Source: a virus. From it: DNA of 64,000 nucleotides. Both the position numbers and the translations under genes were made by a program. This document shows positions 1-64,000 of the stretch, piece after piece; position 1 is the stretch's first letter, and the number at the start of each line of letters is the position of its first letter. The notes beneath the pieces are model-generated. The model was not told the origin of the DNA and searched no databases. It saw only the letters and a list, made by a program, of their open reading frames with translations. The stretch is from IMG/VR virus record IMGVR_UViG_3300044846_005371, positions 32,001-96,000 of that record; one strand, given 5' to 3'.

Positions 1-3000
1 AGATCCCTTTGAAAATTCTTCTCCATCTTTTAGTTTATCTTGTACCCTTGAATTTTGTTTTTTCTTTAGTATTAATTTATTCTTTATTTCTTTTTTCTCA
101 GCATCAGTTTGTGCACTTTGCAATTTATCATCTAACGCTAACTCTTCAGCAACATCATCTTCGCTAGGCAAGCCTCCACCTATTCCTGAAGCAGATTCAA
201 TTAATTTAGTAACGCAAACTTTTAGAAAATCTTTGAATACTTGAGATTGCGTCTCAATATTGAAAGATTGAGTTGGAGCGACCGCTAATATCTCTTCTTT
301 TGCTTTTATTAGGTGCAGAGAAAGTTTAGATTTTACACTAAGCTGTTTAACATGAAGTTTGCCGGTTGAGTTATTTGCTACTAAATCTTCTACTTGATTT
401 TTTAATGAGATTATAGGATTTAATTTTGGCTCAATTTTACTAATATCACTGGGGTATTTTACTCCAGGTATTTTTATACGATCGACATAATTGAGAATAT
501 CTTTTGTAAATGCTTCTATTTTTTTGTCGTATGGAACGTCTGCGTTTTTAAGCTCTTCTGATTTTTTCTTATATTCTTCAATGTTTCCATTTTTCAAAGC
601 TTCATACTTTTGAGTAGAAAGACTCTGTTTATTTTTTGCAAGTTCTGACTTTAGTGAATCTAGGCTAGGGATTGCTGGATTACCTAGATCATTCATATTT
701 TTGAAGATGTTGCGTTTTGCTTTTTCCAATAAGTCTTTAGCTGTTTCTGGTTTATCCATTAATTCAGCAGCAATGACTGATGGGTTTTTTGGAAGATTTT
801 CGGCCTCAATATCCGCAAGATTTTTATTTAGTTTTAATACGCGACCTTCATCTCCACTTTGAGAAGCTTCAGATAAATTGTTCTCAATTATCTTCTTTTT
901 AAAGGCTAATGATTGTTTTTCAGCTTCTGTTAAATTGTAAAATTTACCATCTTTTGCTTGCTTTGCAATAATCTTTGCTTTTTCAGCAGCTGCGACTGCA
1001 CCTAATGGTAAAGAGATTAATTTACTAAATGTCTTTTCTGAATCTAATTGCTCACCTATCTCTTTTGATGCACCCTTAAGTGATAATATAAATTTCTTTT
1101 TTCCGCTAGATGAATTAAATAGAACCATTGGAGTTATGCATATTCCATTTATAGTTAGGAATAGAACAAATTGCCCCATTGGGGTTGGTAGAACGAATAG
1201 TGGAACCCAAACAATAGGTAATGGAACTTTTATTAAAGTAGCTGGAGTAACAATTAATAGGCCTACTGGCCAATATCTTAGACTCGCTGGAGTTTGAGGT
1301 AGAGGCAACAGTCCCATCAAAGTTGCAATCTTTGAAAACTCAAGCCAATAGCAGAGCTGTCCTTGATTTGGATATGCAACGTTTGAAGTTTCTCCAATTT
1401 TTTCAAAGAATGGGTCTGTTCCTGCAAATTTCAAAGCATCTCTACAGCCTAAAGGTTCAATATCGGCTGTTTCAGGAGAACCAAAACACTCAGGATTAGT
1501 TTGCTGCAATAATTTTTTAACTTTTGCTGGCTCCGGTTTTATTTCATCTGCTCTAAGTCTAAGCCTTTCAATTTCTTCGTCTAACTCTAACTTCTTAGTC
1601 ATCATGCTTGAGTTAGTATCATTTACTGCAGAGACTATTGTTTTTAACTCGCTATTTTGATCAGTAGTTTGAACGTTAACTTTGCCTAATGATAATAAAA
1701 GTTGTATTTCCATTGAAGCAAGTTGCTCTAGAGTTGAAGAAATTGCGTTTAAATTAGTTTCTATTTTTTGAGATCTAATTTGAGTTTTTCTTTCTTCTAA
1801 TCGAGTTTCAAAATCTTTATAGAAGTCCTGAAGAGTTTGCTGATTTCTTATATAGTATTCTTTTCCGTTCTCAATTTTAGTTTGTGATTGAGAATCTCTA
1901 AGTACTGGATCTAATAATGCTGCACTATCCGTAAGTCCACGTTCATCTAAACTGAAAAAGTTATTAATAGGATCTGAGAATAGATTGTAGTATTCTGTGT
2001 ATATTTTACCAGTTGGTGTATAATCTTGATTTACTTGATTATTCTTTATTTTTACACCAGTGACTGAATTAAAAAATGAATATTTTTTAAGTAGTGGATT
2101 GTTTTTTAAGAGAAGTGTTCTTTTTTCTTTATATGATTCTCCAGTTTCCTTGTTTGTCTTTTCTTCCTCTATTTCTATTCCTTCTAAATTTATGAAATCT
2201 AACTTAAATTCTAAAACTGGACTTTTTACAAAAGTTGAATATGTCTCAACTGAAAGATTGTTTAATTTTATGCATTCTGAATAGTCAGATATTCTATTTT
2301 TAATGTTATTGAAATCGAATGATGAGAGATAATCAGTAACTGCTAATGCGATGACAGCAGCTCCTCCTAAATCTCCTTGCGCACCTGAAATCCTATTTGT
2401 TATATCAGGATTTGCAAATATTGGAAGTTGAGTTGTTCTTTGAGTTAATTGAGTAGAGATTAGAGAAATTTGATTTGTATTTTCTGAAATCTTCTTATTC
2501 AAATCAGATATTTGTGAAGTGTATAAATCGATTGTTTGCGGATTAGTGCTCTGTGATCTTAATTGATTTAGCTGAAAAATTTTAGCATTATTTGCAGTAT
2601 TTTCAGATTCTAAATTTTGTCTTAGTTTTAGAAGTGGCTCAAATAAGTTTAGTATTCTTGCACACTCTTTTGATCTAGCCGAATAGTAATTGGTGATCAC
2701 ATTAAAATTATCTCGATATTCTATTAGTCTTTCAAGAAGCTGTTTAACATCATTATATTCCTTTAACTGTATTTCAAGGATCTTTGAAACTTCTTCAGTT
2801 GCCTCAATACACTTTTTCTTATCATCAGGTACTTTGTCGAATGCGTCTCCTAGTGAATCTGAGGAAGCTTCAATGACTGGACCAATATCATTGCATGGAA
2901 CATTTACATCTTCTGCAAGAGGAGGAACTTTTCCATCTGGGACGCAATTTGATTGAGTTAAAACTTCCTCAAGCTCCTGCTGAGTAAATTGAGAAATTAC

Positions 3001-3066
3001 TGCGGCTTCTGAGATATTTAAGCTTAGTGCAATTTCAGATATTAACTGATCTAATTTATTTGCCAT
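1..3066 (-). CDS. Large hypothetical coiled-coil protein, >1022 aa, 3' end outside the window; probably virion-associated
   Basis: Manual minus-strand translation from ATG at 3066 (MANKLDQLISEIALSLNISE...) stays open to base 1 (...MEKNFQKGS). Not in the ORF track because no stop lies in the window. A late-promoter-like TAAATAAATAAAA lies just upstream. Confidence 0.85.
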   Translation of the reverse strand, partial: MANKLDQLISEIALSLNISEAAVISQFTQQELEEVLTQSNCVPDGKVPPLAEDVNVPCNDIGPVIEASSDSLGDAFDKVPDDKKKCIEATEEVSKILEIQLKEYNDVKQLLERLIEYRDNFNVITNYYSARSKECARILNLFEPLLKLRQNLESENTANNAKIFQLNQLRSQSTNPQTIDLYTSQISDLNKKISENTNQISLISTQLTQRTTQLPIFANPDITNRISGAQGDLGGAAVIALAVTDYLSSFDFNNIKNRISDYSECIKLNNLSVETYSTFVKSPVLEFKLDFINLEGIEIEEEKTNKETGESYKEKRTLLLKNNPLLKKYSFFNSVTGVKIKNNQVNQDYTPTGKIYTEYYNLFSDPINNFFSLDERGLTDSAALLDPVLRDSQSQTKIENGKEYYIRNQQTLQDFYKDFETRLEERKTQIRSQKIETNLNAISSTLEQLASMEIQLLLSLGKVNVQTTDQNSELKTIVSAVNDTNSSMMTKKLELDEEIERLRLRADEIKPEPAKVKKLLQQTNPECFGSPETADIEPLGCRDALKFAGTDPFFEKIGETSNVAYPNQGQLCYWLEFSKIATLMGLLPLPQTPASLRYWPVGLLIVTPATLIKVPLPIVWVPLFVLPTPMGQFVLFLTINGICITPMVLFNSSSGKKKFILSLKGASKEIGEQLDSEKTFSKLISLPLGAVAAAEKAKIIAKQAKDGKFYNLTEAEKQSLAFKKKIIENNLSEASQSGDEGRVLKLNKNLADIEAENLPKNPSVIAAELMDKPETAKDLLEKAKRNIFKNMNDLGNPAIPSLDSLKSELAKNKQSLSTQKYEALKNGNIEEYKKKSEELKNADVPYDKKIEAFTKDILNYVDRIKIPGVKYPSDISKIEPKLNPIISLKNQVEDLVANNSTGKLHVKQLSVKSKLSLHLIKAKEEILAVAPTQSFNIETQSQVFKDFLKVCVTKLIESASGIGGGLPSEDDVAEELALDDKLQSAQTDAEKKEIKNKLILKKKQNSRVQDKLKDGEEFSKGS

Positions 3067-3092
3067 TTGTCTATTTTATTTATTTAGATACC

Positions 3093-3118
3093 AAAAAAGG
3101 CAGCTTTCGCTACCTTTT
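3093..3118 (-). terminator. Rho-independent terminator after groEL
   Basis: Minus strand reads AAAAGGTAGC-GAAA-GCTGCC-TTTTTT: stem with a GNRA loop and a U-tract. Confidence 0.8.
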
Positions 3119-3147
3119 CTGCCTGAGCATAAGAGAGATGGCCGATT

Positions 3148-5519
<2,372 letters not shown>

Positions 5520-5521
5520 TC

Positions 5522-6253
5522 TCAGGCCTGTAGTTGATAGTCTTCTACTATAGGATTGCCTGAAAGTTTTAAGATAATTTGAGAAACAGCTAACACATCA
5601 GCTTGACAGTATGTTGATATTCTAGTTACATCTCGTTCCTTGTACCACACTTGAGTTACATCCTTACCGGAAATATCACCTTTTGGGGTAGGTAATCCCA
5701 ATGAGGTTGCTAGTAATTCTAGGGATACAAAACTCTCCTGCCAAGCGCCAAAACTCCAAATATCACTAGTATCTACAAATGGCATTTCCCAAGGTTTCAA
5801 ATTTTGAATTTGAAGCCCAACTGGAAGAGATTTTTCGTTAATTAGTAATCTTTTACAGATAAACGGAACATCAAATCTTTTAATATTGTGCCCAACAAAT
5901 TTATAGTTTGAAAACTTGTTGAACACTTTATCAATTCCTTCCAAAACCTCTAATTCTTCTCCAGAATAAGTCTTTAGTGTTAGGTATGGTGTGCCTTCGT
6001 TAAATTGAATTCGGCCGAATGTTGCGCATACTATTTTTGCAAATTCTGCATGGAGACCAGCTTTTTCCAAGAATAATTCAGCATCGCTCTTTTGCTTATT
6101 TTCCTCAAATCTTTCTCTAAGGTATTCACAACGTTTCGACCAAAGTTGAGCTAATGTAAGATTTTCGTTTTTTAGGTGATCTAATGATTGGTGAGAAGCA
6201 ACTGTCTCAATATCAAAAAACACCATTTTTCCAAGTTCAGGTATTGTGTACAT
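5522..6253 (-). CDS. Stand-alone DEDDy 3'-5' exonuclease related to the PolB proofreading domain
   Basis: ExoI FFDIET, ExoII GHNIKRFDVPF, ExoIII YCQADV. Confidence 0.85.
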   Translation of the reverse strand: MYTIPELGKMVFFDIETVASHQSLDHLKNENLTLAQLWSKRCEYLRERFEENKQKSDAELFLEKAGLHAEFAKIVCATFGRIQFNEGTPYLTLKTYSGEELEVLEGIDKVFNKFSNYKFVGHNIKRFDVPFICKRLLINEKSLPVGLQIQNLKPWEMPFVDTSDIWSFGAWQESFVSLELLATSLGLPTPKGDISGKDVTQVWYKERDVTRISTYCQADVLAVSQIILKLSGNPIVEDYQLQA

Positions 6254-6254
6254 A

Positions 6255-6695
6255 TTATTCGTTTGATAATTCTTCGTAACTTAATAACGCTTTTCCATAT
6301 TTTTGCATGCGATCTGCGTATCTGGTTTTTATTGTTTTTGCAAGAGGAATAGGTTTACTTTCCTCATCTATTCGAACAAACTTAATGTCTGTGTGAGTAA
6401 CTATATCTTGTTCGCCAGTGTGAACGTTATGCTTTCTAACCTCGATGTATAATAATACTGACGTTCTGCCGAATTGTTTCACAGTTGCGTATATCTTAAG
6501 CAAATTATTTACTTTGATCGGTTTTTTGAATACTAATTCGCTGATCATGATTGTTACCATTCTAGGAGTATCACAAACTTGAGAAGCGTAGCTAGCTGCT
6601 GCATCATCTACTAAACTCATGATTGTCCCACCGAACATATTATCATGAACTCCGATGTCTCCCTTTTTGCAAATGTATGTGGTTACTAATTCCAT
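6255..6695 (-). CDS. Acyl-CoA thioesterase (hotdog fold, YciA-like)
   Basis: DIGVHDNMFGGTIMSLVDDAAA, F.KPI.V, GRTS and FVRIDE..KP motifs. Confidence 0.85.
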   Translation of the reverse strand: MELVTTYICKKGDIGVHDNMFGGTIMSLVDDAAASYASQVCDTPRMVTIMISELVFKKPIKVNNLLKIYATVKQFGRTSVLLYIEVRKHNVHTGEQDIVTHTDIKFVRIDEESKPIPLAKTIKTRYADRMQKYGKALLSYEELSNE

Positions 6696-6699
6696 AAGC

Positions 6700-7830
6700 T
6701 TAGTGTGAATCTCCTACATCGTGTTTCTCTCCGTAAATAAGATAATCTGGGTTAATAACCTTGGCTACCTTATTCCTCTCTCCGGAAACCTCCTTGATCA
6801 CAATACCTTCATGCGGTACTTTGGTTCCTTCAATATAGTTGTTGAATGTGAACTTGTCTTGAATCTCTTGAGACCATCGACCGACATATAACTCAGGTAC
6901 ATGACGCAATTGTAAAGTCGCGCTTTCAATAAGGTGCCTTGTTCTGAATACGTTTTGATAATCGCCATCAAGGGTAATATCAAATCCAGCAAACTCCAAC
7001 TCCTTCATTCCATAGTCGTAGTTCTTTTGGATACCAGGACCATATATCTCACCATACAGCACGATACCGGATCCTATGTACTCAATCGAATGCACTACCT
7101 TAGCCAAGTGCCACATCTTCTCTTTAAGATTGTACTTGTCAGCTACCTCTCTCCAAACATCAGTTGAGTAGAAACCTTGTGAGTCAGAACCTTTCTCGAC
7201 GTTATGCGATCCATATACGTACTCATATTCAATCCATGGATCGTTGGTGAAGAACCTCTTAACCTTATCCCATAAGGATAGCTTTGACTTCTTAACAATA
7301 CCATAGCGAGCATTGGTTCCATGCAACTTACGAGTGATCTGTACGTTATCTTCCTCAGTAAACAATCCAGCTACGTTCTTCAAGTTAGGAAACTTATGAT
7401 ACACTGTGAAGTTTGGGTTTTGGTGGTACTTAATTTTACGACCTGAAGACAATTGGATTTGTGTTACAGGTGGTTCGTATTTGAAGATTTTTAAGTCTTC
7501 CATTAAGTCTTTACCTTCACGATTATATCCGATAGGCAGGAATTGATTAGGAATTACTAAACACTCTGAGTACACTCCTCTTAACTTAACAGTACGCACA
7601 CGTTGACCCTTACGTAAGTAATTAGTCACATTCATTGCATCTGATAAGCGTTGAGGAATAACTGCGTCTGTAGTTGCTATTCCAACCAAATCACCTACCT
7701 TATAGTCACCTTTCTTGATAATACAATTCCATCCTCCAATAACACCTACTTCGATATTATCTGCTCCTGGTATTGGTTTAATTTCGTTTATACGTGCTAC
7801 ATAACACACGCTGTTTGCATTCTCTATCAT
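6700..7830 (-). CDS. RNA ligase, Rnl2-related DRB0094-type with N-terminal OB-like domain
   Basis: N-terminal I.PIPGADNIE, motif I KLHGTN, GEIYG, FDI, EGIV, KVINPDY. Confidence 0.85.
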   Translation of the reverse strand: MIENANSVCYVARINEIKPIPGADNIEVGVIGGWNCIIKKGDYKVGDLVGIATTDAVIPQRLSDAMNVTNYLRKGQRVRTVKLRGVYSECLVIPNQFLPIGYNREGKDLMEDLKIFKYEPPVTQIQLSSGRKIKYHQNPNFTVYHKFPNLKNVAGLFTEEDNVQITRKLHGTNARYGIVKKSKLSLWDKVKRFFTNDPWIEYEYVYGSHNVEKGSDSQGFYSTDVWREVADKYNLKEKMWHLAKVVHSIEYIGSGIVLYGEIYGPGIQKNYDYGMKELEFAGFDITLDGDYQNVFRTRHLIESATLQLRHVPELYVGRWSQEIQDKFTFNNYIEGTKVPHEGIVIKEVSGERNKVAKVINPDYLIYGEKHDVGDSH

Positions 7831-8225
7831 AACTTTATTTCAAATCGGTTTTTCATTTGTTCTAACTTGTCTGCGGGTACACCGTGTTCATTTACTCCAC
7901 TGTGTCTGTTCTCTACTATGAGGCAAGATGTTTGGTAACTATACTTCTCAGCTAATTCAAAATAAGCATCCATCTCCCACTCTTGTGTGAATGTGTTTGA
8001 CACTACAACTGGTGAGTGCTCATATCTCATTAGGAAATCAACTTCCTCTTGGCACCAAGCATGTGCATCTTTGATTTTTGATGGTTCAAACTTGTAGTTA
8101 CCTTCACTGTCCACAAAGTACATATCAGCCTCTTTGTGACAGTATTCTTTGTCGCCAACTATCATTTTTGCTAGAGTTGATTTACCTGCTCCAGGCAATC
8201 CTCTTAATAAGATTAGTGTCTTCAT
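7827..8225 (-). CDS. P-loop kinase (AAA_33 / polynucleotide-kinase-like)
   Basis: MKTLILLRGLPGAGKST, EADMYF, VVVSNTFT, HGVP. Start moved to ATG 8225 because the track start overlaps the upstream gene. Confidence 0.8.
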   Translation of the reverse strand: MKTLILLRGLPGAGKSTLAKMIVGDKEYCHKEADMYFVDSEGNYKFEPSKIKDAHAWCQEEVDFLMRYEHSPVVVSNTFTQEWEMDAYFELAEKYSYQTSCLIVENRHSGVNEHGVPADKLEQMKNRFEIKL

Positions 8226-8227
8226 AA

Positions 8228-8635
8228 TTAGTTCATTTCTGATATTTTTACACAATTTGTTATTGACTCTTGGACAACGTACCATCCTTCAGTTGGATCG
8301 TTTCGATATAACTCAACATTGAAGTATTCTCCATTGTGTTCAAAGCAAGTTATCTTTTCGATAGCACCTTCAACTTCTACTAAGTATCGGTTTGCTACAT
8401 CCAAGTAAGAAACTAAAAATCTCCATTGAAAATTTGAAAATTTTATTGGGTTTGAATAGATTGAGTTACGTATGATATTTGAGAGATCATCACGTTGTAT
8501 GTTAGATAATCGAGCTTCATACTTATTGAGAAATTGACTTATCCAGTATTCAACTTGATATTCATCTTGGGTTAGAAAAAATTCCAAGCTTGACCAAGTT
8601 AGCGTCCATTCCCAGTTAGAAAGAGAAGAGGTCAT
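8228..8635 (-). CDS. Hypothetical protein
   Basis: Fills the gap in a co-oriented operon; no recognisable motif; start uncertain. Confidence 0.55.
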   Translation of the reverse strand: MTSSLSNWEWTLTWSSLEFFLTQDEYQVEYWISQFLNKYEARLSNIQRDDLSNIIRNSIYSNPIKFSNFQWRFLVSYLDVANRYLVEVEGAIEKITCFEHNGEYFNVELYRNDPTEGWYVVQESITNCVKISEMN

Positions 8636-9234
8636 TGATTGAACTTAGATTTTAGGTTCTCATTAGCAACTAACTCTTTCAATTTAGCAAGATACTCTGG
8701 ATTTTCAGCATAACCTACGCTTTGTAAGATAGCATAATATTCTTCCTCATTTGAGGCGGAGTTTGCATAGGTTCCACACCATAATGCATAATCCAATACA
8801 CTATCTTCCCAATTCTTATATGCAGCATGATTATGATTTGTACCTTGAGCTAAGTTAAGCCTGCTTGTAGCTTCCTTCATTCCAAAAAGATTGTTATTCT
8901 CTTTGAAAATGCCACTTTTAAATCTTCCAGATTCTAACATAGCTTGCGCAAGTACAATGTGTGGATATTTAAAGTTTAGCTCATCAATCTTAGCAATAAG
9001 CTTTTCCTCACTAAATGCATTAGCTTGCTGGACTAGTAAGATTTTCTCGTACTCAGTTAGAGAAACTAGGATATTGTCCTTGGTCCAAAAATAAGTAACT
9101 GTTGCTGACGTGACGCTAATGCATAAGACTAGTGCACCGATTAAGAATCTGTGCTTTATCAGGTTAACTTGATAGTAATCTAATGTGCGCTCATCAAAAT
9201 AGTACTTAGGCTGTGCTAATTTACGAAGGTTCAT
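8632..9234 (-). CDS. Membrane-anchored GH73-type glucosaminidase (peptidoglycan hydrolase)
   Basis: Hydrophobic helix FLIGALVLCISVTSATVTYFW, then VLAQAMLESG, NNNLFGMK, Y..W.DSV.DY and GYAENPEY. Confidence 0.8.
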   Translation of the reverse strand: MNLRKLAQPKYYFDERTLDYYQVNLIKHRFLIGALVLCISVTSATVTYFWTKDNILVSLTEYEKILLVQQANAFSEEKLIAKIDELNFKYPHIVLAQAMLESGRFKSGIFKENNNLFGMKEATSRLNLAQGTNHNHAAYKNWEDSVLDYALWCGTYANSASNEEEYYAILQSVGYAENPEYLAKLKELVANENLKSKFNQ

Positions 9235-9260
9235 ATAGTTTAGTTTTAAAGTTAGGTTTA

Positions 9261-10208
9261 TTATACTAAAGTTTGCTCAAAATTAAAAGGTTTGGGCTCA
9301 ATTAGCTTAGTTTGATGAGTTTCTCGATAGTTAAGAACTGCTAAATCCTTAGCTTTTGCCTCAACCTCAACATCAACTTCTAAACCAAAATCTGGGATAA
9401 CTTCGTAAATGTAATCAGCATGTGATCTTGGAATTACTGAAGAGTCCTCATACAGAAACTTAGAACTAGAATAGTGTTGCAGTGGTGTAAATCCATGCCA
9501 TGTGCTAGCCGCAAGATGCGCGGCGGTTTCAGCTGTGAGATCATTTGTGCAAAAACGATGGTGTAGGTGGTCAAATGTGATTGGGCAACCAACTTTTGAA
9601 TAAACACCATCATATAGATCTTGAACGCCAAACTGGCTTGCTTTATCATCATTCTCAACAACTAATCTAGCACGAGTAGTATCAGAAAGCTTTGCAAAAT
9701 TCTCGCAGAACCTGGCAAGAGCAGATTCCTTATCGCCATACGAGCCGCCGATATGGATATTGATCGGAGCATTGTAATTTTTTGGAAGCAGCATAAGGTC
9801 CATGATCCTAGCGTGCTGATCTAGGTCGTAGATAGTTTTACGAACTACTTCTGGATTGGGGGAAGCAAGCACATCAAACTGCCCTGGGTGAAATGATAGC
9901 CTAAGATCGTGATGGTGCACAAACTCACCAATTTGTTCCATAATACCACGTAAACGATCAAAATTAGGTAGATCTTCAAAGGAATATTCGCTCATCCAAG
10001 GAAAGATATCGCTGGACATACGATACACATGAATATTGTTCTCAACATTCCATTGCAAAATTTCGCAAAGGTCAATTAGATTTAGCTCAGCTAGTAAAGC
10101 TGCTCGAGCAATACCTTGGGATTCCCAAGTTTTCTTTGTCATACCTCGATTGATCGTGATCCCGCGATCCTTAAGGCTTAAATTTATACAGCAGTATCCT
10201 AGTCTCAT
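9261..10208 (-). CDS. uvsE: UV-damage endonuclease
   Basis: MRLGYCCIN, YRMSSDIFP, RLSFHPGQF, INIHIGG, VENDDK, FDHLHH, HADY, EAKAKDLAV. Confidence 0.95.
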   Translation of the reverse strand: MRLGYCCINLSLKDRGITINRGMTKKTWESQGIARAALLAELNLIDLCEILQWNVENNIHVYRMSSDIFPWMSEYSFEDLPNFDRLRGIMEQIGEFVHHHDLRLSFHPGQFDVLASPNPEVVRKTIYDLDQHARIMDLMLLPKNYNAPINIHIGGSYGDKESALARFCENFAKLSDTTRARLVVENDDKASQFGVQDLYDGVYSKVGCPITFDHLHHRFCTNDLTAETAAHLAASTWHGFTPLQHYSSSKFLYEDSSVIPRSHADYIYEVIPDFGLEVDVEVEAKAKDLAVLNYRETHQTKLIEPKPFNFEQTLV

Positions 10209-10455
10209 ATGGTAAATATACTAAACTTTCTCCTTGGGGAAAAATTTCCGCGTCCGCGAGAGTACTATAGTAGTACTAAAGACTATTAAAGTAAGATTAA
10301 AGAAAGAGTATAGTATACTCTAGTGTATACCCGCCCTACCACCCATTTTGTACTACTGCTTTTTAAAAAGTTTTTGCTTAAATAAATATTTTTTAGTTGA
10401 AAACTTTTTTAAGTTATTTAGTATAACTCTAGATAGCTAAAAATATTAGTCATGA
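10209..10455. promoter_or_regulatory. Divergent intergenic control region, possible replication origin
   Basis: Longest non-coding gap in the window, at a strand switch. Contains AGTACT repeats, phased TAAAG, palindrome GAGTATA-G-TATACTC (10306-10320) and AGTATA boxes facing both directions. Confidence 0.5.
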
Positions 10456-11118
10456 ATGACAATAATTAGCATAGATTTTTCAATACTTTACCCTGGGGTT
10501 TGCATTTGTAGAGATTTTAAGGAATTTAGTTGGCTAGCAGTAGTAAATGCTAAGCTAAGTAAAAAAGATCAGAAACGACTGGAAGACATCCAGTTAACTT
10601 ACCCTAATTTAAAAATTCTCTTCACAGAGACAAAAAGGGAAAAATCAGATCAGTATCATGTAACTGAAAGAAATAAGTTGACTAATTACTTAGAGTTAAC
10701 TGAAGTCCTCATTGCAGAAATAAAGAAGCAGGTTCCAACTTCAGAAGATTTGATAGTTTCAATTGAAGGAATTTCATTTGGGTCCAGCGGAAACTCATTA
10801 GTTGATATTTCACAAGCAACTGGAATACTTAAGAATAAATTAGTTGATTCACTATTAGATGGAAAAACTGATCGTTTCTTTGTTTTTAGCCCAAGTGAAT
10901 TAAAAAATGCGATTGGTTGCAAGGGAAATGCTAATAAATTAGATATTTACGAAAAGTTTAAAAATGATCCAATTATAGACTCAGTAAAAGGATCAGATTT
11001 ACATAAAGCTATCTTAAAAGAAGATTGGATTCTATCAAAAGATAAGATAGTTTCGCCCATCATTGATATGATAGACTCATATTTAGGTGTTGTTAAAATA
11101 CACCAACTCTTAAAATAA
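10456..11118 (+). CDS. RuvC-like Holliday junction resolvase (RNase H fold)
   Basis: IISIDFS, VSIEG, PSELK..IG.KGNA.K and D..DSY acidic catalytic pattern. Confidence 0.75.
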   Translation: MTIISIDFSILYPGVCICRDFKEFSWLAVVNAKLSKKDQKRLEDIQLTYPNLKILFTETKREKSDQYHVTERNKLTNYLELTEVLIAEIKKQVPTSEDLIVSIEGISFGSSGNSLVDISQATGILKNKLVDSLLDGKTDRFFVFSPSELKNAIGCKGNANKLDIYEKFKNDPIIDSVKGSDLHKAILKEDWILSKDKIVSPIIDMIDSYLGVVKIHQLLK

Positions 11119-11130
11119 TCAAAAAATGGA

Positions 11131-11526
11131 ATGGCAAGAAAAAAGAGAGGTGACAAACACTACATTAACAACCGAGAATTTACTGATGAGATTGTTAAAT
11201 GTAAAGGAACTGGTGAATTATCTGAATTTGCAATACAGTGTTTCATCTCACTAGCAAACCGCGCAGTTGATCGTCTTTATTTTAGAGATCCTAGAGATAG
11301 GGAAGATTGCATACAGTCTGCTCTACTTGATTGTATTAAGTATTGGAAAGGTTTTGATGAAACTCGAGAAAGCTTAAATGCGTTCGCTTATTTCACTCAA
11401 ATGTGTAAAAATGGATATGCTAAGGAGTTTAAAAAGATTCACCATCGTCCAGGTTTGGAAAAAGACGAATCAATCAGCTTTATATCATTAAGCACTAGCG
11501 GAGAAAGTTCCATATTTAGTATCTAA
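11131..11526 (+). CDS. Late-transcription sigma factor, T4 gp55-like
   Basis: HYINNREF, DREDCIQ.ALLDC.KYW..FD and NAFAYFTQ motifs typical of gp55 homologues. Confidence 0.85.
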   Translation: MARKKRGDKHYINNREFTDEIVKCKGTGELSEFAIQCFISLANRAVDRLYFRDPRDREDCIQSALLDCIKYWKGFDETRESLNAFAYFTQMCKNGYAKEFKKIHHRPGLEKDESISFISLSTSGESSIFSI

Positions 11527-11561
11527 CTAATAAATAACATAAATAGTTAGCTAATTCCCAA

Positions 11562-14500
11562 ATGGTAGTACAGAATCTTTATTTTTTTGATAAAAACGGT
11601 AAAAGTTTAAATCTAGGCTACAATTCCGAACTGGGAATTTGGGAAGGTACTCTTTACTTTGAACCATTATCATTATTCTTATTTGATAATGAGAATATTT
11701 TTATGCTCGAAAAAGAGGAGGAGGGCGATGAGCATTTTTTCCCAATGCTTACTTCAACTCAATCTATCTCATTTGAATGGGAAACTGTTGAAAATTCAAA
11801 CGAATTTTTCGTATATGATGTAAATAAAGACACTGTTCTTAAAAACTATTTTATACAGAAATTAGAAAGTAAAGAGATTGGATATTTTGATATTTACCAA
11901 ACAAATATTGGTCCATTAAACGTTAAAGCTCCTCTTCAATTTAACTTTGCTTTTAATCCTAGCGATGAAAAGATATTTAGAAGAACTATACTGCTTTATT
12001 TAAAGGATGGAGCTCAAAAAACAAAGATTGCTTCAATTAATTTGTATGGAGAAGGTATTGATGAGGATGAGAGATACAGAGTTTGGTGTCAAAATTTTGG
12101 AATAAAGTTTAATCGAGAAGATGCTACTATTCTAAAGGATTATGACATCAAAGAGGCGTATCCTGATTGGAAAAAAGTAAACCAAGCTAGAAAGGAACTA
12201 CTTGTAAATAAAGATCAAATTTTTCCATACGTTGGTACTTACGCTGGAATATCTAATTTCGTTAACTTATTGGGCTATCGTGATGTGCTTAAGATCAAAG
12301 AGTATTGGCAAAATATAAATCCAAACTCTGCGTACTTTAATAATTTCTTACACATTGATATTTCAGATTACTTAGATAATGGAAAAATAGACGATTTAAA
12401 CTTAATCTATAAGGAAAAGAGTCTCAAGGAAAGTTTCCAGTTTAAGAAAACTGAATTTTTAGCGCTTGCTTACCAATTCACAGTTGCTACTGATAATTAT
12501 GATGATGATGGAATTCCAATTGTTGAGGAGACTACTTCATTTAGCGTTAATGAAATATTCCATAAGCTTTATAAGCTAAAGGAAAAGCTAAAAAGTGAAT
12601 TTATACCTATTAATGTTCAGATCAAGGATATTATCGGAGAATTCATATACTTTCAAAAAATAACAATTAGTTACTGGCCAGATGACATTAAGATAGGCGA
12701 TTACGATCTTAATGAAGACTATACAGTTACTTATTACCCAAAAACAATAGGCGAACTTTTTGTTCAGTCTGTTGCACCTATGAAGAGAATAGACGTTACT
12801 GGTGGTGTTGAATTTCCAGCAGTAACATTTAACGAATCTTCTCCAAATCCTTACGAATTTGATCAAAAATACCCAGGCTCACTAATTCCTGGAATGATTG
12901 AATATATTGAGCAGTATTACGCAGCTAAAGTATCTGAAAAGTTTCCAGATCTTTCTGAAAGATATAGTTGGGATTATGGTGATGATTCAGAAATGGCAAT
13001 TGGCTGCCCTATCATACTAAGCGTAAATGTTGAAAAATTTACATGTAAATCAATTAGTGGAGTTAGATGGATCGATCTATTACCTCAATCTACATTAGCT
13101 CCAAATTATTGGACATTCCAAAACATAGACTTTAGAAACCTTTACGAAGTTACTTGGATAATTACAAAATCCAATCCAAATCCATACTACTTTGAATATT
13201 CTGGAAAACTAATAGATCTCCACGATCTTCCTCACTTTTTACCACATACTGGTGAATATACTGCAATTGCAGAAGTAAGAGATTTTTATGGAAACATTAC
13301 TCGTCGTGAACTTAAAATAACAGTTTCTGATCAATTAACTCCACAAATAATTGCTTTTTCTAGGCTAGAAGACAAATTTGACTTTAGTATTAAGAATTTG
13401 CATAATATTCGGGTAAAAGACTTTGGAAACTCACCATTCTTCTTCCCAAGAATAAATCTATTAAACAATGAAGACATTGCAAATGAGATTGATATTGAGA
13501 AAAATATATTAGACTGGTTGAGTTTTTACCAAAATTCATATGGTCTTGGTCAAAAAATGTATGATGATGTTGAAATATACGATCAAACTACCTCCCAATA
13601 CTTAAACTATATTTCTTCTCAAAATCACCCATATCTAGAATACTGGGGACTTGGAAAAAATGATACTCCTTTTAAACTATCTGATCTTTCTGATACTACG
13701 ATCGACTCACTATTCTTTCAAAGATTTTGTGACATGACATATCATGGAGATTTTACAGCAGGTTTTTACATAGAAGATCCACAAGTTGGCCAACTAATAA
13801 ATGTTTCCGATTTTTCAACATTTACTATCCCTTCATTTATCGATATTGACGATTTGATTTATCAACTTAATGAAAGTTTACATCCAGCAATAAGTCTATT
13901 TGTATTTTCATTTTTAGATCTTCCTACCCCTACTATTCACGCTCAACCTAGATACTTAAGTAAGGAAATGTATCACATGTTAGTTTCAGATCAACCTGGA
14001 GTCGACAAATATTCATTCTTCTTACCTAAAAAAGTATATTCACAGCGTGTAATTGACATGCTCTCTTCTCAATCTGCACAATTTGATGAAGAAACTTTAT
14101 TTTTAATAGCACCAGTACAAGATCTATTAGATGGAGATGTTCAAGATCCTCAATATTGGATCGACCGTGGATATTGGACATTTGATAATGATACGCAAAG
14201 AGGATATTTACCAACCGCATTAGACCAAAATGCTTTTAGTTTGGAAAATATTAAAGTGTATGAAGAAACATTTAAAGTTCCTGAAAATTCAATAGTGTTC
14301 TTTGCTGTAAATAATTTAGAAGGAAAGTATGATTTTCTTTGGAAATTAATAAATGTTGTAACTGGGGAAGAGATATTTAGAGTTAAGTCTGTTCCATTTT
14401 TTGTATGGAAATTTAAAGATATTGGTAGATATTCAATATCTGTTGAGGTCACAGATAATCGAAATAACAGATATTTTTCAGAAATGAAGAACTTTATTCA

Positions 14501-14591
14501 TGTTTTGAATAAAATAGACTATGTAACAAATACTGAGTTCTTGCTCAACCTTAGAAAGAATGACTTAATTAAAGAGTCGTATCCTAGATAA
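11562..14591 (+). CDS. Large virion structural protein, probable baseplate wedge component
   Basis: 1009 aa at the head of a structural block; GTYAGISNFVNLLGY segment resembles wedge initiators; Ig/PKD-like beta segments; late-promoter-like ATAAATAAC upstream. Function inferred from context. Confidence 0.55.
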   Translation: MVVQNLYFFDKNGKSLNLGYNSELGIWEGTLYFEPLSLFLFDNENIFMLEKEEEGDEHFFPMLTSTQSISFEWETVENSNEFFVYDVNKDTVLKNYFIQKLESKEIGYFDIYQTNIGPLNVKAPLQFNFAFNPSDEKIFRRTILLYLKDGAQKTKIASINLYGEGIDEDERYRVWCQNFGIKFNREDATILKDYDIKEAYPDWKKVNQARKELLVNKDQIFPYVGTYAGISNFVNLLGYRDVLKIKEYWQNINPNSAYFNNFLHIDISDYLDNGKIDDLNLIYKEKSLKESFQFKKTEFLALAYQFTVATDNYDDDGIPIVEETTSFSVNEIFHKLYKLKEKLKSEFIPINVQIKDIIGEFIYFQKITISYWPDDIKIGDYDLNEDYTVTYYPKTIGELFVQSVAPMKRIDVTGGVEFPAVTFNESSPNPYEFDQKYPGSLIPGMIEYIEQYYAAKVSEKFPDLSERYSWDYGDDSEMAIGCPIILSVNVEKFTCKSISGVRWIDLLPQSTLAPNYWTFQNIDFRNLYEVTWIITKSNPNPYYFEYSGKLIDLHDLPHFLPHTGEYTAIAEVRDFYGNITRRELKITVSDQLTPQIIAFSRLEDKFDFSIKNLHNIRVKDFGNSPFFFPRINLLNNEDIANEIDIEKNILDWLSFYQNSYGLGQKMYDDVEIYDQTTSQYLNYISSQNHPYLEYWGLGKNDTPFKLSDLSDTTIDSLFFQRFCDMTYHGDFTAGFYIEDPQVGQLINVSDFSTFTIPSFIDIDDLIYQLNESLHPAISLFVFSFLDLPTPTIHAQPRYLSKEMYHMLVSDQPGVDKYSFFLPKKVYSQRVIDMLSSQSAQFDEETLFLIAPVQDLLDGDVQDPQYWIDRGYWTFDNDTQRGYLPTALDQNAFSLENIKVYEETFKVPENSIVFFAVNNLEGKYDFLWKLINVVTGEEIFRVKSVPFFVWKFKDIGRYSISVEVTDNRNNRYFSEMKNFIHVLNKIDYVTNTEFLLNLRKNDLIKESYPR

Positions 14592-14622
14592 TAAATAAAA
14601 ACAAAAATAACGCATAACTAAC

Positions 14623-15564
14623 ATGCCATTTACTCAAGTAGATTTAGCAATCACCGAAGTTCTAGAAACAGACTTCATAACCGATTTTAGAATAATCACA
14701 AATGCTAACTTTAATATCTTAAAATCCGCATTTGAAGATCTAATTAATGGACTGGAGATAGACTCTTCAGGGATTACACTCGGTACTTCAACTCCTATCA
14801 ATTCTATAACTACTGATGTGTTAGTTATGCAAAGCACAGGGTTTCAGTTTAATAAAACTGGACCAGTTGCTCCAATTGCATCGCTAACTAAAAATGGAAG
14901 TGATCAATCAGTATTAAACATTGATATTTTACAAGTAGATGCTATATCAACCTTTGGTGGATTAGTAACCGCTAACTCATTAGCCATAACAAATGCTTCA
15001 ACGTTCTCAGGACAAGTTAACTTAGATGGAGTCACTAAAGTTAATTCAGCTTTCATATCGTCTTCTGAGCTAGTTTTAGTAACTGCATCCGAAGACAGTA
15101 ATAACGCATTAGCTACGATTAATTTAACAAGTACGTCAAGACAAGACATTTACGTAACTCTTAAGTTAGATTCTTCACTAATTGTTGGAACTACGATTCA
15201 AGCAGCTTGGTCTGGTGCATATATGAAAATTTTACTAGATTTTGATGCAACTAACCCACCAGCAGTAGGCCAAACCTTTAATATTCACATTGTAGATATT
15301 GTAAATTCAGCAGATACTAGTGTATTAGCAACATTAAATGCTGAACCTAAGACTCTTTGGATCTTGCCTGGAGTAAATAACGCAGTTGCTGCGGATATCT
15401 ACTTAAATGGTGGAAATACTCCAACTTCAGTTAAAATAGAAGCTGCACCTGGAACAAATACTTTAGTTAAGTATGGACACTGTGCTAGCTTAGTATATCA
15501 CATTGATGCAACTACTCAAGATAGATTAGTAGTAAATTCATTGCATAATTTCTCAATAGCATAA
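14623..15564 (+). CDS. Virion fibre/spike-like structural protein
   Basis: Thr/Ser/Asn-rich beta-type sequence; N-terminal EV...D..T......N.NFN motif shared with 26363..29713. Confidence 0.5.
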   Translation: MPFTQVDLAITEVLETDFITDFRIITNANFNILKSAFEDLINGLEIDSSGITLGTSTPINSITTDVLVMQSTGFQFNKTGPVAPIASLTKNGSDQSVLNIDILQVDAISTFGGLVTANSLAITNASTFSGQVNLDGVTKVNSAFISSSELVLVTASEDSNNALATINLTSTSRQDIYVTLKLDSSLIVGTTIQAAWSGAYMKILLDFDATNPPAVGQTFNIHIVDIVNSADTSVLATLNAEPKTLWILPGVNNAVAADIYLNGGNTPTSVKIEAAPGTNTLVKYGHCASLVYHIDATTQDRLVVNSLHNFSIA

Positions 15565-15592
15565 TCGATCTAAAAATAAGAAAAACAAATAA

Positions 15593-17692
15593 ATGGCAGT
15601 AACTCCATTAATAAAGCCAGTACAAAATAGAAAAGGAATATTCTACAATTTTCAGAGCGCACTTGAAGATGTAAATATTACTTTGAGCAATAGCGAGAAT
15701 CAAGTAAGATTTTCAAAATTTGCGTTATTGCGTCTTCCGAATATAGGAGAACCGGCTGCTCAATTTTCTTCAGATAACAAACTTCAATTTTTAGCGTTAG
15801 GTGAAACTTCCTTGATTGAAGGACTCGATAATGATCAATCCTTTAACTTAGCTACTAGTTTTCAAAACTATGCATTAAACTTAGAAGCATTGCTTCTTTC
15901 TCAAAATGGATATCAACGTTCTGAAAAGTTAACTGTAGCTGAACGAGTATTTTTTAAATGGTTGAAGGAACTTGGAGCAATACGTTTTCAAAACGCAAAT
16001 AGCCTAGAGAAAAATACAGCTGTTCTTGGTACTGCCAAACGATATGTTGAAGCTAGCGAAACTAATACAGATTATGAAAAAGTAGTTAAGTACATTGGTG
16101 ATATTGACATTGTAAATTCTCTAAAAGCTAAGGAAAATTCATATACTGAGGTTTACATACATGTCCCAACAAATGTCGGTTCAACAACTCATGTATTGTT
16201 TAAATCGGTATCTGATGTAAACTATTATGCAGGTCAATCAATAACTAATAATCCATCTGATCCATTAAATATTGAATATTTAAGCGGTAGAAAATATGAT
16301 GAAACTCATCCATTTGGTATTTCTTTAAAAGCATACTATGATTTAGATGATTCTAGCATCGCAACAACGATTACAGATGATCCTCTTGTTGCAGGTTCTC
16401 CAGGAAATTGGTTTACAAATAATACGCCGAATACTTATTATACTGATGACGATGGAACAGGAAGCTTTGATTCAACAAAGGATCAATATCTAATAAAAAC
16501 AGATGGAACAACTACTATTTCGTATGTTCGTAGCACATTAGATGGAATATCTATTGACTTTGACCTAAATAACTACAAACTAGCTAGTGAAAATCCAAAC
16601 ATTAAAGTGTTTTCACAATTTAATGACTATATTGGAAATAAAGATTTTGAGTTTAATGCAATTTTAGTGTACTATGATACATATGATCCAAATAATTTGG
16701 ATTCTACTGGTGCACCACTTGACTTTAGAACTAATTTGTATGGTATACTTATATTAGATCAACCTACTCAAAATGGTTTAGAATTTGCAATCCCTAGTTT
16801 TGAGAAATACAAACCGGATCCCTTAAATAAGATCAATGGAAATAGCTTTGGATACAAAATGAATCTAAAGTTAGATACTTCAGCGGAAGAAGTTAAGACT
16901 GAAAAATCAATAAATGATTATTCAACATTTTCACTAGACCTATTCACTGATGTTTTAACTCAATTTAAGAAAACTCAAATACTTATAAACGATCAGTTGC
17001 TTGAAATGCAGCAGTTATCGCAAGATGTAGAATCCTTAAAGAATAAACTAATCAACTCTGAGGACAAAACTGAATTATCTTTAAGAATATCTGATCTTGA
17101 AACAAGTCTTACTGAAAATCAAGCGATATTTGACAATACTTCAGCTATCATGGGGCTTATTGAAAGTCTAAATGACAGAGTAGATTCATTAATCACAGGC
17201 ACAACTAATGCCTTACTTACGTATGACTTGAATGTTATTCGTCCAGGTGAAGGTATTGTTGTAGATCGATCTACTCCAGGAAGAGTTAGAATCGTTAATT
17301 CTAATCAAAAATACAACATATCCAATTCTTCATTAATCAACATAATTGATAACAATACTCTAACTCTAAGTAATTTTACTAATTATTATAGACATCAAAA
17401 TTCAAGTATTCCAATCATGTTAGTTGAAGACAATACTCTTTACATTGACGATACTCAATATGCTTGGAAGAAAGGTCAAACTGTTAGACTTGTGATTAGT
17501 GACGAAATAGATTTAGGAGTGTATAACTTAACTGTAAAAACAGATGCAGTTAATCGTAAAAACTCAGGAGTATACGGAAAAACAATAGGCGTTTTAACAT
17601 CAGACGATTTTGGAACAGATGGAACTCCAATATTTGAGTTAATTTGCGTAAATGATGAAAATTACACCTTCGTAATCGATAAAATAAGATAA
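15593..17692 (+). CDS. Large virion structural protein with a coiled-coil segment
   Basis: 699 aa in a tightly packed structural block; heptad-like stretch around QLLEMQQLSQDVESLKNKL. Confidence 0.55.
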   Translation: MAVTPLIKPVQNRKGIFYNFQSALEDVNITLSNSENQVRFSKFALLRLPNIGEPAAQFSSDNKLQFLALGETSLIEGLDNDQSFNLATSFQNYALNLEALLLSQNGYQRSEKLTVAERVFFKWLKELGAIRFQNANSLEKNTAVLGTAKRYVEASETNTDYEKVVKYIGDIDIVNSLKAKENSYTEVYIHVPTNVGSTTHVLFKSVSDVNYYAGQSITNNPSDPLNIEYLSGRKYDETHPFGISLKAYYDLDDSSIATTITDDPLVAGSPGNWFTNNTPNTYYTDDDGTGSFDSTKDQYLIKTDGTTTISYVRSTLDGISIDFDLNNYKLASENPNIKVFSQFNDYIGNKDFEFNAILVYYDTYDPNNLDSTGAPLDFRTNLYGILILDQPTQNGLEFAIPSFEKYKPDPLNKINGNSFGYKMNLKLDTSAEEVKTEKSINDYSTFSLDLFTDVLTQFKKTQILINDQLLEMQQLSQDVESLKNKLINSEDKTELSLRISDLETSLTENQAIFDNTSAIMGLIESLNDRVDSLITGTTNALLTYDLNVIRPGEGIVVDRSTPGRVRIVNSNQKYNISNSSLINIIDNNTLTLSNFTNYYRHQNSSIPIMLVEDNTLYIDDTQYAWKKGQTVRLVISDEIDLGVYNLTVKTDAVNRKNSGVYGKTIGVLTSDDFGTDGTPIFELICVNDENYTFVIDKIR

Positions 17693-17697
17693 TTTAG

Positions 17698-20600
17698 ATG
17701 GCAGAGCAAAAGAACACGCTTTCAGATCTTTTAAAAAGACTTACTGTGGATGCAAACAATATGAATGCATTCCTTTACAGTCTTTCAAATATGCTTGAAT
17801 CAAAATCTGAGAATGTAACAGTTTCTCAGTATACTGAAGACGGTAGTCAATATACAATAACTGTACCTTCATTCGGTTATCTCAAAGGAAAGATCGAAGA
17901 CATCAACAATAAATTCGATTCATTGCTTTCTGCAAATGGAGATACTGTTGGTGTAAAATCATCAAATGGTGATATTCGAAAATTCGAATTGAAAAAAATA
18001 TCACAACTTGTTTCAGATTTAGACAATATTGAAAATGTTACTCTAAATTTACCAAATTCATTTAAAGTTAGAAATAACTGGTTTTTTGAGTCATTCTTAA
18101 ACCCATTACTATTTGTAACAGTAGATATTTCTTCTTTCTTAACTCAAGATATTGATCGATTTGTAGTTAAGAGAATTATAATCAATTCAGCAGACGATGA
18201 TGCTGTTGCTTTCTTTAGAGAAAATTACCGAGGACAAACAAACATTGATTTGGAGGATCTAAAGTTAGATCTCTCAGATAATGGTTATGATTTCTTTGAA
18301 GATGACAACGTAGTTGATCTTGAAATACCTGTAAATAGATATAGAGGATCGTTTGATATCGTTAAACAGCGTGAAGAAACAGTTGCTGTTACTTCAGGTA
18401 CTGAAACATCATCAGTTATTCGTCGAGTTTACAAATTAAGCACTCTAAATTATACAGATATTTTAGACTCAGTTCAAAATACTAGAATTCTTTCTGAGGG
18501 CGATGTTTTGATTACTGCAAATGATTCAGAATACATTGTTAGGTCAGTAAATAAAACAACTAAGGAAGTAGTTCTAGAAAGAACTTATGGATTGGATCCA
18601 TTAACTATTGGCGCTAACCAATTGAGAGTTAAACCTGTTCCATATCGAATTCCAGAATTAAGAATCAATGTTGGTTTTAATGAACATGAAGTAATCTTTA
18701 TACGTCCAGTAAGCAAGGCTAACAACCTAACAACTGATTCTTTTTCAAAAGGCTTTGGAATTTATACAAATGAGTTGACTATCACTCTAGAGGACGATAG
18801 TCAAACTACTTTAGAAAGATACTACAATAATTTTGTTGCCGATTTTGGCTTAATTTTATTGAATGCTGCCAAGGAAAGAAAATTACCTGCAGTTATTGCA
18901 GCAACACCAGACTCTCCAGTTTTAGACTCTAGTAACTTTAGTGTAGTTCAAATAAATGCGCATATAAAAGAAGATCAAGGTGCTCTTCAAATTAAAGCAA
19001 AGATTGCTGAAAAGGAGAGAATTAAGAGTGAAATATCTGAAAAGGATAAAAAGATTGAAGATATTAAAAGTAAGATAAGTGCGAAAGAAACTACTCAAAA
19101 GGAAAAAAGAAGATTAGATAAGGATCTAACTAAAGCAGTTAAGGATCGTGGAGTTTTACAAAGTCAACTTGCAACATCTATTAATAGCATTACATTAGAC
19201 ATTAGTGTTACTCCAGCATTCATAACTACTCCTAAATTTAGAGTTAGAGGATTTTGGAATATTCCAGATCCTAAAGTTACTGAGTATGGTACGCAAACCG
19301 TTGTTCAATTTAAGTACAGATACAGATATCTTAGTAAAAAAGGAACCACACCAAACGCAGTTCAACAAAAATTTGTTGATACTAATGGAACTAAAAAGTT
19401 TGCAACATTTTCTTCATGGACAGAAGTTTTAACCAAACCTCGTCAACGAGTTTTAGATGAAACTACTGGACTTTATATTTGGGCTGAAGAAGCAGTGACC
19501 GACTCTGAGGCAGTAAATAGCAATCAACTCGATATTGCAATAAACAAAGGAGAAATAGTAGAAATACAAGTAATGTCTCTTTCTGAAGCAGGTTGGCCAG
19601 ATAATCCAGCGCAGTCTGACTGGTCAAATTCAGTTCAAGTTACTTTCCCAGACGATATCGAATCCGAAGAAGAAAATACTATACTTGCTCAAAAAACATA
19701 TGCTGAAAACGCTAAAGTTCAATTTGAAGATTCGTTAACTGCTAAGGGCTTAGACCTCCATCTACTTAATCAATTCACAACTGGCGAAAGATTCTTCGGT
19801 CATCAGTCTAAAGATATTGCAAGTGGCTTCTTTACGCCAGAAGGAAATGTTGTTGACTTATTCGAACAATTAAAGGGAATAGCTGCATCATTAGAAGCAT
19901 TACAAAAAGCTATTGCTACTGAGGCTGGTGAAATCAAAGTTATCATAATTGATCCTGATGGAAATGAAATTTCAGTAAATCAAGGACAAACTGTTGAGCT
20001 GTTTGCAGGATACTATAAAGATCAAATAAAGGATACTATTGGAGATTCTATTGTTTACCGACATGGCGAAATAATAACGAAGCAGTATATCATGCAGATT
20101 CAAAACGTATCTGCGACTCCTTTAGAATTAATAAGCATACTTAAGGGAGGAATTGATGAAATTTCTCCAGAGTCCGATCCAATTGCATATCCAGAAGATG
20201 ACTATCACCTAATTAGACAATACGATAAGGTGCCGATTGGAATAAGTTCAATTTCAGAAAGTACGCTAGGTTCATTTAAGCATACACCTAAAGCACAATC
20301 TGCTCAAGTTAAGAGTCAATACGTTTATTCTAGATTTAAGGATTATGGATTATCTAAGGAGTTATATGCACAATATCCATCTTCCGGATATTCAACAGCA
20401 AATGTATCAACTTATAATTTCCAAGGAATAACTGTAGGTTCAAATCTAGTGCCTTTGAACTGGGCACATTATCTACCGTATAATCCTACTTTAAACTGGA
20501 GTTCTACTTTTCCAACAACTAACTCAAATGTTTGGAATGGAGTAAGTTCAACTCTTGTTGGTCTTCCAACTGGAGGAGGTTATGTCACTGAGTTTGCGTT

Positions 20601-21294
20601 GCATGTAAATCATCCATATGTTAGAGCATGGTGCGCAAGCAATCCAGGAACAACATTAGCAAGTGGTTCAAATTTAGAAGATTTCTTCTTGCCTGAATTT
20701 GAAGAATCTGGTGGATCTATTGTTTCATCGGCTGGTCAAAAATACTTGCCAGTAAGCCACGCTCCTTTCTTTGAGACTAGAAATAATGAAACTCAAGTTT
20801 TAGGAGGAGTTAATAATCAACAAGCAATTCGACCAAATGTAAACGACACAGTTGCTGCTAACTTAAATACAAATAGAGGAACCGATAACTATCCTGTTAA
20901 ATTAGGATTCGTTCCAGATGACCAGTATTTAATAGGAAAATATACATGTGGCGCATATTTAAACATGATGCCAAACTCCTATGAAATAGTCTCAGTTGAA
21001 GGAAATCACCCTTTACTATCTGTTAAAAAAGTTGCAACTGGCGCAGTCAAAGCAATTAATGTACCAATTGTATTCCAATACCGTTGCTCAGACATTCTAA
21101 AAAATGTTGGAGGTTATCGAAAAAATGAAAATCTAAATCAAGTTCAATACACTAGAACAGTAGGAATTGACGTTTTCATAAAAGATGCTTCTCCATTTTC
21201 TTTTGATTTAACAGTATCTGCTAAATATCAAAATGAAACTACCTTCCAAGGAATAATTGCACCTGGAATAGGAAATATTGTGAACTTTAAATAA
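17698..21294 (+). CDS. Large virion structural protein (coiled coil plus FnIII-like domain)
   Basis: 1198 aa; charged coiled coil KIAEKERIKSEISEKDKK; FnIII-like end VEIQVMSLSEAG...SDWSNSVQVTFP. Confidence 0.55.
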   Translation: MAEQKNTLSDLLKRLTVDANNMNAFLYSLSNMLESKSENVTVSQYTEDGSQYTITVPSFGYLKGKIEDINNKFDSLLSANGDTVGVKSSNGDIRKFELKKISQLVSDLDNIENVTLNLPNSFKVRNNWFFESFLNPLLFVTVDISSFLTQDIDRFVVKRIIINSADDDAVAFFRENYRGQTNIDLEDLKLDLSDNGYDFFEDDNVVDLEIPVNRYRGSFDIVKQREETVAVTSGTETSSVIRRVYKLSTLNYTDILDSVQNTRILSEGDVLITANDSEYIVRSVNKTTKEVVLERTYGLDPLTIGANQLRVKPVPYRIPELRINVGFNEHEVIFIRPVSKANNLTTDSFSKGFGIYTNELTITLEDDSQTTLERYYNNFVADFGLILLNAAKERKLPAVIAATPDSPVLDSSNFSVVQINAHIKEDQGALQIKAKIAEKERIKSEISEKDKKIEDIKSKISAKETTQKEKRRLDKDLTKAVKDRGVLQSQLATSINSITLDISVTPAFITTPKFRVRGFWNIPDPKVTEYGTQTVVQFKYRYRYLSKKGTTPNAVQQKFVDTNGTKKFATFSSWTEVLTKPRQRVLDETTGLYIWAEEAVTDSEAVNSNQLDIAINKGEIVEIQVMSLSEAGWPDNPAQSDWSNSVQVTFPDDIESEEENTILAQKTYAENAKVQFEDSLTAKGLDLHLLNQFTTGERFFGHQSKDIASGFFTPEGNVVDLFEQLKGIAASLEALQKAIATEAGEIKVIIIDPDGNEISVNQGQTVELFAGYYKDQIKDTIGDSIVYRHGEIITKQYIMQIQNVSATPLELISILKGGIDEISPESDPIAYPEDDYHLIRQYDKVPIGISSISESTLGSFKHTPKAQSAQVKSQYVYSRFKDYGLSKELYAQYPSSGYSTANVSTYNFQGITVGSNLVPLNWAHYLPYNPTLNWSSTFPTTNSNVWNGVSSTLVGLPTGGGYVTEFALHVNHPYVRAWCASNPGTTLASGSNLEDFFLPEFEESGGSIVSSAGQKYLPVSHAPFFETRNNETQVLGGVNNQQAIRPNVNDTVAANLNTNRGTDNYPVKLGFVPDDQYLIGKYTCGAYLNMMPNSYEIVSVEGNHPLLSVKKVATGAVKAINVPIVFQYRCSDILKNVGGYRKNENLNQVQYTRTVGIDVFIKDASPFSFDLTVSAKYQNETTFQGIIAPGIGNIVNFK

Positions 21295-24200
21295 TGAAGT
21301 TAAATTACACTAAAATACTTGATGCTGACTCTAGTTTTAGCCTAGTTCGCACCAACCCAAAATTAACTGGAAACGTAAAATTAACAGTAGACTCGGCTGG
21401 TGAAATGTGGCTAGACGCAATTCCAGCAAATAATGAACTTGCTAAAGAAAAGTACAATAAGATTGCAATAGATTCTACTGGAACTTACGCTAGTGCTCTG
21501 TATAAGTTCTTTAATAATGGTCAAACTCCAAATGAAATAGTTTTTTCTCTTGATGAAAAGATAGATCTAACTAGAACATCTAAGAACTTTAATGACCAGT
21601 ACGATTTTTCTCATTATTTTAGCGGAGCAAATTATCTAGTTTCAAACAAGTACTCTGAAAAATTTTCATATTTTGCTCCACTTTATTTGAAAAAAGATAT
21701 ACCTAATTATTTTATAATTTTTAAAATTGAAGGTGCTGCAAATAAATCAATAGATCTTCTAAAAGCAGATTATCCTTATGATAAAGGAGATTACTTACGC
21801 GAACTTTTTGAGAAGGCAACTATTGTAAAAACTTTTGATCTTGGTGAAACTTCCAAGATTGGTAAATACTTAAGACGCTACTTAGGCGATGCTAATTTCC
21901 CAAGCTCATCACTATCCGTTTCATATGATCCTGAAGGATTAACAGTATGGAATGGTGTTTTACTAAATTCAGGGGTTCTTGGAGGTAGAGGTGAAGAATT
22001 GTATGATTTTTACCAAACTGCATATCCTTTAAAATTTTCTGAAGAATATATTACCTTAGGATTTGAAAGAAATGGAGTAATTTTTCCAAATATTGTAAAT
22101 CTTCAATTTGCATTTGATGATCCTAGTGCTGAAAACTACACATTCAACCGATACTTAGGACTCTATGTAAATACAATAGAGTTAACCAAATTAGATATTG
22201 ATCTTGATGCATTATACCAAAATAGATCAAACACCGGAAACTCTCCAATAATCAAGAGAAAATACTTTGAAAACGAAGATAGTGTGCTATACCAAGAAAA
22301 TACAAACGGTCTTCCTTTTCCATATCTAAACAATTCTATTAAATTTTCGGATTTTGAAGATTGCTTTACTGATGATACTAATCTATTTTTTACTTATTTG
22401 TTAGATAAGGAAAATAATGTATATTCTCCAAAAGTACCTTCTCCTTTTTCTCTAAGCTATGATCCATTGACTAGTGAAGAGTTGACGAGCGGAACTATCA
22501 CATTATCTAATAAATCAATAAATTACGGAAATTTCTTTGGTCCATATTCTGATTTTTTACAAGATGATGGTTTTGTTGCAACATCTAACGCACACTCACA
22601 TATTGATCTTGAAGTTCTTTTAGAATTTCAGCATTTAGATTCAATAAAATTCTATCATCCTTCTGGAACTAGAGTTGATTCTAACGGTAAATATGATCTG
22701 TTTACTGGAACTTCAGGCTATTCGCTTGTTCCTAATCCTGGCGATGCTTATTTTTACATAGACACCGATGGTAGTTTAGGATATGATGAATTTTATTTCA
22801 ATTGTACTGGCGATATAACTAAAATAGCAAAAGCAATTGCTACTTGTTTAAATGAAGTTAGAACAAAGTCATATAAAGTATTCGTGGATGGCGCTAAAAT
22901 CATTATAAAATCTTCATCATCTGGTGATAAAGATTTAGCGTTCGGTTTAGAGTTTGTTACATCTGATTACACAATAAATTCTTTAAAAATATCTGAATCT
23001 TTTGGAGAATCCCTAGATGGGGTTTTGTTTAACTTTGAGGGAGGATCGTTAAACAAATACGGAAGGCTTGTCATAGAGGCAGAACATCGCTCTAAAATAC
23101 TACAAAATATAGATAATCTTCTTATTCGAACTAAGACAGGTTGGTCAAAAATTAAGAAAATTTCAAAATATTCTGATTTATTGACTGAGAAATCTTTTTC
23201 AAACGCTATTACTAAGGAGAAATCACTAAATTCATTCTATCAAAACATTGTTTTAACATTAGAGGATGATGTTGAACCTGAAGTTAAATATTCTCAGTAT
23301 ACTATCAAGTTAAAGTATAGAACTAGATTTGGTTTACTATCGATGTTTCCGATCAAAGATTTTGACTTTGACTTTTATTCAAGCCAATATGATAATTTTC
23401 CAGAAATAGACTTATATGCACATCATTATGTGCCTGAAAATATTGCTAATCTTATTCCAGGAATAGAATATTCGATTATCGGCATAGGCTCAATTAAACT
23501 AAGTAATGGTTCAATAATTCATTCATCAGATCCTCAACCATTCACTGTTGCTGAACCATTAACTTATTCTACTTTTGTAGGTAAGGTGATAGTTTCATAT
23601 TACTATAGTATGACTAATCCTGGTGATTCAACGATCGTTCCTATTTCTGACTTAAATACTGAACTTACTTCTTTTCCGGGATTTTCAATACTTAAGGATC
23701 AATTTATAATTAGACCTGAAACTTCCGATGAGTATTTCAAATTAAAAACAAAATACGTAAACGGAGCTACTCCAACCGAATACGATTACTATAAAGAAAA
23801 TAGTAGCGCTGACTTTGCACTAAAATCAAAGTTAGTTCCATACATCACAAAATGGGGAATAGAAGATGGAACTGATGCTAGAGGAAATGCATATAGATTT
23901 AACACTGAAGCTGCATTCGGCTACACTAACTTTTCTCCAGACCATACTGACACTACTCAAAATCCTTCTAACTTTACGCATGAATGGTTTTATATTGAGT
24001 CAATATTTAATTACAACAAATCTGAAGACACGGTTAAGCTAAATAATTACTATTTCGACTATCCGTTCGATGAAGAACAATTAATCAGCGATCCTGATTA
24101 TTTTGTAAAATACTTTACATATTCTCCAAAAGTAGATAGTAGCGATATCGAGGTAGGCGATACTCAGTTTAGGTACGCAAACGTATTTAAAAATAGACTA

Positions 24201-26363
24201 GGAGAATATCAAGTACTATTCAAAGGATTTAAAATAACTCTTAAAGATATAATAGATCCTTCTCTATTACAGGAAGACGGTCGACCAGTATATTCTGCTA
24301 ATTCTACTCGATTTGATGGATATAAGTTTAGTGCTCTTCTTAAAGCTAAGAAGGAAGATATAAATGATCCTACTGTTCCCCCTATTTCATATAGGGTCAT
24401 TGAACACACAGACTATAAGTTCATATTGCTTTTAATAGAAGTTTCATTAGGCGACCTCTCTGACATAGACGATTATCGTAAAGAACTATATGGAATTATA
24501 TCGAATGGTCAGGACCCAGATGCGATTCAACCGAATGATCCCGACATGTATTCAGTATTTCCATCTGGAAAATACTCATATCAGACGATTAATGGAGATT
24601 ACCGAATACAGTTTACTAGCGTTGATGGAACTGAAATTTCAAATCTAAGCCATCTATTTTTATATGCATTTAAGCATAAAAAGTACAATGCACTGTTTGA
24701 TTCTTTCTCAAACGCTAAACTTGCCTCAAAGATAAATTTAGGAAGTATTGATTTGCCTAAACTCGACAATCCAAGCTATCCAAATTATCCTTTTTCTCTA
24801 AAGGAAGAAACTACACCTAGGAAAACTAATACTACTTACTTAGGAGTTAGATTCATAAATACTGGGGCAGAATATGTACTTGATGAGTATGATACTACTT
24901 TACTTACTCCAAAATTTATAAGTCCAATATCTGATGCAAATATAAATTTCTTAAGTTTATATGAGTCATCCGATAATCCATTTTTAATAGATGCATCAAC
25001 TGGTGGACCATTTCAACCAATCCCATCAGCGTTAAGCTCAAATTTCTTTAAAACTAAAGCAGTGTTTAAGATAATTAGCGGCGGTGAATTATATTACGAA
25101 TCTCTTTTCTCAAAATTATCATTTGCTAATTTTAAAAAATATGTGAACGATTATTCAGCATTCATAGAGTATGAATCTTATTCTCTAGTTGATGGGATAC
25201 CTGAATTATCAACGTCTCCTAGATTTTATGTTGAAGTCGTTTCACCTAAAGAAATTTATAAAACATCGGCACTTGTAGTTCAAGAAGATACTGATAGACC
25301 TGCTCAATTTTCATCAAGTTCTTCAATATCTACAAAAAAGTTTGAAGGTCAAAAATTATCTACGATACCAAACAATACTGTCGCACCATTAATAGGATAT
25401 CGTTACGGAAGAGTTAACTTATCTTCTCCTTATCATATTACACGATATGATGGAGGATACGAGCCACTATTTAAAAATGTTTCAAAATTTGTTTCAACTT
25501 TCAAGTTTACTCAAAATGATATTGACGACCTAGATCAAAGCAACACCAAGTTGAATGTATATGCTGATCACTTCTATGATTTAGTAAATTTCAATCACCT
25601 TAAAATAGCTGATTCTAAGATACTTACATTGGAATCCGACGATCAATATGATCCAGTTTATGAGCTAATTGACGAAATTTCAATAGGTCGAAACGACATG
25701 TTTGTATTTAGTTCAAATTGGGATTATGGATTTCACCATAAGTATTCAACAAAAGTTTTAAGCTCGCCTGTTTCTGGAACTCTTAGAATAGAAGAAGACT
25801 CTGCATTTTTAAATAAGTTGATGCAACTTCCAACTTCAATAGAACTTGAAAATTTTGTAAAAACTGATATTTCTCCAAATGTTGAATTGAAGGACATTAA
25901 TCCAGCACAATATGAATTAGCATTTAGAGAGACAGATTTTGAAGTTTCAGGGATCATAAACATAGGAAATGTACTAAGCACTTACCTATTAAATAATGGG
26001 TTCATTCAGCCTTTTCAAGAACTAATTCCACAGACTTCAGAGTACATCGGAAATTATTCAACTCTAACTAATTATGTAAAAGCATATATTGAAAAGAATA
26101 TTAACCGACTATATGAAATAGAAACAATTGAATTTTACACAAAAGTTAGTAAATCTACGATATCTTCTCAAGTCGGAGTTGCAAATGTCAATACTATAGC
26201 GTTTTCATTTTTAACTGATGCTCAAAGGTATCAACAGGGATTTGTTCTATCAAAAGATTTTAAAATAAATAAAACAGGTAAACTTAATCTCACGTATGAG
26301 TTTAATAAACCAATAAACGCTGGTGTAATAATCAGTCCAAAAATAAAAATTAAGTTCATCTAA
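21294..26363 (+). CDS. Very large virion structural protein (baseplate/tail)
   Basis: 1689 aa, with TAATG stop/start coupling on both sides; no enzyme motif recognised. Confidence 0.55.
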   Translation: MKLNYTKILDADSSFSLVRTNPKLTGNVKLTVDSAGEMWLDAIPANNELAKEKYNKIAIDSTGTYASALYKFFNNGQTPNEIVFSLDEKIDLTRTSKNFNDQYDFSHYFSGANYLVSNKYSEKFSYFAPLYLKKDIPNYFIIFKIEGAANKSIDLLKADYPYDKGDYLRELFEKATIVKTFDLGETSKIGKYLRRYLGDANFPSSSLSVSYDPEGLTVWNGVLLNSGVLGGRGEELYDFYQTAYPLKFSEEYITLGFERNGVIFPNIVNLQFAFDDPSAENYTFNRYLGLYVNTIELTKLDIDLDALYQNRSNTGNSPIIKRKYFENEDSVLYQENTNGLPFPYLNNSIKFSDFEDCFTDDTNLFFTYLLDKENNVYSPKVPSPFSLSYDPLTSEELTSGTITLSNKSINYGNFFGPYSDFLQDDGFVATSNAHSHIDLEVLLEFQHLDSIKFYHPSGTRVDSNGKYDLFTGTSGYSLVPNPGDAYFYIDTDGSLGYDEFYFNCTGDITKIAKAIATCLNEVRTKSYKVFVDGAKIIIKSSSSGDKDLAFGLEFVTSDYTINSLKISESFGESLDGVLFNFEGGSLNKYGRLVIEAEHRSKILQNIDNLLIRTKTGWSKIKKISKYSDLLTEKSFSNAITKEKSLNSFYQNIVLTLEDDVEPEVKYSQYTIKLKYRTRFGLLSMFPIKDFDFDFYSSQYDNFPEIDLYAHHYVPENIANLIPGIEYSIIGIGSIKLSNGSIIHSSDPQPFTVAEPLTYSTFVGKVIVSYYYSMTNPGDSTIVPISDLNTELTSFPGFSILKDQFIIRPETSDEYFKLKTKYVNGATPTEYDYYKENSSADFALKSKLVPYITKWGIEDGTDARGNAYRFNTEAAFGYTNFSPDHTDTTQNPSNFTHEWFYIESIFNYNKSEDTVKLNNYYFDYPFDEEQLISDPDYFVKYFTYSPKVDSSDIEVGDTQFRYANVFKNRLGEYQVLFKGFKITLKDIIDPSLLQEDGRPVYSANSTRFDGYKFSALLKAKKEDINDPTVPPISYRVIEHTDYKFILLLIEVSLGDLSDIDDYRKELYGIISNGQDPDAIQPNDPDMYSVFPSGKYSYQTINGDYRIQFTSVDGTEISNLSHLFLYAFKHKKYNALFDSFSNAKLASKINLGSIDLPKLDNPSYPNYPFSLKEETTPRKTNTTYLGVRFINTGAEYVLDEYDTTLLTPKFISPISDANINFLSLYESSDNPFLIDASTGGPFQPIPSALSSNFFKTKAVFKIISGGELYYESLFSKLSFANFKKYVNDYSAFIEYESYSLVDGIPELSTSPRFYVEVVSPKEIYKTSALVVQEDTDRPAQFSSSSSISTKKFEGQKLSTIPNNTVAPLIGYRYGRVNLSSPYHITRYDGGYEPLFKNVSKFVSTFKFTQNDIDDLDQSNTKLNVYADHFYDLVNFNHLKIADSKILTLESDDQYDPVYELIDEISIGRNDMFVFSSNWDYGFHHKYSTKVLSSPVSGTLRIEEDSAFLNKLMQLPTSIELENFVKTDISPNVELKDINPAQYELAFRETDFEVSGIINIGNVLSTYLLNNGFIQPFQELIPQTSEYIGNYSTLTNYVKAYIEKNINRLYEIETIEFYTKVSKSTISSQVGVANVNTIAFSFLTDAQRYQQGFVLSKDFKINKTGKLNLTYEFNKPINAGVIISPKIKIKFI

Positions 26364-29300
26364 TGCCAATTAGGATTAACCTTAGAGAAGTTTTTGCTTC
26401 AGACAGCCAAACAATCGCAGTCGATAAAATAAATTTCAACTTCAACAAAATTCTCGAGTTAGGAGTTGGTGAAGAAGGACCACTAGGAGATACTGGCCCT
26501 CAGGGACCAGCAGGTCCGGTCGGTCCAGAAGGCCCAGTCGGACAAGACGGTATTACTTGGCATGTAGGTTCAACTGACCCTAACGTAACGCCACCTTCTC
26601 CTGTTCAAGATGGAGATTTTTACTTAAATACCTCTGACTCAACTATTTGGCAGTGGGATGAAGGTGGAACTGTGTGGAATCAATTAATTGATTTTACAAC
26701 AATAATAAATGCTTACTTAGCGACTACTACTCAAACCTTTTTTAGAGGATTTGGTGATCCTTCCGATACTAACTTTATAGTTTTTCCAAATAGGGACGAA
26801 ATTGGCGACGGTAGTACTGATATATTGTTTTTATCTAACTTTAATGAAATTACTACACCTATTTCAAATTTATCTAGCCCATATACTTCTTTACTAGATG
26901 GAGGAATTTTACAAATTTATGCTGATTCTACTGCCGGTGGGTCAGATGCTAGAGCAAATCTAGAATTTGGAGCGATATACTCAAATGGAGTAGATACTCT
27001 AATTAGCGAGAGAGATCAAAACTTAAAAATAAAATACTATCAGCATGATAATGAAGATAGTACATTCACGTCAGTTGCTTCATTCAATATTAGTAAGTTA
27101 GAAGGCAGTGATATTACAGCAATTGATAGATACGGTGTACTAAAATTTATTACTCCAAATTACGTAGATGGAGGAACTAATTCAGAACTATCATTTTACT
27201 TGGGATCACAAGGCGGTACTTCATATCTAACATCAGAATCTTTAAATTCATCTGGCTTAGTAATTACTTCAAGTGCGTCTTACAACTGGATAGAATTCGG
27301 TATTGCTGATGATCTATTTTGGTCAGATTCAACCTACGCATATCGTGATGCAGATTCAGATTTTTTGAATATTTCAGGAAACAATAAAAATTATGTTTAT
27401 CTGAAGGGAGGAGACAACACATCAGGCGTTTTCATAGATTCAACATTAGTTCAAGATTCCGGAGATATTATTCAAGCTGGAACTGGCAGCTTTGTTAAAA
27501 ATAAAGTAATCACACCTCCAATAAATACTGGACAAAGTGCGTCAGATTATTCTAAACATACTGGAATGGCGATGTATGGCGACAGAATTTATGTAGTTCA
27601 TGGAGACCCTACGTTAACTACTTCAATTAGTAGCACAGCTTCAGCGTACGACAAGTATCACGTTTTATTAGCAACTGACCCTTCTAATTTAAAAAACTGG
27701 ATAACTCAAGAGAATCTTTCACTTAGCTCAACTTCTTCTAGTTTTTTATATGGTGCATGTGATATTGATATTGCTGGAGATTATGCATATATTGTAAGTA
27801 ACCATACATCCGACCGAAGCGGTACAAAAATCCCTTTTGCTATTGCAAAAATAGACGAAGAATATCACGGCGAGTTAACATTACTATATTCATTGTCTAA
27901 TAGTAATTACTCAAATGGTGCAATTACGTCAAGTAATACGCAATCCGATAATAACTTGGGATACGCTTGGACAAATCTATCTGCCGCCTACCGCCTTAAA
28001 GTTAAAGGAAATATCGCATACGTTATTAACAAATATGATGATGATTCCGCTTTTTCTGGAGACGGGATAGAAGGTGATCAAGCCGGTGCATACTTATCTG
28101 CTATAGATATAAGTAATCCATACAATCCAATTATTGTAAATTCAGTCGTTTCCTCAGGAGAAAAGAGAAGTACTGATATGGCAGGTACTACTTATTCTTA
28201 CGGAGGATATCGTCACCTTGCGCTAGATGTAAATAAATCAATTGCTGCTACTTTAACCTGGAAAAGACTAACTACTGGTGCTTCTTCTCCAGATTACTCA
28301 AGAGACGAGTTTGGAGATGATGTAACTAGTGGAACTACCAATCAAATCATATTAAATCTATATGATCTTTCGGATGCTAGAACAGATGCCGACTTAATAT
28401 ATTCTCCTGACGCTACTGAAGAGCTCCCAAGTGTACCAAATCTTCGTAGATTTTCAGCAACTCCAATTCAGACCCAATCGACCGGCCCGTTAACTGACTT
28501 TGGATCAGTCTCAATATTTAGAAATTATGTATTTGTATCTTGGGAAAATAGCGTATATGTATACCAAATACCTAATAATATTAAGCCTAATGTTGAGTCA
28601 TTAATTGCAAATCCAGCAACCTCTTTGTTAACTTATGAGATGGCTGACTCTACTTATTATGCAATTGATAGTAAGATATCAGGAAGATTCCTATATGTTC
28701 TATGGAGAAAAACAGTAGGTACTACTGGTGTAGTAACTAAACACGATATCTTTAAGATGATTGAGGTCGGTGGAAACAGTTCACTTGAACCGATTGCATC
28801 ATATCAATTTGCACTTGAGTCTTCATATGGAAATGGAGTAAGCAGACTACTTATAAATGGCAAATATGTTTATGTTTCGTCATCTCATTCAGATGACCAG
28901 TTCGGCAGTGAACCATTAAACATAAAAACTTTGAGTTCAGACGGTATTATTTCGCCAGCTGCTCATATAGACTCCATCCAAACTTCTATCTTAAAGGTAA
29001 ATGAAACCATAAATGTTGGAGATTCTGCAAATATTGGACACTCTTTAAACGTAGGATCTGGAGGAATTGCGACAACTGGTCCTGTTTCTGCCCGTGGAAT
29101 AAATGGAAATTTCCATAACTTTGGAGTAAGCGCGCCTTTAAGTAATTCATTTAACCCAACAATTAGTTCTCATGATAAGCCACTTTGTGGAATTTCATCG
29201 AATTTATCAATTTTACAAAGCGGATTATATCAATTTACTAATATTAGTCCTACTACTGAACAAAGATTTTTTACATTTACTCACACTGCCCAAGGCACAC

Positions 29301-29713
29301 CAGTGCCTTATTCTGGAGGATTCCAAGCGATACGTTTACTTTGGACTAGAGTCGGGAATGTTGTAAATGTATCAGGATTTGTGTATGTAGAAAGTACCCC
29401 TCTTCCTGCGTTATATGGATTCGCATTTCCAGCTCCATTGTATCCTGCTGAAATTTCGTCAGACGGTCCATATTCTTTATATGCAGCTGGCGTAGGTAAC
29501 GCAATAGGAGGAGGTGTTCAAGTTTCAGGAACACTTAGTGCGTATTATGATGTAGATATTTCAACAACTATTGAGTGCATCAACGTTGTTACTGGAGAAC
29601 TTGAAGATCTATCTGTTCCCTACCTAGCTTTACGATTTTTTAATAATGATATTGATCAAGAGCTAGGTAATTTCTACTTTTCAGGTTCTTATTTGCTAAC
29701 TAACCTTAGTTAA
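26363..29713 (+). CDS. Tail fibre / receptor-binding protein with a collagen stalk and LVIVD-like beta-propeller repeats
   Basis: Gly-X-Y run; repeats DIDIAGDYAYIV, LKVKGNIAYVI, IDISNP, ISGRFLYV, INGKYVYV; C-terminal RVGNVVNVSG fibre-tip-like motif. Confidence 0.7.
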   Translation: MPIRINLREVFASDSQTIAVDKINFNFNKILELGVGEEGPLGDTGPQGPAGPVGPEGPVGQDGITWHVGSTDPNVTPPSPVQDGDFYLNTSDSTIWQWDEGGTVWNQLIDFTTIINAYLATTTQTFFRGFGDPSDTNFIVFPNRDEIGDGSTDILFLSNFNEITTPISNLSSPYTSLLDGGILQIYADSTAGGSDARANLEFGAIYSNGVDTLISERDQNLKIKYYQHDNEDSTFTSVASFNISKLEGSDITAIDRYGVLKFITPNYVDGGTNSELSFYLGSQGGTSYLTSESLNSSGLVITSSASYNWIEFGIADDLFWSDSTYAYRDADSDFLNISGNNKNYVYLKGGDNTSGVFIDSTLVQDSGDIIQAGTGSFVKNKVITPPINTGQSASDYSKHTGMAMYGDRIYVVHGDPTLTTSISSTASAYDKYHVLLATDPSNLKNWITQENLSLSSTSSSFLYGACDIDIAGDYAYIVSNHTSDRSGTKIPFAIAKIDEEYHGELTLLYSLSNSNYSNGAITSSNTQSDNNLGYAWTNLSAAYRLKVKGNIAYVINKYDDDSAFSGDGIEGDQAGAYLSAIDISNPYNPIIVNSVVSSGEKRSTDMAGTTYSYGGYRHLALDVNKSIAATLTWKRLTTGASSPDYSRDEFGDDVTSGTTNQIILNLYDLSDARTDADLIYSPDATEELPSVPNLRRFSATPIQTQSTGPLTDFGSVSIFRNYVFVSWENSVYVYQIPNNIKPNVESLIANPATSLLTYEMADSTYYAIDSKISGRFLYVLWRKTVGTTGVVTKHDIFKMIEVGGNSSLEPIASYQFALESSYGNGVSRLLINGKYVYVSSSHSDDQFGSEPLNIKTLSSDGIISPAAHIDSIQTSILKVNETINVGDSANIGHSLNVGSGGIATTGPVSARGINGNFHNFGVSAPLSNSFNPTISSHDKPLCGISSNLSILQSGLYQFTNISPTTEQRFFTFTHTAQGTPVPYSGGFQAIRLLWTRVGNVVNVSGFVYVESTPLPALYGFAFPAPLYPAEISSDGPYSLYAAGVGNAIGGGVQVSGTLSAYYDVDISTTIECINVVTGELEDLSVPYLALRFFNNDIDQELGNFYFSGSYLLTNLS
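26468..26551 (+). repeat. Collagen-like Gly-X-Y repeat (9 triplets)
   Basis: GEE GPL GDT GPQ GPA GPV GPE GPV GQD G. Confidence 0.95.
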
Positions 29714-30513
29714 ATCCATTGACCACTAGTGAATGGCATGATCTTTTCGCTAAAGATTAGCTTGTGCATTTCACCAATTATATTGATTTCAAACGCTAGA
29801 TTTTTGAGAAGCCCTTTATTTAGAATGACAATGTCCTTCATTACTTGAGCTACTTGATTTTCATCGCAATCTTTTTGCATTATCGCAAAACATACATTAG
29901 TATTTGGAGTCATGTTGCTAAGCTGATCGATATTCAATTCATCAACTGCCTCTTTAAGAGCATTTTCCTTGACTTTCTTCAGTGTGACTTCACCAACCTG
30001 TGAGAAAGAGTAATTAAAGTTTTTTCTACGATCCTCCTTAAGCTTCCATACAGTATATGTGAGAGTTCCTTCATAATTTGTGACTATAAAAATCTCCTTT
30101 TCTTTATGTAATCCTGGATTAGTCATAAATATCTTTACTCCCTCCATTATGTCTAACTGGATATCCATATAGTCTAATATGAGATTTGAGAATACATAAT
30201 TTGCATTCTTAAATATTTCAACAGTGTCTTGAGGTATATTATAAATTTCCTTAAGTTGTTCTTTAATCGCTTTTAGTCGAGGTTCGTTAAAAATGGGTCT
30301 TAACTTGAAGTCAAATACAAATCCTTCAACTGCTAAATTATTTAAGTTTAGACTGTGAAATAGAACTTCAGTAAATCTTGAAATATTCCCTTCATCAATC
30401 TCTTTCTTGTACTTTTGATTAGCCGCGAGTAGAATGTATGCGAAGTATTCTGGGTCCAAATACCTTCCCTTTGTGATCCATAGCGGATCCAGTATGTATT
30501 CGCTCTTCTTCAT
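29710..30513 (-). CDS. Hypothetical protein, probably late-expressed
   Basis: 267 aa; exact late motif just upstream; its stop overlaps the stop of the converging fibre gene in a TTAA. Confidence 0.7.
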   Translation of the reverse strand: MKKSEYILDPLWITKGRYLDPEYFAYILLAANQKYKKEIDEGNISRFTEVLFHSLNLNNLAVEGFVFDFKLRPIFNEPRLKAIKEQLKEIYNIPQDTVEIFKNANYVFSNLILDYMDIQLDIMEGVKIFMTNPGLHKEKEIFIVTNYEGTLTYTVWKLKEDRRKNFNYSFSQVGEVTLKKVKENALKEAVDELNIDQLSNMTPNTNVCFAIMQKDCDENQVAQVMKDIVILNKGLLKNLAFEINIIGEMHKLIFSEKIMPFTSGQWI

Positions 30514-30521
30514 AAGCTTTC

Positions 30522-30535
30522 TTTTTATTATTTAT
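30522..30535 (-). promoter_or_regulatory. Putative late promoter ATAAATAATAAAAA
   Basis: Exact 14-mer just upstream of ATG 30513; contains the T4-like ATAAATA core. Confidence 0.7.
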
Positions 30536-30576
30536 TTTACTCAATTTCAAGTACCAGTTTAGCGTAGATTATTTGA

Positions 30577-30590
30577 ATAAATAATAAAAA
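30577..30590 (+). promoter_or_regulatory. Putative late promoter ATAAATAATAAAAA
   Basis: Exact 14-mer upstream of the gp14-like neck gene, back-to-back with the 30522 copy. Confidence 0.75.
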
Positions 30591-30605
30591 GTCGTATTCT
30601 GCTTC

Positions 30606-32765
30606 ATGGCAAGAGCAACAATCAAGCTAGTAATTGATCCTGACCGTAATAAATTAACTTTTAGTAAAAATTTTAGGATATTTTCAACGGATGAGCCGCT
30701 ATCTGGAATAGTTGCATTTTCTGAATATTTGGAAAGTATAGATGTAACTTCTCCAAATACACTAGATCTAAATAGTTACTTATTCAGATCATTTAGGTAT
30801 TCATCAAATAAGGAAGATTGGTCATTATGGTACTCAGTTTCTCCAACAAATACTTCTGAGATTTCATCAATTATATTGGATCCAGCTTCCAAGTTTTACT
30901 TTGAAATAAAATACGAATACGATAATGGTAATTTTGAGGAATTAGACAGTGCTATTCAAATCAATGAAATTAAGCTAAGATTTGAAAAAGCTGACGACTC
31001 TTTACCAGATTCCTATGCGCCTAGAGTAGTATGTTCAAATGAGCGTTGCACAAATTTCATAACCACTACTAATCCATCATTTAAACCATATCAAGTCGAC
31101 TCAGCTATAGATATGTACCGCGAGCTTTCGCTATATACTAATAAGATATTTGGACATGATGTCGTTTACTTTAAAACTGAACCTGATTCAGATAGTGGAG
31201 ACTATATCTTTAAGGAATGGACACTTTACAAAAACATAGATCGTAAATGTTTAAAGGTAGTTGTTCCAAAGAACTCCTTTCCTTCAAATGCTCCTAAATT
31301 TACTGAATTTGGAATGGATTTTCAATTACCATTTGAAGTCCATATCGATCATAGGTATTTTCAATCAATTTTTGGAGCAGGTACTGAACCTAGAGTTAGG
31401 GACTTTTTATATTTTCCTCTCTTAAATAGAATGTTTGAAATACAAGGAAGTTACATTCATAAAGGCTTTATGATGACTCCAACTTATTGGAAAGTATCGC
31501 TTAAGAAGTACAATCCAAATATCGACATGCTTCTTACTGATGATAGTCGACACTTCTTAGATAACGTTATTCAAAGTGCTGAACAATTATTCTCTGCTCA
31601 AGTCGAGCAGTCTACTTCAGATGCTAAAATGACAAAGCAGTACGAAAATATTACAACGACTTTTGATTCATCACGTAAAGCAATACACTTTGACCTCATG
31701 ACTAAGCAGCTAAAATACAATTTTAATCACGCTAGTCTAATTCAAAACTATTATGATTTAACAAAAATAGTTCCAGTTCAAAAGACATATCAACTAACAA
31801 ATGATGATCCAGTTGTCTCGATTAGCATGAATCATGTATCTCTTCAGGATTTGGATCAAAATTCTCCAAATTCTCATTACGTTATTCTTGCGTATCAGGA
31901 AAGTGAAATATTTAGCGCATGGCAAAATAATGCTCTATTTACATACGATAAAAATTTCTATGGAACTATCACTAGATATCTTAGAGTTAGGGGACCTTTT
32001 GATACTATTCCAAATCACATTGGCCAGTCCGAATCCGGTCGATATTTAAGACTTGAGGCGTATAAAGACCTTAGCTTAAAATCTCAAGTCAATGTTGCAG
32101 TAGATGCTATTCCAGGGACAGAGTTTAAAGTTTCTCTTAGGGATTCGGCAGTCGTTTATTCTTCTACTCCAAGATTCGATGAGTCGACTGTTAAAAACTT
32201 GACGTTTACTTGTCTATTTTGCGTGCCTACTCAAGTTGCAGAAACTTTACATTTTGTAAACGGATATGATTCAACTGAGCTTTCGGGTTTAAAAATATCA
32301 GCAAATTACGTTCCTACAACAACCGCAGCCGTTGATCAACCGCTTGGTGATATTACATTGAATGTAGATATTAATGAGATAACTAAAACCGTATCTGGTT
32401 CAAACATAAAGCTTGGAAAATGGTATGCATTAGTTGTTTCTTTATCTAATGAGTTTAAACAATGCGGAATTAACGTGTATGAGATACTTGAAGATCCATC
32501 TGACCTAACAAATCATAATGAATTATTACAAGTTATTAACTATACATCTAGCTTAGTTCCGCAAATATTTAATCTGACTACTCAGTATACTCTACCTAGC
32601 TCAAATATGTACATTGCAAATCTTAGATTGTTTAATACGATGATCAAACAAGAACAGCACAGTTTCATACTTAGCCAGCAATTCATCAAAGATGAGTCTA
32701 GTTTGATCTTAATCGACAACTGTCGTTCACAAACAAACTTACCATTTATCGCTAAAAATAGATAA
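30606..32765 (+). CDS. Neck / head-completion protein, gp14-like, with N- and C-terminal extensions
   Basis: IFGHDVVYF, FGMDFQ..FEVHI...YF and EPRVRDFLYFPLLNRMFEI match the gp14 pattern; LamG-like C-terminus (GKWYALVVS, IANLRLFN). Confidence 0.75.
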   Translation: MARATIKLVIDPDRNKLTFSKNFRIFSTDEPLSGIVAFSEYLESIDVTSPNTLDLNSYLFRSFRYSSNKEDWSLWYSVSPTNTSEISSIILDPASKFYFEIKYEYDNGNFEELDSAIQINEIKLRFEKADDSLPDSYAPRVVCSNERCTNFITTTNPSFKPYQVDSAIDMYRELSLYTNKIFGHDVVYFKTEPDSDSGDYIFKEWTLYKNIDRKCLKVVVPKNSFPSNAPKFTEFGMDFQLPFEVHIDHRYFQSIFGAGTEPRVRDFLYFPLLNRMFEIQGSYIHKGFMMTPTYWKVSLKKYNPNIDMLLTDDSRHFLDNVIQSAEQLFSAQVEQSTSDAKMTKQYENITTTFDSSRKAIHFDLMTKQLKYNFNHASLIQNYYDLTKIVPVQKTYQLTNDDPVVSISMNHVSLQDLDQNSPNSHYVILAYQESEIFSAWQNNALFTYDKNFYGTITRYLRVRGPFDTIPNHIGQSESGRYLRLEAYKDLSLKSQVNVAVDAIPGTEFKVSLRDSAVVYSSTPRFDESTVKNLTFTCLFCVPTQVAETLHFVNGYDSTELSGLKISANYVPTTTAAVDQPLGDITLNVDINEITKTVSGSNIKLGKWYALVVSLSNEFKQCGINVYEILEDPSDLTNHNELLQVINYTSSLVPQIFNLTTQYTLPSSNMYIANLRLFNTMIKQEQHSFILSQQFIKDESSLILIDNCRSQTNLPFIAKNR

Positions 32766-32771
32766 TATTAT

Positions 32772-33557
32772 ATGCAAACAGTAAACAGCGAAAACATAAC
32801 AAATTCTAACGTAAAGGACATCTTTCTTAGAAATGCAACAATTTCATTACTGGATCTTCTGAATAAACAAATAATAATCGATCTAGTTAGAAAGGATGTT
32901 GTTGAACGCCATCCGATTCCTTTCTTTTACAACTTTGCTGGAGATGAAGGTTTCATGAAAGATTTTTTCATCGATCTTCCAGATGATTGTACGTATCCTA
33001 AGTTTGCTGATGGAAACTATGACCAGGTTCCTAGAGGAATAGTAACATTAAGCTCTTTTCAAATAAGATCAGCTGATTTTACTAACAAATTCGTTAGAGG
33101 AAGTTTTAATCAGGAGACCCGTGATGTTAACGATCAAAAAGTTCTAAAAGCATATTCTTCAAGACTGATGACCATTCCAATGAGTTTGAAATTTGATATT
33201 AAGATCAATAGCGATAATATGAATAAAACTTTCAAAATAATTGAAAGAATTATCGATTTTTACTATAAGAATAATGTTACTTACTTTCAATTTAGAGGAA
33301 TTCGAATACCTGCACAAATAACTTTTCCTGAAGCTGAAAACTTTACTAAAAAATATGATTTTACTTACTCTGATGATAAGATGGTGATTACTAACTTTAC
33401 AATCGATATGGAAACGTATTATCCTAGCTTTAGCGATCACGGTGTGTTCTATAAGGGTAATAACATTCGTCAAGTAAACGTGCGATCGTCTATTCAAGAT
33501 TCTGGAGTAACTTTATCAGATTCTTGGGTCGATCCTGATTTTCCACCAGCTGAATAA
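32772..33557 (+). CDS. Tail sheath stabiliser / tail terminator, gp15-like
   Basis: PIPF.Y, PRGIV, IPMSLKFDIKI....KTFKIIERIIDFY pattern; follows gp14 as in T4. Confidence 0.75.
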   Translation: MQTVNSENITNSNVKDIFLRNATISLLDLLNKQIIIDLVRKDVVERHPIPFFYNFAGDEGFMKDFFIDLPDDCTYPKFADGNYDQVPRGIVTLSSFQIRSADFTNKFVRGSFNQETRDVNDQKVLKAYSSRLMTIPMSLKFDIKINSDNMNKTFKIIERIIDFYYKNNVTYFQFRGIRIPAQITFPEAENFTKKYDFTYSDDKMVITNFTIDMETYYPSFSDHGVFYKGNNIRQVNVRSSIQDSGVTLSDSWVDPDFPPAE

Positions 33558-33571
33558 AATAGATAATATCA

Positions 33572-34156
33572 ATGGCACTAACTAGACTAAAAAGTTTCAA
33601 TCAATTTGTAGGAAATTCAGTTCTTTCGGAAGGACTAGACTTTCACATCGCAAATCAACTATGTATATCTGAATCGATATTTAGACCTACTTCAAATTCT
33701 CACATATCTCTTCTAAACGAAGCCCGTCAACTATTTGAGTCTGGTGAGCTTATAGTTAGCGGAATGGATAAAATATTATTTGAAACAACAGATATCGGTC
33801 TATTTGGGACTTATCAGGGACGCGAGGTTCCACTCGATCTTCCAATAGATGTGGAACTAAATGAAGCAACTAAAGGTGGAAAGAAGGTGACTCTAAATAA
33901 ACCTATGCGAGGAGGTACTAAAAAGTATCACGTATATGTTAAGAATCCTAAGACCGGAAATATCACGAAAATAGCATTTGGAGACGTTCATGGAGGACTT
34001 ACTGCAAAAGTAAGTAATCCTAAAGCTAGAAAGAGTTTTGCAGCAAGACACAACTGTGCAGAAAAGAAAGATAAAACAAAAGCTGGTTATTGGGCCTGCA
34101 GAATAAACAGATATGCTCACCTTTGGGGAGGAAAAACTTATCCTGGATTTTGGTAA
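33572..34156 (+). CDS. Basic hypothetical protein, putative internal head protein
   Basis: N-terminus KSFNQF...VLSE; Lys/Arg-rich C-terminal module KKYHVYVKNPKTG...ARKSFAARHNC...AGYWAC. Confidence 0.7.
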   Translation: MALTRLKSFNQFVGNSVLSEGLDFHIANQLCISESIFRPTSNSHISLLNEARQLFESGELIVSGMDKILFETTDIGLFGTYQGREVPLDLPIDVELNEATKGGKKVTLNKPMRGGTKKYHVYVKNPKTGNITKIAFGDVHGGLTAKVSNPKARKSFAARHNCAEKKDKTKAGYWACRINRYAHLWGGKTYPGFW

Positions 34157-34157
34157 T

Positions 34158-34412
34158 ATGATATACGAAGATACAATAAAAGACAATCAATTAATCAGAA
34201 ACTTTCATGAGGAGATAGATGAAGTTGAATTGAAGTGGCATAGGGATGAAGAGACTAGAATCATAGTTTCTCTTAATGAGACCGACTGGCAGATACAGCT
34301 AGAGAATTCTTTACCTTGCTCATTAAATTCGATTACAGTTATTCCTGCAATGTACTGGCATCGTCTCATCAAAGGAACTGGCGATCTTTCTTTAAAAATA
34401 GTCAAGTTGTGA
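34158..34412 (+). CDS. Small cupin-like protein
   Basis: ELKWHRD...IPAMYWHRLIKG resembles a two-His cupin pattern. Start reassigned to ATG 34158, after the upstream stop. Confidence 0.5.
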   Translation: MIYEDTIKDNQLIRNFHEEIDEVELKWHRDEETRIIVSLNETDWQIQLENSLPCSLNSITVIPAMYWHRLIKGTGDLSLKIVKL

Positions 34413-34442
34413 ATCATTACGCTTTCTAAAAAATAAAAACCT

Positions 34443-35129
34443 ATGAGCATTTTAAAATTCAATCAGTATTTGATACTTGAGAAAGGAACAGACTCCTGTC
34501 CAATTGCAACTCAAAATTTGGAAGTAAATACCAAAAATAGAGATGCTTCAATCAAAGCCGACTATATTCAGTATGGTCCTTTGAATCTTTCTGATGAAAA
34601 GTATTGGGAAGATTTAGCAGAACATTGGAAGACTACTCCAGACGTTGCTAAAAATTCTAATTGCGGAAACTGCGTAGCTTTTGATATTTCTCCAAGGATG
34701 GAAGAATGTATGCCTGGCGAAGTTTCAGATCCTCAAGGAAGACTCGGTTACTGTTGGATGCATCACTTTAAATGTCATTCCGCTCGTACTTGTAGAACAT
34801 GGGCAGCTGGCGGACCTATTGTAAAAGATTCAGTTTCCGCAGATTGGCAATCAAAGAGTGGAGAAAAGATAGAAGAAAAGCGTAAAACTAAAAACTCTCC
34901 TGACTGGCATGATTCAGATGCTCCTGATGCAAATGGCAAGTTTAAAACGCTAGGCGTTAAAGCTCTTGCAAAGTGGTTAATTCGTACTAGAAATGGAGAC
35001 ATGCGAAAGATCACAGGAAGCTTGAACCAGCAAATAGTTTTTAATAGAAATGACAACCCAACATATGCTAAAAAAATGGAAAGCGTTAGAGAAGAAGTGA
35101 AGAGGCTATTGAAAAAAAATAAAAAGTAA
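34443..35129 (+). CDS. Cys-rich two-module protein, putative internal head protein
   Basis: MSILKFNQYLILE; CGNC...C...GYC...C...TC..W cluster; basic C-terminal module. Confidence 0.65.
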   Translation: MSILKFNQYLILEKGTDSCPIATQNLEVNTKNRDASIKADYIQYGPLNLSDEKYWEDLAEHWKTTPDVAKNSNCGNCVAFDISPRMEECMPGEVSDPQGRLGYCWMHHFKCHSARTCRTWAAGGPIVKDSVSADWQSKSGEKIEEKRKTKNSPDWHDSDAPDANGKFKTLGVKALAKWLIRTRNGDMRKITGSLNQQIVFNRNDNPTYAKKMESVREEVKRLLKKNKK

Positions 35130-35602
35130 TGATACTAAATTTTAAAGAGTTTTGTCTGCTTGAAGCTAAGTCTAAATCAAATAACCCAGCTCAATATAAA
35201 GCTCCGGAAGGAAGTGCTCGTGACAAGAAATTAGATAAAGCTAAGGAGCTTCTCAAGAGAGGAAATAAGGAAGAAGCTTACGCCCTTAGAGATGAAATGG
35301 AAGCAAGAGTTAGAAAGAATCCTAATTGGAAAAACACTCCTAGAAAAGATTCAAAGGTGAACGAGGCTTCTAAAAAAAGTGGCAGAAACTTAAGTAAGGA
35401 AACGTTAGCTAAGATCCGAGCAGTTGCTAAGAAGAAAGGATACTCCTTTGCTGATCTTAAACGTGAATATGTTAAAGGATTGGGAGCATACTACTCATCT
35501 GGTTCCAGACCAGGCATGACTGCACATCAGTGGGCAATGGCTAGAGTAAATGCAGCAAGTCCAAGTAAATCATGGGCAAACGTAAAAAAAGTAGGTAAAT
35601 GA
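35129..35602 (+). CDS. Lys-rich hypothetical protein, putative internal head protein
   Basis: MILNFKEFCLLE; second module after KVNE with KGLGAYYSSGSRPG..AHQWAMARVN. Confidence 0.7.
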   Translation: MILNFKEFCLLEAKSKSNNPAQYKAPEGSARDKKLDKAKELLKRGNKEEAYALRDEMEARVRKNPNWKNTPRKDSKVNEASKKSGRNLSKETLAKIRAVAKKKGYSFADLKREYVKGLGAYYSSGSRPGMTAHQWAMARVNAASPSKSWANVKKVGK

Positions 35603-35964
35603 GCGAAATTTACGCGTATTCAAATGGAAAAATAGTGATCAAGAAAAGTTCTATTCATGGAATAGGAGTGTTTGCAAAAGAAGACATTTCAAATGGAGAA
35701 TTAATAGAAGTATGCACTTCATTAGATTTAGATAGATGCAATAGAGCTACTCTAACTGAATATGCATTTGAAAGGCCATCAGATGGTCCAGTCAAAAGAT
35801 TAGTCATATTATTAGGATATGGAAGTTTGTATAATCATTCAGAAGATAACAATGTAGATTTTACAATAAATTCAGATTCCAAACGATTCACATTCTTTGC
35901 AACTAAAGACATATCTGCTGGTTCTGAATTAACGATAAATTACCAAAAAAATAAAAATACATGA
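35599..35964 (+). CDS. Minimal SET-domain protein-lysine methyltransferase
   Basis: KKSSIHGIGVFAKEDI..GELI, GYGSLYNHS and FATKDI.AG.ELTINY: all canonical SET motifs. Confidence 0.9.
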   Translation: MSEIYAYSNGKIVIKKSSIHGIGVFAKEDISNGELIEVCTSLDLDRCNRATLTEYAFERPSDGPVKRLVILLGYGSLYNHSEDNNVDFTINSDSKRFTFFATKDISAGSELTINYQKNKNT

Positions 35965-36512
35965 TATTAAACGCAAGGCAAAACGGTTTTGTATTTTTCT
36001 TTCCACCTGACTATTTTTCAGATGCAGTAAAGGAGAAATATAAAAAGTATTATCAAAGTTTAGTTCTTCCATATGACACAATAGAAGACTTTATGTCATC
36101 TACTATTCAGTCAATTGAATTTCCAGGCTGGGCAATTACACCAGTCGCTCAAACAAGAACTCTGGGAAAAAGACAAGAATATAAATCTTCAGTTCAAGTG
36201 GTAGATACTTTCACAAGAAAGTTTACTCTTACTTTTAAGATGACTGATTCATACTTGAATTACTTCATATTTTTAGATAATGCTTTAAATTTCTTAGACT
36301 TCTCAAATAAGAAACAAACGTTCTCACCAATGAGTCTTTCTATGTTGAATAATGAAGGATATTTGGTGTCGACTCTAGTATTTAAGGAGCCTTTGCTGAT
36401 CTCTCAAGATAGCGTAAAATTAAGCTATAGTGCAGCTGCTCCAGATTTCAAAACATTCACAGCAACTTATCAGTATTTCGATTTCAGCATCGATACTACC
36501 TTTAATGATTAA
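35961..36512 (+). CDS. Tail-tube-like / tail completion protein (gp3-like)
   Basis: IQSIEFPG and FTLTFKMTDSYLNY resemble gp3/gp19-fold proteins; located beside the sheath gene. Confidence 0.55.
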   Translation: MILNARQNGFVFFFPPDYFSDAVKEKYKKYYQSLVLPYDTIEDFMSSTIQSIEFPGWAITPVAQTRTLGKRQEYKSSVQVVDTFTRKFTLTFKMTDSYLNYFIFLDNALNFLDFSNKKQTFSPMSLSMLNNEGYLVSTLVFKEPLLISQDSVKLSYSAAAPDFKTFTATYQYFDFSIDTTFND

Positions 36513-36530
36513 TACTAAACTTAATTCAAT

Positions 36531-36557
36531 AAAAAAGGGACCAAATGGTCCCTTTTT
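36531..36557. terminator. Bidirectional Rho-independent terminator
   Basis: AAAAAA-GGGACC-AAAT-GGTCCC-TTTTT between converging genes. Confidence 0.9.
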
Positions 36558-36575
36558 AGTTTTATTAGCTTCTTA

Positions 36576-39545
36576 TTAGAAGCTTGGAATAAATCCAGTA
36601 GAATCTGAACTTAATTGTCCACCTACTTTAGTAATAGTAATTCTATTAATAAACTTATGAATACCTCTTGGGAAATCTACTCGGATATCCATAATTGCAG
36701 TATTTGCTGAGATAACTTCATTAGTGTTGTTTGACTTGTCAAATATTACTTTATATGAAGTTAAACCTTCTGCTCTAACTACTGCATCTAAGTAGTTTTC
36801 AACAATTGTCTTAACTCTCAATCTTGTGATTTCATCGTTGAAATCGAACAAGAAGTTAAACATGATTCTCTCAATGTCTCTTTCGATAGTTGATAAGTTA
36901 TCACGAACGTGAGCATTGTTCAACGCTGAATTGATTCTTTGATATGCAGTATTATTACTGAAGATCAATGTTCCAAATCCTCTACGACGAACCAATAAGT
37001 TGTAACCAACTGGCTCCAAGTAAGCGCGATCCTCGTCAGTTAAGTTATATTCTAAACCTACAATCTCTGGATCAGTTACATTTCCTCGTTTTGCTCCAGC
37101 AGTAATCAAGAATGGAGTACCATTTTTGAATTTTCTAACATATGTATTAGAAACATATGCTGCTGGTGGAACTGAAATCGTCTTATTTCCCTCAGTGATC
37201 AATAGGTTTGGGAAGAAATAAGTTGAGTATGAGCTTAGTGGAACTCCATTAACGTCTTCTTCAGCAAAAGCAAATGTGAAGCTTGGATTAAGATCTAAAT
37301 CTCCACCTTGTGCAATCAATCTAGTTGAAACCATCTTATTTGTTGAATCAATAAAGCTAGGATCAGTAGACTTCTCAAATTGCTCAATTGATGGAGCATT
37401 TAAGATTGCCATAGCTTGTCCATGAAGAGCAGCTATTTTTGCTAAGTAGTATTTAGAACTAGATGAAACGTCACCAGCGTAAGAGTCAACTACATATCTA
37501 AAGTCAACTGCTTCGCCTGAAGCAAGTGCTTGTGGAATTGAAGTATCGTCCCATAAGAATTGTAAAATAGTTTTTTGGCGTGAAGAACTTCCATTAGGCA
37601 AGTTAGCATCACGAATTACAAATCCTTTTAAGTATTGACCTTTGTATGTGTCTGCAAAGTTTTGGATTCCCTTTTGAACATATAATAAGTTCCCAGCAAC
37701 ATTCAATCCAACTACGTTCTCATTCATTGGAGTCATAGTAGTTATTACATACTTAACAAAACCAGTAGAAGGAGTTGAAGAAACAATTGAAATAATTTTT
37801 AAGAATCTAGTTCTTCCATCTAAAGTTTGAGCTTTAATGTAATGGTTTACTTTTATAAATTCATCAATTATCTCTTTTTGTGCAGCATTTGCAGTATCAA
37901 TAGTCAACTCTAATTTGTTTGGCTGAAGTACTACATATTCCTCAAAGAAATTAGTATCTGTCAAATCAAATTCATAAGCAAAAGTTTTACCAGATTGCAT
38001 TGCAATTTCAATAAACTTACCTACATCTGTTGTAAATGTAGGATCTACTTGTGTAGTTAAACCAATATTTGAGTATACTGTTATTTTAGCATAACTTAAT
38101 CCAGTATCTGTCAGGAAACCTCCTTGTGTTTTAATGTAATTGTCATCACCGTCACCTGAAATAATATCTCCTGTTTTTACAAATCCCTTTGTATACATTT
38201 CATATAGCTTACTTCCTTCAATCGCTATAATGTAATTAGTATTAGCAGTAAGGTTGTTTGTTATAAAAGTTTCTCCGCTTGCTCCTGATGCAAGTATATT
38301 TGCCAAAGTTTCTTCCTCTACTTTGAATACTAAATTAGTATCAGCAGGCTTAGTATAACTGATAACATCGATCAATGCAACAGGCGCTTTTTCAACAGGC
38401 GATCCGTCTGGTCCAGTAGATCCTCCGTCATCTGCAGAAAAAGTAGATGGAGAACCAGCAGTACCTAATTCCATTTCAGATACTCCATATCCAGCTAAGT
38501 CTATTCTGTGTGTTAAGATGTTGTCATCTGCAAAAGTATCTTCAGTTAAATCAACTTTTTCTAGTTTACTTGCGTCTAATGCACACATGATTCCAGTAGT
38601 TGGGAACAGTCTATTTACTACACGATCGATAGATACAGTGGAGCCACCCTGATCCTTAAATTCTGGGATCAAACATCCAATTGCTCTGCTAATTACTTTA
38701 ACTTCTCTTAATGAAAAGAAATCGTTCATCTTAGCTGCTTTTAAACCAGATGCATCAAAATAGTTAGCATAAATAGGATCAGTTGCTAATCTTAGATTAT
38801 TTGACCAATCTCCGCTTACTACTATAACTTCAACGAAATAATCAGAGATTAGATCATCTTCGTGAACAAAATTAGGAAAATCGATAGGATTTCCGCCGCC
38901 GATAGTATTATACCATTCTTTTGCAGTTACGTCATATCCTTTAATATCAGATCTCTTAACCCAAATAGTAACGTTATTCTTTCCAGTATTAACAAATGAA
39001 AGAATCTTATTAGATGGACCGTTAACCTCTCCTAACGATTCAGGAGCAGTTATAAAATCATCACCTAATGCTAAGTTCTTACTTCTATTTAGCTGATCCG
39101 CACTTGCTGCCCAAAAAGTTCTCTTATTGAAGAATTCAACAATTGGGAAAGTTTCAGTTGTGTCAGGATTGTTAGTAGCTGCTTCAGTATTAAATGTTGT
39201 GAAGTTCGCCTGATCTTCATTTGTAGTAGGATCAAGATAATCAACATCAGTGTCAAAAGGAAGCACATTAAGAGCAAATACCGGTCCCTCTCTCAGGGCA
39301 ACCTCGATTGTTCTATGGAAGTAACTTCCAGCTTTTTCTAATTTTGGATCATTATCTCCAAATACTGCTCTTAATGTTCTAACATCATTTATTAAAACAA
39401 CAGTATTAAAAGGTCCAACTTTGCTGGACCCAACCACCAATCTACCAGTAGCAAGCGGCAATGCAACGTTCTCGCTAGCATCTACCTCAACAGTATACAC
39501 GCCACTGGCCTTATAGTTGTTTAGATTAATGAGTCTATCGGCCAT
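36576..39545 (-). CDS. Tail sheath protein, gp18-like
   Basis: 989 aa; ASGVYTVEVD N-terminus; VPPAAYV, AGAKRG, SALNNAHVR, FDFND...R and DKSNNT.EVI sheath C-terminal motifs. Confidence 0.92.
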   Translation of the reverse strand: MADRLINLNNYKASGVYTVEVDASENVALPLATGRLVVGSSKVGPFNTVVLINDVRTLRAVFGDNDPKLEKAGSYFHRTIEVALREGPVFALNVLPFDTDVDYLDPTTNEDQANFTTFNTEAATNNPDTTETFPIVEFFNKRTFWAASADQLNRSKNLALGDDFITAPESLGEVNGPSNKILSFVNTGKNNVTIWVKRSDIKGYDVTAKEWYNTIGGGNPIDFPNFVHEDDLISDYFVEVIVVSGDWSNNLRLATDPIYANYFDASGLKAAKMNDFFSLREVKVISRAIGCLIPEFKDQGGSTVSIDRVVNRLFPTTGIMCALDASKLEKVDLTEDTFADDNILTHRIDLAGYGVSEMELGTAGSPSTFSADDGGSTGPDGSPVEKAPVALIDVISYTKPADTNLVFKVEEETLANILASGASGETFITNNLTANTNYIIAIEGSKLYEMYTKGFVKTGDIISGDGDDNYIKTQGGFLTDTGLSYAKITVYSNIGLTTQVDPTFTTDVGKFIEIAMQSGKTFAYEFDLTDTNFFEEYVVLQPNKLELTIDTANAAQKEIIDEFIKVNHYIKAQTLDGRTRFLKIISIVSSTPSTGFVKYVITTMTPMNENVVGLNVAGNLLYVQKGIQNFADTYKGQYLKGFVIRDANLPNGSSSRQKTILQFLWDDTSIPQALASGEAVDFRYVVDSYAGDVSSSSKYYLAKIAALHGQAMAILNAPSIEQFEKSTDPSFIDSTNKMVSTRLIAQGGDLDLNPSFTFAFAEEDVNGVPLSSYSTYFFPNLLITEGNKTISVPPAAYVSNTYVRKFKNGTPFLITAGAKRGNVTDPEIVGLEYNLTDEDRAYLEPVGYNLLVRRRGFGTLIFSNNTAYQRINSALNNAHVRDNLSTIERDIERIMFNFLFDFNDEITRLRVKTIVENYLDAVVRAEGLTSYKVIFDKSNNTNEVISANTAIMDIRVDFPRGIHKFINRITITKVGGQLSSDSTGFIPSF

Positions 39546-39557
39546 ATTTGTTCAATT

Positions 39558-39571
39558 TTTTTATTATTTAT
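39558..39571 (-). promoter_or_regulatory. Putative late promoter ATAAATAATAAAAA
   Basis: Exact 14-mer upstream of the sheath ATG (39545). Confidence 0.75.
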
Positions 39572-39655
39572 TCGAAATTACTAACAGGAAAGCTAAAAAA
39601 TCTAAAAATAGAGATCCTTGAGTATTTATTCAGTATAAGACCTGAAACGATTATT

Positions 39656-40144
39656 GTGAAAATACTCAAGACTCGAAATGTTAGAACTCCTGAAAGAGGA
39701 ACTAGCTATGCTGCAGGAATAGATTTCTTTGTTCCATATGAAGAAGATTTTTATATTGTTAATTCAACTACTGGGGAAGTTAAAAAAGGCGGAAAAGAGC
39801 TTATTTTACTTCCTGGAGAATCTGCTCTCATTCCATCCGGTATAAAAGCATGCCTTCCTGAAGGATACGCTCTAGTTGCTTTTAATAAATCAGGCGTTTG
39901 TACTAAAAGGTCAATAACTGTTGGTGCAGAAGTAGTTGATGAGGACTATATGGGTGAAATTCACTTGCATGTTATAAATTCAGGCATGCATTCTACTCAA
40001 ATTCATCCTGGAGATAAATTAATCCAGTTCATGTTAATCAAACAGAACTACTTAGATGTAGAAACTGTTGAAACTGAGTTTGAATTATGGAGAGATAAGA
40101 AATCTGATCGTGGCGAGGGAGGTTTCGGCTCAACTGGAAACTAA
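39656..40144 (+). CDS. dut: Trimeric dUTPase
   Basis: AAGIDF, IPSGI, NKSG, VVDEDYMGEI, QF and RGEGGFGSTG motifs. GTG start at 39656 preferred over the track start. Confidence 0.9.
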   Translation: MKILKTRNVRTPERGTSYAAGIDFFVPYEEDFYIVNSTTGEVKKGGKELILLPGESALIPSGIKACLPEGYALVAFNKSGVCTKRSITVGAEVVDEDYMGEIHLHVINSGMHSTQIHPGDKLIQFMLIKQNYLDVETVETEFELWRDKKSDRGEGGFGSTGN

Positions 40145-40169
40145 TAAAAATAATCTTGTATAAGATAAC

Positions 40170-40421
40170 ATGACAAAAATTATTGAAAACGATTTTACTG
40201 GAGGTCAAGGTGCAATGCCTCAGCAACCCCAGATCAATCCGGCAGATTTGCCATATATTGAATGCGAATCATGTGGACACAAAGTCTTTGAAGAAAAGAT
40301 GATGATAAAAAAAGTATCTAAGTTATTGACAGGCAATCCAACTGACTCAATTATGCCAGTTCCAGTTATTGCTTGCTCAAAATGCGGACATGTTAACGAA
40401 CTCTTTATGCCAAAAGTATGA
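40170..40421 (+). CDS. Small zinc-ribbon protein
   Basis: CESCGH ... CSKCGH pair. Confidence 0.7.
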   Translation: MTKIIENDFTGGQGAMPQQPQINPADLPYIECESCGHKVFEEKMMIKKVSKLLTGNPTDSIMPVPVIACSKCGHVNELFMPKV

Positions 40422-41842
40422 TAGTTGGTTCAGAAGTATTAAATGATAGCAATGAGCTACTAATCTCATATTATGGAAGTGATGGCAAGATATCGTACAT
40501 CCGAAAGAGACTTCACGATCATGAAATGTTTAACTGGGTAGAATCGTCAGTTCCCTCAGCTATTAAAGCATGGAATGGTAAATCGTTAAAGAAGGCAAAC
40601 TCTAATGGTCGATATATGTCTCAATTTAGAATTCAGGAATTGATCAAAGAGAAATTAACCCCTGAAGAAATTGAAGCTATCTACTCATTTGATAACTTGC
40701 CAAAGAAACACTACTTAGATATCGAGATCAAGCTACTTGATGAATCTTTTCCAGATCCTGAGAGAGCTAGAATGCCAGTAGGTTTAGTATCATTCTGTAA
40801 TGAGGATGATGTCACATACGTACTTTCAATGATGAATAATGAAGAGCAACCGAATGGTTTATCTGAAGAGGACATCAAGCGAATGGAAAACGATGTGAAA
40901 GAATACTTTAAAGGAATTGTTCCATTAAAACCTGAGGATGCTAAGTTATTCAATAAGGATTTCAAGATAAAGTATGTTTACTTTAACACTGAAGAAGAAC
41001 TTTTAGAATTTTACTTTCATAAGATTCTTCCAAAGATGTCCTTCATTACTGGTTGGAACGTAACCGAATTCGACTGGAAGTACTTAATGAATCGTTGCTC
41101 AAATATGAAAGTTGATTCCATGCAAAACATGGTGTCCAGAGCAACTTTCTCAAAAGTAAAGATTCCAACTCACATGGGAATACTTGACTATATGCAAGTA
41201 TTTGAGAAACTAAAGCCATATAAAGTTGTTGAAAACTACAAGCTTGATTACATCGCAAGTATAGTTTTAAATGCAACTAAATTGAAGCATGATTATGCAA
41301 CCATGTTTGAGTTTCAAAAGGATCTTTATCTCTTTACAATGTATAACGTAATTGACGTTATCCTCGTTAAATTGATTGAAGAAAAGCTATCAATTCTTGA
41401 TGTTGCATTCTCAATTGCAAATGTTGCGCAAGTTGAAGTAAACAAAGTATTTAGTCCAGTTTACATTGCTGAACTATTGATGTGTCGTGAATTCTTGAAT
41501 AAGAATCTTAGGATGCCGAAACCTGAATGGGGACAATCTAATGATGTTGATGCAACATATGAAGGCGCATACGTAAAGAAACCAAACCCAGGTCACTATA
41601 GTTACGTAGCATGTTATGACTTCTCATCAATGTATCCTAACATTCAAATACAATTCAATATTTCTCCAGATACCTATCTTGGGAAAGCAGATGAAGTTAA
41701 GAGAAAGGGTGGAGAGATAACTACTCGAAACAATACTTTATTTAGAAGTGATACTGACTCAGCAGCTCGAACCATCTTAACAAAACTATACAACGAACGT
41801 ATATCAACTCAAGGAGAAATTAAAAAGTTAAAAAATAAGTAA
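40418..41842 (+). CDS. Family B DNA polymerase, N-terminal part only (exonuclease plus motif A); split gp43-like
   Basis: ExoI LDIE, ExoII WNVTEFD, ExoIII YNVID, motif A YDFSSMYPNI. Stops after the first fingers helix; no KxxxNSxYG or YGDTDS. Confidence 0.9.
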   Translation: MIVGSEVLNDSNELLISYYGSDGKISYIRKRLHDHEMFNWVESSVPSAIKAWNGKSLKKANSNGRYMSQFRIQELIKEKLTPEEIEAIYSFDNLPKKHYLDIEIKLLDESFPDPERARMPVGLVSFCNEDDVTYVLSMMNNEEQPNGLSEEDIKRMENDVKEYFKGIVPLKPEDAKLFNKDFKIKYVYFNTEEELLEFYFHKILPKMSFITGWNVTEFDWKYLMNRCSNMKVDSMQNMVSRATFSKVKIPTHMGILDYMQVFEKLKPYKVVENYKLDYIASIVLNATKLKHDYATMFEFQKDLYLFTMYNVIDVILVKLIEEKLSILDVAFSIANVAQVEVNKVFSPVYIAELLMCREFLNKNLRMPKPEWGQSNDVDATYEGAYVKKPNPGHYSYVACYDFSSMYPNIQIQFNISPDTYLGKADEVKRKGGEITTRNNTLFRSDTDSAARTILTKLYNERISTQGEIKKLKNK

Positions 41843-41843
41843 T

Positions 41844-42176
41844 ATGAATTCAGAATCATTAATCAATTGGATCGAAGGTTATCTAGATGCTTGTAAAAAC
41901 AAGCCAACTCATAATCAAATTAAGGAAATCAGAAAGAAGATCGAAGAGTACCGAAAACCTTCAACTAGTTTTTGGGGTCCTGGAACTACTACAGTACCTA
42001 GCCCAATCTATGGATCTGGAACCACTCTGCTAACCGATAGCCCAAGATTTAGCTATAATGAGATTCCTGTTACTAAAAGTAACGGTGAAGAAGTTCTTCA
42101 AAATAATAATTCTGAGATAGATGAGCTTATTGAAAAAGCTAAGCGAGCTACTACCATGGAAGATTTGGAGCAATAA
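41844..42176 (+). CDS. Hypothetical protein
   Basis: 110 aa, starts 2 nt after the polymerase stop; no motif. Confidence 0.65.
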   Translation: MNSESLINWIEGYLDACKNKPTHNQIKEIRKKIEEYRKPSTSFWGPGTTTVPSPIYGSGTTLLTDSPRFSYNEIPVTKSNGEEVLQNNNSEIDELIEKAKRATTMEDLEQ

Positions 42177-42189
42177 AAAATCAAAGAAA

Positions 42190-42852
42190 ATGTACGACGA
42201 AAACAAACACATCTCCTTAATGGAGAATTTCAACAGACAGAAGTTTCAATGGATAAAAACCAAGGATCGTTCTAGACTAGCAAAGGTCGTAACATGCATT
42301 GATATTGTTCCAAGTGGTCGTTCCTTTGTTGCAAAATTTGACGACGGTTCAAGTACCGATGTTTCTAGGATAAGTTCTGATCTTATGATGATTACTGCTG
42401 ACATGCCAGCTCTTTCTAAAGCTGAGGTAGAATCTATTAATGGTCCAGTCATAACTTCTACTCCTAAAACTGGAGAAGGGCCAATCAAACTTCCGCCTGA
42501 GCTTCAAAAGGAAGCCGAAGCTATGCGAGCAGAAGCTGCTCTTGCAAATAAACAAGTAGTTTCTACTCAAATAGTGTCGGAAAATCCTACATTTGCTGGA
42601 ACAACAGTTTCACATATTGCTAAAGTTACTCCTTCTACTATTTTCTCAGCCTTTAACTCAGAAGAAACTCAAATTTCATTGGGAGTTAATATAAAGCTGC
42701 CAGAGAAGAAGCTTTTGAAGATGATGTACATGAATGCTGAAAGCAAAGATAAGTTCGTAGAAGATCTTTCTGAGTTTATTCTAAGTCAAATAAATAAACA
42801 AGTAGTATCATCTTCTGTACTTTCTATGCTTATGTCATCTAAGGGAAAATGA
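42190..42852 (+). CDS. Hypothetical protein
   Basis: Start reassigned to ATG 42190 (MYDENKH) to avoid overlapping the upstream gene; no motif. Confidence 0.65.
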   Translation: MYDENKHISLMENFNRQKFQWIKTKDRSRLAKVVTCIDIVPSGRSFVAKFDDGSSTDVSRISSDLMMITADMPALSKAEVESINGPVITSTPKTGEGPIKLPPELQKEAEAMRAEAALANKQVVSTQIVSENPTFAGTTVSHIAKVTPSTIFSAFNSEETQISLGVNIKLPEKKLLKMMYMNAESKDKFVEDLSEFILSQINKQVVSSSVLSMLMSSKGK

Positions 42853-42874
42853 TTTACTTAAAATTAAGTAGACA

Positions 42875-43450
42875 ATGGGACAAGATCTAAGTAACTTTGC
42901 ATTTAATCCTCAGGAAAAGTATTCTGATGGAAAATATTCATTCTATGAAATTTCTGATGGAACAAATTCTCATCGACGTATAAATTGCGATGTTGATGGG
43001 ATCTGCATAATGCCATTTGATTTAAACGATCATGGACAGATACATCATATTTACTTGCAAAAGTATCTAGATTATTTCAATGGAACTCAGGATTATTGTT
43101 GTGTGCATCATGATATGGATCCCGAGTATGACAACTCTCACTATGATGCTCTTGTAAGAATTTGTGAAAAGGAACTTGCGCTTGACGATATTGACGTAAA
43201 TGATATTTTCTATCTAGGAAAAGTTGCTCATACTGTTCCATTTAGTAAAACATATCGTTGTTATGGCGTAAACGTTTCAAATTATTCAGCAGATTCAGTA
43301 GAGGGGTTTAAGCCAGCTATTCCAGTATCGGAAAGAGATTCTAAAAATCATTCATTGGAAAAAGTTAGATTCACTCGACTTCTAAATGGAAGTATCGCCG
43401 ATTCACTAGCTCTTTCTTGTGGCTGCTTGCTTCTTTCTTACATAAAGTAA
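42875..43450 (+). CDS. Hypothetical protein, possible degenerate Nudix fold
   Basis: GICIMPF strand and ALVRICEKELAL helix in Nudix-like spacing, but the REUxEExGU box is broken. Confidence 0.45.
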   Translation: MGQDLSNFAFNPQEKYSDGKYSFYEISDGTNSHRRINCDVDGICIMPFDLNDHGQIHHIYLQKYLDYFNGTQDYCCVHHDMDPEYDNSHYDALVRICEKELALDDIDVNDIFYLGKVAHTVPFSKTYRCYGVNVSNYSADSVEGFKPAIPVSERDSKNHSLEKVRFTRLLNGSIADSLALSCGCLLLSYIK

Positions 43451-43500
43451 GAAACTTTTTCCTTCTTCCTAGTAAAAGATATAAAGAAAAAATAATTTTT

Positions 43501-44703
43501 ATGTCGGATACTAAGGATGTTTTGGCCGCTTTTTCAAAGTTTAATGATCTGTTAGACAAAAAGACAAAAGGCCACGTAAAGCTAAAAGGCTTTTCAGATA
43601 TTGATGAATTTATTCCAACCGGAAATTATATGCTAAATGCATTAATGTCCGGTTCTTTGTTTGGAGGATATCCAAATGCAAGAAGCGTCGGAATCGCTGG
43701 AGAATCAGGCACAGGCAAGACCTTCCTCTGTATGAATGCCGTTCGTGAAGCACAAAAGAAAGGATATGTAACTTTTTATGTGGATACTGAGGGAGCGTTA
43801 GATACTGGTGATTTTGAAAAGTTCGGAGTTGACTTAGGACTTTTAAAATATGTAAGATTAGGTATAGTATCTGAAGTTAAGTTCTTCATCAATGATCTTA
43901 TCAAAACAGCTGAGGAGAATCCTGGGCTCAAGATCATGGTTGTAGTTGATTCTTTGGGTATGCTTGAAACAGATAAAGAAGTTGCAGATTTAGATAAAGG
44001 TAAGAGTGCAAATGATATGGGTCTTAGAGCTAAGGAATTACGTTCCCTGTTCAAATCCTTTACTCTTGACTTGTCAAACTTGAAGATTCCATTCCTTTTC
44101 ACAAATCACATCTCATCCTCACTAGATCAATATAAGCCAGATGGAATGGGTGGAGGTATGGGACCAGTATACTCAGCCAGCGTTGTGTTAATGTTGAAAA
44201 AAGCTCCTCTTAGAGATGAGGCAACCAATGCAAAAACTGGAGTTATCTGTAGAGCAACTACTGATAAAAATCGATTAGCAAAACCGGACGCAATTGAGAT
44301 GCATATTTCCTTCCTTAAAGGAATGAATGAATTTGTAGGCTTGCATAAGCTTCCATTTAACTTTGAAAATTGTGGAATAGGTAGAGGTAACAAATTTACT
44401 GAAAAGGAATTTTCTAAATTAAAGCCAGCTGAACAATCTGCATGTATTCCATTTGAGATAAGCGGTGAAAAGTTTTATTTCTTCCCAAAGGAAACTGCTA
44501 GAAACTATATCTCACGCCATACTGGCGAAGCGTATCCGTTGAGAGAATTATTCTCTGAAAAGGTATGGACAGACGACGCTCTTAAGGAACTTGATGAGAA
44601 CTTAATTCGTCCAATGTATAAGTATAGTACTGCTCAGGACTTACTTAATGAAGAAACAAACGACTTAGACCATTTCAGCGATGACGATAGCGATTCGTTC
44701 TGA
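43501..44703 (+). CDS. uvsX: RecA/UvsX-like recombinase
   Basis: FIPTGNYMLN..MSG, Walker A GESGTGKT, DTEGA, Walker B VVVDSLG, GGMGPVYSAS. Start reassigned to ATG 43501. Confidence 0.92.
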   Translation: MSDTKDVLAAFSKFNDLLDKKTKGHVKLKGFSDIDEFIPTGNYMLNALMSGSLFGGYPNARSVGIAGESGTGKTFLCMNAVREAQKKGYVTFYVDTEGALDTGDFEKFGVDLGLLKYVRLGIVSEVKFFINDLIKTAEENPGLKIMVVVDSLGMLETDKEVADLDKGKSANDMGLRAKELRSLFKSFTLDLSNLKIPFLFTNHISSSLDQYKPDGMGGGMGPVYSASVVLMLKKAPLRDEATNAKTGVICRATTDKNRLAKPDAIEMHISFLKGMNEFVGLHKLPFNFENCGIGRGNKFTEKEFSKLKPAEQSACIPFEISGEKFYFFPKETARNYISRHTGEAYPLRELFSEKVWTDDALKELDENLIRPMYKYSTAQDLLNEETNDLDHFSDDDSDSF

Positions 44704-45019
44704 TTTGCCGATCAAGTATTACTTGAATCTGCAAAATGATCCAAATATCTTCGATAATGACTCATACCTATATGAAATTATAGTGTATTTGTTAAAGGTA
44801 ATTGAGACAAAGGATAAGAACTTGAGCATGGATAACTTAAAGTTTTCATCAAAATCTCTAAAATATGTTTTTGGAGATAAACTTTCTGATGAAACCTTTA
44901 AGAACAATCTAGTTCAAGCATTAAAGGAGATGATCTCCAAGAATTACCTTCAAAATGATGGTGATTTTATAAAAATAACAAAAGTAGGACTCGCTAAGTT
45001 TTATACAATAAATGATTGA
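44681..45019 (+). CDS. Hypothetical protein, possible winged helix
   Basis: C-terminal LKEMISKNYLQ..GDFIKITKVG is wHTH-like; lies between uvsX and the helicase. Confidence 0.5.
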   Translation: MTIAIRSDLPIKYYLNLQNDPNIFDNDSYLYEIIVYLLKVIETKDKNLSMDNLKFSSKSLKYVFGDKLSDETFKNNLVQALKEMISKNYLQNDGDFIKITKVGLAKFYTIND

Positions 45020-46493
45020 TTTTACGCAAAATATAGACTCACTTGAGAGCATGGTTTGGAACTTCATTTTTAATGAAGATAACATAGATAATGAATTAAA
45101 ACCAAAGAACCATGATTCATTGCGTAGAGAAGAGCTGATAACTTTAATCCACCCTAAATACTTTAATGGTGATGTCCGTCAAAATTGTTTTAGAATGGCC
45201 TTAAAGTTTTTTAAGGAGCACGATAAGATTCCAAATCGTAAAGAATTAAAGAGCTACCTTGACGTTAATTCAATATACTTAGACGAAGAATTTGATGAAC
45301 TATACGAATTTAATTTACGAGAGTATAATTATGACTATCTTTACAAATATGTAAGGTCCTTTATACTCTTAAGAAACTTAAATCTAACAGTTTTTGATCT
45401 ACTCAGTTACCTAAAAACTACTACTATTGATCCAGATAATATCGATCTAATTTCCGAAAAAGTTAGAAATGATATTAGTGGAAAGCTTGCAATTAATTTC
45501 TCAAGTGGAGATACTGGTTTAAACTTTTTTAATCCAGAAGGTCATATTCAAATCCCAAAGAAGGGAACTTCAACTGGCTTCCCATTCCTAGATAAAGTTT
45601 TGGGTGGAGGATGGAACTTAAAAACGTTAGTCGTTTTTCAAGGTAGGCCTAAAGTTGGAAAATCAATGGTGCTTGGAAACATAGCCGCTCGATCATTCTT
45701 ATCAGGAAATGTCACCGGCTTAGTTACTGTTGAATTAGCTGAACGTCAGTACATGAAGAGAATAGGTTCAAATATTCTAAGCATTCCTGGAGATGAATAC
45801 TCTGCAATTATTGATAGCGATAAGGCATCAATAATTTCAAATAAGCTAGCTGATCTTAAAGCGAATACTACTGGAATTGGAGAGCTTTGGGTGAAAGAAT
45901 TTCCTACTGGAAACTGTACAGCGATCGATATTGAGAACTACTTCCTTCGTTTGGAAAGCAAGATCAATAAAAAGTTTAAAGTTATTGTTGTTGACTATTT
46001 GAATCTACTGAGACCTCTTAAAGATCAAGAAGGACTCTATTCAAAAGTAAAAGCAATTTCAGAGGAACTTAGGGGAGTTGCAATGCGTAACGAGTGGTGT
46101 ATGGTATCAGCTACTCAAATTCGTAGAGAAGACGTTGAAAACTTTGACTTAGGTATGGAATCAGTCGCCGAATCATTTGGTCTAGTGCACACAGTTGACT
46201 CCCTATTTGGCTTGATGCGAGCTCCTTTAGAATCAAGAATGAAGATCAAAGTCATAGCGAATCGCGATAATGGATACGAAGAAAGTTATAAATTCTTCGC
46301 AATGCAAAAAGAGTTCTCAAGATTAACTGAGGAGATCGGAATAGGTAGTGAATTCTATAGCGATGATGAAGAAGTAAATAGTCTAGCTGAACAAGTTAGA
46401 TCTGAACATGCTAGTTTAAGTGTTCAACCAAATCAGCAACCTGCGACGGTCAGTGCATCCGATAATTACGATGATCTGCTAAGTAGTATATAA
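45012..46493 (+). CDS. Replicative DnaB-like helicase, gp41-like
   Basis: STGFPFLD..LGGG, GRPKVGKS, IVVDYL, SEELRG.A, ATQI.R, AESFGL, NRDNG. Confidence 0.92.
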   Translation: MIDFTQNIDSLESMVWNFIFNEDNIDNELKPKNHDSLRREELITLIHPKYFNGDVRQNCFRMALKFFKEHDKIPNRKELKSYLDVNSIYLDEEFDELYEFNLREYNYDYLYKYVRSFILLRNLNLTVFDLLSYLKTTTIDPDNIDLISEKVRNDISGKLAINFSSGDTGLNFFNPEGHIQIPKKGTSTGFPFLDKVLGGGWNLKTLVVFQGRPKVGKSMVLGNIAARSFLSGNVTGLVTVELAERQYMKRIGSNILSIPGDEYSAIIDSDKASIISNKLADLKANTTGIGELWVKEFPTGNCTAIDIENYFLRLESKINKKFKVIVVDYLNLLRPLKDQEGLYSKVKAISEELRGVAMRNEWCMVSATQIRREDVENFDLGMESVAESFGLVHTVDSLFGLMRAPLESRMKIKVIANRDNGYEESYKFFAMQKEFSRLTEEIGIGSEFYSDDEEVNSLAEQVRSEHASLSVQPNQQPATVSASDNYDDLLSSI

Positions 46494-46509
46494 AAATAAT
46501 CCAACTTGG

Positions 46510-47052
46510 ATGCAAAATGAAGAATTTGAAGAAATAGATGATTCGTTAGATAATGAAGTAACTAGAGAAGATAAAATATTTAATAATCGCTATAACTCTG
46601 GCGATGGATTAATGGACCCAGATGATTATGCATTTAATGCAAGACTCAATATAAGTAATGATTACTCCTCATCCTTCCTTAAAGATATTTATGAAGTTGA
46701 ATATCAGATGGAGTATTCTAACTCAATTGATAGCATCTTTGATTTTTTCAATAATGATCCTGAAATCTCAAAAATGATCACAGTAAACTCAACAGGAAGT
46801 AAAAATAAGTTTGCAAAGGAAGAAATTAATTTTATCTTCAATAAGGCATATTCTCAACTAAGTTCAGTTGAAGAAGACTCCCATTATTTTAGCCCAATCT
46901 ACATAGTTGAGGCAATATCTGCAATTTCTTCAATGGAATATAAGAAAATATTCGATTCTCTTGAAACCGATATACAGGAAATTCTTATAATTGAACTAAA
47001 TAAAAAATATAACTTCCTAGAGGGAAGATTTACTAAAAAAAGAATGCACTAA
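46510..47052 (+). CDS. Acidic hypothetical protein
   Basis: 180 aa within the replication operon. Confidence 0.65.
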   Translation: MQNEEFEEIDDSLDNEVTREDKIFNNRYNSGDGLMDPDDYAFNARLNISNDYSSSFLKDIYEVEYQMEYSNSIDSIFDFFNNDPEISKMITVNSTGSKNKFAKEEINFIFNKAYSQLSSVEEDSHYFSPIYIVEAISAISSMEYKKIFDSLETDIQEILIIELNKKYNFLEGRFTKKRMH

Positions 47053-47297
47053 TGAGATTTGTAAAATTTACAATAAATGGTATTGCCAGAATGATAAACT
47101 TGTATCAGGTGAGCGATATTCAGTATGTTTCCGGTACTTCAATTGTTCTCATATTCTATAACACTTTCGATTATAGCGAAGTTGTGACCATTGAATCTGC
47201 ATCAGATGACGAAGCTAGATTACTATTTGAAAAATTGGAAAAAGCATGTCGTCCAATCGACTTTGATGAACTTGATATTACTGAAATTAGAGATTAA
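47052..47297 (+). CDS. Hypothetical protein
   Basis: 81 aa, TAATG-coupled on both sides. Confidence 0.65.
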   Translation: MRFVKFTINGIARMINLYQVSDIQYVSGTSIVLIFYNTFDYSEVVTIESASDDEARLLFEKLEKACRPIDFDELDITEIRD

Positions 47298-48415
47298 TGA
47301 TAAATTTAACAGGAATTAGAAAAATATTTCTGTTGGGTGATCTACACTTAGGCGTTAGAAATAACTCAACAGAATGGTTTGAAATCCAAAAGTCTTTTCT
47401 TTTGGATTTTTTTATCAGAAAAATAGAGGAAGATGGATTTGATCCTGATCAAGACGTCTTATTCCAAGCTGGCGACTGGAATCACGTTAGAGAATCCACA
47501 AATGTTAGAATTTGGAACTCATCTTTAGATATTGCTGAGGCCCTATCGAATAAGTTTAAGAGAGGTGTTTATATCATCTTAGGCAATCATGATGTATATT
47601 ATAAAGATCGAACAGATACACATTCTCTAAAGGGATATGATAGAATGTTTCCTAACTTTAAGATATTTGAAAAACCTGAGGTCCTTCAAGTAAATAATAA
47701 GCATAAATTCTTAATGCTTCCTTGGATAGAAAGCGTTGACGAGATTTCGCAAGTTGTTCTTAATCATAGTGGAAAAGTAGATTACATACTTTGTCATGCA
47801 GACATTAAGGGATTTCGACTAAATAAATGGGCAACCTTAGAACACGGATTAGAGATAAATGATTTGCAAGCATTCAAACGAATCTATTCTGGACACATCC
47901 ATATTCGTCAGGAGAACTTAAATTCATTATATGTTGGTACACCATACCATATGGATAGAGGTGATCGTGGGAACTCTAAGGGCTTCTACATACTTGATTT
48001 TTCTACAGGAGATCTTGTGGAAAGATTCGTTGAGAATACTGAGTCGCCACAATATGTAAAATACGATATGTTTGAGTTATTAAACATGAACTTCGATGAA
48101 ATTTCAACTCTATTTAAGAATAACTTCGTTGACGTTATGATTGAAGCCGAATTTGCATCAAAATTCCCAATAACTCAATTTACTGAGATGGTAAAACCAT
48201 CTGGTTATCGACATATTGAGTTCTTCACATATAATAAGAATCAAAAGACTCGAAGCGAACAAGAATCAGAATCAAGTTATGAGTACAATATCTTCGATAT
48301 TCTTGAAAATCAGCTAAAGTCTAGAAGTTATTCAGAATCGTTAAGCACCGAAGTTAGATCAAAGTTCAAGGAGATCTATGATTCTCTTAGGAACAATAAA
48401 AGTCACGCACAATGA
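47297..48415 (+). CDS. Recombination nuclease, gp47 / Mre11 / SbcD-like
   Basis: Metallophosphoesterase motifs GDLHLG, AGDW, LGNHD, CHAD, SGHIH. Confidence 0.92.
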   Translation: MINLTGIRKIFLLGDLHLGVRNNSTEWFEIQKSFLLDFFIRKIEEDGFDPDQDVLFQAGDWNHVRESTNVRIWNSSLDIAEALSNKFKRGVYIILGNHDVYYKDRTDTHSLKGYDRMFPNFKIFEKPEVLQVNNKHKFLMLPWIESVDEISQVVLNHSGKVDYILCHADIKGFRLNKWATLEHGLEINDLQAFKRIYSGHIHIRQENLNSLYVGTPYHMDRGDRGNSKGFYILDFSTGDLVERFVENTESPQYVKYDMFELLNMNFDEISTLFKNNFVDVMIEAEFASKFPITQFTEMVKPSGYRHIEFFTYNKNQKTRSEQESESSYEYNIFDILENQLKSRSYSESLSTEVRSKFKEIYDSLRNNKSHAQ

Positions 48416-50103
48416 AGCTATTAGAATTTTCATACAAGAATATACTTTCATACGGTAACAAGCTACAAAAATTTGAATTTACTGATGAACCTCAACTTAT
48501 ATTAGTCGAAGGAGAAAATGGTGCAGGTAAATCATCAATTAAAGAAGCATTAACTGTTTCGATTTACGGACGATCTGCTATCCGAAAGATGAAAGATATT
48601 CCAAATTGGATTAATCGAAATGCGTATACTCAAGTTAAGTTTATTTCAAATTCTGGAGAAACTATTGAGATCGATAGAGGAATCGATCCAAACTTTAGTA
48701 ACATCCAAGTAAATGGATCAGAATTTAATCTGCCAGATAAGAGAAAAGTTGATGAGTTCGTAGAAGATGATTTAGCTAGAATACCATTTACTGTATTTTG
48801 TAATACTATTAGCCTATCATTCGATGATTTTAAGTCATTTGTTAACTTAACTCAAGCAGATAAGAGAAAGATTGTCGATCGAATCTTTGGAATCGATATC
48901 CTTAGTGATATGCGAGTAGTTGTTAAAGATGATCTAAAATCAAGAAAGAAGGAACTTGAATTAATTGACACAAAGCTTTCTCAAAATAAGGAAGTTTTAT
49001 CAAGATCAATGATTCAACTAGATACTCTAAAGAAAACTTTACTTGAAAAAAAGGACAATGAAGTTTCTAGACTAACTACTTCAATTTCCGATAAGGAATC
49101 CGAATTAGTTGAAATTCGTGAAAAGTATCAAGCTTTTAAAAAGGTAATTGATGATGTTAATGCAAAGATAAACGATATTAAGGAAAATTCTAGGAGTTAT
49201 TCATCCTCTATCCGAGATCTTTCATCAAAATTAGATCTCTATAATAAGAATAGATGCCCGCACTGCTTAAATGACCTAACAACTGATACTTCTAAAAAGA
49301 CCAAGGAAATTATTGAGTCCAAGAAAATAGAGCTAGAGCAAAAGTTACCTGCTCTAAATGCTTCTCTATCTGAATTGAACGCTGAATTAAATAAGCAAGT
49401 TGATGAGCAATCAGAGGCTAGGTCAGATTTCTATCAAGTTCAAGCAGATCTCAACGCTTTAAAAAATGAGCTTGATAAATTACAAAAACAACTTGAAAAT
49501 TCTGAAACAGGTTCAATTCAATCAATTATCGATTCGTTAGAAAGTGATATAGCTAGAGAAGAATCATTACTTTCTGAAAAGAAAGGAGCTTCTCAACTAT
49601 TTGAAATTTTAGACGATTTATTATCTGATTCAGGAATAAAGAAATCATTAATTGACAAAATTATTCCAGCCCTAAATGATAGAATCTTGGAAATTTCAAA
49701 ACAGTTAGAATTCAAATTTACATTTGAGTTCGATAGCGACTTCAATCCTATCATTTCTTATTTAGGAATGGATATTTCTCCTGAAAGTTTATCAAGTGGT
49801 CAACGTAAGAAGATGAACCTAATTGTTCTTCTTGCTTTCATTGAGCTAATTAAGATGAAACACAATCAAATGAATATCATGTTTCTTGATGAGATCTTTA
49901 GTTCTCTTGATAAGAACAATGTATATCGTGCAATTGAGATTCTAAAGCAATATTCTGAGAAATATAATATGACTATCTTTGTAGTATCTCACGAAGCTCT
50001 TCCTGAAGAATTCTTCGATACTCGTATCTCAGTTACACAGTCCGACCATTTCTCAGATATGAAGATCATCTCAAATAAAAAGCAAGTAAAACCTAAGAAA
50101 TAA
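48412..50103 (+). CDS. Recombination ATPase, gp46 / Rad50 / SbcC-like
   Basis: Walker A GENGAGKS, zinc hook CPHC, signature LSSGQ, Walker B FLDE, H-loop VVSH. Confidence 0.93.
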   Translation: MKLLEFSYKNILSYGNKLQKFEFTDEPQLILVEGENGAGKSSIKEALTVSIYGRSAIRKMKDIPNWINRNAYTQVKFISNSGETIEIDRGIDPNFSNIQVNGSEFNLPDKRKVDEFVEDDLARIPFTVFCNTISLSFDDFKSFVNLTQADKRKIVDRIFGIDILSDMRVVVKDDLKSRKKELELIDTKLSQNKEVLSRSMIQLDTLKKTLLEKKDNEVSRLTTSISDKESELVEIREKYQAFKKVIDDVNAKINDIKENSRSYSSSIRDLSSKLDLYNKNRCPHCLNDLTTDTSKKTKEIIESKKIELEQKLPALNASLSELNAELNKQVDEQSEARSDFYQVQADLNALKNELDKLQKQLENSETGSIQSIIDSLESDIAREESLLSEKKGASQLFEILDDLLSDSGIKKSLIDKIIPALNDRILEISKQLEFKFTFEFDSDFNPIISYLGMDISPESLSSGQRKKMNLIVLLAFIELIKMKHNQMNIMFLDEIFSSLDKNNVYRAIEILKQYSEKYNMTIFVVSHEALPEEFFDTRISVTQSDHFSDMKIISNKKQVKPKK

Positions 50104-50121
50104 AATAGTGTATAAAATATT

Positions 50122-50997
50122 ATGATTATCCATAAGGCTAAAACATTTGCTGAAGCTTATAAAGAAAGTATCGAAGCAGTTTATAAAAACCCTCAATTCG
50201 TAACTAGACCTCGAGATCTAAATATCTATGAGAATACTGATGTTGCATTAGTTATTGAGGATCCTCTTTCGTGTTTATATGATAATGCAGCACGATCTTC
50301 TCAGTATAAATACATCTCTGCTGAGTTGTTATGGTATTTCATGGGAAGAAATGATGTAGCTTTCATTGAGAAATTTGCAAAATTCTGGTCCTCAATTCAA
50401 AACGAAGACGGCACAGTAAATTCATCGTACGGAAACCTTCTCTTCACTAAGAAAAATAGATATTCCCTATCTCAATACTTTTGGGCATACCAGTCACTGG
50501 TGAGAGATAAGGATTCTAGACAAGCTGTGATGCATTTTAATTTACCGGAACACCAATATGTTGGAAACAAGGATTTTGTATGCACAATGTATGGGATATT
50601 TCAAATCAGAGATAATAAGTTGAATTTAACTATATCTATGAGAAGTAATGATGCAATTTGGGGAACTCCAACCGACGTTGCTTTTTTTGCAACTCTTATG
50701 AGTCAAATGCAATATCATTTAGTATCTAGTGGAGTCTATCCAGATCTTGAACTTGGAACTTACACACATATAGCAAATTCATATCATATTTACGATAGAC
50801 ACTTTAAATTAGTTGATCAAATGTTAGAGAATGAGTTTATACCAGTCTCAATACCTGCAGTTGATTCCAACTTAATTTCACAAAATGGAGAGCCTACTTC
50901 AAGTTTACGAATATTGTTCGATCATTATTCAGAAGGAATTTCTCCAGTAAAATCAAATATTTACGCATGGATATCAAAGCATCTAGCCAACAAATAA
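50122..50997 (+). CDS. Thymidylate-synthase-fold enzyme, predicted dCMP hydroxymethylase/methylase (gp42-like)
   Basis: SRQAV, DFVCT (catalytic Cys), MRSNDAIWGTPTD with Asp at the E. coli TS Asn177 position, HIY..H. The fold call is firm; the substrate is inferred. Confidence 0.8.
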   Translation: MIIHKAKTFAEAYKESIEAVYKNPQFVTRPRDLNIYENTDVALVIEDPLSCLYDNAARSSQYKYISAELLWYFMGRNDVAFIEKFAKFWSSIQNEDGTVNSSYGNLLFTKKNRYSLSQYFWAYQSLVRDKDSRQAVMHFNLPEHQYVGNKDFVCTMYGIFQIRDNKLNLTISMRSNDAIWGTPTDVAFFATLMSQMQYHLVSSGVYPDLELGTYTHIANSYHIYDRHFKLVDQMLENEFIPVSIPAVDSNLISQNGEPTSSLRILFDHYSEGISPVKSNIYAWISKHLANK

Positions 50998-51197
50998 GAA
51001 GCAAAGTATTTTCAAAAATTGTATCAAGAATTATCGGATTCTTCATATCTGCTTTAATATGTAAGTGGTTATATGACGCTTTCTTACTTGATGTATTTAA
51101 AACAAGTATAACATACGTTGATTGGTTACTAATAAAACTAATATTAAATCTATTAAGCCCCACATTTTTCAATGTTTCATTCAACTCTGATAAGTAA
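50967..51197 (+). CDS. Small membrane protein, hypothetical
   Basis: Two hydrophobic stretches; overlaps both neighbours; start uncertain. Confidence 0.45.
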   Translation: MDIKASSQQIRSKVFSKIVSRIIGFFISALICKWLYDAFLLDVFKTSITYVDWLLIKLILNLLSPTFFNVSFNSDK

Positions 51198-51606
51198 AGA
51201 ACTAAAGTATCATTTAACATACTTAAAGATGGCTAGTGAATGGTCAACTTTATCATGTTGTGGTAGAAAGAAAGTAGGCGCCTTGATTGTCAAAGACGGT
51301 ACTATTATTTCAGATGGATTTAACGGAACGCCTAAAGGCTTTCCGAATGATTGTGAAGATGCAAATGGCGACACTCACTGGTATGTTTTGCACGCCGAAG
51401 CGAATGCATTACTTAAAGTGGCTAGATCTACTCAAAGCACTAATGGAGCAACTCTGTACGTCACAACTTCTCCGTGTAAAGAATGCAGCAAATTAATAAT
51501 TCAAGCAGGCATATCTATGGTTGTGTATAAGGAAGACTATAAGGATTTGACTGGCTTGAAAATTTTGCAAGAGGCTGGGATAAAAATTACAAAATTAGAA
51601 ATATGA
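51172..51606 (+). CDS. dCMP deaminase (ComEB/cd family)
   Basis: VGALIV, GFNG.P, HAEANA, PCKEC zinc motifs. Confidence 0.93.
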   Translation: MFHSTLISKELKYHLTYLKMASEWSTLSCCGRKKVGALIVKDGTIISDGFNGTPKGFPNDCEDANGDTHWYVLHAEANALLKVARSTQSTNGATLYVTTSPCKECSKLIIQAGISMVVYKEDYKDLTGLKILQEAGIKITKLEI

Positions 51607-52004
51607 TTGAGCCGCGCCAAGTAAATGTAATCTTCGTAAAAGAGTATAGGTATTATATTCATGCTTTTGATAAAAAAAGCAAAGAAGATTATGTTTTAAA
51701 CGTTAGCAAAATCATTAAAGAGAAATTCAACACTAAGTTCATAATACCGAATCCAGTTCAATCTTTCCTATTGAATTATGAGATTAAGAAATTACTAGAT
51801 AAAGCTATTAATATCAAAAATCAAAAGTATTCAAATATTGTGTATCTTAATTCGAACTTAACGTATTCTTCTATCATAAATACTGTTAGTTTTATGGAAG
51901 CTGAGTATTCAGACATCGAATTCAAATTTAAGTACGTTGAGCATAAGGACTTCGATGATATGATACACACTATTGATTTTTTGGAAATACTCCAATTAAA
52001 ATAA
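51603..52004 (+). CDS. Hypothetical protein
   Basis: 133 aa, ATGA-coupled to the deaminase, followed by a terminator. Confidence 0.65.
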   Translation: MIEPRQVNVIFVKEYRYYIHAFDKKSKEDYVLNVSKIIKEKFNTKFIIPNPVQSFLLNYEIKKLLDKAINIKNQKYSNIVYLNSNLTYSSIINTVSFMEAEYSDIEFKFKYVEHKDFDDMIHTIDFLEILQLK

Positions 52005-52028
52005 AAAACCCACCATTTGGTGGGTTTT
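52003..52028. terminator. Bidirectional Rho-independent terminator
   Basis: AAAAAA-CCCACC-ATTT-GGTGGG-TTTT between converging genes. Confidence 0.88.
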
Positions 52029-52046
52029 ACATTAGTAAATATTTCA

Positions 52047-52457
52047 TCAAAGGGTAAACTGTTGGTGTGACGATACTGAAACTCCTAATCTAGATAATAT
52101 GTCCCTGTTTAGAAGAACAAGAGTCTCTTTATCTGATCTGTCAGTCAACGCAACTGGTGCTTCCATCCGAACTCCTCCTATCTCTATCGTCAGCATGACA
52201 ATAGGCCTTTTATCTAGAGAGTGTCCTACTTTTGCATGGCTCCAATCTATAATATGATCTACTCTATGCTCCCCATTACATTCCCATCTAACTGAATCTC
52301 CAGCTATTTCAAGAGAATTGACACCTAATGAACTAGCTTTAGTTCCATTTCCAGTATCTAACTTAGCTGTGAATTGACCTAATCCATCTATTGTGATCAT
52401 CTCTTTCCAACCAAGTTCTTTCTCAAATAAAGAGTAGTATTTAATATACTTCATCAC
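52047..52457 (-). CDS. Retropepsin-like protease (RimK-associated, so-called ATP-dependent Zn protease family)
   Basis: AKLDTGNG, KRPIV, VALTDRS, VLLNRDIL; N-terminal KYIKYYSLFE leader. Confidence 0.7.
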   Translation of the reverse strand: MMKYIKYYSLFEKELGWKEMITIDGLGQFTAKLDTGNGTKASSLGVNSLEIAGDSVRWECNGEHRVDHIIDWSHAKVGHSLDKRPIVMLTIEIGGVRMEAPVALTDRSDKETLVLLNRDILSRLGVSVSSHQQFTL

Positions 52458-52486
52458 GATAGCTATGAAAACTTTACATTAAGCTT

Positions 52487-53158
52487 TTAGAAATCATCTT
52501 CAAAATAGTCTTCGTCCTCATCTCCTTCTTCTCCACCTAAAAGCAGTCTTTCAATTTCCCTAATTTCAGCAGCACTCGGCTCTCTATCAGTAGAATAATT
52601 AGAAGAAGTATCTTCATCGTCATTTGCTAAATCATCGAAGTCGTCTTCTAAGTATTCATCTTCATCTGACATTGCTTCAATCTTGTCCCAACTCATAGGC
52701 TTAACATCATATTCTTTCATGCCTAATGGATTTGCACCAGTTGCTAATTCAGCATCACTGTACTCTTCTTCTGGCATGTCTTGTTCATTCACAAATTGTG
52801 AGAATTTCGAATATGCTTTACCTTCGTTCATTTTAGCTTTCTTTTTTGCTGCTTTTCTTTCCATTGCATCTTCTAGATCAACTACTGGAATACCCATCAT
52901 TTCATGGTCGTAATCAAAAGCATCTTGACCTTCTTGCTTATACACTAAGTCATGAGTCATTGCTTTGTATGTTGAATCATAGTGATCTCCAAACATTGGA
53001 TCTCTCTTTACTACACGGCGATATCCGTTTAGTTTTTCTTCTTTTCCTACCTTTGTTTTAGGTTTAGCTGAAGAGGGTCCACCGAATCCAGGTTTACTTA
53101 GGTCCATATATGAATCCATATCGTGAAGGTCTCTTCTTTTAGGGTTAAAAATGTCCAT
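52487..53158 (-). CDS. Acidic hypothetical protein, putative head/scaffold-associated
   Basis: Very Asp/Glu-rich C-terminus; internal KMNE-GKAYSKFSQFVNE motif. Confidence 0.7.
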   Translation of the reverse strand: MDIFNPKRRDLHDMDSYMDLSKPGFGGPSSAKPKTKVGKEEKLNGYRRVVKRDPMFGDHYDSTYKAMTHDLVYKQEGQDAFDYDHEMMGIPVVDLEDAMERKAAKKKAKMNEGKAYSKFSQFVNEQDMPEEEYSDAELATGANPLGMKEYDVKPMSWDKIEAMSDEDEYLEDDFDDLANDDEDTSSNYSTDREPSAAEIREIERLLLGGEEGDEDEDYFEDDF

Positions 53159-53176
53159 TTTCTACTCTAGATTATT

Positions 53177-53752
53177 TTAGATTTCAATTTGACCTATTCT
53201 AGTCTCTACATACGAATCACAACGGAACTTAAGACCAGTAATTTTGTAGATTTCGTTATCTGTGTAGTTTAGATCCATTGCTGTGATTGGCGCTTCCAAG
53301 TAAGCTGGTTTAAATCTAAATTCTCTATAAATTTGTCCAGCTTTATTAAATACTCCAACATATATTTCACCAACATAGTCTTTTTTCAAACCTTGGCGAC
53401 CATTTAGTGGATCGTAGATTAAATCTGCCCAAGCACGAAGAGTATTGTAAACATACATGCTATTATCTTCATTTAAGTTAACTTCAAAGTCCATGTTCAA
53501 AGTAACTGAAGTTGCTTCTGGCATACCTCCAACAAATGTTCTTTCAGCAAATTTGTAGAACTGCTTTACAATTGTACCAGTTCCTGCTTTTTCAGGAAGT
53601 CCTGTAATTTTAGTAACATGTTCAACTAAAAGATTCACATTATCTGTGATTGTTGCAGGCGGAGTTATAATTACTTCAAACTGATTCTTAAATAAAGGTT
53701 CGTAGTAATTACGTGCAGCTTGCGAATTATTCCAATGCGGTAAACCGGCCAT
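53177..53752 (-). CDS. Tail tube protein, gp19-like
   Basis: YEPLFKNQFEVII, LRAWADLIYDPLNG, KKDYVG, MDLNYT, F.CD motifs; late motif upstream. Confidence 0.85.
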   Translation of the reverse strand: MAGLPHWNNSQAARNYYEPLFKNQFEVIITPPATITDNVNLLVEHVTKITGLPEKAGTGTIVKQFYKFAERTFVGGMPEATSVTLNMDFEVNLNEDNSMYVYNTLRAWADLIYDPLNGRQGLKKDYVGEIYVGVFNKAGQIYREFRFKPAYLEAPITAMDLNYTDNEIYKITGLKFRCDSYVETRIGQIEI

Positions 53753-53765
53753 CTATCTTTGATTA

Positions 53766-53779
53766 TTTTTATTATTTAT
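53766..53779 (-). promoter_or_regulatory. Putative late promoter ATAAATAATAAAAA
   Basis: Exact 14-mer upstream of the tail tube ATG (53752). Confidence 0.75.
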
Positions 53780-53787
53780 CTAGTGAG

Positions 53788-54606
53788 TTATTCGCTTTCT
53801 TCCATATCATCTTCCTTATCAGAAGGTTTGTTTGAAAGAATCTCTTTATCTTTTCTTGCACCAAATATTGAATTAGGATCTGCTTGTGATATAGAAGCGA
53901 CTTCAGCGGATCTACTAGTAAAAGTTTCAGCAGACACTCTATCTCCACGATAATTCAAAACAAGTGATGGAATAATCGTTTGAAATATGATTTCTTCTTT
54001 ATTTTCAACAGGATCGTATGCCTTTATTTGAGAAATTGGAATTTCACTAGAATTATCAACATTTATGCTTATTCCTGGACCTGTGGCCTTCAGCTTAAAT
54101 GAATTCCAACTATCTATGCTCTTTCCATCAAGTTCATCCACCATTCCAGTAGAAAGTTTCAATACTATATTAGGATTTCCAGAATCTAATCCACTTGTTG
54201 ATACTTCTCGTAATACTACGTGATCAGTAATTAACTGAACATCAAACGTAACATCATTGAAATACTTCTTGTTTATTTCTTCCTTATTTGCATGATCTTT
54301 AGACATTTCCCTAGCGTATTCTACACTAATCATTTCCTTTATCTTCTCAGAAGCAAGATCAAATTTTCTTTTCAATAAGGATACTTCACTTAAAATATAA
54401 TATGTCGACGTTGCATACGCCTCAGTGTAATTCATGTCAGGAAAAACATCAACTTGATGAAGTTTTGCTAAAATTTTAGATTGATCGAAGAATGTCGAGC
54501 CATTTACTATCTTCCAAGACAGATCATGGCTTATAATGGCTTGAAAAACAAAACCACCGTCCTTTGCACTAGTCTCATCATAGTAACTCGATTCAAAAAG
54601 TTTCAT
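53788..54606 (-). CDS. Hypothetical protein, putative virion protein
   Basis: 272 aa starting MKLFE, in a late cluster. Confidence 0.65.
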   Translation of the reverse strand: MKLFESSYYDETSAKDGGFVFQAIISHDLSWKIVNGSTFFDQSKILAKLHQVDVFPDMNYTEAYATSTYYILSEVSLLKRKFDLASEKIKEMISVEYAREMSKDHANKEEINKKYFNDVTFDVQLITDHVVLREVSTSGLDSGNPNIVLKLSTGMVDELDGKSIDSWNSFKLKATGPGISINVDNSSEIPISQIKAYDPVENKEEIIFQTIIPSLVLNYRGDRVSAETFTSRSAEVASISQADPNSIFGARKDKEILSNKPSDKEDDMEESE

Positions 54607-54863
54607 TAATCTTCGTTTGCGTCTCTTGTTCTGGTGTAGTTTTTCCAGATCTCATTATAAATGTTGCAAGAAGCTCCCAAGAAGTTAACAATTCCGACGT
54701 ATTTTTTCTTCTTTTCGCCGTCCATGTTAGCGATCTTAACGCCGAGCTTCTTAGCATCATTGATCGTTAGCTCCTCCTTAGGATCCTTTCCAACAAGTTT
54801 TTTCAACTCTCCCTTTTTCTCCAGAATAGAGAATTTGTTAAAGTTTGTGATAGCTCTTTTCAT
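54606..54863 (-). CDS. Small basic protein, putative internal head protein
   Basis: MKRAITNFNKFSILE leader; Lys-rich. Confidence 0.65.
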   Translation of the reverse strand: MKRAITNFNKFSILEKKGELKKLVGKDPKEELTINDAKKLGVKIANMDGEKKKKYVGIVNFLGASCNIYNEIWKNYTRTRDANED

Positions 54864-54875
54864 TATCTTAAGGAA

Positions 54876-55097
54876 TTATTTTCCTACAATATTCTTCTTC
54901 TTAACTGTGTTAAGATACTGCTTAGTGTACTTGTCAAGAGCAGCTGTTCCCTTTCCTTTAACGTCAGAAAGTTCTTGCTTCACTTTGGCAGTTCCATTAG
55001 CATCTTTTGCTGCAACATTAGCTTTTGCTCTATATCCAGCCTCAGCCTTTTTAAAAGCAGCCATGAATTGGTTGTAATTCATTACAGGATTGCTCAT
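54876..55097 (-). CDS. Small Ala/Lys-rich protein, putative internal DNA-binding protein
   Basis: MSNPVMNYNQF leader; first gene after an exact late motif. Confidence 0.65.
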   Translation of the reverse strand: MSNPVMNYNQFMAAFKKAEAGYRAKANVAAKDANGTAKVKQELSDVKGKGTAALDKYTKQYLNTVKKKNIVGK

Positions 55098-55108
55098 CTC
55101 TATTCGAT

Positions 55109-55122
55109 TTTTTATTATTTAT
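55109..55122 (-). promoter_or_regulatory. Putative late promoter ATAAATAATAAAAA
   Basis: Exact 14-mer upstream of ATG 55097. Confidence 0.72.
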
Positions 55123-55166
55123 CTGAATTGTTTTGTAGAATTTAAGTATATTAGCTAAAAAAGATT

Positions 55167-55367
55167 ATGCAAATTTTACTCTGGATTCATATTGATTCCC
55201 TTGAAGACTTAAATCATGTGATTACTTACGGGTTCTTGAAAAGAGAGAATGGAACAATTTTCATATATCATTCTAGCCAAAGCTCTGAACACGTGTGTGT
55301 CAGTATCCCATATTCTACATACTTAGACATTATCAATAACCCTAATTGTCAATCAATCGATGCCTGA
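55167..55367 (+). CDS. Hypothetical protein
   Basis: 66 aa, first gene of a rightward operon, preceded by AAGTATATT. Confidence 0.5.
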   Translation: MQILLWIHIDSLEDLNHVITYGFLKRENGTIFIYHSSQSSEHVCVSIPYSTYLDIINNPNCQSIDA

Positions 55368-56145
55368 ACTTGCCGAAGTTAAAATTACATCAGAACAGAT
55401 CAATTCACTATGTGAAGATCTAATTTTCAAAAAAATTCTAAAGTCGCCTGAAACCAAAGTAAAGACTGATCTCTACTGTGAATTTGACCAGTTTAGAATA
55501 AAGGCAGTTAGTCGAGGCAAAGAATTGCAACTCACCCTATCTGAGGTTGGGACTCCAAATTCAAAAAAGATGATAATTACTTTGGGAATGAGCGGTTATT
55601 TTGTAATGTCAAATGACTGGCCAAAACACGCTCATCTTAAATTTGAATCAGAAAGTGGAAGTCTCTACTTTGTTGATGTTCGTAGATTTGGAAAATGGAA
55701 ATGGTCAACCTGGTCCAGTAATAGAGGTCCATGCGTACTAACTGAGTTCAATTCTTTCTCCGAAAACGTACTATCTAATATTAGTAAAAAAGAATTTGAG
55801 AAGCCCATCTATGAAGTTATGATGAATCAAAGATACTTTAATGGAATTGGCAACTATCTTAGGGCTGAGATCTTAAATCGATTAGATATAAATCCGTTTC
55901 AGTCCGCTCGTGAATATATTCTAGCTTCTACTAATTTCTTAGAGATGTGTCATCGAATAGTCTATGAATCATACATTTTAGGAGGAGGTCAACTTAAAGA
56001 TTGGCAAAATCCATTCAACGTTCCAGTAAACGGCTTTTCTGAATGGCTCACATGCTATTCAATCGGGGATAAGCTACTTGACAGAAATGGAAGAACTTTT
56101 TGGTTCAATCCAAAGTGGAAACCGCAAACTTTATTAATTTCTTGA
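55360..56145 (+). CDS. Fpg/Nei-family DNA glycosylase/AP lyase, NEIL1-like with zincless finger
   Basis: MPELAEV (catalytic Pro-Glu), RGK, LGMSG, DVRRFG, H2TH NQRYFNGIGNYLRAEIL, DRNGRTFWF; no C4 zinc finger. Confidence 0.9.
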   Translation: MPELAEVKITSEQINSLCEDLIFKKILKSPETKVKTDLYCEFDQFRIKAVSRGKELQLTLSEVGTPNSKKMIITLGMSGYFVMSNDWPKHAHLKFESESGSLYFVDVRRFGKWKWSTWSSNRGPCVLTEFNSFSENVLSNISKKEFEKPIYEVMMNQRYFNGIGNYLRAEILNRLDINPFQSAREYILASTNFLEMCHRIVYESYILGGGQLKDWQNPFNVPVNGFSEWLTCYSIGDKLLDRNGRTFWFNPKWKPQTLLIS

Positions 56146-56158
56146 GTATAATACTAAT

Positions 56159-56614
56159 ATGAAGCACTCAATTTACTTAGATGACATCCGAACTCCAGTC
56201 GATAAGAGATGGACAGTTGTTAGAAACTATGACGAGTTTGTTGAAAAGGTCAAGGAACTTGGCTTGGAAAATATTTCATCAATATCTCTAGATCATGATC
56301 TTGGAGAAACTGCGATGATTGAATACTACACAAACGTTTCTCCAAATTACCAGTTGGACTACTCTCATATTGAGGAAAAAACAGGATATGATTGTGCTAA
56401 ATGGCTAGTTAATCATTATTATGAGCTCTTTCCAGAAAAAAGAGAACGTCCTCGACAAGCTATTGTTTTTCCACAAGTCGTTGTTCACTCTGCAAATCCA
56501 ATCGGCTCTGCAAACATGATGGGATATATCAACAATTTCCTAATGAACGAACACCAGCCTCAAACTTGCGCAAGAGTGAGAATAGAACACACAATTGAAA
56601 CTCAAGTAGATTAA
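56159..56614 (+). CDS. Cyclic-phosphate-processing receiver-domain protein
   Basis: IYLDDIR, ISLDHDLG, TGYDCAKWL, VHSANPIG. Confidence 0.75.
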   Translation: MKHSIYLDDIRTPVDKRWTVVRNYDEFVEKVKELGLENISSISLDHDLGETAMIEYYTNVSPNYQLDYSHIEEKTGYDCAKWLVNHYYELFPEKRERPRQAIVFPQVVVHSANPIGSANMMGYINNFLMNEHQPQTCARVRIEHTIETQVD

Positions 56615-58203
56615 TGTCAAAAGTAAAACTTGAGTTTAAACCTCGCGAAGAACAAGTAAAAATACTTGATTTTGTCAAGTCTTCAGTAAAGGATAAGAAG
56701 AAATTCATGCTTATTGATGCTCCAACTGGCGTTGGTAAATCATATGCAGCTATGATGATTTCTGAATGGTACACTCGTGAAGTTGCCCCAAAAGGTAAAG
56801 TAGATATTCTAACGAATAGCAAACTTTTGCAAGACCAATACGTCAAAGACTTTAAATTTCTCGCAAATCTTAAAGGTAAGGATAACTATTGGTGCCGAAC
56901 TAATCAGATGAGTTGTGGTGAAGCATCGATACTTAATAAAGCGACTAACAAGAGCTGCCAAGCGTGTTCCCACAAGATTGCCCAAAGCCATTTTGTTAGA
57001 AATGAAGTAAGCTTAACTAATTTTCATCTTATAACCGCCTACTCCATGTATTCTCCTGAAATACTTGGAGATCGTGGTGCAAATTTGCTAATTGTAGATG
57101 AAGCTCATGGCTTTGAAGAAACTTTTTGTGATTTTATCTCATCAACTTTTTCTGAAAGAAGCCTAAAGGCTTTAGATATTTGGGAATATTGGATGGAGAA
57201 AGATCTTGAGAAAATTCAAAATATCGCTGAGTTAGCTGAATATGTTTCCAAGACAATAATTCCAATGATGTCATCCAAAATAGCTTCGAACATTGATGAA
57301 GCTAAAGAGACTCGAGGAAAAAAGAAAAAGCTTGATCTTGTGAAGAAAGCAGATCACCTTGATAAGTCAATGTGTAAGTACAATCGTTTTATTAATGATC
57401 GAGAAAGCCATTCAACCAATTGGTCATTTGAAAAGGATCTAGATGCAAATGGAAAGATTAGGCTACTAGTTGAACCTATTTGGGGAAATCAATATCTTGA
57501 TGAAACATTTTGGCAGCAGTACGATCATGTGATCTTTATGTCAGGCACAATATTAGATCAAGACTTATTTAGTTTCCTAATGGGATATGATGTCGAGAAC
57601 TCTTCATACTTAGCTCTTCCCTGTCCATTTGATGCTGCAAAAAGACCAATTATTTACTTGAAATTTGGTAAAATGTCCTATTATCAAAAGGAAGAGAGCT
57701 TCAAAAGAGCAGTTCCAATTATCAATAAAATTCTTGAAAAGAATGCGACAAATAAGGGAATTATCCATAGTGGTAACTATGAATTTAGTCGTAGAATTGA
57801 GTCTTCAATAAAAAATCCTAGGCTAATTGTTCATGAATCTAAAACCAGAGAAGAATCTCTAAGTTTACATATCAGATCCGAGCAAGAAACTGTGATAGTT
57901 TCTCCATCTATGATAAATGGAATAGACTTGAAGGATGATTTATCTAGGTTCCAAGTAATATTAAAGGTGCCATTTCCTAACTTAATCAGTAAGAAGATTA
58001 AGAAGAGATTGGAAACCAACTCAGAATGGTATTCTTGGAAAACACTAGTTGATATTCTACAAGCTTATGGAAGATCCATCCGAAATGATCAAGACTGGGC
58101 AGAAACTTACATTCTAGATGAATGCTTCGATCAAGTATTAAATAATCAAAGCTTGCCTCAATATTTTAAGGAAGCTTTAAAGATTAAAAAATTACCAAAG
58201 TAA
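56614..58203 (+). CDS. DinG/XPD-family SF2 helicase
   Basis: PREEQ Q-motif, APTGVGKS, four Cys (WC..C..C..C), DEAH, MSGT, GIDL, KVPFP, QAYGRSIR. Confidence 0.9.
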   Translation: MSKVKLEFKPREEQVKILDFVKSSVKDKKKFMLIDAPTGVGKSYAAMMISEWYTREVAPKGKVDILTNSKLLQDQYVKDFKFLANLKGKDNYWCRTNQMSCGEASILNKATNKSCQACSHKIAQSHFVRNEVSLTNFHLITAYSMYSPEILGDRGANLLIVDEAHGFEETFCDFISSTFSERSLKALDIWEYWMEKDLEKIQNIAELAEYVSKTIIPMMSSKIASNIDEAKETRGKKKKLDLVKKADHLDKSMCKYNRFINDRESHSTNWSFEKDLDANGKIRLLVEPIWGNQYLDETFWQQYDHVIFMSGTILDQDLFSFLMGYDVENSSYLALPCPFDAAKRPIIYLKFGKMSYYQKEESFKRAVPIINKILEKNATNKGIIHSGNYEFSRRIESSIKNPRLIVHESKTREESLSLHIRSEQETVIVSPSMINGIDLKDDLSRFQVILKVPFPNLISKKIKKRLETNSEWYSWKTLVDILQAYGRSIRNDQDWAETYILDECFDQVLNNQSLPQYFKEALKIKKLPK

Positions 58204-58206
58204 AGT

Positions 58207-60081
58207 ATGGCAAAGTCAAAAGGAGTCGAACAAAAATATCAAAAGCTAACTGATGTTGAGCACGTCTTACTTAGACCATTTATGTATATAGGATCTATCT
58301 CTCCTCATACTGGAGAGCAGTATTTGTATAATGGAAGTGAGATATTAAAGGAAGAAGTTGTATACAATCCCGGTTTTATCAAATTATTTGATGAGATCGT
58401 GTCCAACTCAGTTGATGAACATCGTCGTAATCCAAAACTAAATGAAATTAGAGTAACTGTCGATGTCGATAATGGAGAGATTTCAGTTTGGGATAATGGT
58501 GGAATTCCAGTACAAAAGCATAAAGTGCATAAAGAATGGATCCCCGAAATGATCTTCTCAAATCTAAAATCTGGTTCGAACTTTGATGATAGCGAGGAGA
58601 GAATAGTTGCCGGGACAAATGGTGTCGGCTCAACCTTAACAAATATCTTTTCAAAACAATTCACAGTAAAGACTTGTGATGGAGTAAATAAGTTCGAGCA
58701 AACTTTTACTGATAACATGCTAAAGAGAAGCAAGCCAACGGTTTCTCCTGCTAAAAAAGGATTTACTGAAATATCATTTATTCCAGATCTAAAGAGATTT
58801 GGAATGACTGTAATAGATGAAGTTAGCACAAAAATTCTATTTAAGAGATGCTTGGATGTTGCTGGCTGTAATTCAAAGTTGACAGTTAGTTTCACAATAA
58901 TTAAGGATGGAAAGTCCACCAAAAGTGTTCTAAAGTTCAAAACTTTCGAAGAATATATCGCATTGTATACATCAGATTATTTTTACGAAGAATCTAAAGA
59001 TTGGAAGATAGGTTTTGCCAAATCTGACTCAGGTTTTGCAAATGTCAGTTTTGTAAATACTGTTCATACTAAGGATGGCGGATCGCATGTTGAATATATC
59101 GCAAATCAGCTCATCAATCAATTGCGTGAGATGATTAAGAAAAAGCACAAAGTTGATGTAAAGCCAAGCGACATTAAAAATTACCTTTATGTGTTTATTG
59201 ATTGTAATATCGTAAACTCGTCATTTAGCTCGCAAACCAAAGAAAAACTCATTACTGAACCTAAGGATTTCAAAACAAAACATGAGGTCACTGATAAAAT
59301 TGCAAAGCTGATATTCAAATCCGATATTATCCAATCTGTTTTGGACTGGGTTGAAAAGAAAGCGCTTGCTCAAGAAAGAGCTGAAATGCGCAAGTTAAAC
59401 AGTCAACTAGATAAGAATAAAGTTGCTAACTTAATTGATGCTCAACGTAAGGGAGACAGAGGAATTTGCATACTTGGAATATACGAAGGAATGTCCGCAT
59501 TATCCGCTGTTCGAAAGTTTAGAGATACTCAAACGATGGGAGCTTATCCATTAAGAGGAAAATTTCTAAATGTTAGCGAACTATCTAATTCCGAAGTTAT
59601 AGCAAATAAGGAGGTAAAAGGTCTTATGGGTTCGCTTGGCTTGAAGCTAGGAGAAGAACCTACTGGATTAAGATACGGTCGAATCTACTTGTATGTCGAT
59701 GCTGATCCTGATGGAAATTCAATCGCAGGTCAATTGATAAATTTCTTTAATAAGTACTGGCCAGAATTATTCGAGCAGGGCAGAATCTATAAAGTAATGA
59801 CACCATTAGTTGTTGCTAGAAAAGGATCAACTATTAATAGCTTCTATACTCAAGCAGAGTTTGATGCCTGGCTGTCTAAAAACAATCCAAAATCTTGGAG
59901 TATAGAATACAAGAAAGGATTAGCTGCGTTAGAGGATGACGAATATCAGGAAATAATAAAGAATCCATATGTTGTGCAATTGAAAAATGATCACACTACT
60001 CGAGATTCATTAAATGCCTGGTTCGGCAGTGATTCTCAACCTAGAAAGGAAAAAATACTAAACTTACAACCTAATATCTAA
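58207..60081 (+). CDS. Type IIA topoisomerase ATPase/TOPRIM subunit (gp39+gp60 fused, GyrB-like)
   Basis: HVLLRP.MYIG, DEIVSNSVD, DNGGIP, GTNGVG, EGMSA, PLRGK, DADPDG, YKKGL. Confidence 0.95.
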   Translation: MAKSKGVEQKYQKLTDVEHVLLRPFMYIGSISPHTGEQYLYNGSEILKEEVVYNPGFIKLFDEIVSNSVDEHRRNPKLNEIRVTVDVDNGEISVWDNGGIPVQKHKVHKEWIPEMIFSNLKSGSNFDDSEERIVAGTNGVGSTLTNIFSKQFTVKTCDGVNKFEQTFTDNMLKRSKPTVSPAKKGFTEISFIPDLKRFGMTVIDEVSTKILFKRCLDVAGCNSKLTVSFTIIKDGKSTKSVLKFKTFEEYIALYTSDYFYEESKDWKIGFAKSDSGFANVSFVNTVHTKDGGSHVEYIANQLINQLREMIKKKHKVDVKPSDIKNYLYVFIDCNIVNSSFSSQTKEKLITEPKDFKTKHEVTDKIAKLIFKSDIIQSVLDWVEKKALAQERAEMRKLNSQLDKNKVANLIDAQRKGDRGICILGIYEGMSALSAVRKFRDTQTMGAYPLRGKFLNVSELSNSEVIANKEVKGLMGSLGLKLGEEPTGLRYGRIYLYVDADPDGNSIAGQLINFFNKYWPELFEQGRIYKVMTPLVVARKGSTINSFYTQAEFDAWLSKNNPKSWSIEYKKGLAALEDDEYQEIIKNPYVVQLKNDHTTRDSLNAWFGSDSQPRKEKILNLQPNI

Positions 60082-60087
60082 AAATAA

Positions 60088-60567
60088 ATGAAAGCCGTAA
60101 AAGTTACTAAATTGAATAGCGCTATGCAACGCTTAAATCTGAATATTAACCAAGTAGTTGCTAGATTCTATGCAGAGATTAATGAATCCTTCAACTTAGA
60201 CAATAATCCGAATAGCGATAAAGTAATAACTTTTCTTCTCTCAATTGATGAAGTTATTGAAGGAGTTGAAAAGGTCGCTGGGATGAAATTTTTTACGGAA
60301 GATCGAAAGAAAACAGATGAGTTGGTTACATATAGACAATTCTGTTACTACATACTTACTACTATGGGATATGGCCCTAGCCAAATTGCATCACGAGTTG
60401 GATATAACCATGCGACCGTAATACATGGAAAAAACAATATTGAAGATTTATTGGATGTAGGCAGCGCAAAATACATGTATATGTATATTGAAATCATTGA
60501 TCACCTTAAGCAAGTATACGCAAACAAAAAAACATTCAGAAACATACCTGATATCGTATCTAAATAA
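60088..60567 (+). CDS. Protein containing DnaA domain IV (DnaA-box-binding helix-turn-helix), no AAA+ domain
   Basis: SIDEVIEGV...RQFCYYI...SQIASRVGYNHATVIHG..NIEDL aligns by eye with DnaA TIDNIQKTV...RQMAMAL...EIGDAFGGRDHTTVLHA..KIEQL. Confidence 0.8.
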   Translation: MKAVKVTKLNSAMQRLNLNINQVVARFYAEINESFNLDNNPNSDKVITFLLSIDEVIEGVEKVAGMKFFTEDRKKTDELVTYRQFCYYILTTMGYGPSQIASRVGYNHATVIHGKNNIEDLLDVGSAKYMYMYIEIIDHLKQVYANKKTFRNIPDIVSK

Positions 60568-61928
60568 TGGCAAAGAAAACAGTTCAAACAGTTACTGATT
60601 ACTTAGACACTGCATATCGTGAATATGCAGTATATGTTGTCGAAAATAGAGCAATTCCATCAGTTATTGATGGATTCAAGCCAACTCAACGTAAAGTAGT
60701 TTTTGTAGCAGATAGAGTATGGAAAAACGGTTCTGAAAAGAACTTAAAAATATTTCAGTTAGCTGGTAAGGTTGCAAGTGATGCTCATTACCACCATGGA
60801 GATTCATCTCTAAGCGGAGCAATTATTGGAATGGCTCAAAAATTCAAGAACTCAATGCCGGTTTTGGATGAAATTGGTCAATTCGGATCCTTACGTTCTC
60901 CTGAAGCAGGTGCTCCTCGCTATATCTCAACGAGACTTCATCCTAATTTTAGATTACTATACAAGGATTTTGAATTGCTCTCTCCTAGATACGAAGAAGG
61001 TAATGAGATCGAACCTCAATACTTTTTACCAATTATACCTACTGTTCTATTAAATGGAGGAAGCGGGATCGCTGTCGGGTTTGCGACAAATATCCTAAAT
61101 AGAAATCCATTGGAGCTAATTGACGCATGTATTAAGTCCCTGGAAGGCAAGAAGTTTAAGGAGCCTCAGCCATGGTTTAATGGATTTAGCGGAACTTGCG
61201 AAAGAGTTGATGATACTAATTCTTGGATCTTTAGAGGTCTTTATGAGATAAAGAATACGAGCACCATTCAAATATTGGAACTTCCACCATCAATGACCTA
61301 TGAAAAGTATGATGCTTATCTAAATGGTCTTGAGGAAACTCGTAGAATCACAGAATACGACAATAATTGTAAGTCTGATGTGAACTATCTCATCAAGATG
61401 AGAAGAGAAGAAATTAAATCATTGCAGACTAGTGATAAGTTAGCTAAATTCCTAAAGATGGAGGAGAAAGAATCCGAAAACTTCACAGTTTTGGATGAAA
61501 ATGGAGCTTTAAAGATATTTGAATCTGCGACAGACATCATCAACTATTTCGTAAACTTTAGATTAGGTTATTACAGTAAAAGAAAGGAGTATTTGATCGC
61601 AAAAATCGAATCTGAACTTCTAAACTTAAGTAATCGTGCAAGATTCATTAAGGAAATTATTGAAGGCACGTTAAAAGTAAATAATGTTGCACGTAGCGTG
61701 ATTGAAGAGCAGCTAGAAAAGAAAAAATTTGATAAGATCTCAGAATCGTATTCGTATCTTCTTTCTATGGCAATTCATACTCTAACTAAGGAAAAATTTG
61801 AAGAGCTTTGTAAGCAAGTGGAAGTGAAGAAGGAAGAATTGGAGATGATTAAGTCTAAAACACCAGATGGCATGTATAAAGAAGATCTTTCTGAGTTAAA
61901 AAGAGCAATTTCTAAGCAATATAGTTAG
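60567..61928 (+). CDS. Type IIA topoisomerase breakage-reunion subunit (gp52, GyrA-like)
   Basis: RAIPSVIDGFKPTQRK, YHHGDSS, APRYI (catalytic Tyr), NGGSGIAVGFAT. Confidence 0.95.
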   Translation: MAKKTVQTVTDYLDTAYREYAVYVVENRAIPSVIDGFKPTQRKVVFVADRVWKNGSEKNLKIFQLAGKVASDAHYHHGDSSLSGAIIGMAQKFKNSMPVLDEIGQFGSLRSPEAGAPRYISTRLHPNFRLLYKDFELLSPRYEEGNEIEPQYFLPIIPTVLLNGGSGIAVGFATNILNRNPLELIDACIKSLEGKKFKEPQPWFNGFSGTCERVDDTNSWIFRGLYEIKNTSTIQILELPPSMTYEKYDAYLNGLEETRRITEYDNNCKSDVNYLIKMRREEIKSLQTSDKLAKFLKMEEKESENFTVLDENGALKIFESATDIINYFVNFRLGYYSKRKEYLIAKIESELLNLSNRARFIKEIIEGTLKVNNVARSVIEEQLEKKKFDKISESYSYLLSMAIHTLTKEKFEELCKQVEVKKEELEMIKSKTPDGMYKEDLSELKRAISKQYS

Positions 61929-61929
61929 G

Positions 61930-61943
61930 ATAAATAATAAAAA
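61930..61943 (+). promoter_or_regulatory. Putative late promoter ATAAATAATAAAAA
   Basis: Exact 14-mer immediately after the topoisomerase stop and upstream of the ferritin-like gene. Confidence 0.72.
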
Positions 61944-61954
61944 TACATATAGTG

Positions 61955-62320
61955 ATGTCTTCAATCATAGTAAATTTCATAAAAATGCAGCAGCAAGTCA
62001 GAATATTTCACTGGCAGTCTACTAGTTACTCTAGGCATAATGCATTTGGTTCAATATATTCAGACTTTGATGGTCTTATTGATGAATTTATGGAGGTGTA
62101 TATGGGAAAATATGGAAGAGTTGCGCTAGAGCAAGGAGAGTCAGTAGATTTATACAATATTGGAGATCTTCCACTAAATGATTATTTACAAACAGTTACT
62201 CAATTTCTATTAGATTTTGACTCATCTCTGAATGCTCATCAGGATACTGATCTTTTAAATCTTAGAGATGAAATGTTGAGCAAAGTGAACAAACTTAAGT
62301 ATTTATTAACTTTAAAATAA
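61955..62320 (+). CDS. Ferritin/Dps-like protein
   Basis: FHWQ...Y..H..F..IY.......IDEFME and LRDEM four-helix diiron pattern. Confidence 0.75.
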   Translation: MSSIIVNFIKMQQQVRIFHWQSTSYSRHNAFGSIYSDFDGLIDEFMEVYMGKYGRVALEQGESVDLYNIGDLPLNDYLQTVTQFLLDFDSSLNAHQDTDLLNLRDEMLSKVNKLKYLLTLK

Positions 62321-62321
62321 G

Positions 62322-62876
62322 ATGCATATTTTAGACAATTTTATTTCTTGGAAAGATGCCAAGAAGCTCTTTGAGGAGAAACAAACATATGAATATGGCT
62401 GTGCTATGTTATATTTTGAAATGCCTCAAATGAAGGAACTTCACGAATCAATAGCTCCAGATGATGTATACACACAAGAAGGAGATCGTTCGTTTGGATT
62501 AGAAACAAATCCTCACGTAACTCTATTATATGGCTTACATCACGATGTCGATCATGATGCAGTTATGAACACTTGTCAATCTCGACAATATCCTCAACTT
62601 ACTCTAAAGAATGCATCATGCTTCAATAATTCAGATTATGATGTTTTGAAATTCGATGTCGATTCACCAGAGTTACACCAAGTAAATCAGGAATTGACTA
62701 AATTTCCTCATACTACTAATTTTCCTGACTATCATCCACATTCTACTATTGCTTACCTTAATAAAGGCGCAGGCCAAAAGTATATTGATGCGCTAAGAGG
62801 AAAAGAATTCACAGTTACTCCAAATAAGATAGTCTATTCATTAGCGTCTGGAGATAAGATTGAAAATCCTTTATAA
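62322..62876 (+). CDS. 2H phosphoesterase, T4 gp57B/Acb1-like
   Basis: Two HxT motifs: PHVTLLY and DYHPHSTIAY, the second matching the T4 gp57B DYTPHITLSY pattern. Confidence 0.8.
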   Translation: MHILDNFISWKDAKKLFEEKQTYEYGCAMLYFEMPQMKELHESIAPDDVYTQEGDRSFGLETNPHVTLLYGLHHDVDHDAVMNTCQSRQYPQLTLKNASCFNNSDYDVLKFDVDSPELHQVNQELTKFPHTTNFPDYHPHSTIAYLNKGAGQKYIDALRGKEFTVTPNKIVYSLASGDKIENPL

Positions 62877-62924
62877 TATTTTAATTTAGGTCGAGGCTTT
62901 AGTATATTTTTAAAAAAGACTCAT

Positions 62925-63152
62925 ATGACAGCACATAAAGTAGGCGATCAATACCGATTAAACGAGCTATCGGTTCAAGAAGGAGGTACTTCCTTAACAG
63001 TATATCAGAATGATGGAAAAGTACTAATCTACGATAAGATAAAATCCGTAGAAAAGTACATCAATTCAATTCTTAATAAGAAACGTGGATCCATTCTTAG
63101 AATAGTTGACACTAATACTAATCATCAATACTATCCAAATGTCGAACAATAG
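62925..63152 (+). CDS. Hypothetical protein
   Basis: 75 aa, preceded by TAGTATATTTT. Confidence 0.6.
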   Translation: MTAHKVGDQYRLNELSVQEGGTSLTVYQNDGKVLIYDKIKSVEKYINSILNKKRGSILRIVDTNTNHQYYPNVEQ

Positions 63153-63351
63153 AGAAATAATACAACACCTATTGGAGATGATGGAAAAGTTTTCAGGTGA
63201 GCCAGGCAGAACAATATCAGAATCGAACTTTTCAGACTTTGAAAAGTATGCAATTAGTTATCTTAAAAAGAATCTGTTAATTACTCGAGAATCAGCTATT
63301 TCAGAATTTAACTGGTTCGTCAATAAGTACCACATCTCAGTTGTTAAATAG
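63139..63351 (+). CDS. Hypothetical protein
   Basis: Start reassigned to ATG 63139 (MSNNREII). Confidence 0.5.
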   Translation: MSNNREIIQHLLEMMEKFSGEPGRTISESNFSDFEKYAISYLKKNLLITRESAISEFNWFVNKYHISVVK

Positions 63352-63403
63352 AGGATCACGGATGGACTTATTATCTAATTAAATATTTCTAAGTATCACA
63401 CAT

Positions 63404-63431
63404 AAAAAAAGAGGACCGAAGTCCTCTTTTT
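63404..63431. terminator. Rho-independent terminator of the capsid gene, bidirectional
   Basis: Minus strand reads AAAAA-GAGGAC-TTCG-GTCCTC-TTTTTTT, with a C(UUCG)G tetraloop. Confidence 0.92.
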
Positions 63432-63449
63432 CATTTATCTACGTTTCTA

Positions 63450-64000
63450 TTAAGGAACGATAGTAGTTGATCCAGTCAAGATACCAATAGCGCCATCTGA
63501 CAATGTCATAGTAACGTATTGAGTTTCTGGATGCCATCCAGCCTCGGTGATAGCATAACGAGACTTCATTCCGATCTTAGGAGAGAAAGTTCCCTCTGCG
63601 ATAGTTTGAAGAGACTCGGCCATGATGTAAGGCATGAATTTAACACCTGGTTCTTCATCAGCACCTTTACGTCCGAAAACGATACGATCTGATCCGAAAG
63701 GCAAGTTAGGATCTACAAATACTTGTACTCCATAAACTTTACCAGCAGGATACAATTGACCAGCTGTTCCAGCGAAGTCGCTAGGAACTTGAGCGATGCT
63801 GTAACCAGCAACGTCAGCCAACGCAGAAGCAACACGACCACCACATACCATGAAGGTAGCAGCACCGAAACGACCTCTGTGATAGATCAAGTTAGCTAAT
63901 TCAAGAACCTTAGTAACGAAACGACGTTGCAAAGTTGAAGTGTTATCGAAAGAACCTGCAGCCAAGTTCAAAGTAACAACATCAGAACCTTCTAATGCAA
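63450..64000 (-). CDS. Major capsid protein, gp23-like (3' end only)
   Basis: RGRFGAATFMVC, GKVYGVQVFVDP, FMPY, TFSPKIGMKSRYA. The frame stays open to the window edge, so the track start is not the real start. Confidence 0.93.
   Translation of the reverse strand, partial: ALEGSDVVTLNLAAGSFDNTSTLQRRFVTKVLELANLIYHRGRFGAATFMVCGGRVASALADVAGYSIAQVPSDFAGTAGQLYPAGKVYGVQVFVDPNLPFGSDRIVFGRKGADEEPGVKFMPYIMAESLQTIAEGTFSPKIGMKSRYAITEAGWHPETQYVTMTLSDGAIGILTGSTTIVP

Follow-up and report, generated by a model that had tools for sequence, protein, structure and literature searches.

A putative short-tailed mini-SET methyltransferase gene, apparently inserted among late neck and tail genes of a jumbo-size phage

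The window analysed here, a stretch of 64,000 nucleotides of viral DNA (positions 32,001 to 96,000 of the IMG/VR record IMGVR_UViG_3300044846_005371), carries at positions 35599..35964 of its + strand a 121-aa gene with an ATG start that belongs to a short-tailed subfamily of the mini-SET methyltransferases. The reading that we favour, with moderate confidence, is that this gene encodes an optional, stand-alone enzyme, which was inserted into a late operon and would find its substrate in trans. The source record spans 120 kb at a CheckV completeness of ~47%, which points to an uncultured phage with a genome of jumbo size.

The assignment to the family is firm. The product of the ORF matches the Pfam SET profile (PF00856) with an E value of 2.9e-15 and 57 bits, the curated cut-off being 22.4, and covers it in full (positions 1-105 of 105). 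Its top sequence match in the PDB is vSET of the chlorovirus PBCV-1 (1n3j, E 1.1e-15), residues 9-116 aligning with vSET 3-106 over nearly the full length, and the ranking continues with a Plasmodium mini-SET and then with NSD2 and MLL1. The motifs of the family are found as G21-I-G23 (GxG), Y74-G75, Y78-N79-H80-S81 (NHS) and E110-L-T-I-N-Y115, so that the ELxxxY motif with the catalytic tyrosine is present through E110 and Y115. An alignment of 47 sequences of the family shows that the window SET keeps the eight invariant columns (F25, E37, G73, Y78, N79, H80, E110 and Y115) and the 12 near-invariant ones, including G21, G23 and Y55, without exception. There are two cysteines in the whole protein and no pre- or post-SET clusters of this residue. 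Moreover, an AlphaFold2 model built on these 47 sequences reached a mean pLDDT of 83.5 and a pTM of 0.76, a confident prediction, and has the SET beta-fold, with vSET as the closest fold in the PDB (3kma_A, TM 0.79/0.91, rmsd 1.7 A); a fold search with this model returned 343 matches in the PDB at E<=0.001, and the 44 listed were SET enzymes without exception. The original prediction of a minimal, vSET-like SET domain of 121 aa with all its motifs is therefore borne out by the full match to PF00856, by the invariant columns and by the first place of vSET in both sequence and predicted fold. The ORF is thus confirmed, far beyond chance, as a real SET-family gene with an intact core, and its product is probably a SAM-dependent protein-lysine methyltransferase, putatively active.

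The nearest enzyme of known structure is also a viral one. With ~33% identity to the window SET, vSET (A612L of Paramecium bursaria chlorella virus 1; 1n3j, 2g46, 3kma) has a similar size of ~120 aa and consists of a bare SET core devoid of pre- and post-SET zinc clusters, with the GxG, NHS and E..Y elements in common. It carries, however, a C-terminal segment of the YGDDYW type that is lacking in the window SET, and its H3K27 substrate cannot apply here, since the host of a bacteriophage has no histone H3. PBCV-1 both encodes and packages vSET, which acts on host chromatin (PMC7019647), whereas in archaea Go1-SET methylates MC1-alpha, a DNA-associated nucleoid protein, according to the work as cited in PMC10117894. 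Cellular mini-SETs, from Bacteroidota and from other bacteria and archaea such as the Methanosarcina Go1-SET, have ~128 aa and the core motifs in common with the window enzyme, to which they are 35-44% identical, but they occupy stable housekeeping neighbourhoods and end in a different tail (NYNG..VWFE). Among phages, the SETs of Menderavirus (Moby CPT_Moby_259, Mendera, Marzo, Yut2, Ps15 ORF62) and of the 735-kb megaphage LR756501 are 30-36% identical and are likewise stand-alone mini-SET genes of large myoviruses, although they form a separate lineage in the tree and the Moby SET lies outside any tail operon. Phage mini-SETs are thus already present in GenBank annotations, and the window SET adds another member. 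In the literature, we found no characterised phage SET enzyme and none with a known substrate, as had been anticipated in the original prediction; SET genes have nonetheless been annotated in cultured Stenotrophomonas phages, where a SET-domain protein is listed among the proteins of unknown function (PMC9025141).

The most singular feature of the window SET is its C-terminus. As noted from the outset, the tyrosine of ELTINY (Y115) is followed by only six residues, QKNKNT, and the YGxxYW-type segment past the catalytic tyrosine is missing, whereas vSET and most of its viral relatives have at this point a G-x-x-Y-W motif plus ~10 more residues. The window SET is accompanied in this regard by three metagenomic homologues (P0001, P0002 and P0003), which also stop 6-8 residues after the catalytic tyrosine and which share with it 89% (P0001) or 50-55% (P0002 and P0003) identity. 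In a FastTree phylogeny these four sequences are monophyletic (support 0.98) and belong neither to group B (0.999) nor to the large phage clade (0.92), the deep placement of the short-tailed group having a support of 0.68. Tail-less natural SET variants are also seen in L079 and in group B.

A missing tail could mean that the gene is a decaying or inactive passenger, a recent insertion that lost its C-terminal lid on arrival and is now drifting. Besides the absent YGxxYW segment, the last codons (CAA AAA AAT AAA AAT ACA) resemble the A-rich sequence found ahead of other genes of the block, which speaks for such a history. We regard this as very unlikely. The invariant residues of the catalytic and SAM sites are all intact, not only in the window but across the whole short-tailed subfamily; the short tail has been retained in homologues with 50-55% identity, implying long-term selection; the variants of L079 and group B show that natural SETs without this tail exist elsewhere; and the AlphaFold2 model, with its pLDDT of 83.5, is a confident one. 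A short tail kept over ~50% divergence together with intact catalytic residues is better read as a functional variant than as a decaying one. In other SET enzymes, a post-SET aromatic residue closes the lysine channel. The YGxxYW segment may do the same, and the short-tailed enzyme could for this reason be weak or require a partner, or a dimer mate, for its completion.

The gene is embedded in a block of late genes that run on the + strand in the order neck, gp15-like, 194-aa basic, 99-aa acidic, 228-aa basic, DUF5824, SET and tube. The block opens with a neck or head-closure (Hc2-like) protein of 719 aa (30606..32765; phrog_679, E 2.9e-8) and a gp15-like tail sheath stabiliser or tail terminator (32772..33557; PF16724, E 5e-7; phrog_227). 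These are followed by the 194-aa basic protein (33572..34156; phrog_7595, pI 9.6), the small acidic ORF of 99 aa (34113..34412), with tblastn matches in 23 of the relatives defined below by their tube, and the 228-aa basic protein (34443..35129; pI 9.1), with homologues in 14 relatives. Immediately upstream of SET lies a Lys-rich DUF5824 protein of 157 aa (35129..35602; PF19141, E 1.6e-9; 17.2% K, pI 10.2), the stop of which shares four nucleotides (ATGA) with the SET start, and immediately downstream lies the 183-aa tail tube protein (35961..36512), the start of which shares another ATGA with the SET stop. The tube assignment comes from an Atlas structure search, where the protein matched tail-tube clusters with a TM of 0.88 and PF23849/PF06841 appeared in related clusters; it has 254 homologues, with identities of 62-100% among the 120 listed and of 84-85% for P0022 and P0023. 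In GC content, the SET gene (0.30) falls below all the other genes of the block (0.32 to 0.39).

A bidirectional terminator hairpin detected by a terminator scan at 36532..36557, with an 11-bp stem flanked by A and T runs, separates the tube gene from the convergent tail sheath gene on the − strand (36576..39545; 989 aa; phrog_34521, E 3e-84), which is therefore convergent with the whole SET-tube unit. Further downstream of the sheath come a dUTPase and then replication genes. The sheath has its closest counterparts in Flavobacterium, Tenacibaculum and Lak phages (~27-32% identity), which suggests a Bacteroidota host for the window phage. From the common strand, the overlaps and the terminator past the tube, we infer that SET is co-transcribed with the late neck and tail genes. 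The initial description of a SET gene overlapping both of its neighbours inside a phage morphogenesis operon agrees with the two 4-nt joins, the gp15-like gene upstream, the tube downstream and the terminator, and the labels given to these neighbours, a Lys-rich putative internal protein and a tail-tube-like gene, were reasonable in view of the composition and conserved leader of the former and the structural match of the latter.

With respect to the signals that might drive this block, the T4 late-promoter octamer TATAAATA has one match in the whole window against 9.2 expected from shuffles. The octamer appears to be avoided, and the canonical T4 late promoter is not the one used by this T4-like phage. 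An exact 12-nt repeat, AATAGATAATAT, occurs at 32757-32768 and 33558-33569, each copy just 5′ of a gene, the gp15-like one and the next one, respectively; across the whole window it shows no enrichment.

A common N-terminal leader, F-N-Q-[FY]...L-x-E, is found in the three basic proteins that precede SET (starts at 33572, 34443 and 35129); it takes the form LKSFNQF..LSE in the 194-aa protein, ILKFNQYLILE in the 228-aa protein and MILNFKEFCLLE in the DUF5824 protein. This leader resembles the capsid-targeting sequence of T4, and the three proteins are predicted to be putative capsid-targeted cargo. The DUF5824 family is found in phages only, and in relatives without SET its leader is kept as M.L.FNQYCLLE, then SKK; the window protein has no homology to the internal proteins (IP) of T4, and its likeness to them lies in the resemblance of MILNFKEFCLLE to the T4-type (L/I)-x-E leader, which in that type of protein the prohead protease removes. 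The SET protein itself begins with MSEIYAYSNGK and has no leader of this kind.

A position right after the predicted capsid-targeted cargo genes in a late unit speaks for SET being itself a packaged effector, which would be produced late, travel inside the particle and enter the cell with the DNA to methylate nucleoid-associated or other host proteins at the very start of infection, a scenario with a precedent in the packaging of vSET by PBCV-1 (PMC7019647). It is, however, improbable for the window phage: SET is devoid of the leader common to its three upstream neighbours, no packaging signal was identified in it, and the SETs of Menderavirus and of the phage clade A described below lie among early-like or replication genes.

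How the gene reached its position is best seen in the relatives of the window phage. For this comparison, 80 related viral loci were anchored on the tube protein, with tube identities of 46-71%, and in none of the 80 does a SET homologue lie at <=6 kb from the tube. The surrounding genes are kept to a variable extent: a DUF5824 homologue is found in 22 of the 80, in most cases just ahead of the tube, and about 25 (~25/80) have their neck and gp15 genes in the window order. In the ~20 closest relatives with DUF5824, this gene is followed by the tube gene without any SET between them. The records of five relatives are long enough (62-138 kb) for a wider search, which found no SET domain anywhere in any of the five; the sheaths of these long-record relatives are 60-65% identical to that of the window. 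At the nucleotide level, DUF5824 ends in L094 and L096 with WANVKKVGK and the stop codon, and the tube ATG begins two nucleotides later; in the window the same DUF5824 C-terminus is followed by ATGA, the 363-nt SET ORF and a second ATGA leading into the tube. By this alignment of junctions, SET reads as a seamless single-ORF insertion between the DUF5824 stop and the tube start. A separate observation concerns the sheath, which abuts the tube in the window and lies ~50 kb from it in L095, L100, L102 and L111 (records G001-G004); this difference points to a large rearrangement in the window lineage, with a breakpoint just past the tube, near the SET insertion.

The SET family as a whole is large. 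At E<=0.001 it has matches in 2,793 representative clusters, 362 of which reach E<=1e-10, and its members are mostly stand-alone proteins of 110-170 aa. In the representative library, P0141-P0147 (260-310 aa) carry two tandem SET domains, recalling the side-by-side homodimer of vSET in one chain. Relatives were found on at least 456 metagenome contigs and at least 103 IMG/VR contigs, and in at least 593 prokaryotic species representatives, with Saprospiraceae, Lewinellaceae and Chitinophagales prevailing among the nearest of the latter. Near the Saprospiraceae SETs, the search for hints of a substrate returned only housekeeping genes (LemA, TPM, XseB, AccA, DapA, PaaA and an amylase). Among deposited phages, SET is restricted to the Menderavirus phages of Stenotrophomonas and to the one 735-kb megaphage. 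A further SET in a 5.3-kb contig from a Woesearchaeota bin (L255, CAYGYN010000024.1) nests in phage group D, and the contig is probably a piece of phage DNA that was binned with an archaeal MAG by mistake.

The neighbours of SET were compared by clustering the ORFs of 80 SET-bearing viral loci, namely the window and 79 others, and the contexts proved to be diverse. Clade A comprises 47 loci, in which a + strand unit opens with SET and continues with an SNF2-family helicase (PF00176 + PF00271); the two genes overlap by 4 nt in 38 of the 47, and the unit and the sheath module are transcribed away from each other. These SNF2-linked jumbo-phage SETs (e.g., L032) resemble that of the window in their 38-48% identity, their size of ~130 aa, the nearby sheath and their optional presence, but they keep the YGxxYW tail and belong to a separate clade (support 0.92). 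At L032:5986-9954 and 46 similar loci, from jumbo phages of up to 321 kb, SET and the SNF2 helicase are followed by a 512-aa protein with Fe/Mn superoxide dismutase domains. As the clade A loci had been sampled for having SET, its presence was retested from the SNF2 side: SET lies upstream in 51 of the 80 closest SNF2 loci and is absent in the other 29, so that it is optional in clade A too. In the window phage's own record (~47% complete), no SNF2 or HU-like genes were found. Elsewhere, in group B (e.g., L024:5986-11061), the genes after SET are, in this order, those of a class-I methyltransferase, a patatin-like phospholipase and the tail sheath; in group D, SET stands among LRR proteins; in the Stenotrophomonas phage Moby, it is one of a long series of very small hypothetical ORFs; and in L047 an Hc2-like neck homologue comes directly after it. 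The distribution of SET is thus sporadic, and no neighbour is conserved across these contexts. The 171-aa gene adjacent to SET in clade A and the other flanking clusters were also considered as tube-like candidates and rejected, with hhalign probabilities of <=1.2% in a comparison without secondary structure and thus of limited sensitivity.

This survey bears directly on the proposal, made in the original prediction, that SET and its basic neighbour form a chromatin-like modification system for virion proteins. None of the 79 other SET-bearing viral loci has a DUF5824 homologue, be it beside SET or elsewhere in the locus, and none of the 152 ORFs adjacent to SET outside the window is Lys-rich and basic; counting the window's own, the figure is 1 of 153, against a background of 11 of 612. 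Synteny between SET and basic proteins thus failed to appear, and the absence of SET from all 80 tube-defined relatives and all five long records further contradicts such a system. A gene that is sporadic and unlinked to basic proteins in relatives had been named at the start as the outcome that would count against the proposal, and this is what was found. What stands is a vSET-like enzyme in a late neck and tail unit; what is not supported is a system made with the adjacent basic protein.

The same idea can be put as a rival reading in which the targets of SET are late proteins of the phage itself, be it the DUF5824 protein, the 194-aa ARKS protein or the sheath and tube subunits, and some observations speak for it. 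SET overlaps and is co-oriented with late genes, right behind three basic proteins with the leader. One of them contains a histone-H3-like site: ARKS occurs once in the ~21,000 aa of the window ORFs, as PKARKSFAARH at residue 152 of the 194-aa protein (33572-34156), three genes upstream of SET, and the sole match to the looser [AS][RK]KS pattern is in the DUF5824 protein, so that the window's only matches to both patterns fall in two leader-bearing proteins. A tail sheath gene is found at <=6 kb from SET in 62 of the 80 viral loci, and this recurs in three SET lineages that are separate in the phylogeny. We nevertheless consider a virion-directed enzyme unlikely. Relatives without SET keep all of these candidates, from the DUF5824 and ARKS proteins to the tube and sheath, which means that none of them needs methylation; no DUF5824 homologue or Lys-rich basic ORF adjoins SET elsewhere; and in clade A the SET gene is divergent from the tail genes and paired with a helicase. 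The ARKS site is invariant in 11 SET-less relatives, which argues against any co-evolution with SET, and its proximity, observed post hoc, is to be taken as a post-hoc lead only. The narrower claim that SET acts on its own leader-bearing, Lys-rich cargo (the PKARKSFAARH site, DUF5824) or on tail proteins, the repeated placement of independent mini-SET lineages by sheath and virion genes reflecting the methylation of particle or injected proteins, seems to us decidedly less likely still. As for the proximity to the sheath, its cause may only be that the borders of structural blocks are hot spots for insertions, and other accessory enzymes are found at the matching pre-sheath place in group B. 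It also hints at a tail or virion link that the reading of SET as an accessory gene leaves unexplained, and it keeps a virion-related role alive.

We return thus to an optional mini-SET with its substrate in trans. According to this reading, SET would have entered the window phage lineage as one ORF between the stop codon of DUF5824 and the start codon of the tube gene, an exact placement that would entail co-transcription and, probably, translational coupling with the late neck and tail genes. SET would behave as an accessory gene, which the nearest relatives lack and which other clades of phages carry in settings that bear no relation to this one. As no dedicated partner is encoded next door, the substrate is most likely supplied in trans, and the enzyme, putatively active and expressed late, would catalyse the SAM-dependent lysine methylation of a protein encoded elsewhere. 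A host protein as the target has, in our judgement, close to an even chance and is rated somewhat above a virion or internal protein of the phage, which we hold possible but rather doubtful. The former is favoured because SET is dispensable for the virions of close relatives and travels alone between contexts, as would an accessory enzyme directed to the host.

To our knowledge, protein-lysine methylation by phages is essentially unstudied, even though the SET family includes hundreds of viral contigs among its matching clusters. The window offers a clean case of mini-SET mobility, as an apparently seamless one-ORF insertion into a late operon, and indicates that adjacency to basic virion proteins is an unreliable guide to the substrate of a SET enzyme. 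If virion or cargo proteins were methylated after all, lysine methylation would have a part in phage particles or injected proteins that is still to be described. In either case, the window SET is a defined candidate for a substrate search and, among the smallest SET enzymes, a natural variant without the lid.

Follow-up and report, generated by a model that had tools for sequence, protein, structure and literature searches.

The gene at positions 50122 to 50997 encodes a homologue of thymidylate synthase (TS) within a phage replication operon, and the question it raises is whether the enzyme makes dTMP from dUMP or acts on dCMP to give a modified cytosine for the phage DNA. Our answer, to which we give a probability of roughly 0.7, is that it is a deoxycytidylate 5-hydroxymethyltransferase that would feed 5-hydroxymethylcytosine (5hmC) into the phage DNA. 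This reading draws directly on the fold, on the residues and how far they are conserved, on synteny and on the accessory genes that relatives carry, and from these we infer the activity, the incorporation of the product, the degree of replacement and the substrate of the kinase.

The window, by which we mean the whole stretch of 64,000 nucleotides that was analysed, is G000:C1:32001-96000, where G000 is the 120,168 bp IMG/VR virus record IMGVR_UViG_3300044846_005371. The record is 47% complete by CheckV, with a GC content of 35.5%. The phage is a distant T4-like myovirus, and its other genes include those for the large and small subunits of RNR, a gp23-type capsid protein and a prohead protease. 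The closest relatives of the capsid protein come from the Lak megaphages and LR756500.1, an uncultured phage of 462 kb, with those from cyanophages next. The features of the window that concern us are as follows.

39548 to 40144, + strand: trimeric dUTPase with an N-terminal extension of about 40 aa (PF00692; phrog_135; all five motifs in the PDB alignment)
47297 to 50103, + strand: gp47 (Mre11-like) and gp46 (Rad50-like) recombination nuclease genes (Metallophos and SbcC/SMC matches)
50122 to 50997, + strand: TS homologue, 291 aa, predicted dCMP hydroxymethylase of T4 gp42 / MilA type (PF00303; MilA and T4 dCH are the top PDB matches)
51172 to 51606, + strand: dCMP deaminase of the short non-allosteric type, 144 aa (PF00383, 2.6e-23; phrog_174, 2.4e-51; HAE and PCxxC zinc motifs)
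51603 to 52004, + strand: conserved 133-aa ORF, last in the operon (follows the deaminase at 77 of 81 related loci)
52005 to 52028, no strand assigned: GC-rich palindromic hairpin flanked on either side by T runs (terminator scan)

The + strand block runs in the order dUTPase, PolB (N-terminal part), UvsX, gp41-like helicase, gp47, gp46, TS homologue, dCMP deaminase and 133-aa ORF, the TS homologue being the third from last gene of this replication and nucleotide block and starting 18 nt after the end of gp46 in the junction sequence. The hairpin is likely to be a bidirectional terminator that closes both this block and the converging - strand late genes. The closest PDB entry to the deaminase is the dCMP deaminase of cyanophage S-TIM5 (4p9c, 5e-37). 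For the 133-aa ORF there was no Pfam or PHROG match, and its matches in the ESM Atlas, from a poor model, were all below 0.9. The small ORF at 50967-51197, which overlaps the end of the TS homologue and is kept in no relative, is probably not a gene.

With regard to family, translation of 50122-50997 on the + strand gives a single open frame of 291 aa that matches PF00303 (Thymidylat_synt) at 69.5 bits against a cut-off of 24.3 (E 3.4e-19), and with such a score the match to the TS family is not due to chance. The PF00303 match, the fold of the AF2 model as compared by Foldseek, and the invariant residues C154, R174 and R133 place the protein in the thymidylate synthase superfamily. However, all scores for the NCBIfam thymidylate synthase equivalogs are far under the cut-offs, the best being 57.5 bits against a cut-off of 327. 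A sequence search of PDB gave MilA at 7e-21 and T4 dCH at 5e-20, and genuine thymidylate synthases at 8e-12 or worse; with a 40-sequence profile the values were 4e-29 and 2e-26 respectively, and 7e-16 for true thymidylate synthases. The AF2 model, built on an alignment of 40 relatives, has a pLDDT of 93.7 and a pTM of 0.93. Foldseek puts MilA first, at TM 0.81 over about 300 columns and with the C-terminal extension included, and T4 dCH and thymidylate synthases next, at TM about 0.65; all of the top matches listed are TS-family chains. The fold comparison puts the MilA-like C-terminal extension at about residues 240-291. In pairwise comparison the protein scores 75 bits against T4 gp42 (28% identity by BLASTP), 37 bits against the Xp12 enzyme and 31 bits against RB69 gp48. 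The nearest neighbours of the TS homologue are thus MilA and T4 gp42, both cytosine hydroxymethylases, with every true thymidylate synthase well behind. A megablast search of phage records with 12 kb around the gene found no match.

The active site allows the product to be narrowed further. We use 177 and 169 for the E. coli positions, which in the TS homologue are occupied by D185 and D177 respectively. The key residues are E68, S101, Y103, R133, D151, C154, S175, D177, D185, H222 and Y224, and the reference alignment took in T4 gp42, RB69 Td, RB69 gp48, the Xp12 homologue, gp29 of SP8 and SPO1, and phiW-14. The first-pass annotation, made from the letters alone, had placed the Cys of a DFVCT motif at codon 50581-50583 and a dCMP-specifying Asp at codon 50674-50676, and translation and alignment agree exactly: DFVCT begins at residue 151, its catalytic-type Cys is Cys154, and the Asp is Asp185, the last residue of MRSNDAIWGTPTD. 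The spacing of 11 residues from Arg to Asp, to which it had also drawn attention, is the same by alignment in T4 gp42 (MRSNDVVFGFRND) and RB69 Td (QRSVDVFLGLPFN), and for T4 gp42 is found by BLASTP as well.

Three positions carry most of the information, and the states found in the alignment are given here for enzymes with different products.

TS homologue: product predicted to be 5hm-dCMP; C-3 Asp151; 169 Asp177; 177 Asp185
T4 gp42: product 5hm-dCMP; C-3 Asp; 169 Asp; 177 Asp
Xp12 homologue: product 5m-dCMP; C-3 Asn; 169 Asp; 177 Asp
RB69 gp48: product 5ho-dCMP; C-3 Glu; 169 Asn; 177 Asp
SPO1/SP8: product 5hm-dUMP; C-3 Asp; 169 Asp; 177 Asn
RB69 Td: product dTMP; C-3 an alignment gap at the canonical 'PPCH' loop; 169 Asp; 177 Asn

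Replacement of Asn177 by Asp turns members of the TS family from dUMP to dCMP (PMC8670742; PMC13326640), and in the TS homologue D185 aligns with D179 of T4 gp42. At C-3 thymidylate synthase has a Leu residue, and hydroxymethylases have Asp or Glu (PMC6400193; PMC13326640). In T4 gp42 the C-3 residue is Asp145, which prevents hydride transfer and activates the water that serves as substrate; 5hm-dCMP is not formed by the D145N mutant (PMC6400193). The counterpart of Asp145 here is D151 in the DFVC motif. A change of Asp169 to Asn is the mark of the newly found flavin-dependent 5-hydroxy-dCMP synthases (PMC13326640), RB69 gp48 having RSQN at that point, and the TS homologue retains Asp there as D177. 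Ser167 and Arg126' of T4 gp42 select deoxyribose, the equivalents in MilA being Ala and Lys (PMC5175136), and this pair is matched by S175 and R133. The Ser-x-Tyr motif (T4 Ser94/Tyr96) and the general-acid Glu (T4 Glu60) are matched by S101, Y103 and E68, the Ser-x-Tyr being present also in the Xp12 methylase in the alignment and so without power to discriminate. The D-x-x-C, the RSND and the final D together make up the T4 gp42 pattern, and three residues of canonical ThyA, Asn177, Leu143 and His147, are replaced by D185, D151 and T155. All of the marker residues are invariant in an alignment of 121 relatives with 58-99% identity, and this holds for the Asp at 177, at C-3 and at 169 (121/121 in each case), for the Ser-x-Tyr and the Glu, for the deoxyribose-type pair, and for H222 and Y224. 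In a maximum likelihood tree with seven functional references the family groups weakly with T4 gp42; long reference branches dominate the tree and make it untrustworthy, and we set it aside as evidence of kinship.

All the sequence features that lend themselves to testing would thus assign the TS homologue to the functional class of T4 gp42. The first-pass annotation had proposed that the phage makes 5mdC or 5hmdC at the nucleotide level. C5 modification of dCMP is still the best reading, but 5mdC is disfavoured, as D151 is a hydroxymethylation marker, the Xp12 dCMP methylase has Asn at that position, and the T4 D145N change abolishes hydroxymethylation. Retention of Asp169 argues against a 5-hydroxy-dCMP synthase, and the best reading of the product is then 5hm-dCMP rather than 5m-dCMP or 5ho-dCMP. 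It should be noted that hydroxymethylation and methylation are told apart by the C-3 Asp alone, and that the C-3 rule is correlative.

The gene has many relatives. The subfamily comprises 1059 proteins at E 1e-5 or better (90% clusters), most of them unnamed or labelled thymidylate synthase, and is represented by 288 loci in IMG/VR. Across 81 loci there is hardly any departure from the order gp46, TS homologue, dCMP deaminase and 133-aa ORF; a deaminase is present no more than 1.5 kb downstream in 76 of the 77 relatives with room to show it, and synteny with gp47/gp46 is found in 40-54 relatives. One relative is LR756500.1 (462 kb), with an orthologue 53% identical to the TS homologue and no deaminase adjoining it. 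A MobA-like nucleotidyltransferase gene precedes this orthologue, and 1.4 kb downstream is a homologue of the T4 beta-glucosyltransferase (PF09198, 82-85 bits against a cut-off of 27), an arrangement like that of gene 42 and beta-gt in T4. The beta-glucosyltransferase gives independent support for 5hmC as the probable product. Together with the residues, the similarity to MilA and T4 gp42 and the synteny, it speaks for the first-pass proposal of an Asp-type TS homologue in a phage with a probably cytosine-modified genome.

A search for a separate thyA or thyX found one or the other in three relatives: canonical ThyA (about 290 bits, with VLPPCH and GLPFN) coexists with the TS homologue in G001, which is 81% complete, and in G004, and LR756500.1 carries ThyX. 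No second thymidylate synthase was found in the 120 kb of G000, a record that is 47% complete. The gene pattern indicates that the TS homologue is not the thymidylate synthase of the clade. No DHFR was found in the five clade records searched, as expected for hydroxymethylation, in which THF is not oxidised.

If the assignment is correct the reaction would proceed as follows. Cys154 would attack C6 of dCMP, with Asp185 reading the N3/N4 edge of the cytosine, and the one-carbon unit of 5,10-methylene-THF would pass to C5. Instead of a hydride transfer, hydration of the exocyclic methylene would follow, by a water molecule that Asp151 holds together with Ser101 and Tyr103, and 5hm-dCMP and THF would be the products. 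A phage nucleotide kinase, for which the candidate is a TMPK-fold protein encoded at G000:113503-114117, would convert 5hm-dCMP to the diphosphate and host NDK would give the triphosphate, which PolB of the phage would then use to place 5hmC in progeny DNA, protecting it against restriction. The deaminase most likely functions as does Cd of T4, providing dUMP for synthesis of dTMP by a phage or host thymidylate synthase.

The kinase candidate is a P-loop protein of 204 aa, encoded outside the window next to a HAD phosphatase gene. It is kept in 8 of 9 clade records and has thymidylate kinase as its JGI name; its model has a pLDDT of 85.6, with thymidylate kinases at TM about 0.6, and tblastn against the phage collection gave no match. 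There was no homologue of T4 gp1 in the nine records, nor any likeness of gp1 to this protein. Judged by fold alone, the TMPK-fold protein would be the best candidate for phosphorylating 5hm-dCMP.

The removal of dCTP shows an alternation within the clade. In G002 a 155-aa ORF directly upstream of PolB, first visible as a weak PF08761 match, is a homologue of the T4 gp56 dCTPase/dUTPase (28% identity, E 2e-22), and gp56 homologues are present in G001, G002, G006 and G009. Trimeric dUTPase (PF00692) is absent from G001, G002 and G006, the three of these records that the search for it took in, and is present, with gp56 homologues absent, in G000, G003, G004 and G005. In G000 it occupies the site directly upstream of PolB that the gp56-type gene has in G002, and in G000, G003 and G005 about 10-11 kb separate it from the TS homologue downstream, a distance matched by gp56 in G002. 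The dUTPase in the window has no resemblance to T4 gp56 and has all five classical dUTPase motifs; from its sequence the enzyme at the gp56 locus in G000 looks like a plain dUTPase. No dCTPase or pyrophosphatase of gp56, MazG or PRA-PH type was found in the 47% of the genome that G000 represents, and in the clade records searched there was no significant match for PF08761, MazG, PRA-PH, alpha-glucosyltransferase or carbamoyltransferase, the weak PF08761 match in G002 excepted. As there is no recognisable dCTPase in G000, dCTP may stay in the pool and substitution could be partial. For the G000 branch one could propose that the trimeric dUTPase has acquired dCTPase activity, which is undescribed for the trimeric fold, or that the 5hmC pathway operates without exclusion of dCTP and the DNA is partly substituted or differently finished; we regard this as unlikely. 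In the latter case an unrecognised enzyme, for example the product of the 133-aa ORF, may decorate the base.

The first-pass annotation had seen no glycosyltransferase or nucleotide kinase in the window, and this is so for the approximately 36 window ORFs scanned, the GT1 and TMPK-fold genes being outside it. The T4-type DNA glucosyltransferase families PF09198 and PF11440 are absent from G000-G003, and the LR756500.1 beta-glucosyltransferase used as query found no match in the ten records, G000-G009, of the approximately 250-kb clade; PF09198 was found only in LR756500.1, next to its orthologue. G000 does have GT1/GT9 genes at 16869-22259, and the only GT1 genes to emerge from a six-frame PF00534 search are those at G000:17376 and G000:20034. 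The GT1/GT9 genes come after genes for collagen-like fibres, close relatives with the TS homologue lack them, and they are unlikely to be DNA glycosyltransferases. The earlier suggestion that any hypermodification may be novel or encoded elsewhere has as its sole basis that transferases were not found in a record 47% complete.

There are other ways to read the locus. An Xp12-type dCMP methyltransferase would make 5-methyl-dCMP, and a deaminase would turn part of the 5-methyl-dC pool into thymidine nucleotides, leaving no need for a separate thymidylate synthase. The Asp at 177 fits this equally, an Asp-type homologue beside a deaminase is the arrangement seen in 5mC phages with 5mC-selective deaminases (10.1101/2024.12.05.627091), and G000 has no second thymidylate synthase in its 120 kb. 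However, the C-3 Asp is present in all 121 relatives where Xp12 has Asn, and its change to Asn costs T4 gp42 its hydroxymethylation; the score is 75 bits against T4 gp42 and 37 bits against the Xp12 enzyme; relatives have their own ThyA or ThyX; no DHFR was found; and the beta-glucosyltransferase beside the LR756500.1 orthologue needs a hydroxyl acceptor. We think a methyltransferase improbable. It is quite improbable that the two genes act in series, with dCMP being hydroxymethylated and the neighbouring deaminase then deaminating the 5hm-dC nucleotide to give 5hm-dU, alone or with 5hmC. Against the almost constant adjacency of the genes, and the finding that some phage dCMP-family deaminases act on 5hmdC nucleotides in vivo (10.1101/2024.12.05.627091), must be set the similarity of this deaminase to an ordinary cyanophage dCMP deaminase, the presence in T4 likewise of cd with gene 42, the use that relatives with ThyA or ThyX would have for dUMP made by the deaminase, and the LR756500.1 orthologue with no deaminase adjoining; nor were 5hmU-processing enzymes among the Pfam and PHROG matches recorded in general scans.

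Other C5 chemistry on dCMP, be it flavin-dependent 5-hydroxylation of the RB69 gp48 type or an undescribed reaction, has in its favour that unexpected reactions have lately come to light in the TS family, and that RB69 gp48 also has Asp at 177 and an acidic residue at C-3 (PMC13326640); but the diagnostic D169N is absent, the Asp at 169 being invariant in relatives, and there are only 31 bits of similarity to RB69 gp48, and we consider it very improbable. We can give almost no credence to an ordinary thymidylate synthase, converting dUMP to dTMP and fed by the adjoining dCMP deaminase: the two would be a logical pair and the name is that used in the source annotations, but Asn177, Leu143 and His147 are all replaced, the NCBIfam equivalog scores are far under cut-offs (57 against 327), and G001 and G004 have canonical ThyA alongside. 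It is hardly credible that a hydroxymethylated cytosine nucleotide is made for a purpose other than DNA, as is done by MilA for a nucleoside antibiotic. MilA is the best match in fold and sequence and the two share the C-terminal extension, but Ser175 and Arg133 are of the deoxyribose type where MilA has Ala and Lys, the gene is within a phage replication and recombination operon, and no MilB-like gene was noted.

5hmC in DNA is a well-known anti-restriction strategy of phages and its chemistry is textbook material. Judged from its genes, our phage very probably has DNA that contains 5-hydroxymethylcytosine, and the case is not unusual, the combination of an Asp177 homologue and an adjacent dCMP deaminase being a published signature of phage DNA with modified cytosine (PMC8670742). 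The finding is useful rather than surprising. Mildly new are a C-terminal extension like that of MilA, the way in which gp56-type enzyme and trimeric dUTPase alternate upstream of PolB, and a clade of approximately 250-kb phages with no recognised enzyme for decorating 5hmC. The assignment corrects a systematic mis-annotation, as more than 1000 environmental proteins of the subfamily are labelled thymidylate synthase or unnamed, and predicts that there is a widespread clade of approximately 250-kb uncultured T4-like phages with 5hmC-type DNA. Such DNA would bear on restriction digests, library preparation and nanopore or bisulfite-type analyses of the clade, and on the host defences that these phages evade or trigger, for example type IV restriction. 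The subfamily may also be relevant to enzyme mining for epigenetic sequencing tools, and the gp56/dUTPase alternation, together with a beta-glucosyltransferase only in the 462-kb relative, provides a natural series for the question of which accessory genes a 5hmC pathway needs.

It remains to compare the locus with known systems. In the MetaGPA signature an Asp177 TS homologue lies no more than 3 kb from a dCMP-family deaminase (Yang et al. 2021 eLife, PMC8670742; 10.1101/2024.12.05.627091), and we have here the same gene pair and the same Asp. A deaminase beside an Asp177 TS homologue is a mark of phage contigs with modified cytosine (70% against 6%), and some of these deaminases act on 5mC or 5hmC nucleotides (10.1101/2024.12.05.627091). 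However, 5 of the 7 thymidylate synthases tested in that set made 5mdCMP and the deaminases were 5mC-selective, whereas the C-3 Asp of the TS homologue points to hydroxymethylation, and the PRA-PH and carbamoyltransferase partners of that set were not found here. The Xp12 dCMP methyltransferase and RB69 gp48 / DLP3 gp80 are likewise Asp177 TS homologues that act on dCMP before replication, but Xp12 has Asn at C-3 and RB69 gp48 has Asn at 169, and the TS homologue has Asp at both.

MilA, the CMP 5-hydroxymethylase of Streptomyces rimofaciens (PDB 5JNH, 5B6D), is the best match by sequence, profile and fold, and has Asp at positions 143 and 177. It differs in having Ala176 and Lys133' (ribose) in place of Ser175 and Arg133 (deoxyribose), and in belonging to an antibiotic pathway whereas the TS homologue is in a phage replication operon. 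In the case of T4 gp42 (EC 2.1.2.8; PDB 1B49, 1B5E, 6A9A) the TS homologue is 45 aa longer through its MilA-like C-terminal extension and 28% identical, and the T4 pathway has gp56, gp1 and alpha- and beta-glucosyltransferases where G000 has none of these found and a TMPK-fold kinase candidate. The two enzymes have in common the TS fold, the Glu, the Ser-x-Tyr, the Arg', the Asp-x-x-Cys-Thr, the Arg-Ser-Asn-Asp, the specificity Asp and the His/Tyr for the 3'-OH, and in both phages the gene is in a replication module with gp46/47, UvsX and gp41, accompanied by a dCMP deaminase.

Two types of gene are found just 5' of PolB in this phage (whole record G000) and the related clade records. An all-alpha dCTPase/dUTPase of the T4 gp56 type is present at this position in G001, G002, G006 and G009, whereas G000, G003, G004 and G005 have a trimeric dUTPase as the alternative. 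The two were found together in none of the records searched for both, and this looks like non-orthologous replacement at one common locus. An example of each, both directly 5' of PolB, is given here.

Window 39548-40144, + strand: trimeric dUTPase of G000
L102 (locus from G002) 1578-2045, - strand: T4 gp56-type dCTPase/dUTPase

In the window region 40418-43450 (+ strand), the PolB ORF itself is of only 474 aa, and spans the exonuclease domain and the beginning of the polymerase domain. The next two ORFs, 42121-42852 and 42875-43450, are without any family match and are kept in 20-24 relatives. The phage polymerase may be split, or its C-terminal parts may be very divergent.

Several other ORFs of the window, some close to the TS homologue, deserve mention.

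35599-35964, + strand: minimal SET-domain protein, 121 aa
50967-51197, + strand: 76-aa ORF overlapping the 3' end of the TS homologue
55360-56145, + strand: Fpg/Nei-family DNA glycosylase
56159-56614, + strand: cREC_REC cyclic-phosphate-processing receiver domain protein
62322-62876, + strand: 2H phosphoesterase, Acb1-like match

The 76-aa ORF occupies the 174-nt gap between the TS homologue and the deaminase gene. None of the 81 related loci has a counterpart, and it is probably not a real gene. The glycosylase, about 5 kb downstream (3') of the TS homologue, is kept in 39 related loci. Enzymes of the Nei type excise pyrimidines that have been oxidised or deaminated, an activity that might be relevant to DNA containing 5hmC.

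Outside the window there are two further groups of genes.

G000:12201-22259, upstream: collagen-repeat fibre and glycosyltransferase (GT) gene run
G000:113503-114680, about 17.5 kb past the window end: TMPK-fold P-loop kinase and HAD-family phosphatase

The upstream run comprises, in order, two collagen-repeat fibre genes, a 642-aa GT1 protein, a 255-aa ORF without family match and an 898-aa GT1 plus GT9 protein, the GT9 part being heptosyltransferase-like; its GT genes were not found in the close relatives searched. The kinase (204 aa) is kept in 8 of 9 clade records, its gene is overlapped by the phosphatase gene in G000, and the two are possibly a nucleotide-pool pair.

In LR756500.1, a 462-kb uncultured phage, the TS homologue has no adjoining deaminase, and is flanked on one side by a MobA-like nucleotidyltransferase and on the other by a T4 beta-glucosyltransferase homologue and a Sir2-family gene.

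L082 (stretch of LR756500.1) 7632-14531: TS homologue cluster

This is probably a 5hmC glycosylation cluster. The ThyX match of the same phage (W01, 276524-278152, - strand) falls into two parts separated by about 1 kb, both in one open frame of 577 aa, which suggests an intein or large insertion. Compared with RB69 Td, the canonical ThyA of G001 (L100, G001:175500-178000), with an open frame of 381 aa, contains two inserted segments, one of about 40 aa and the other of about 30 aa.
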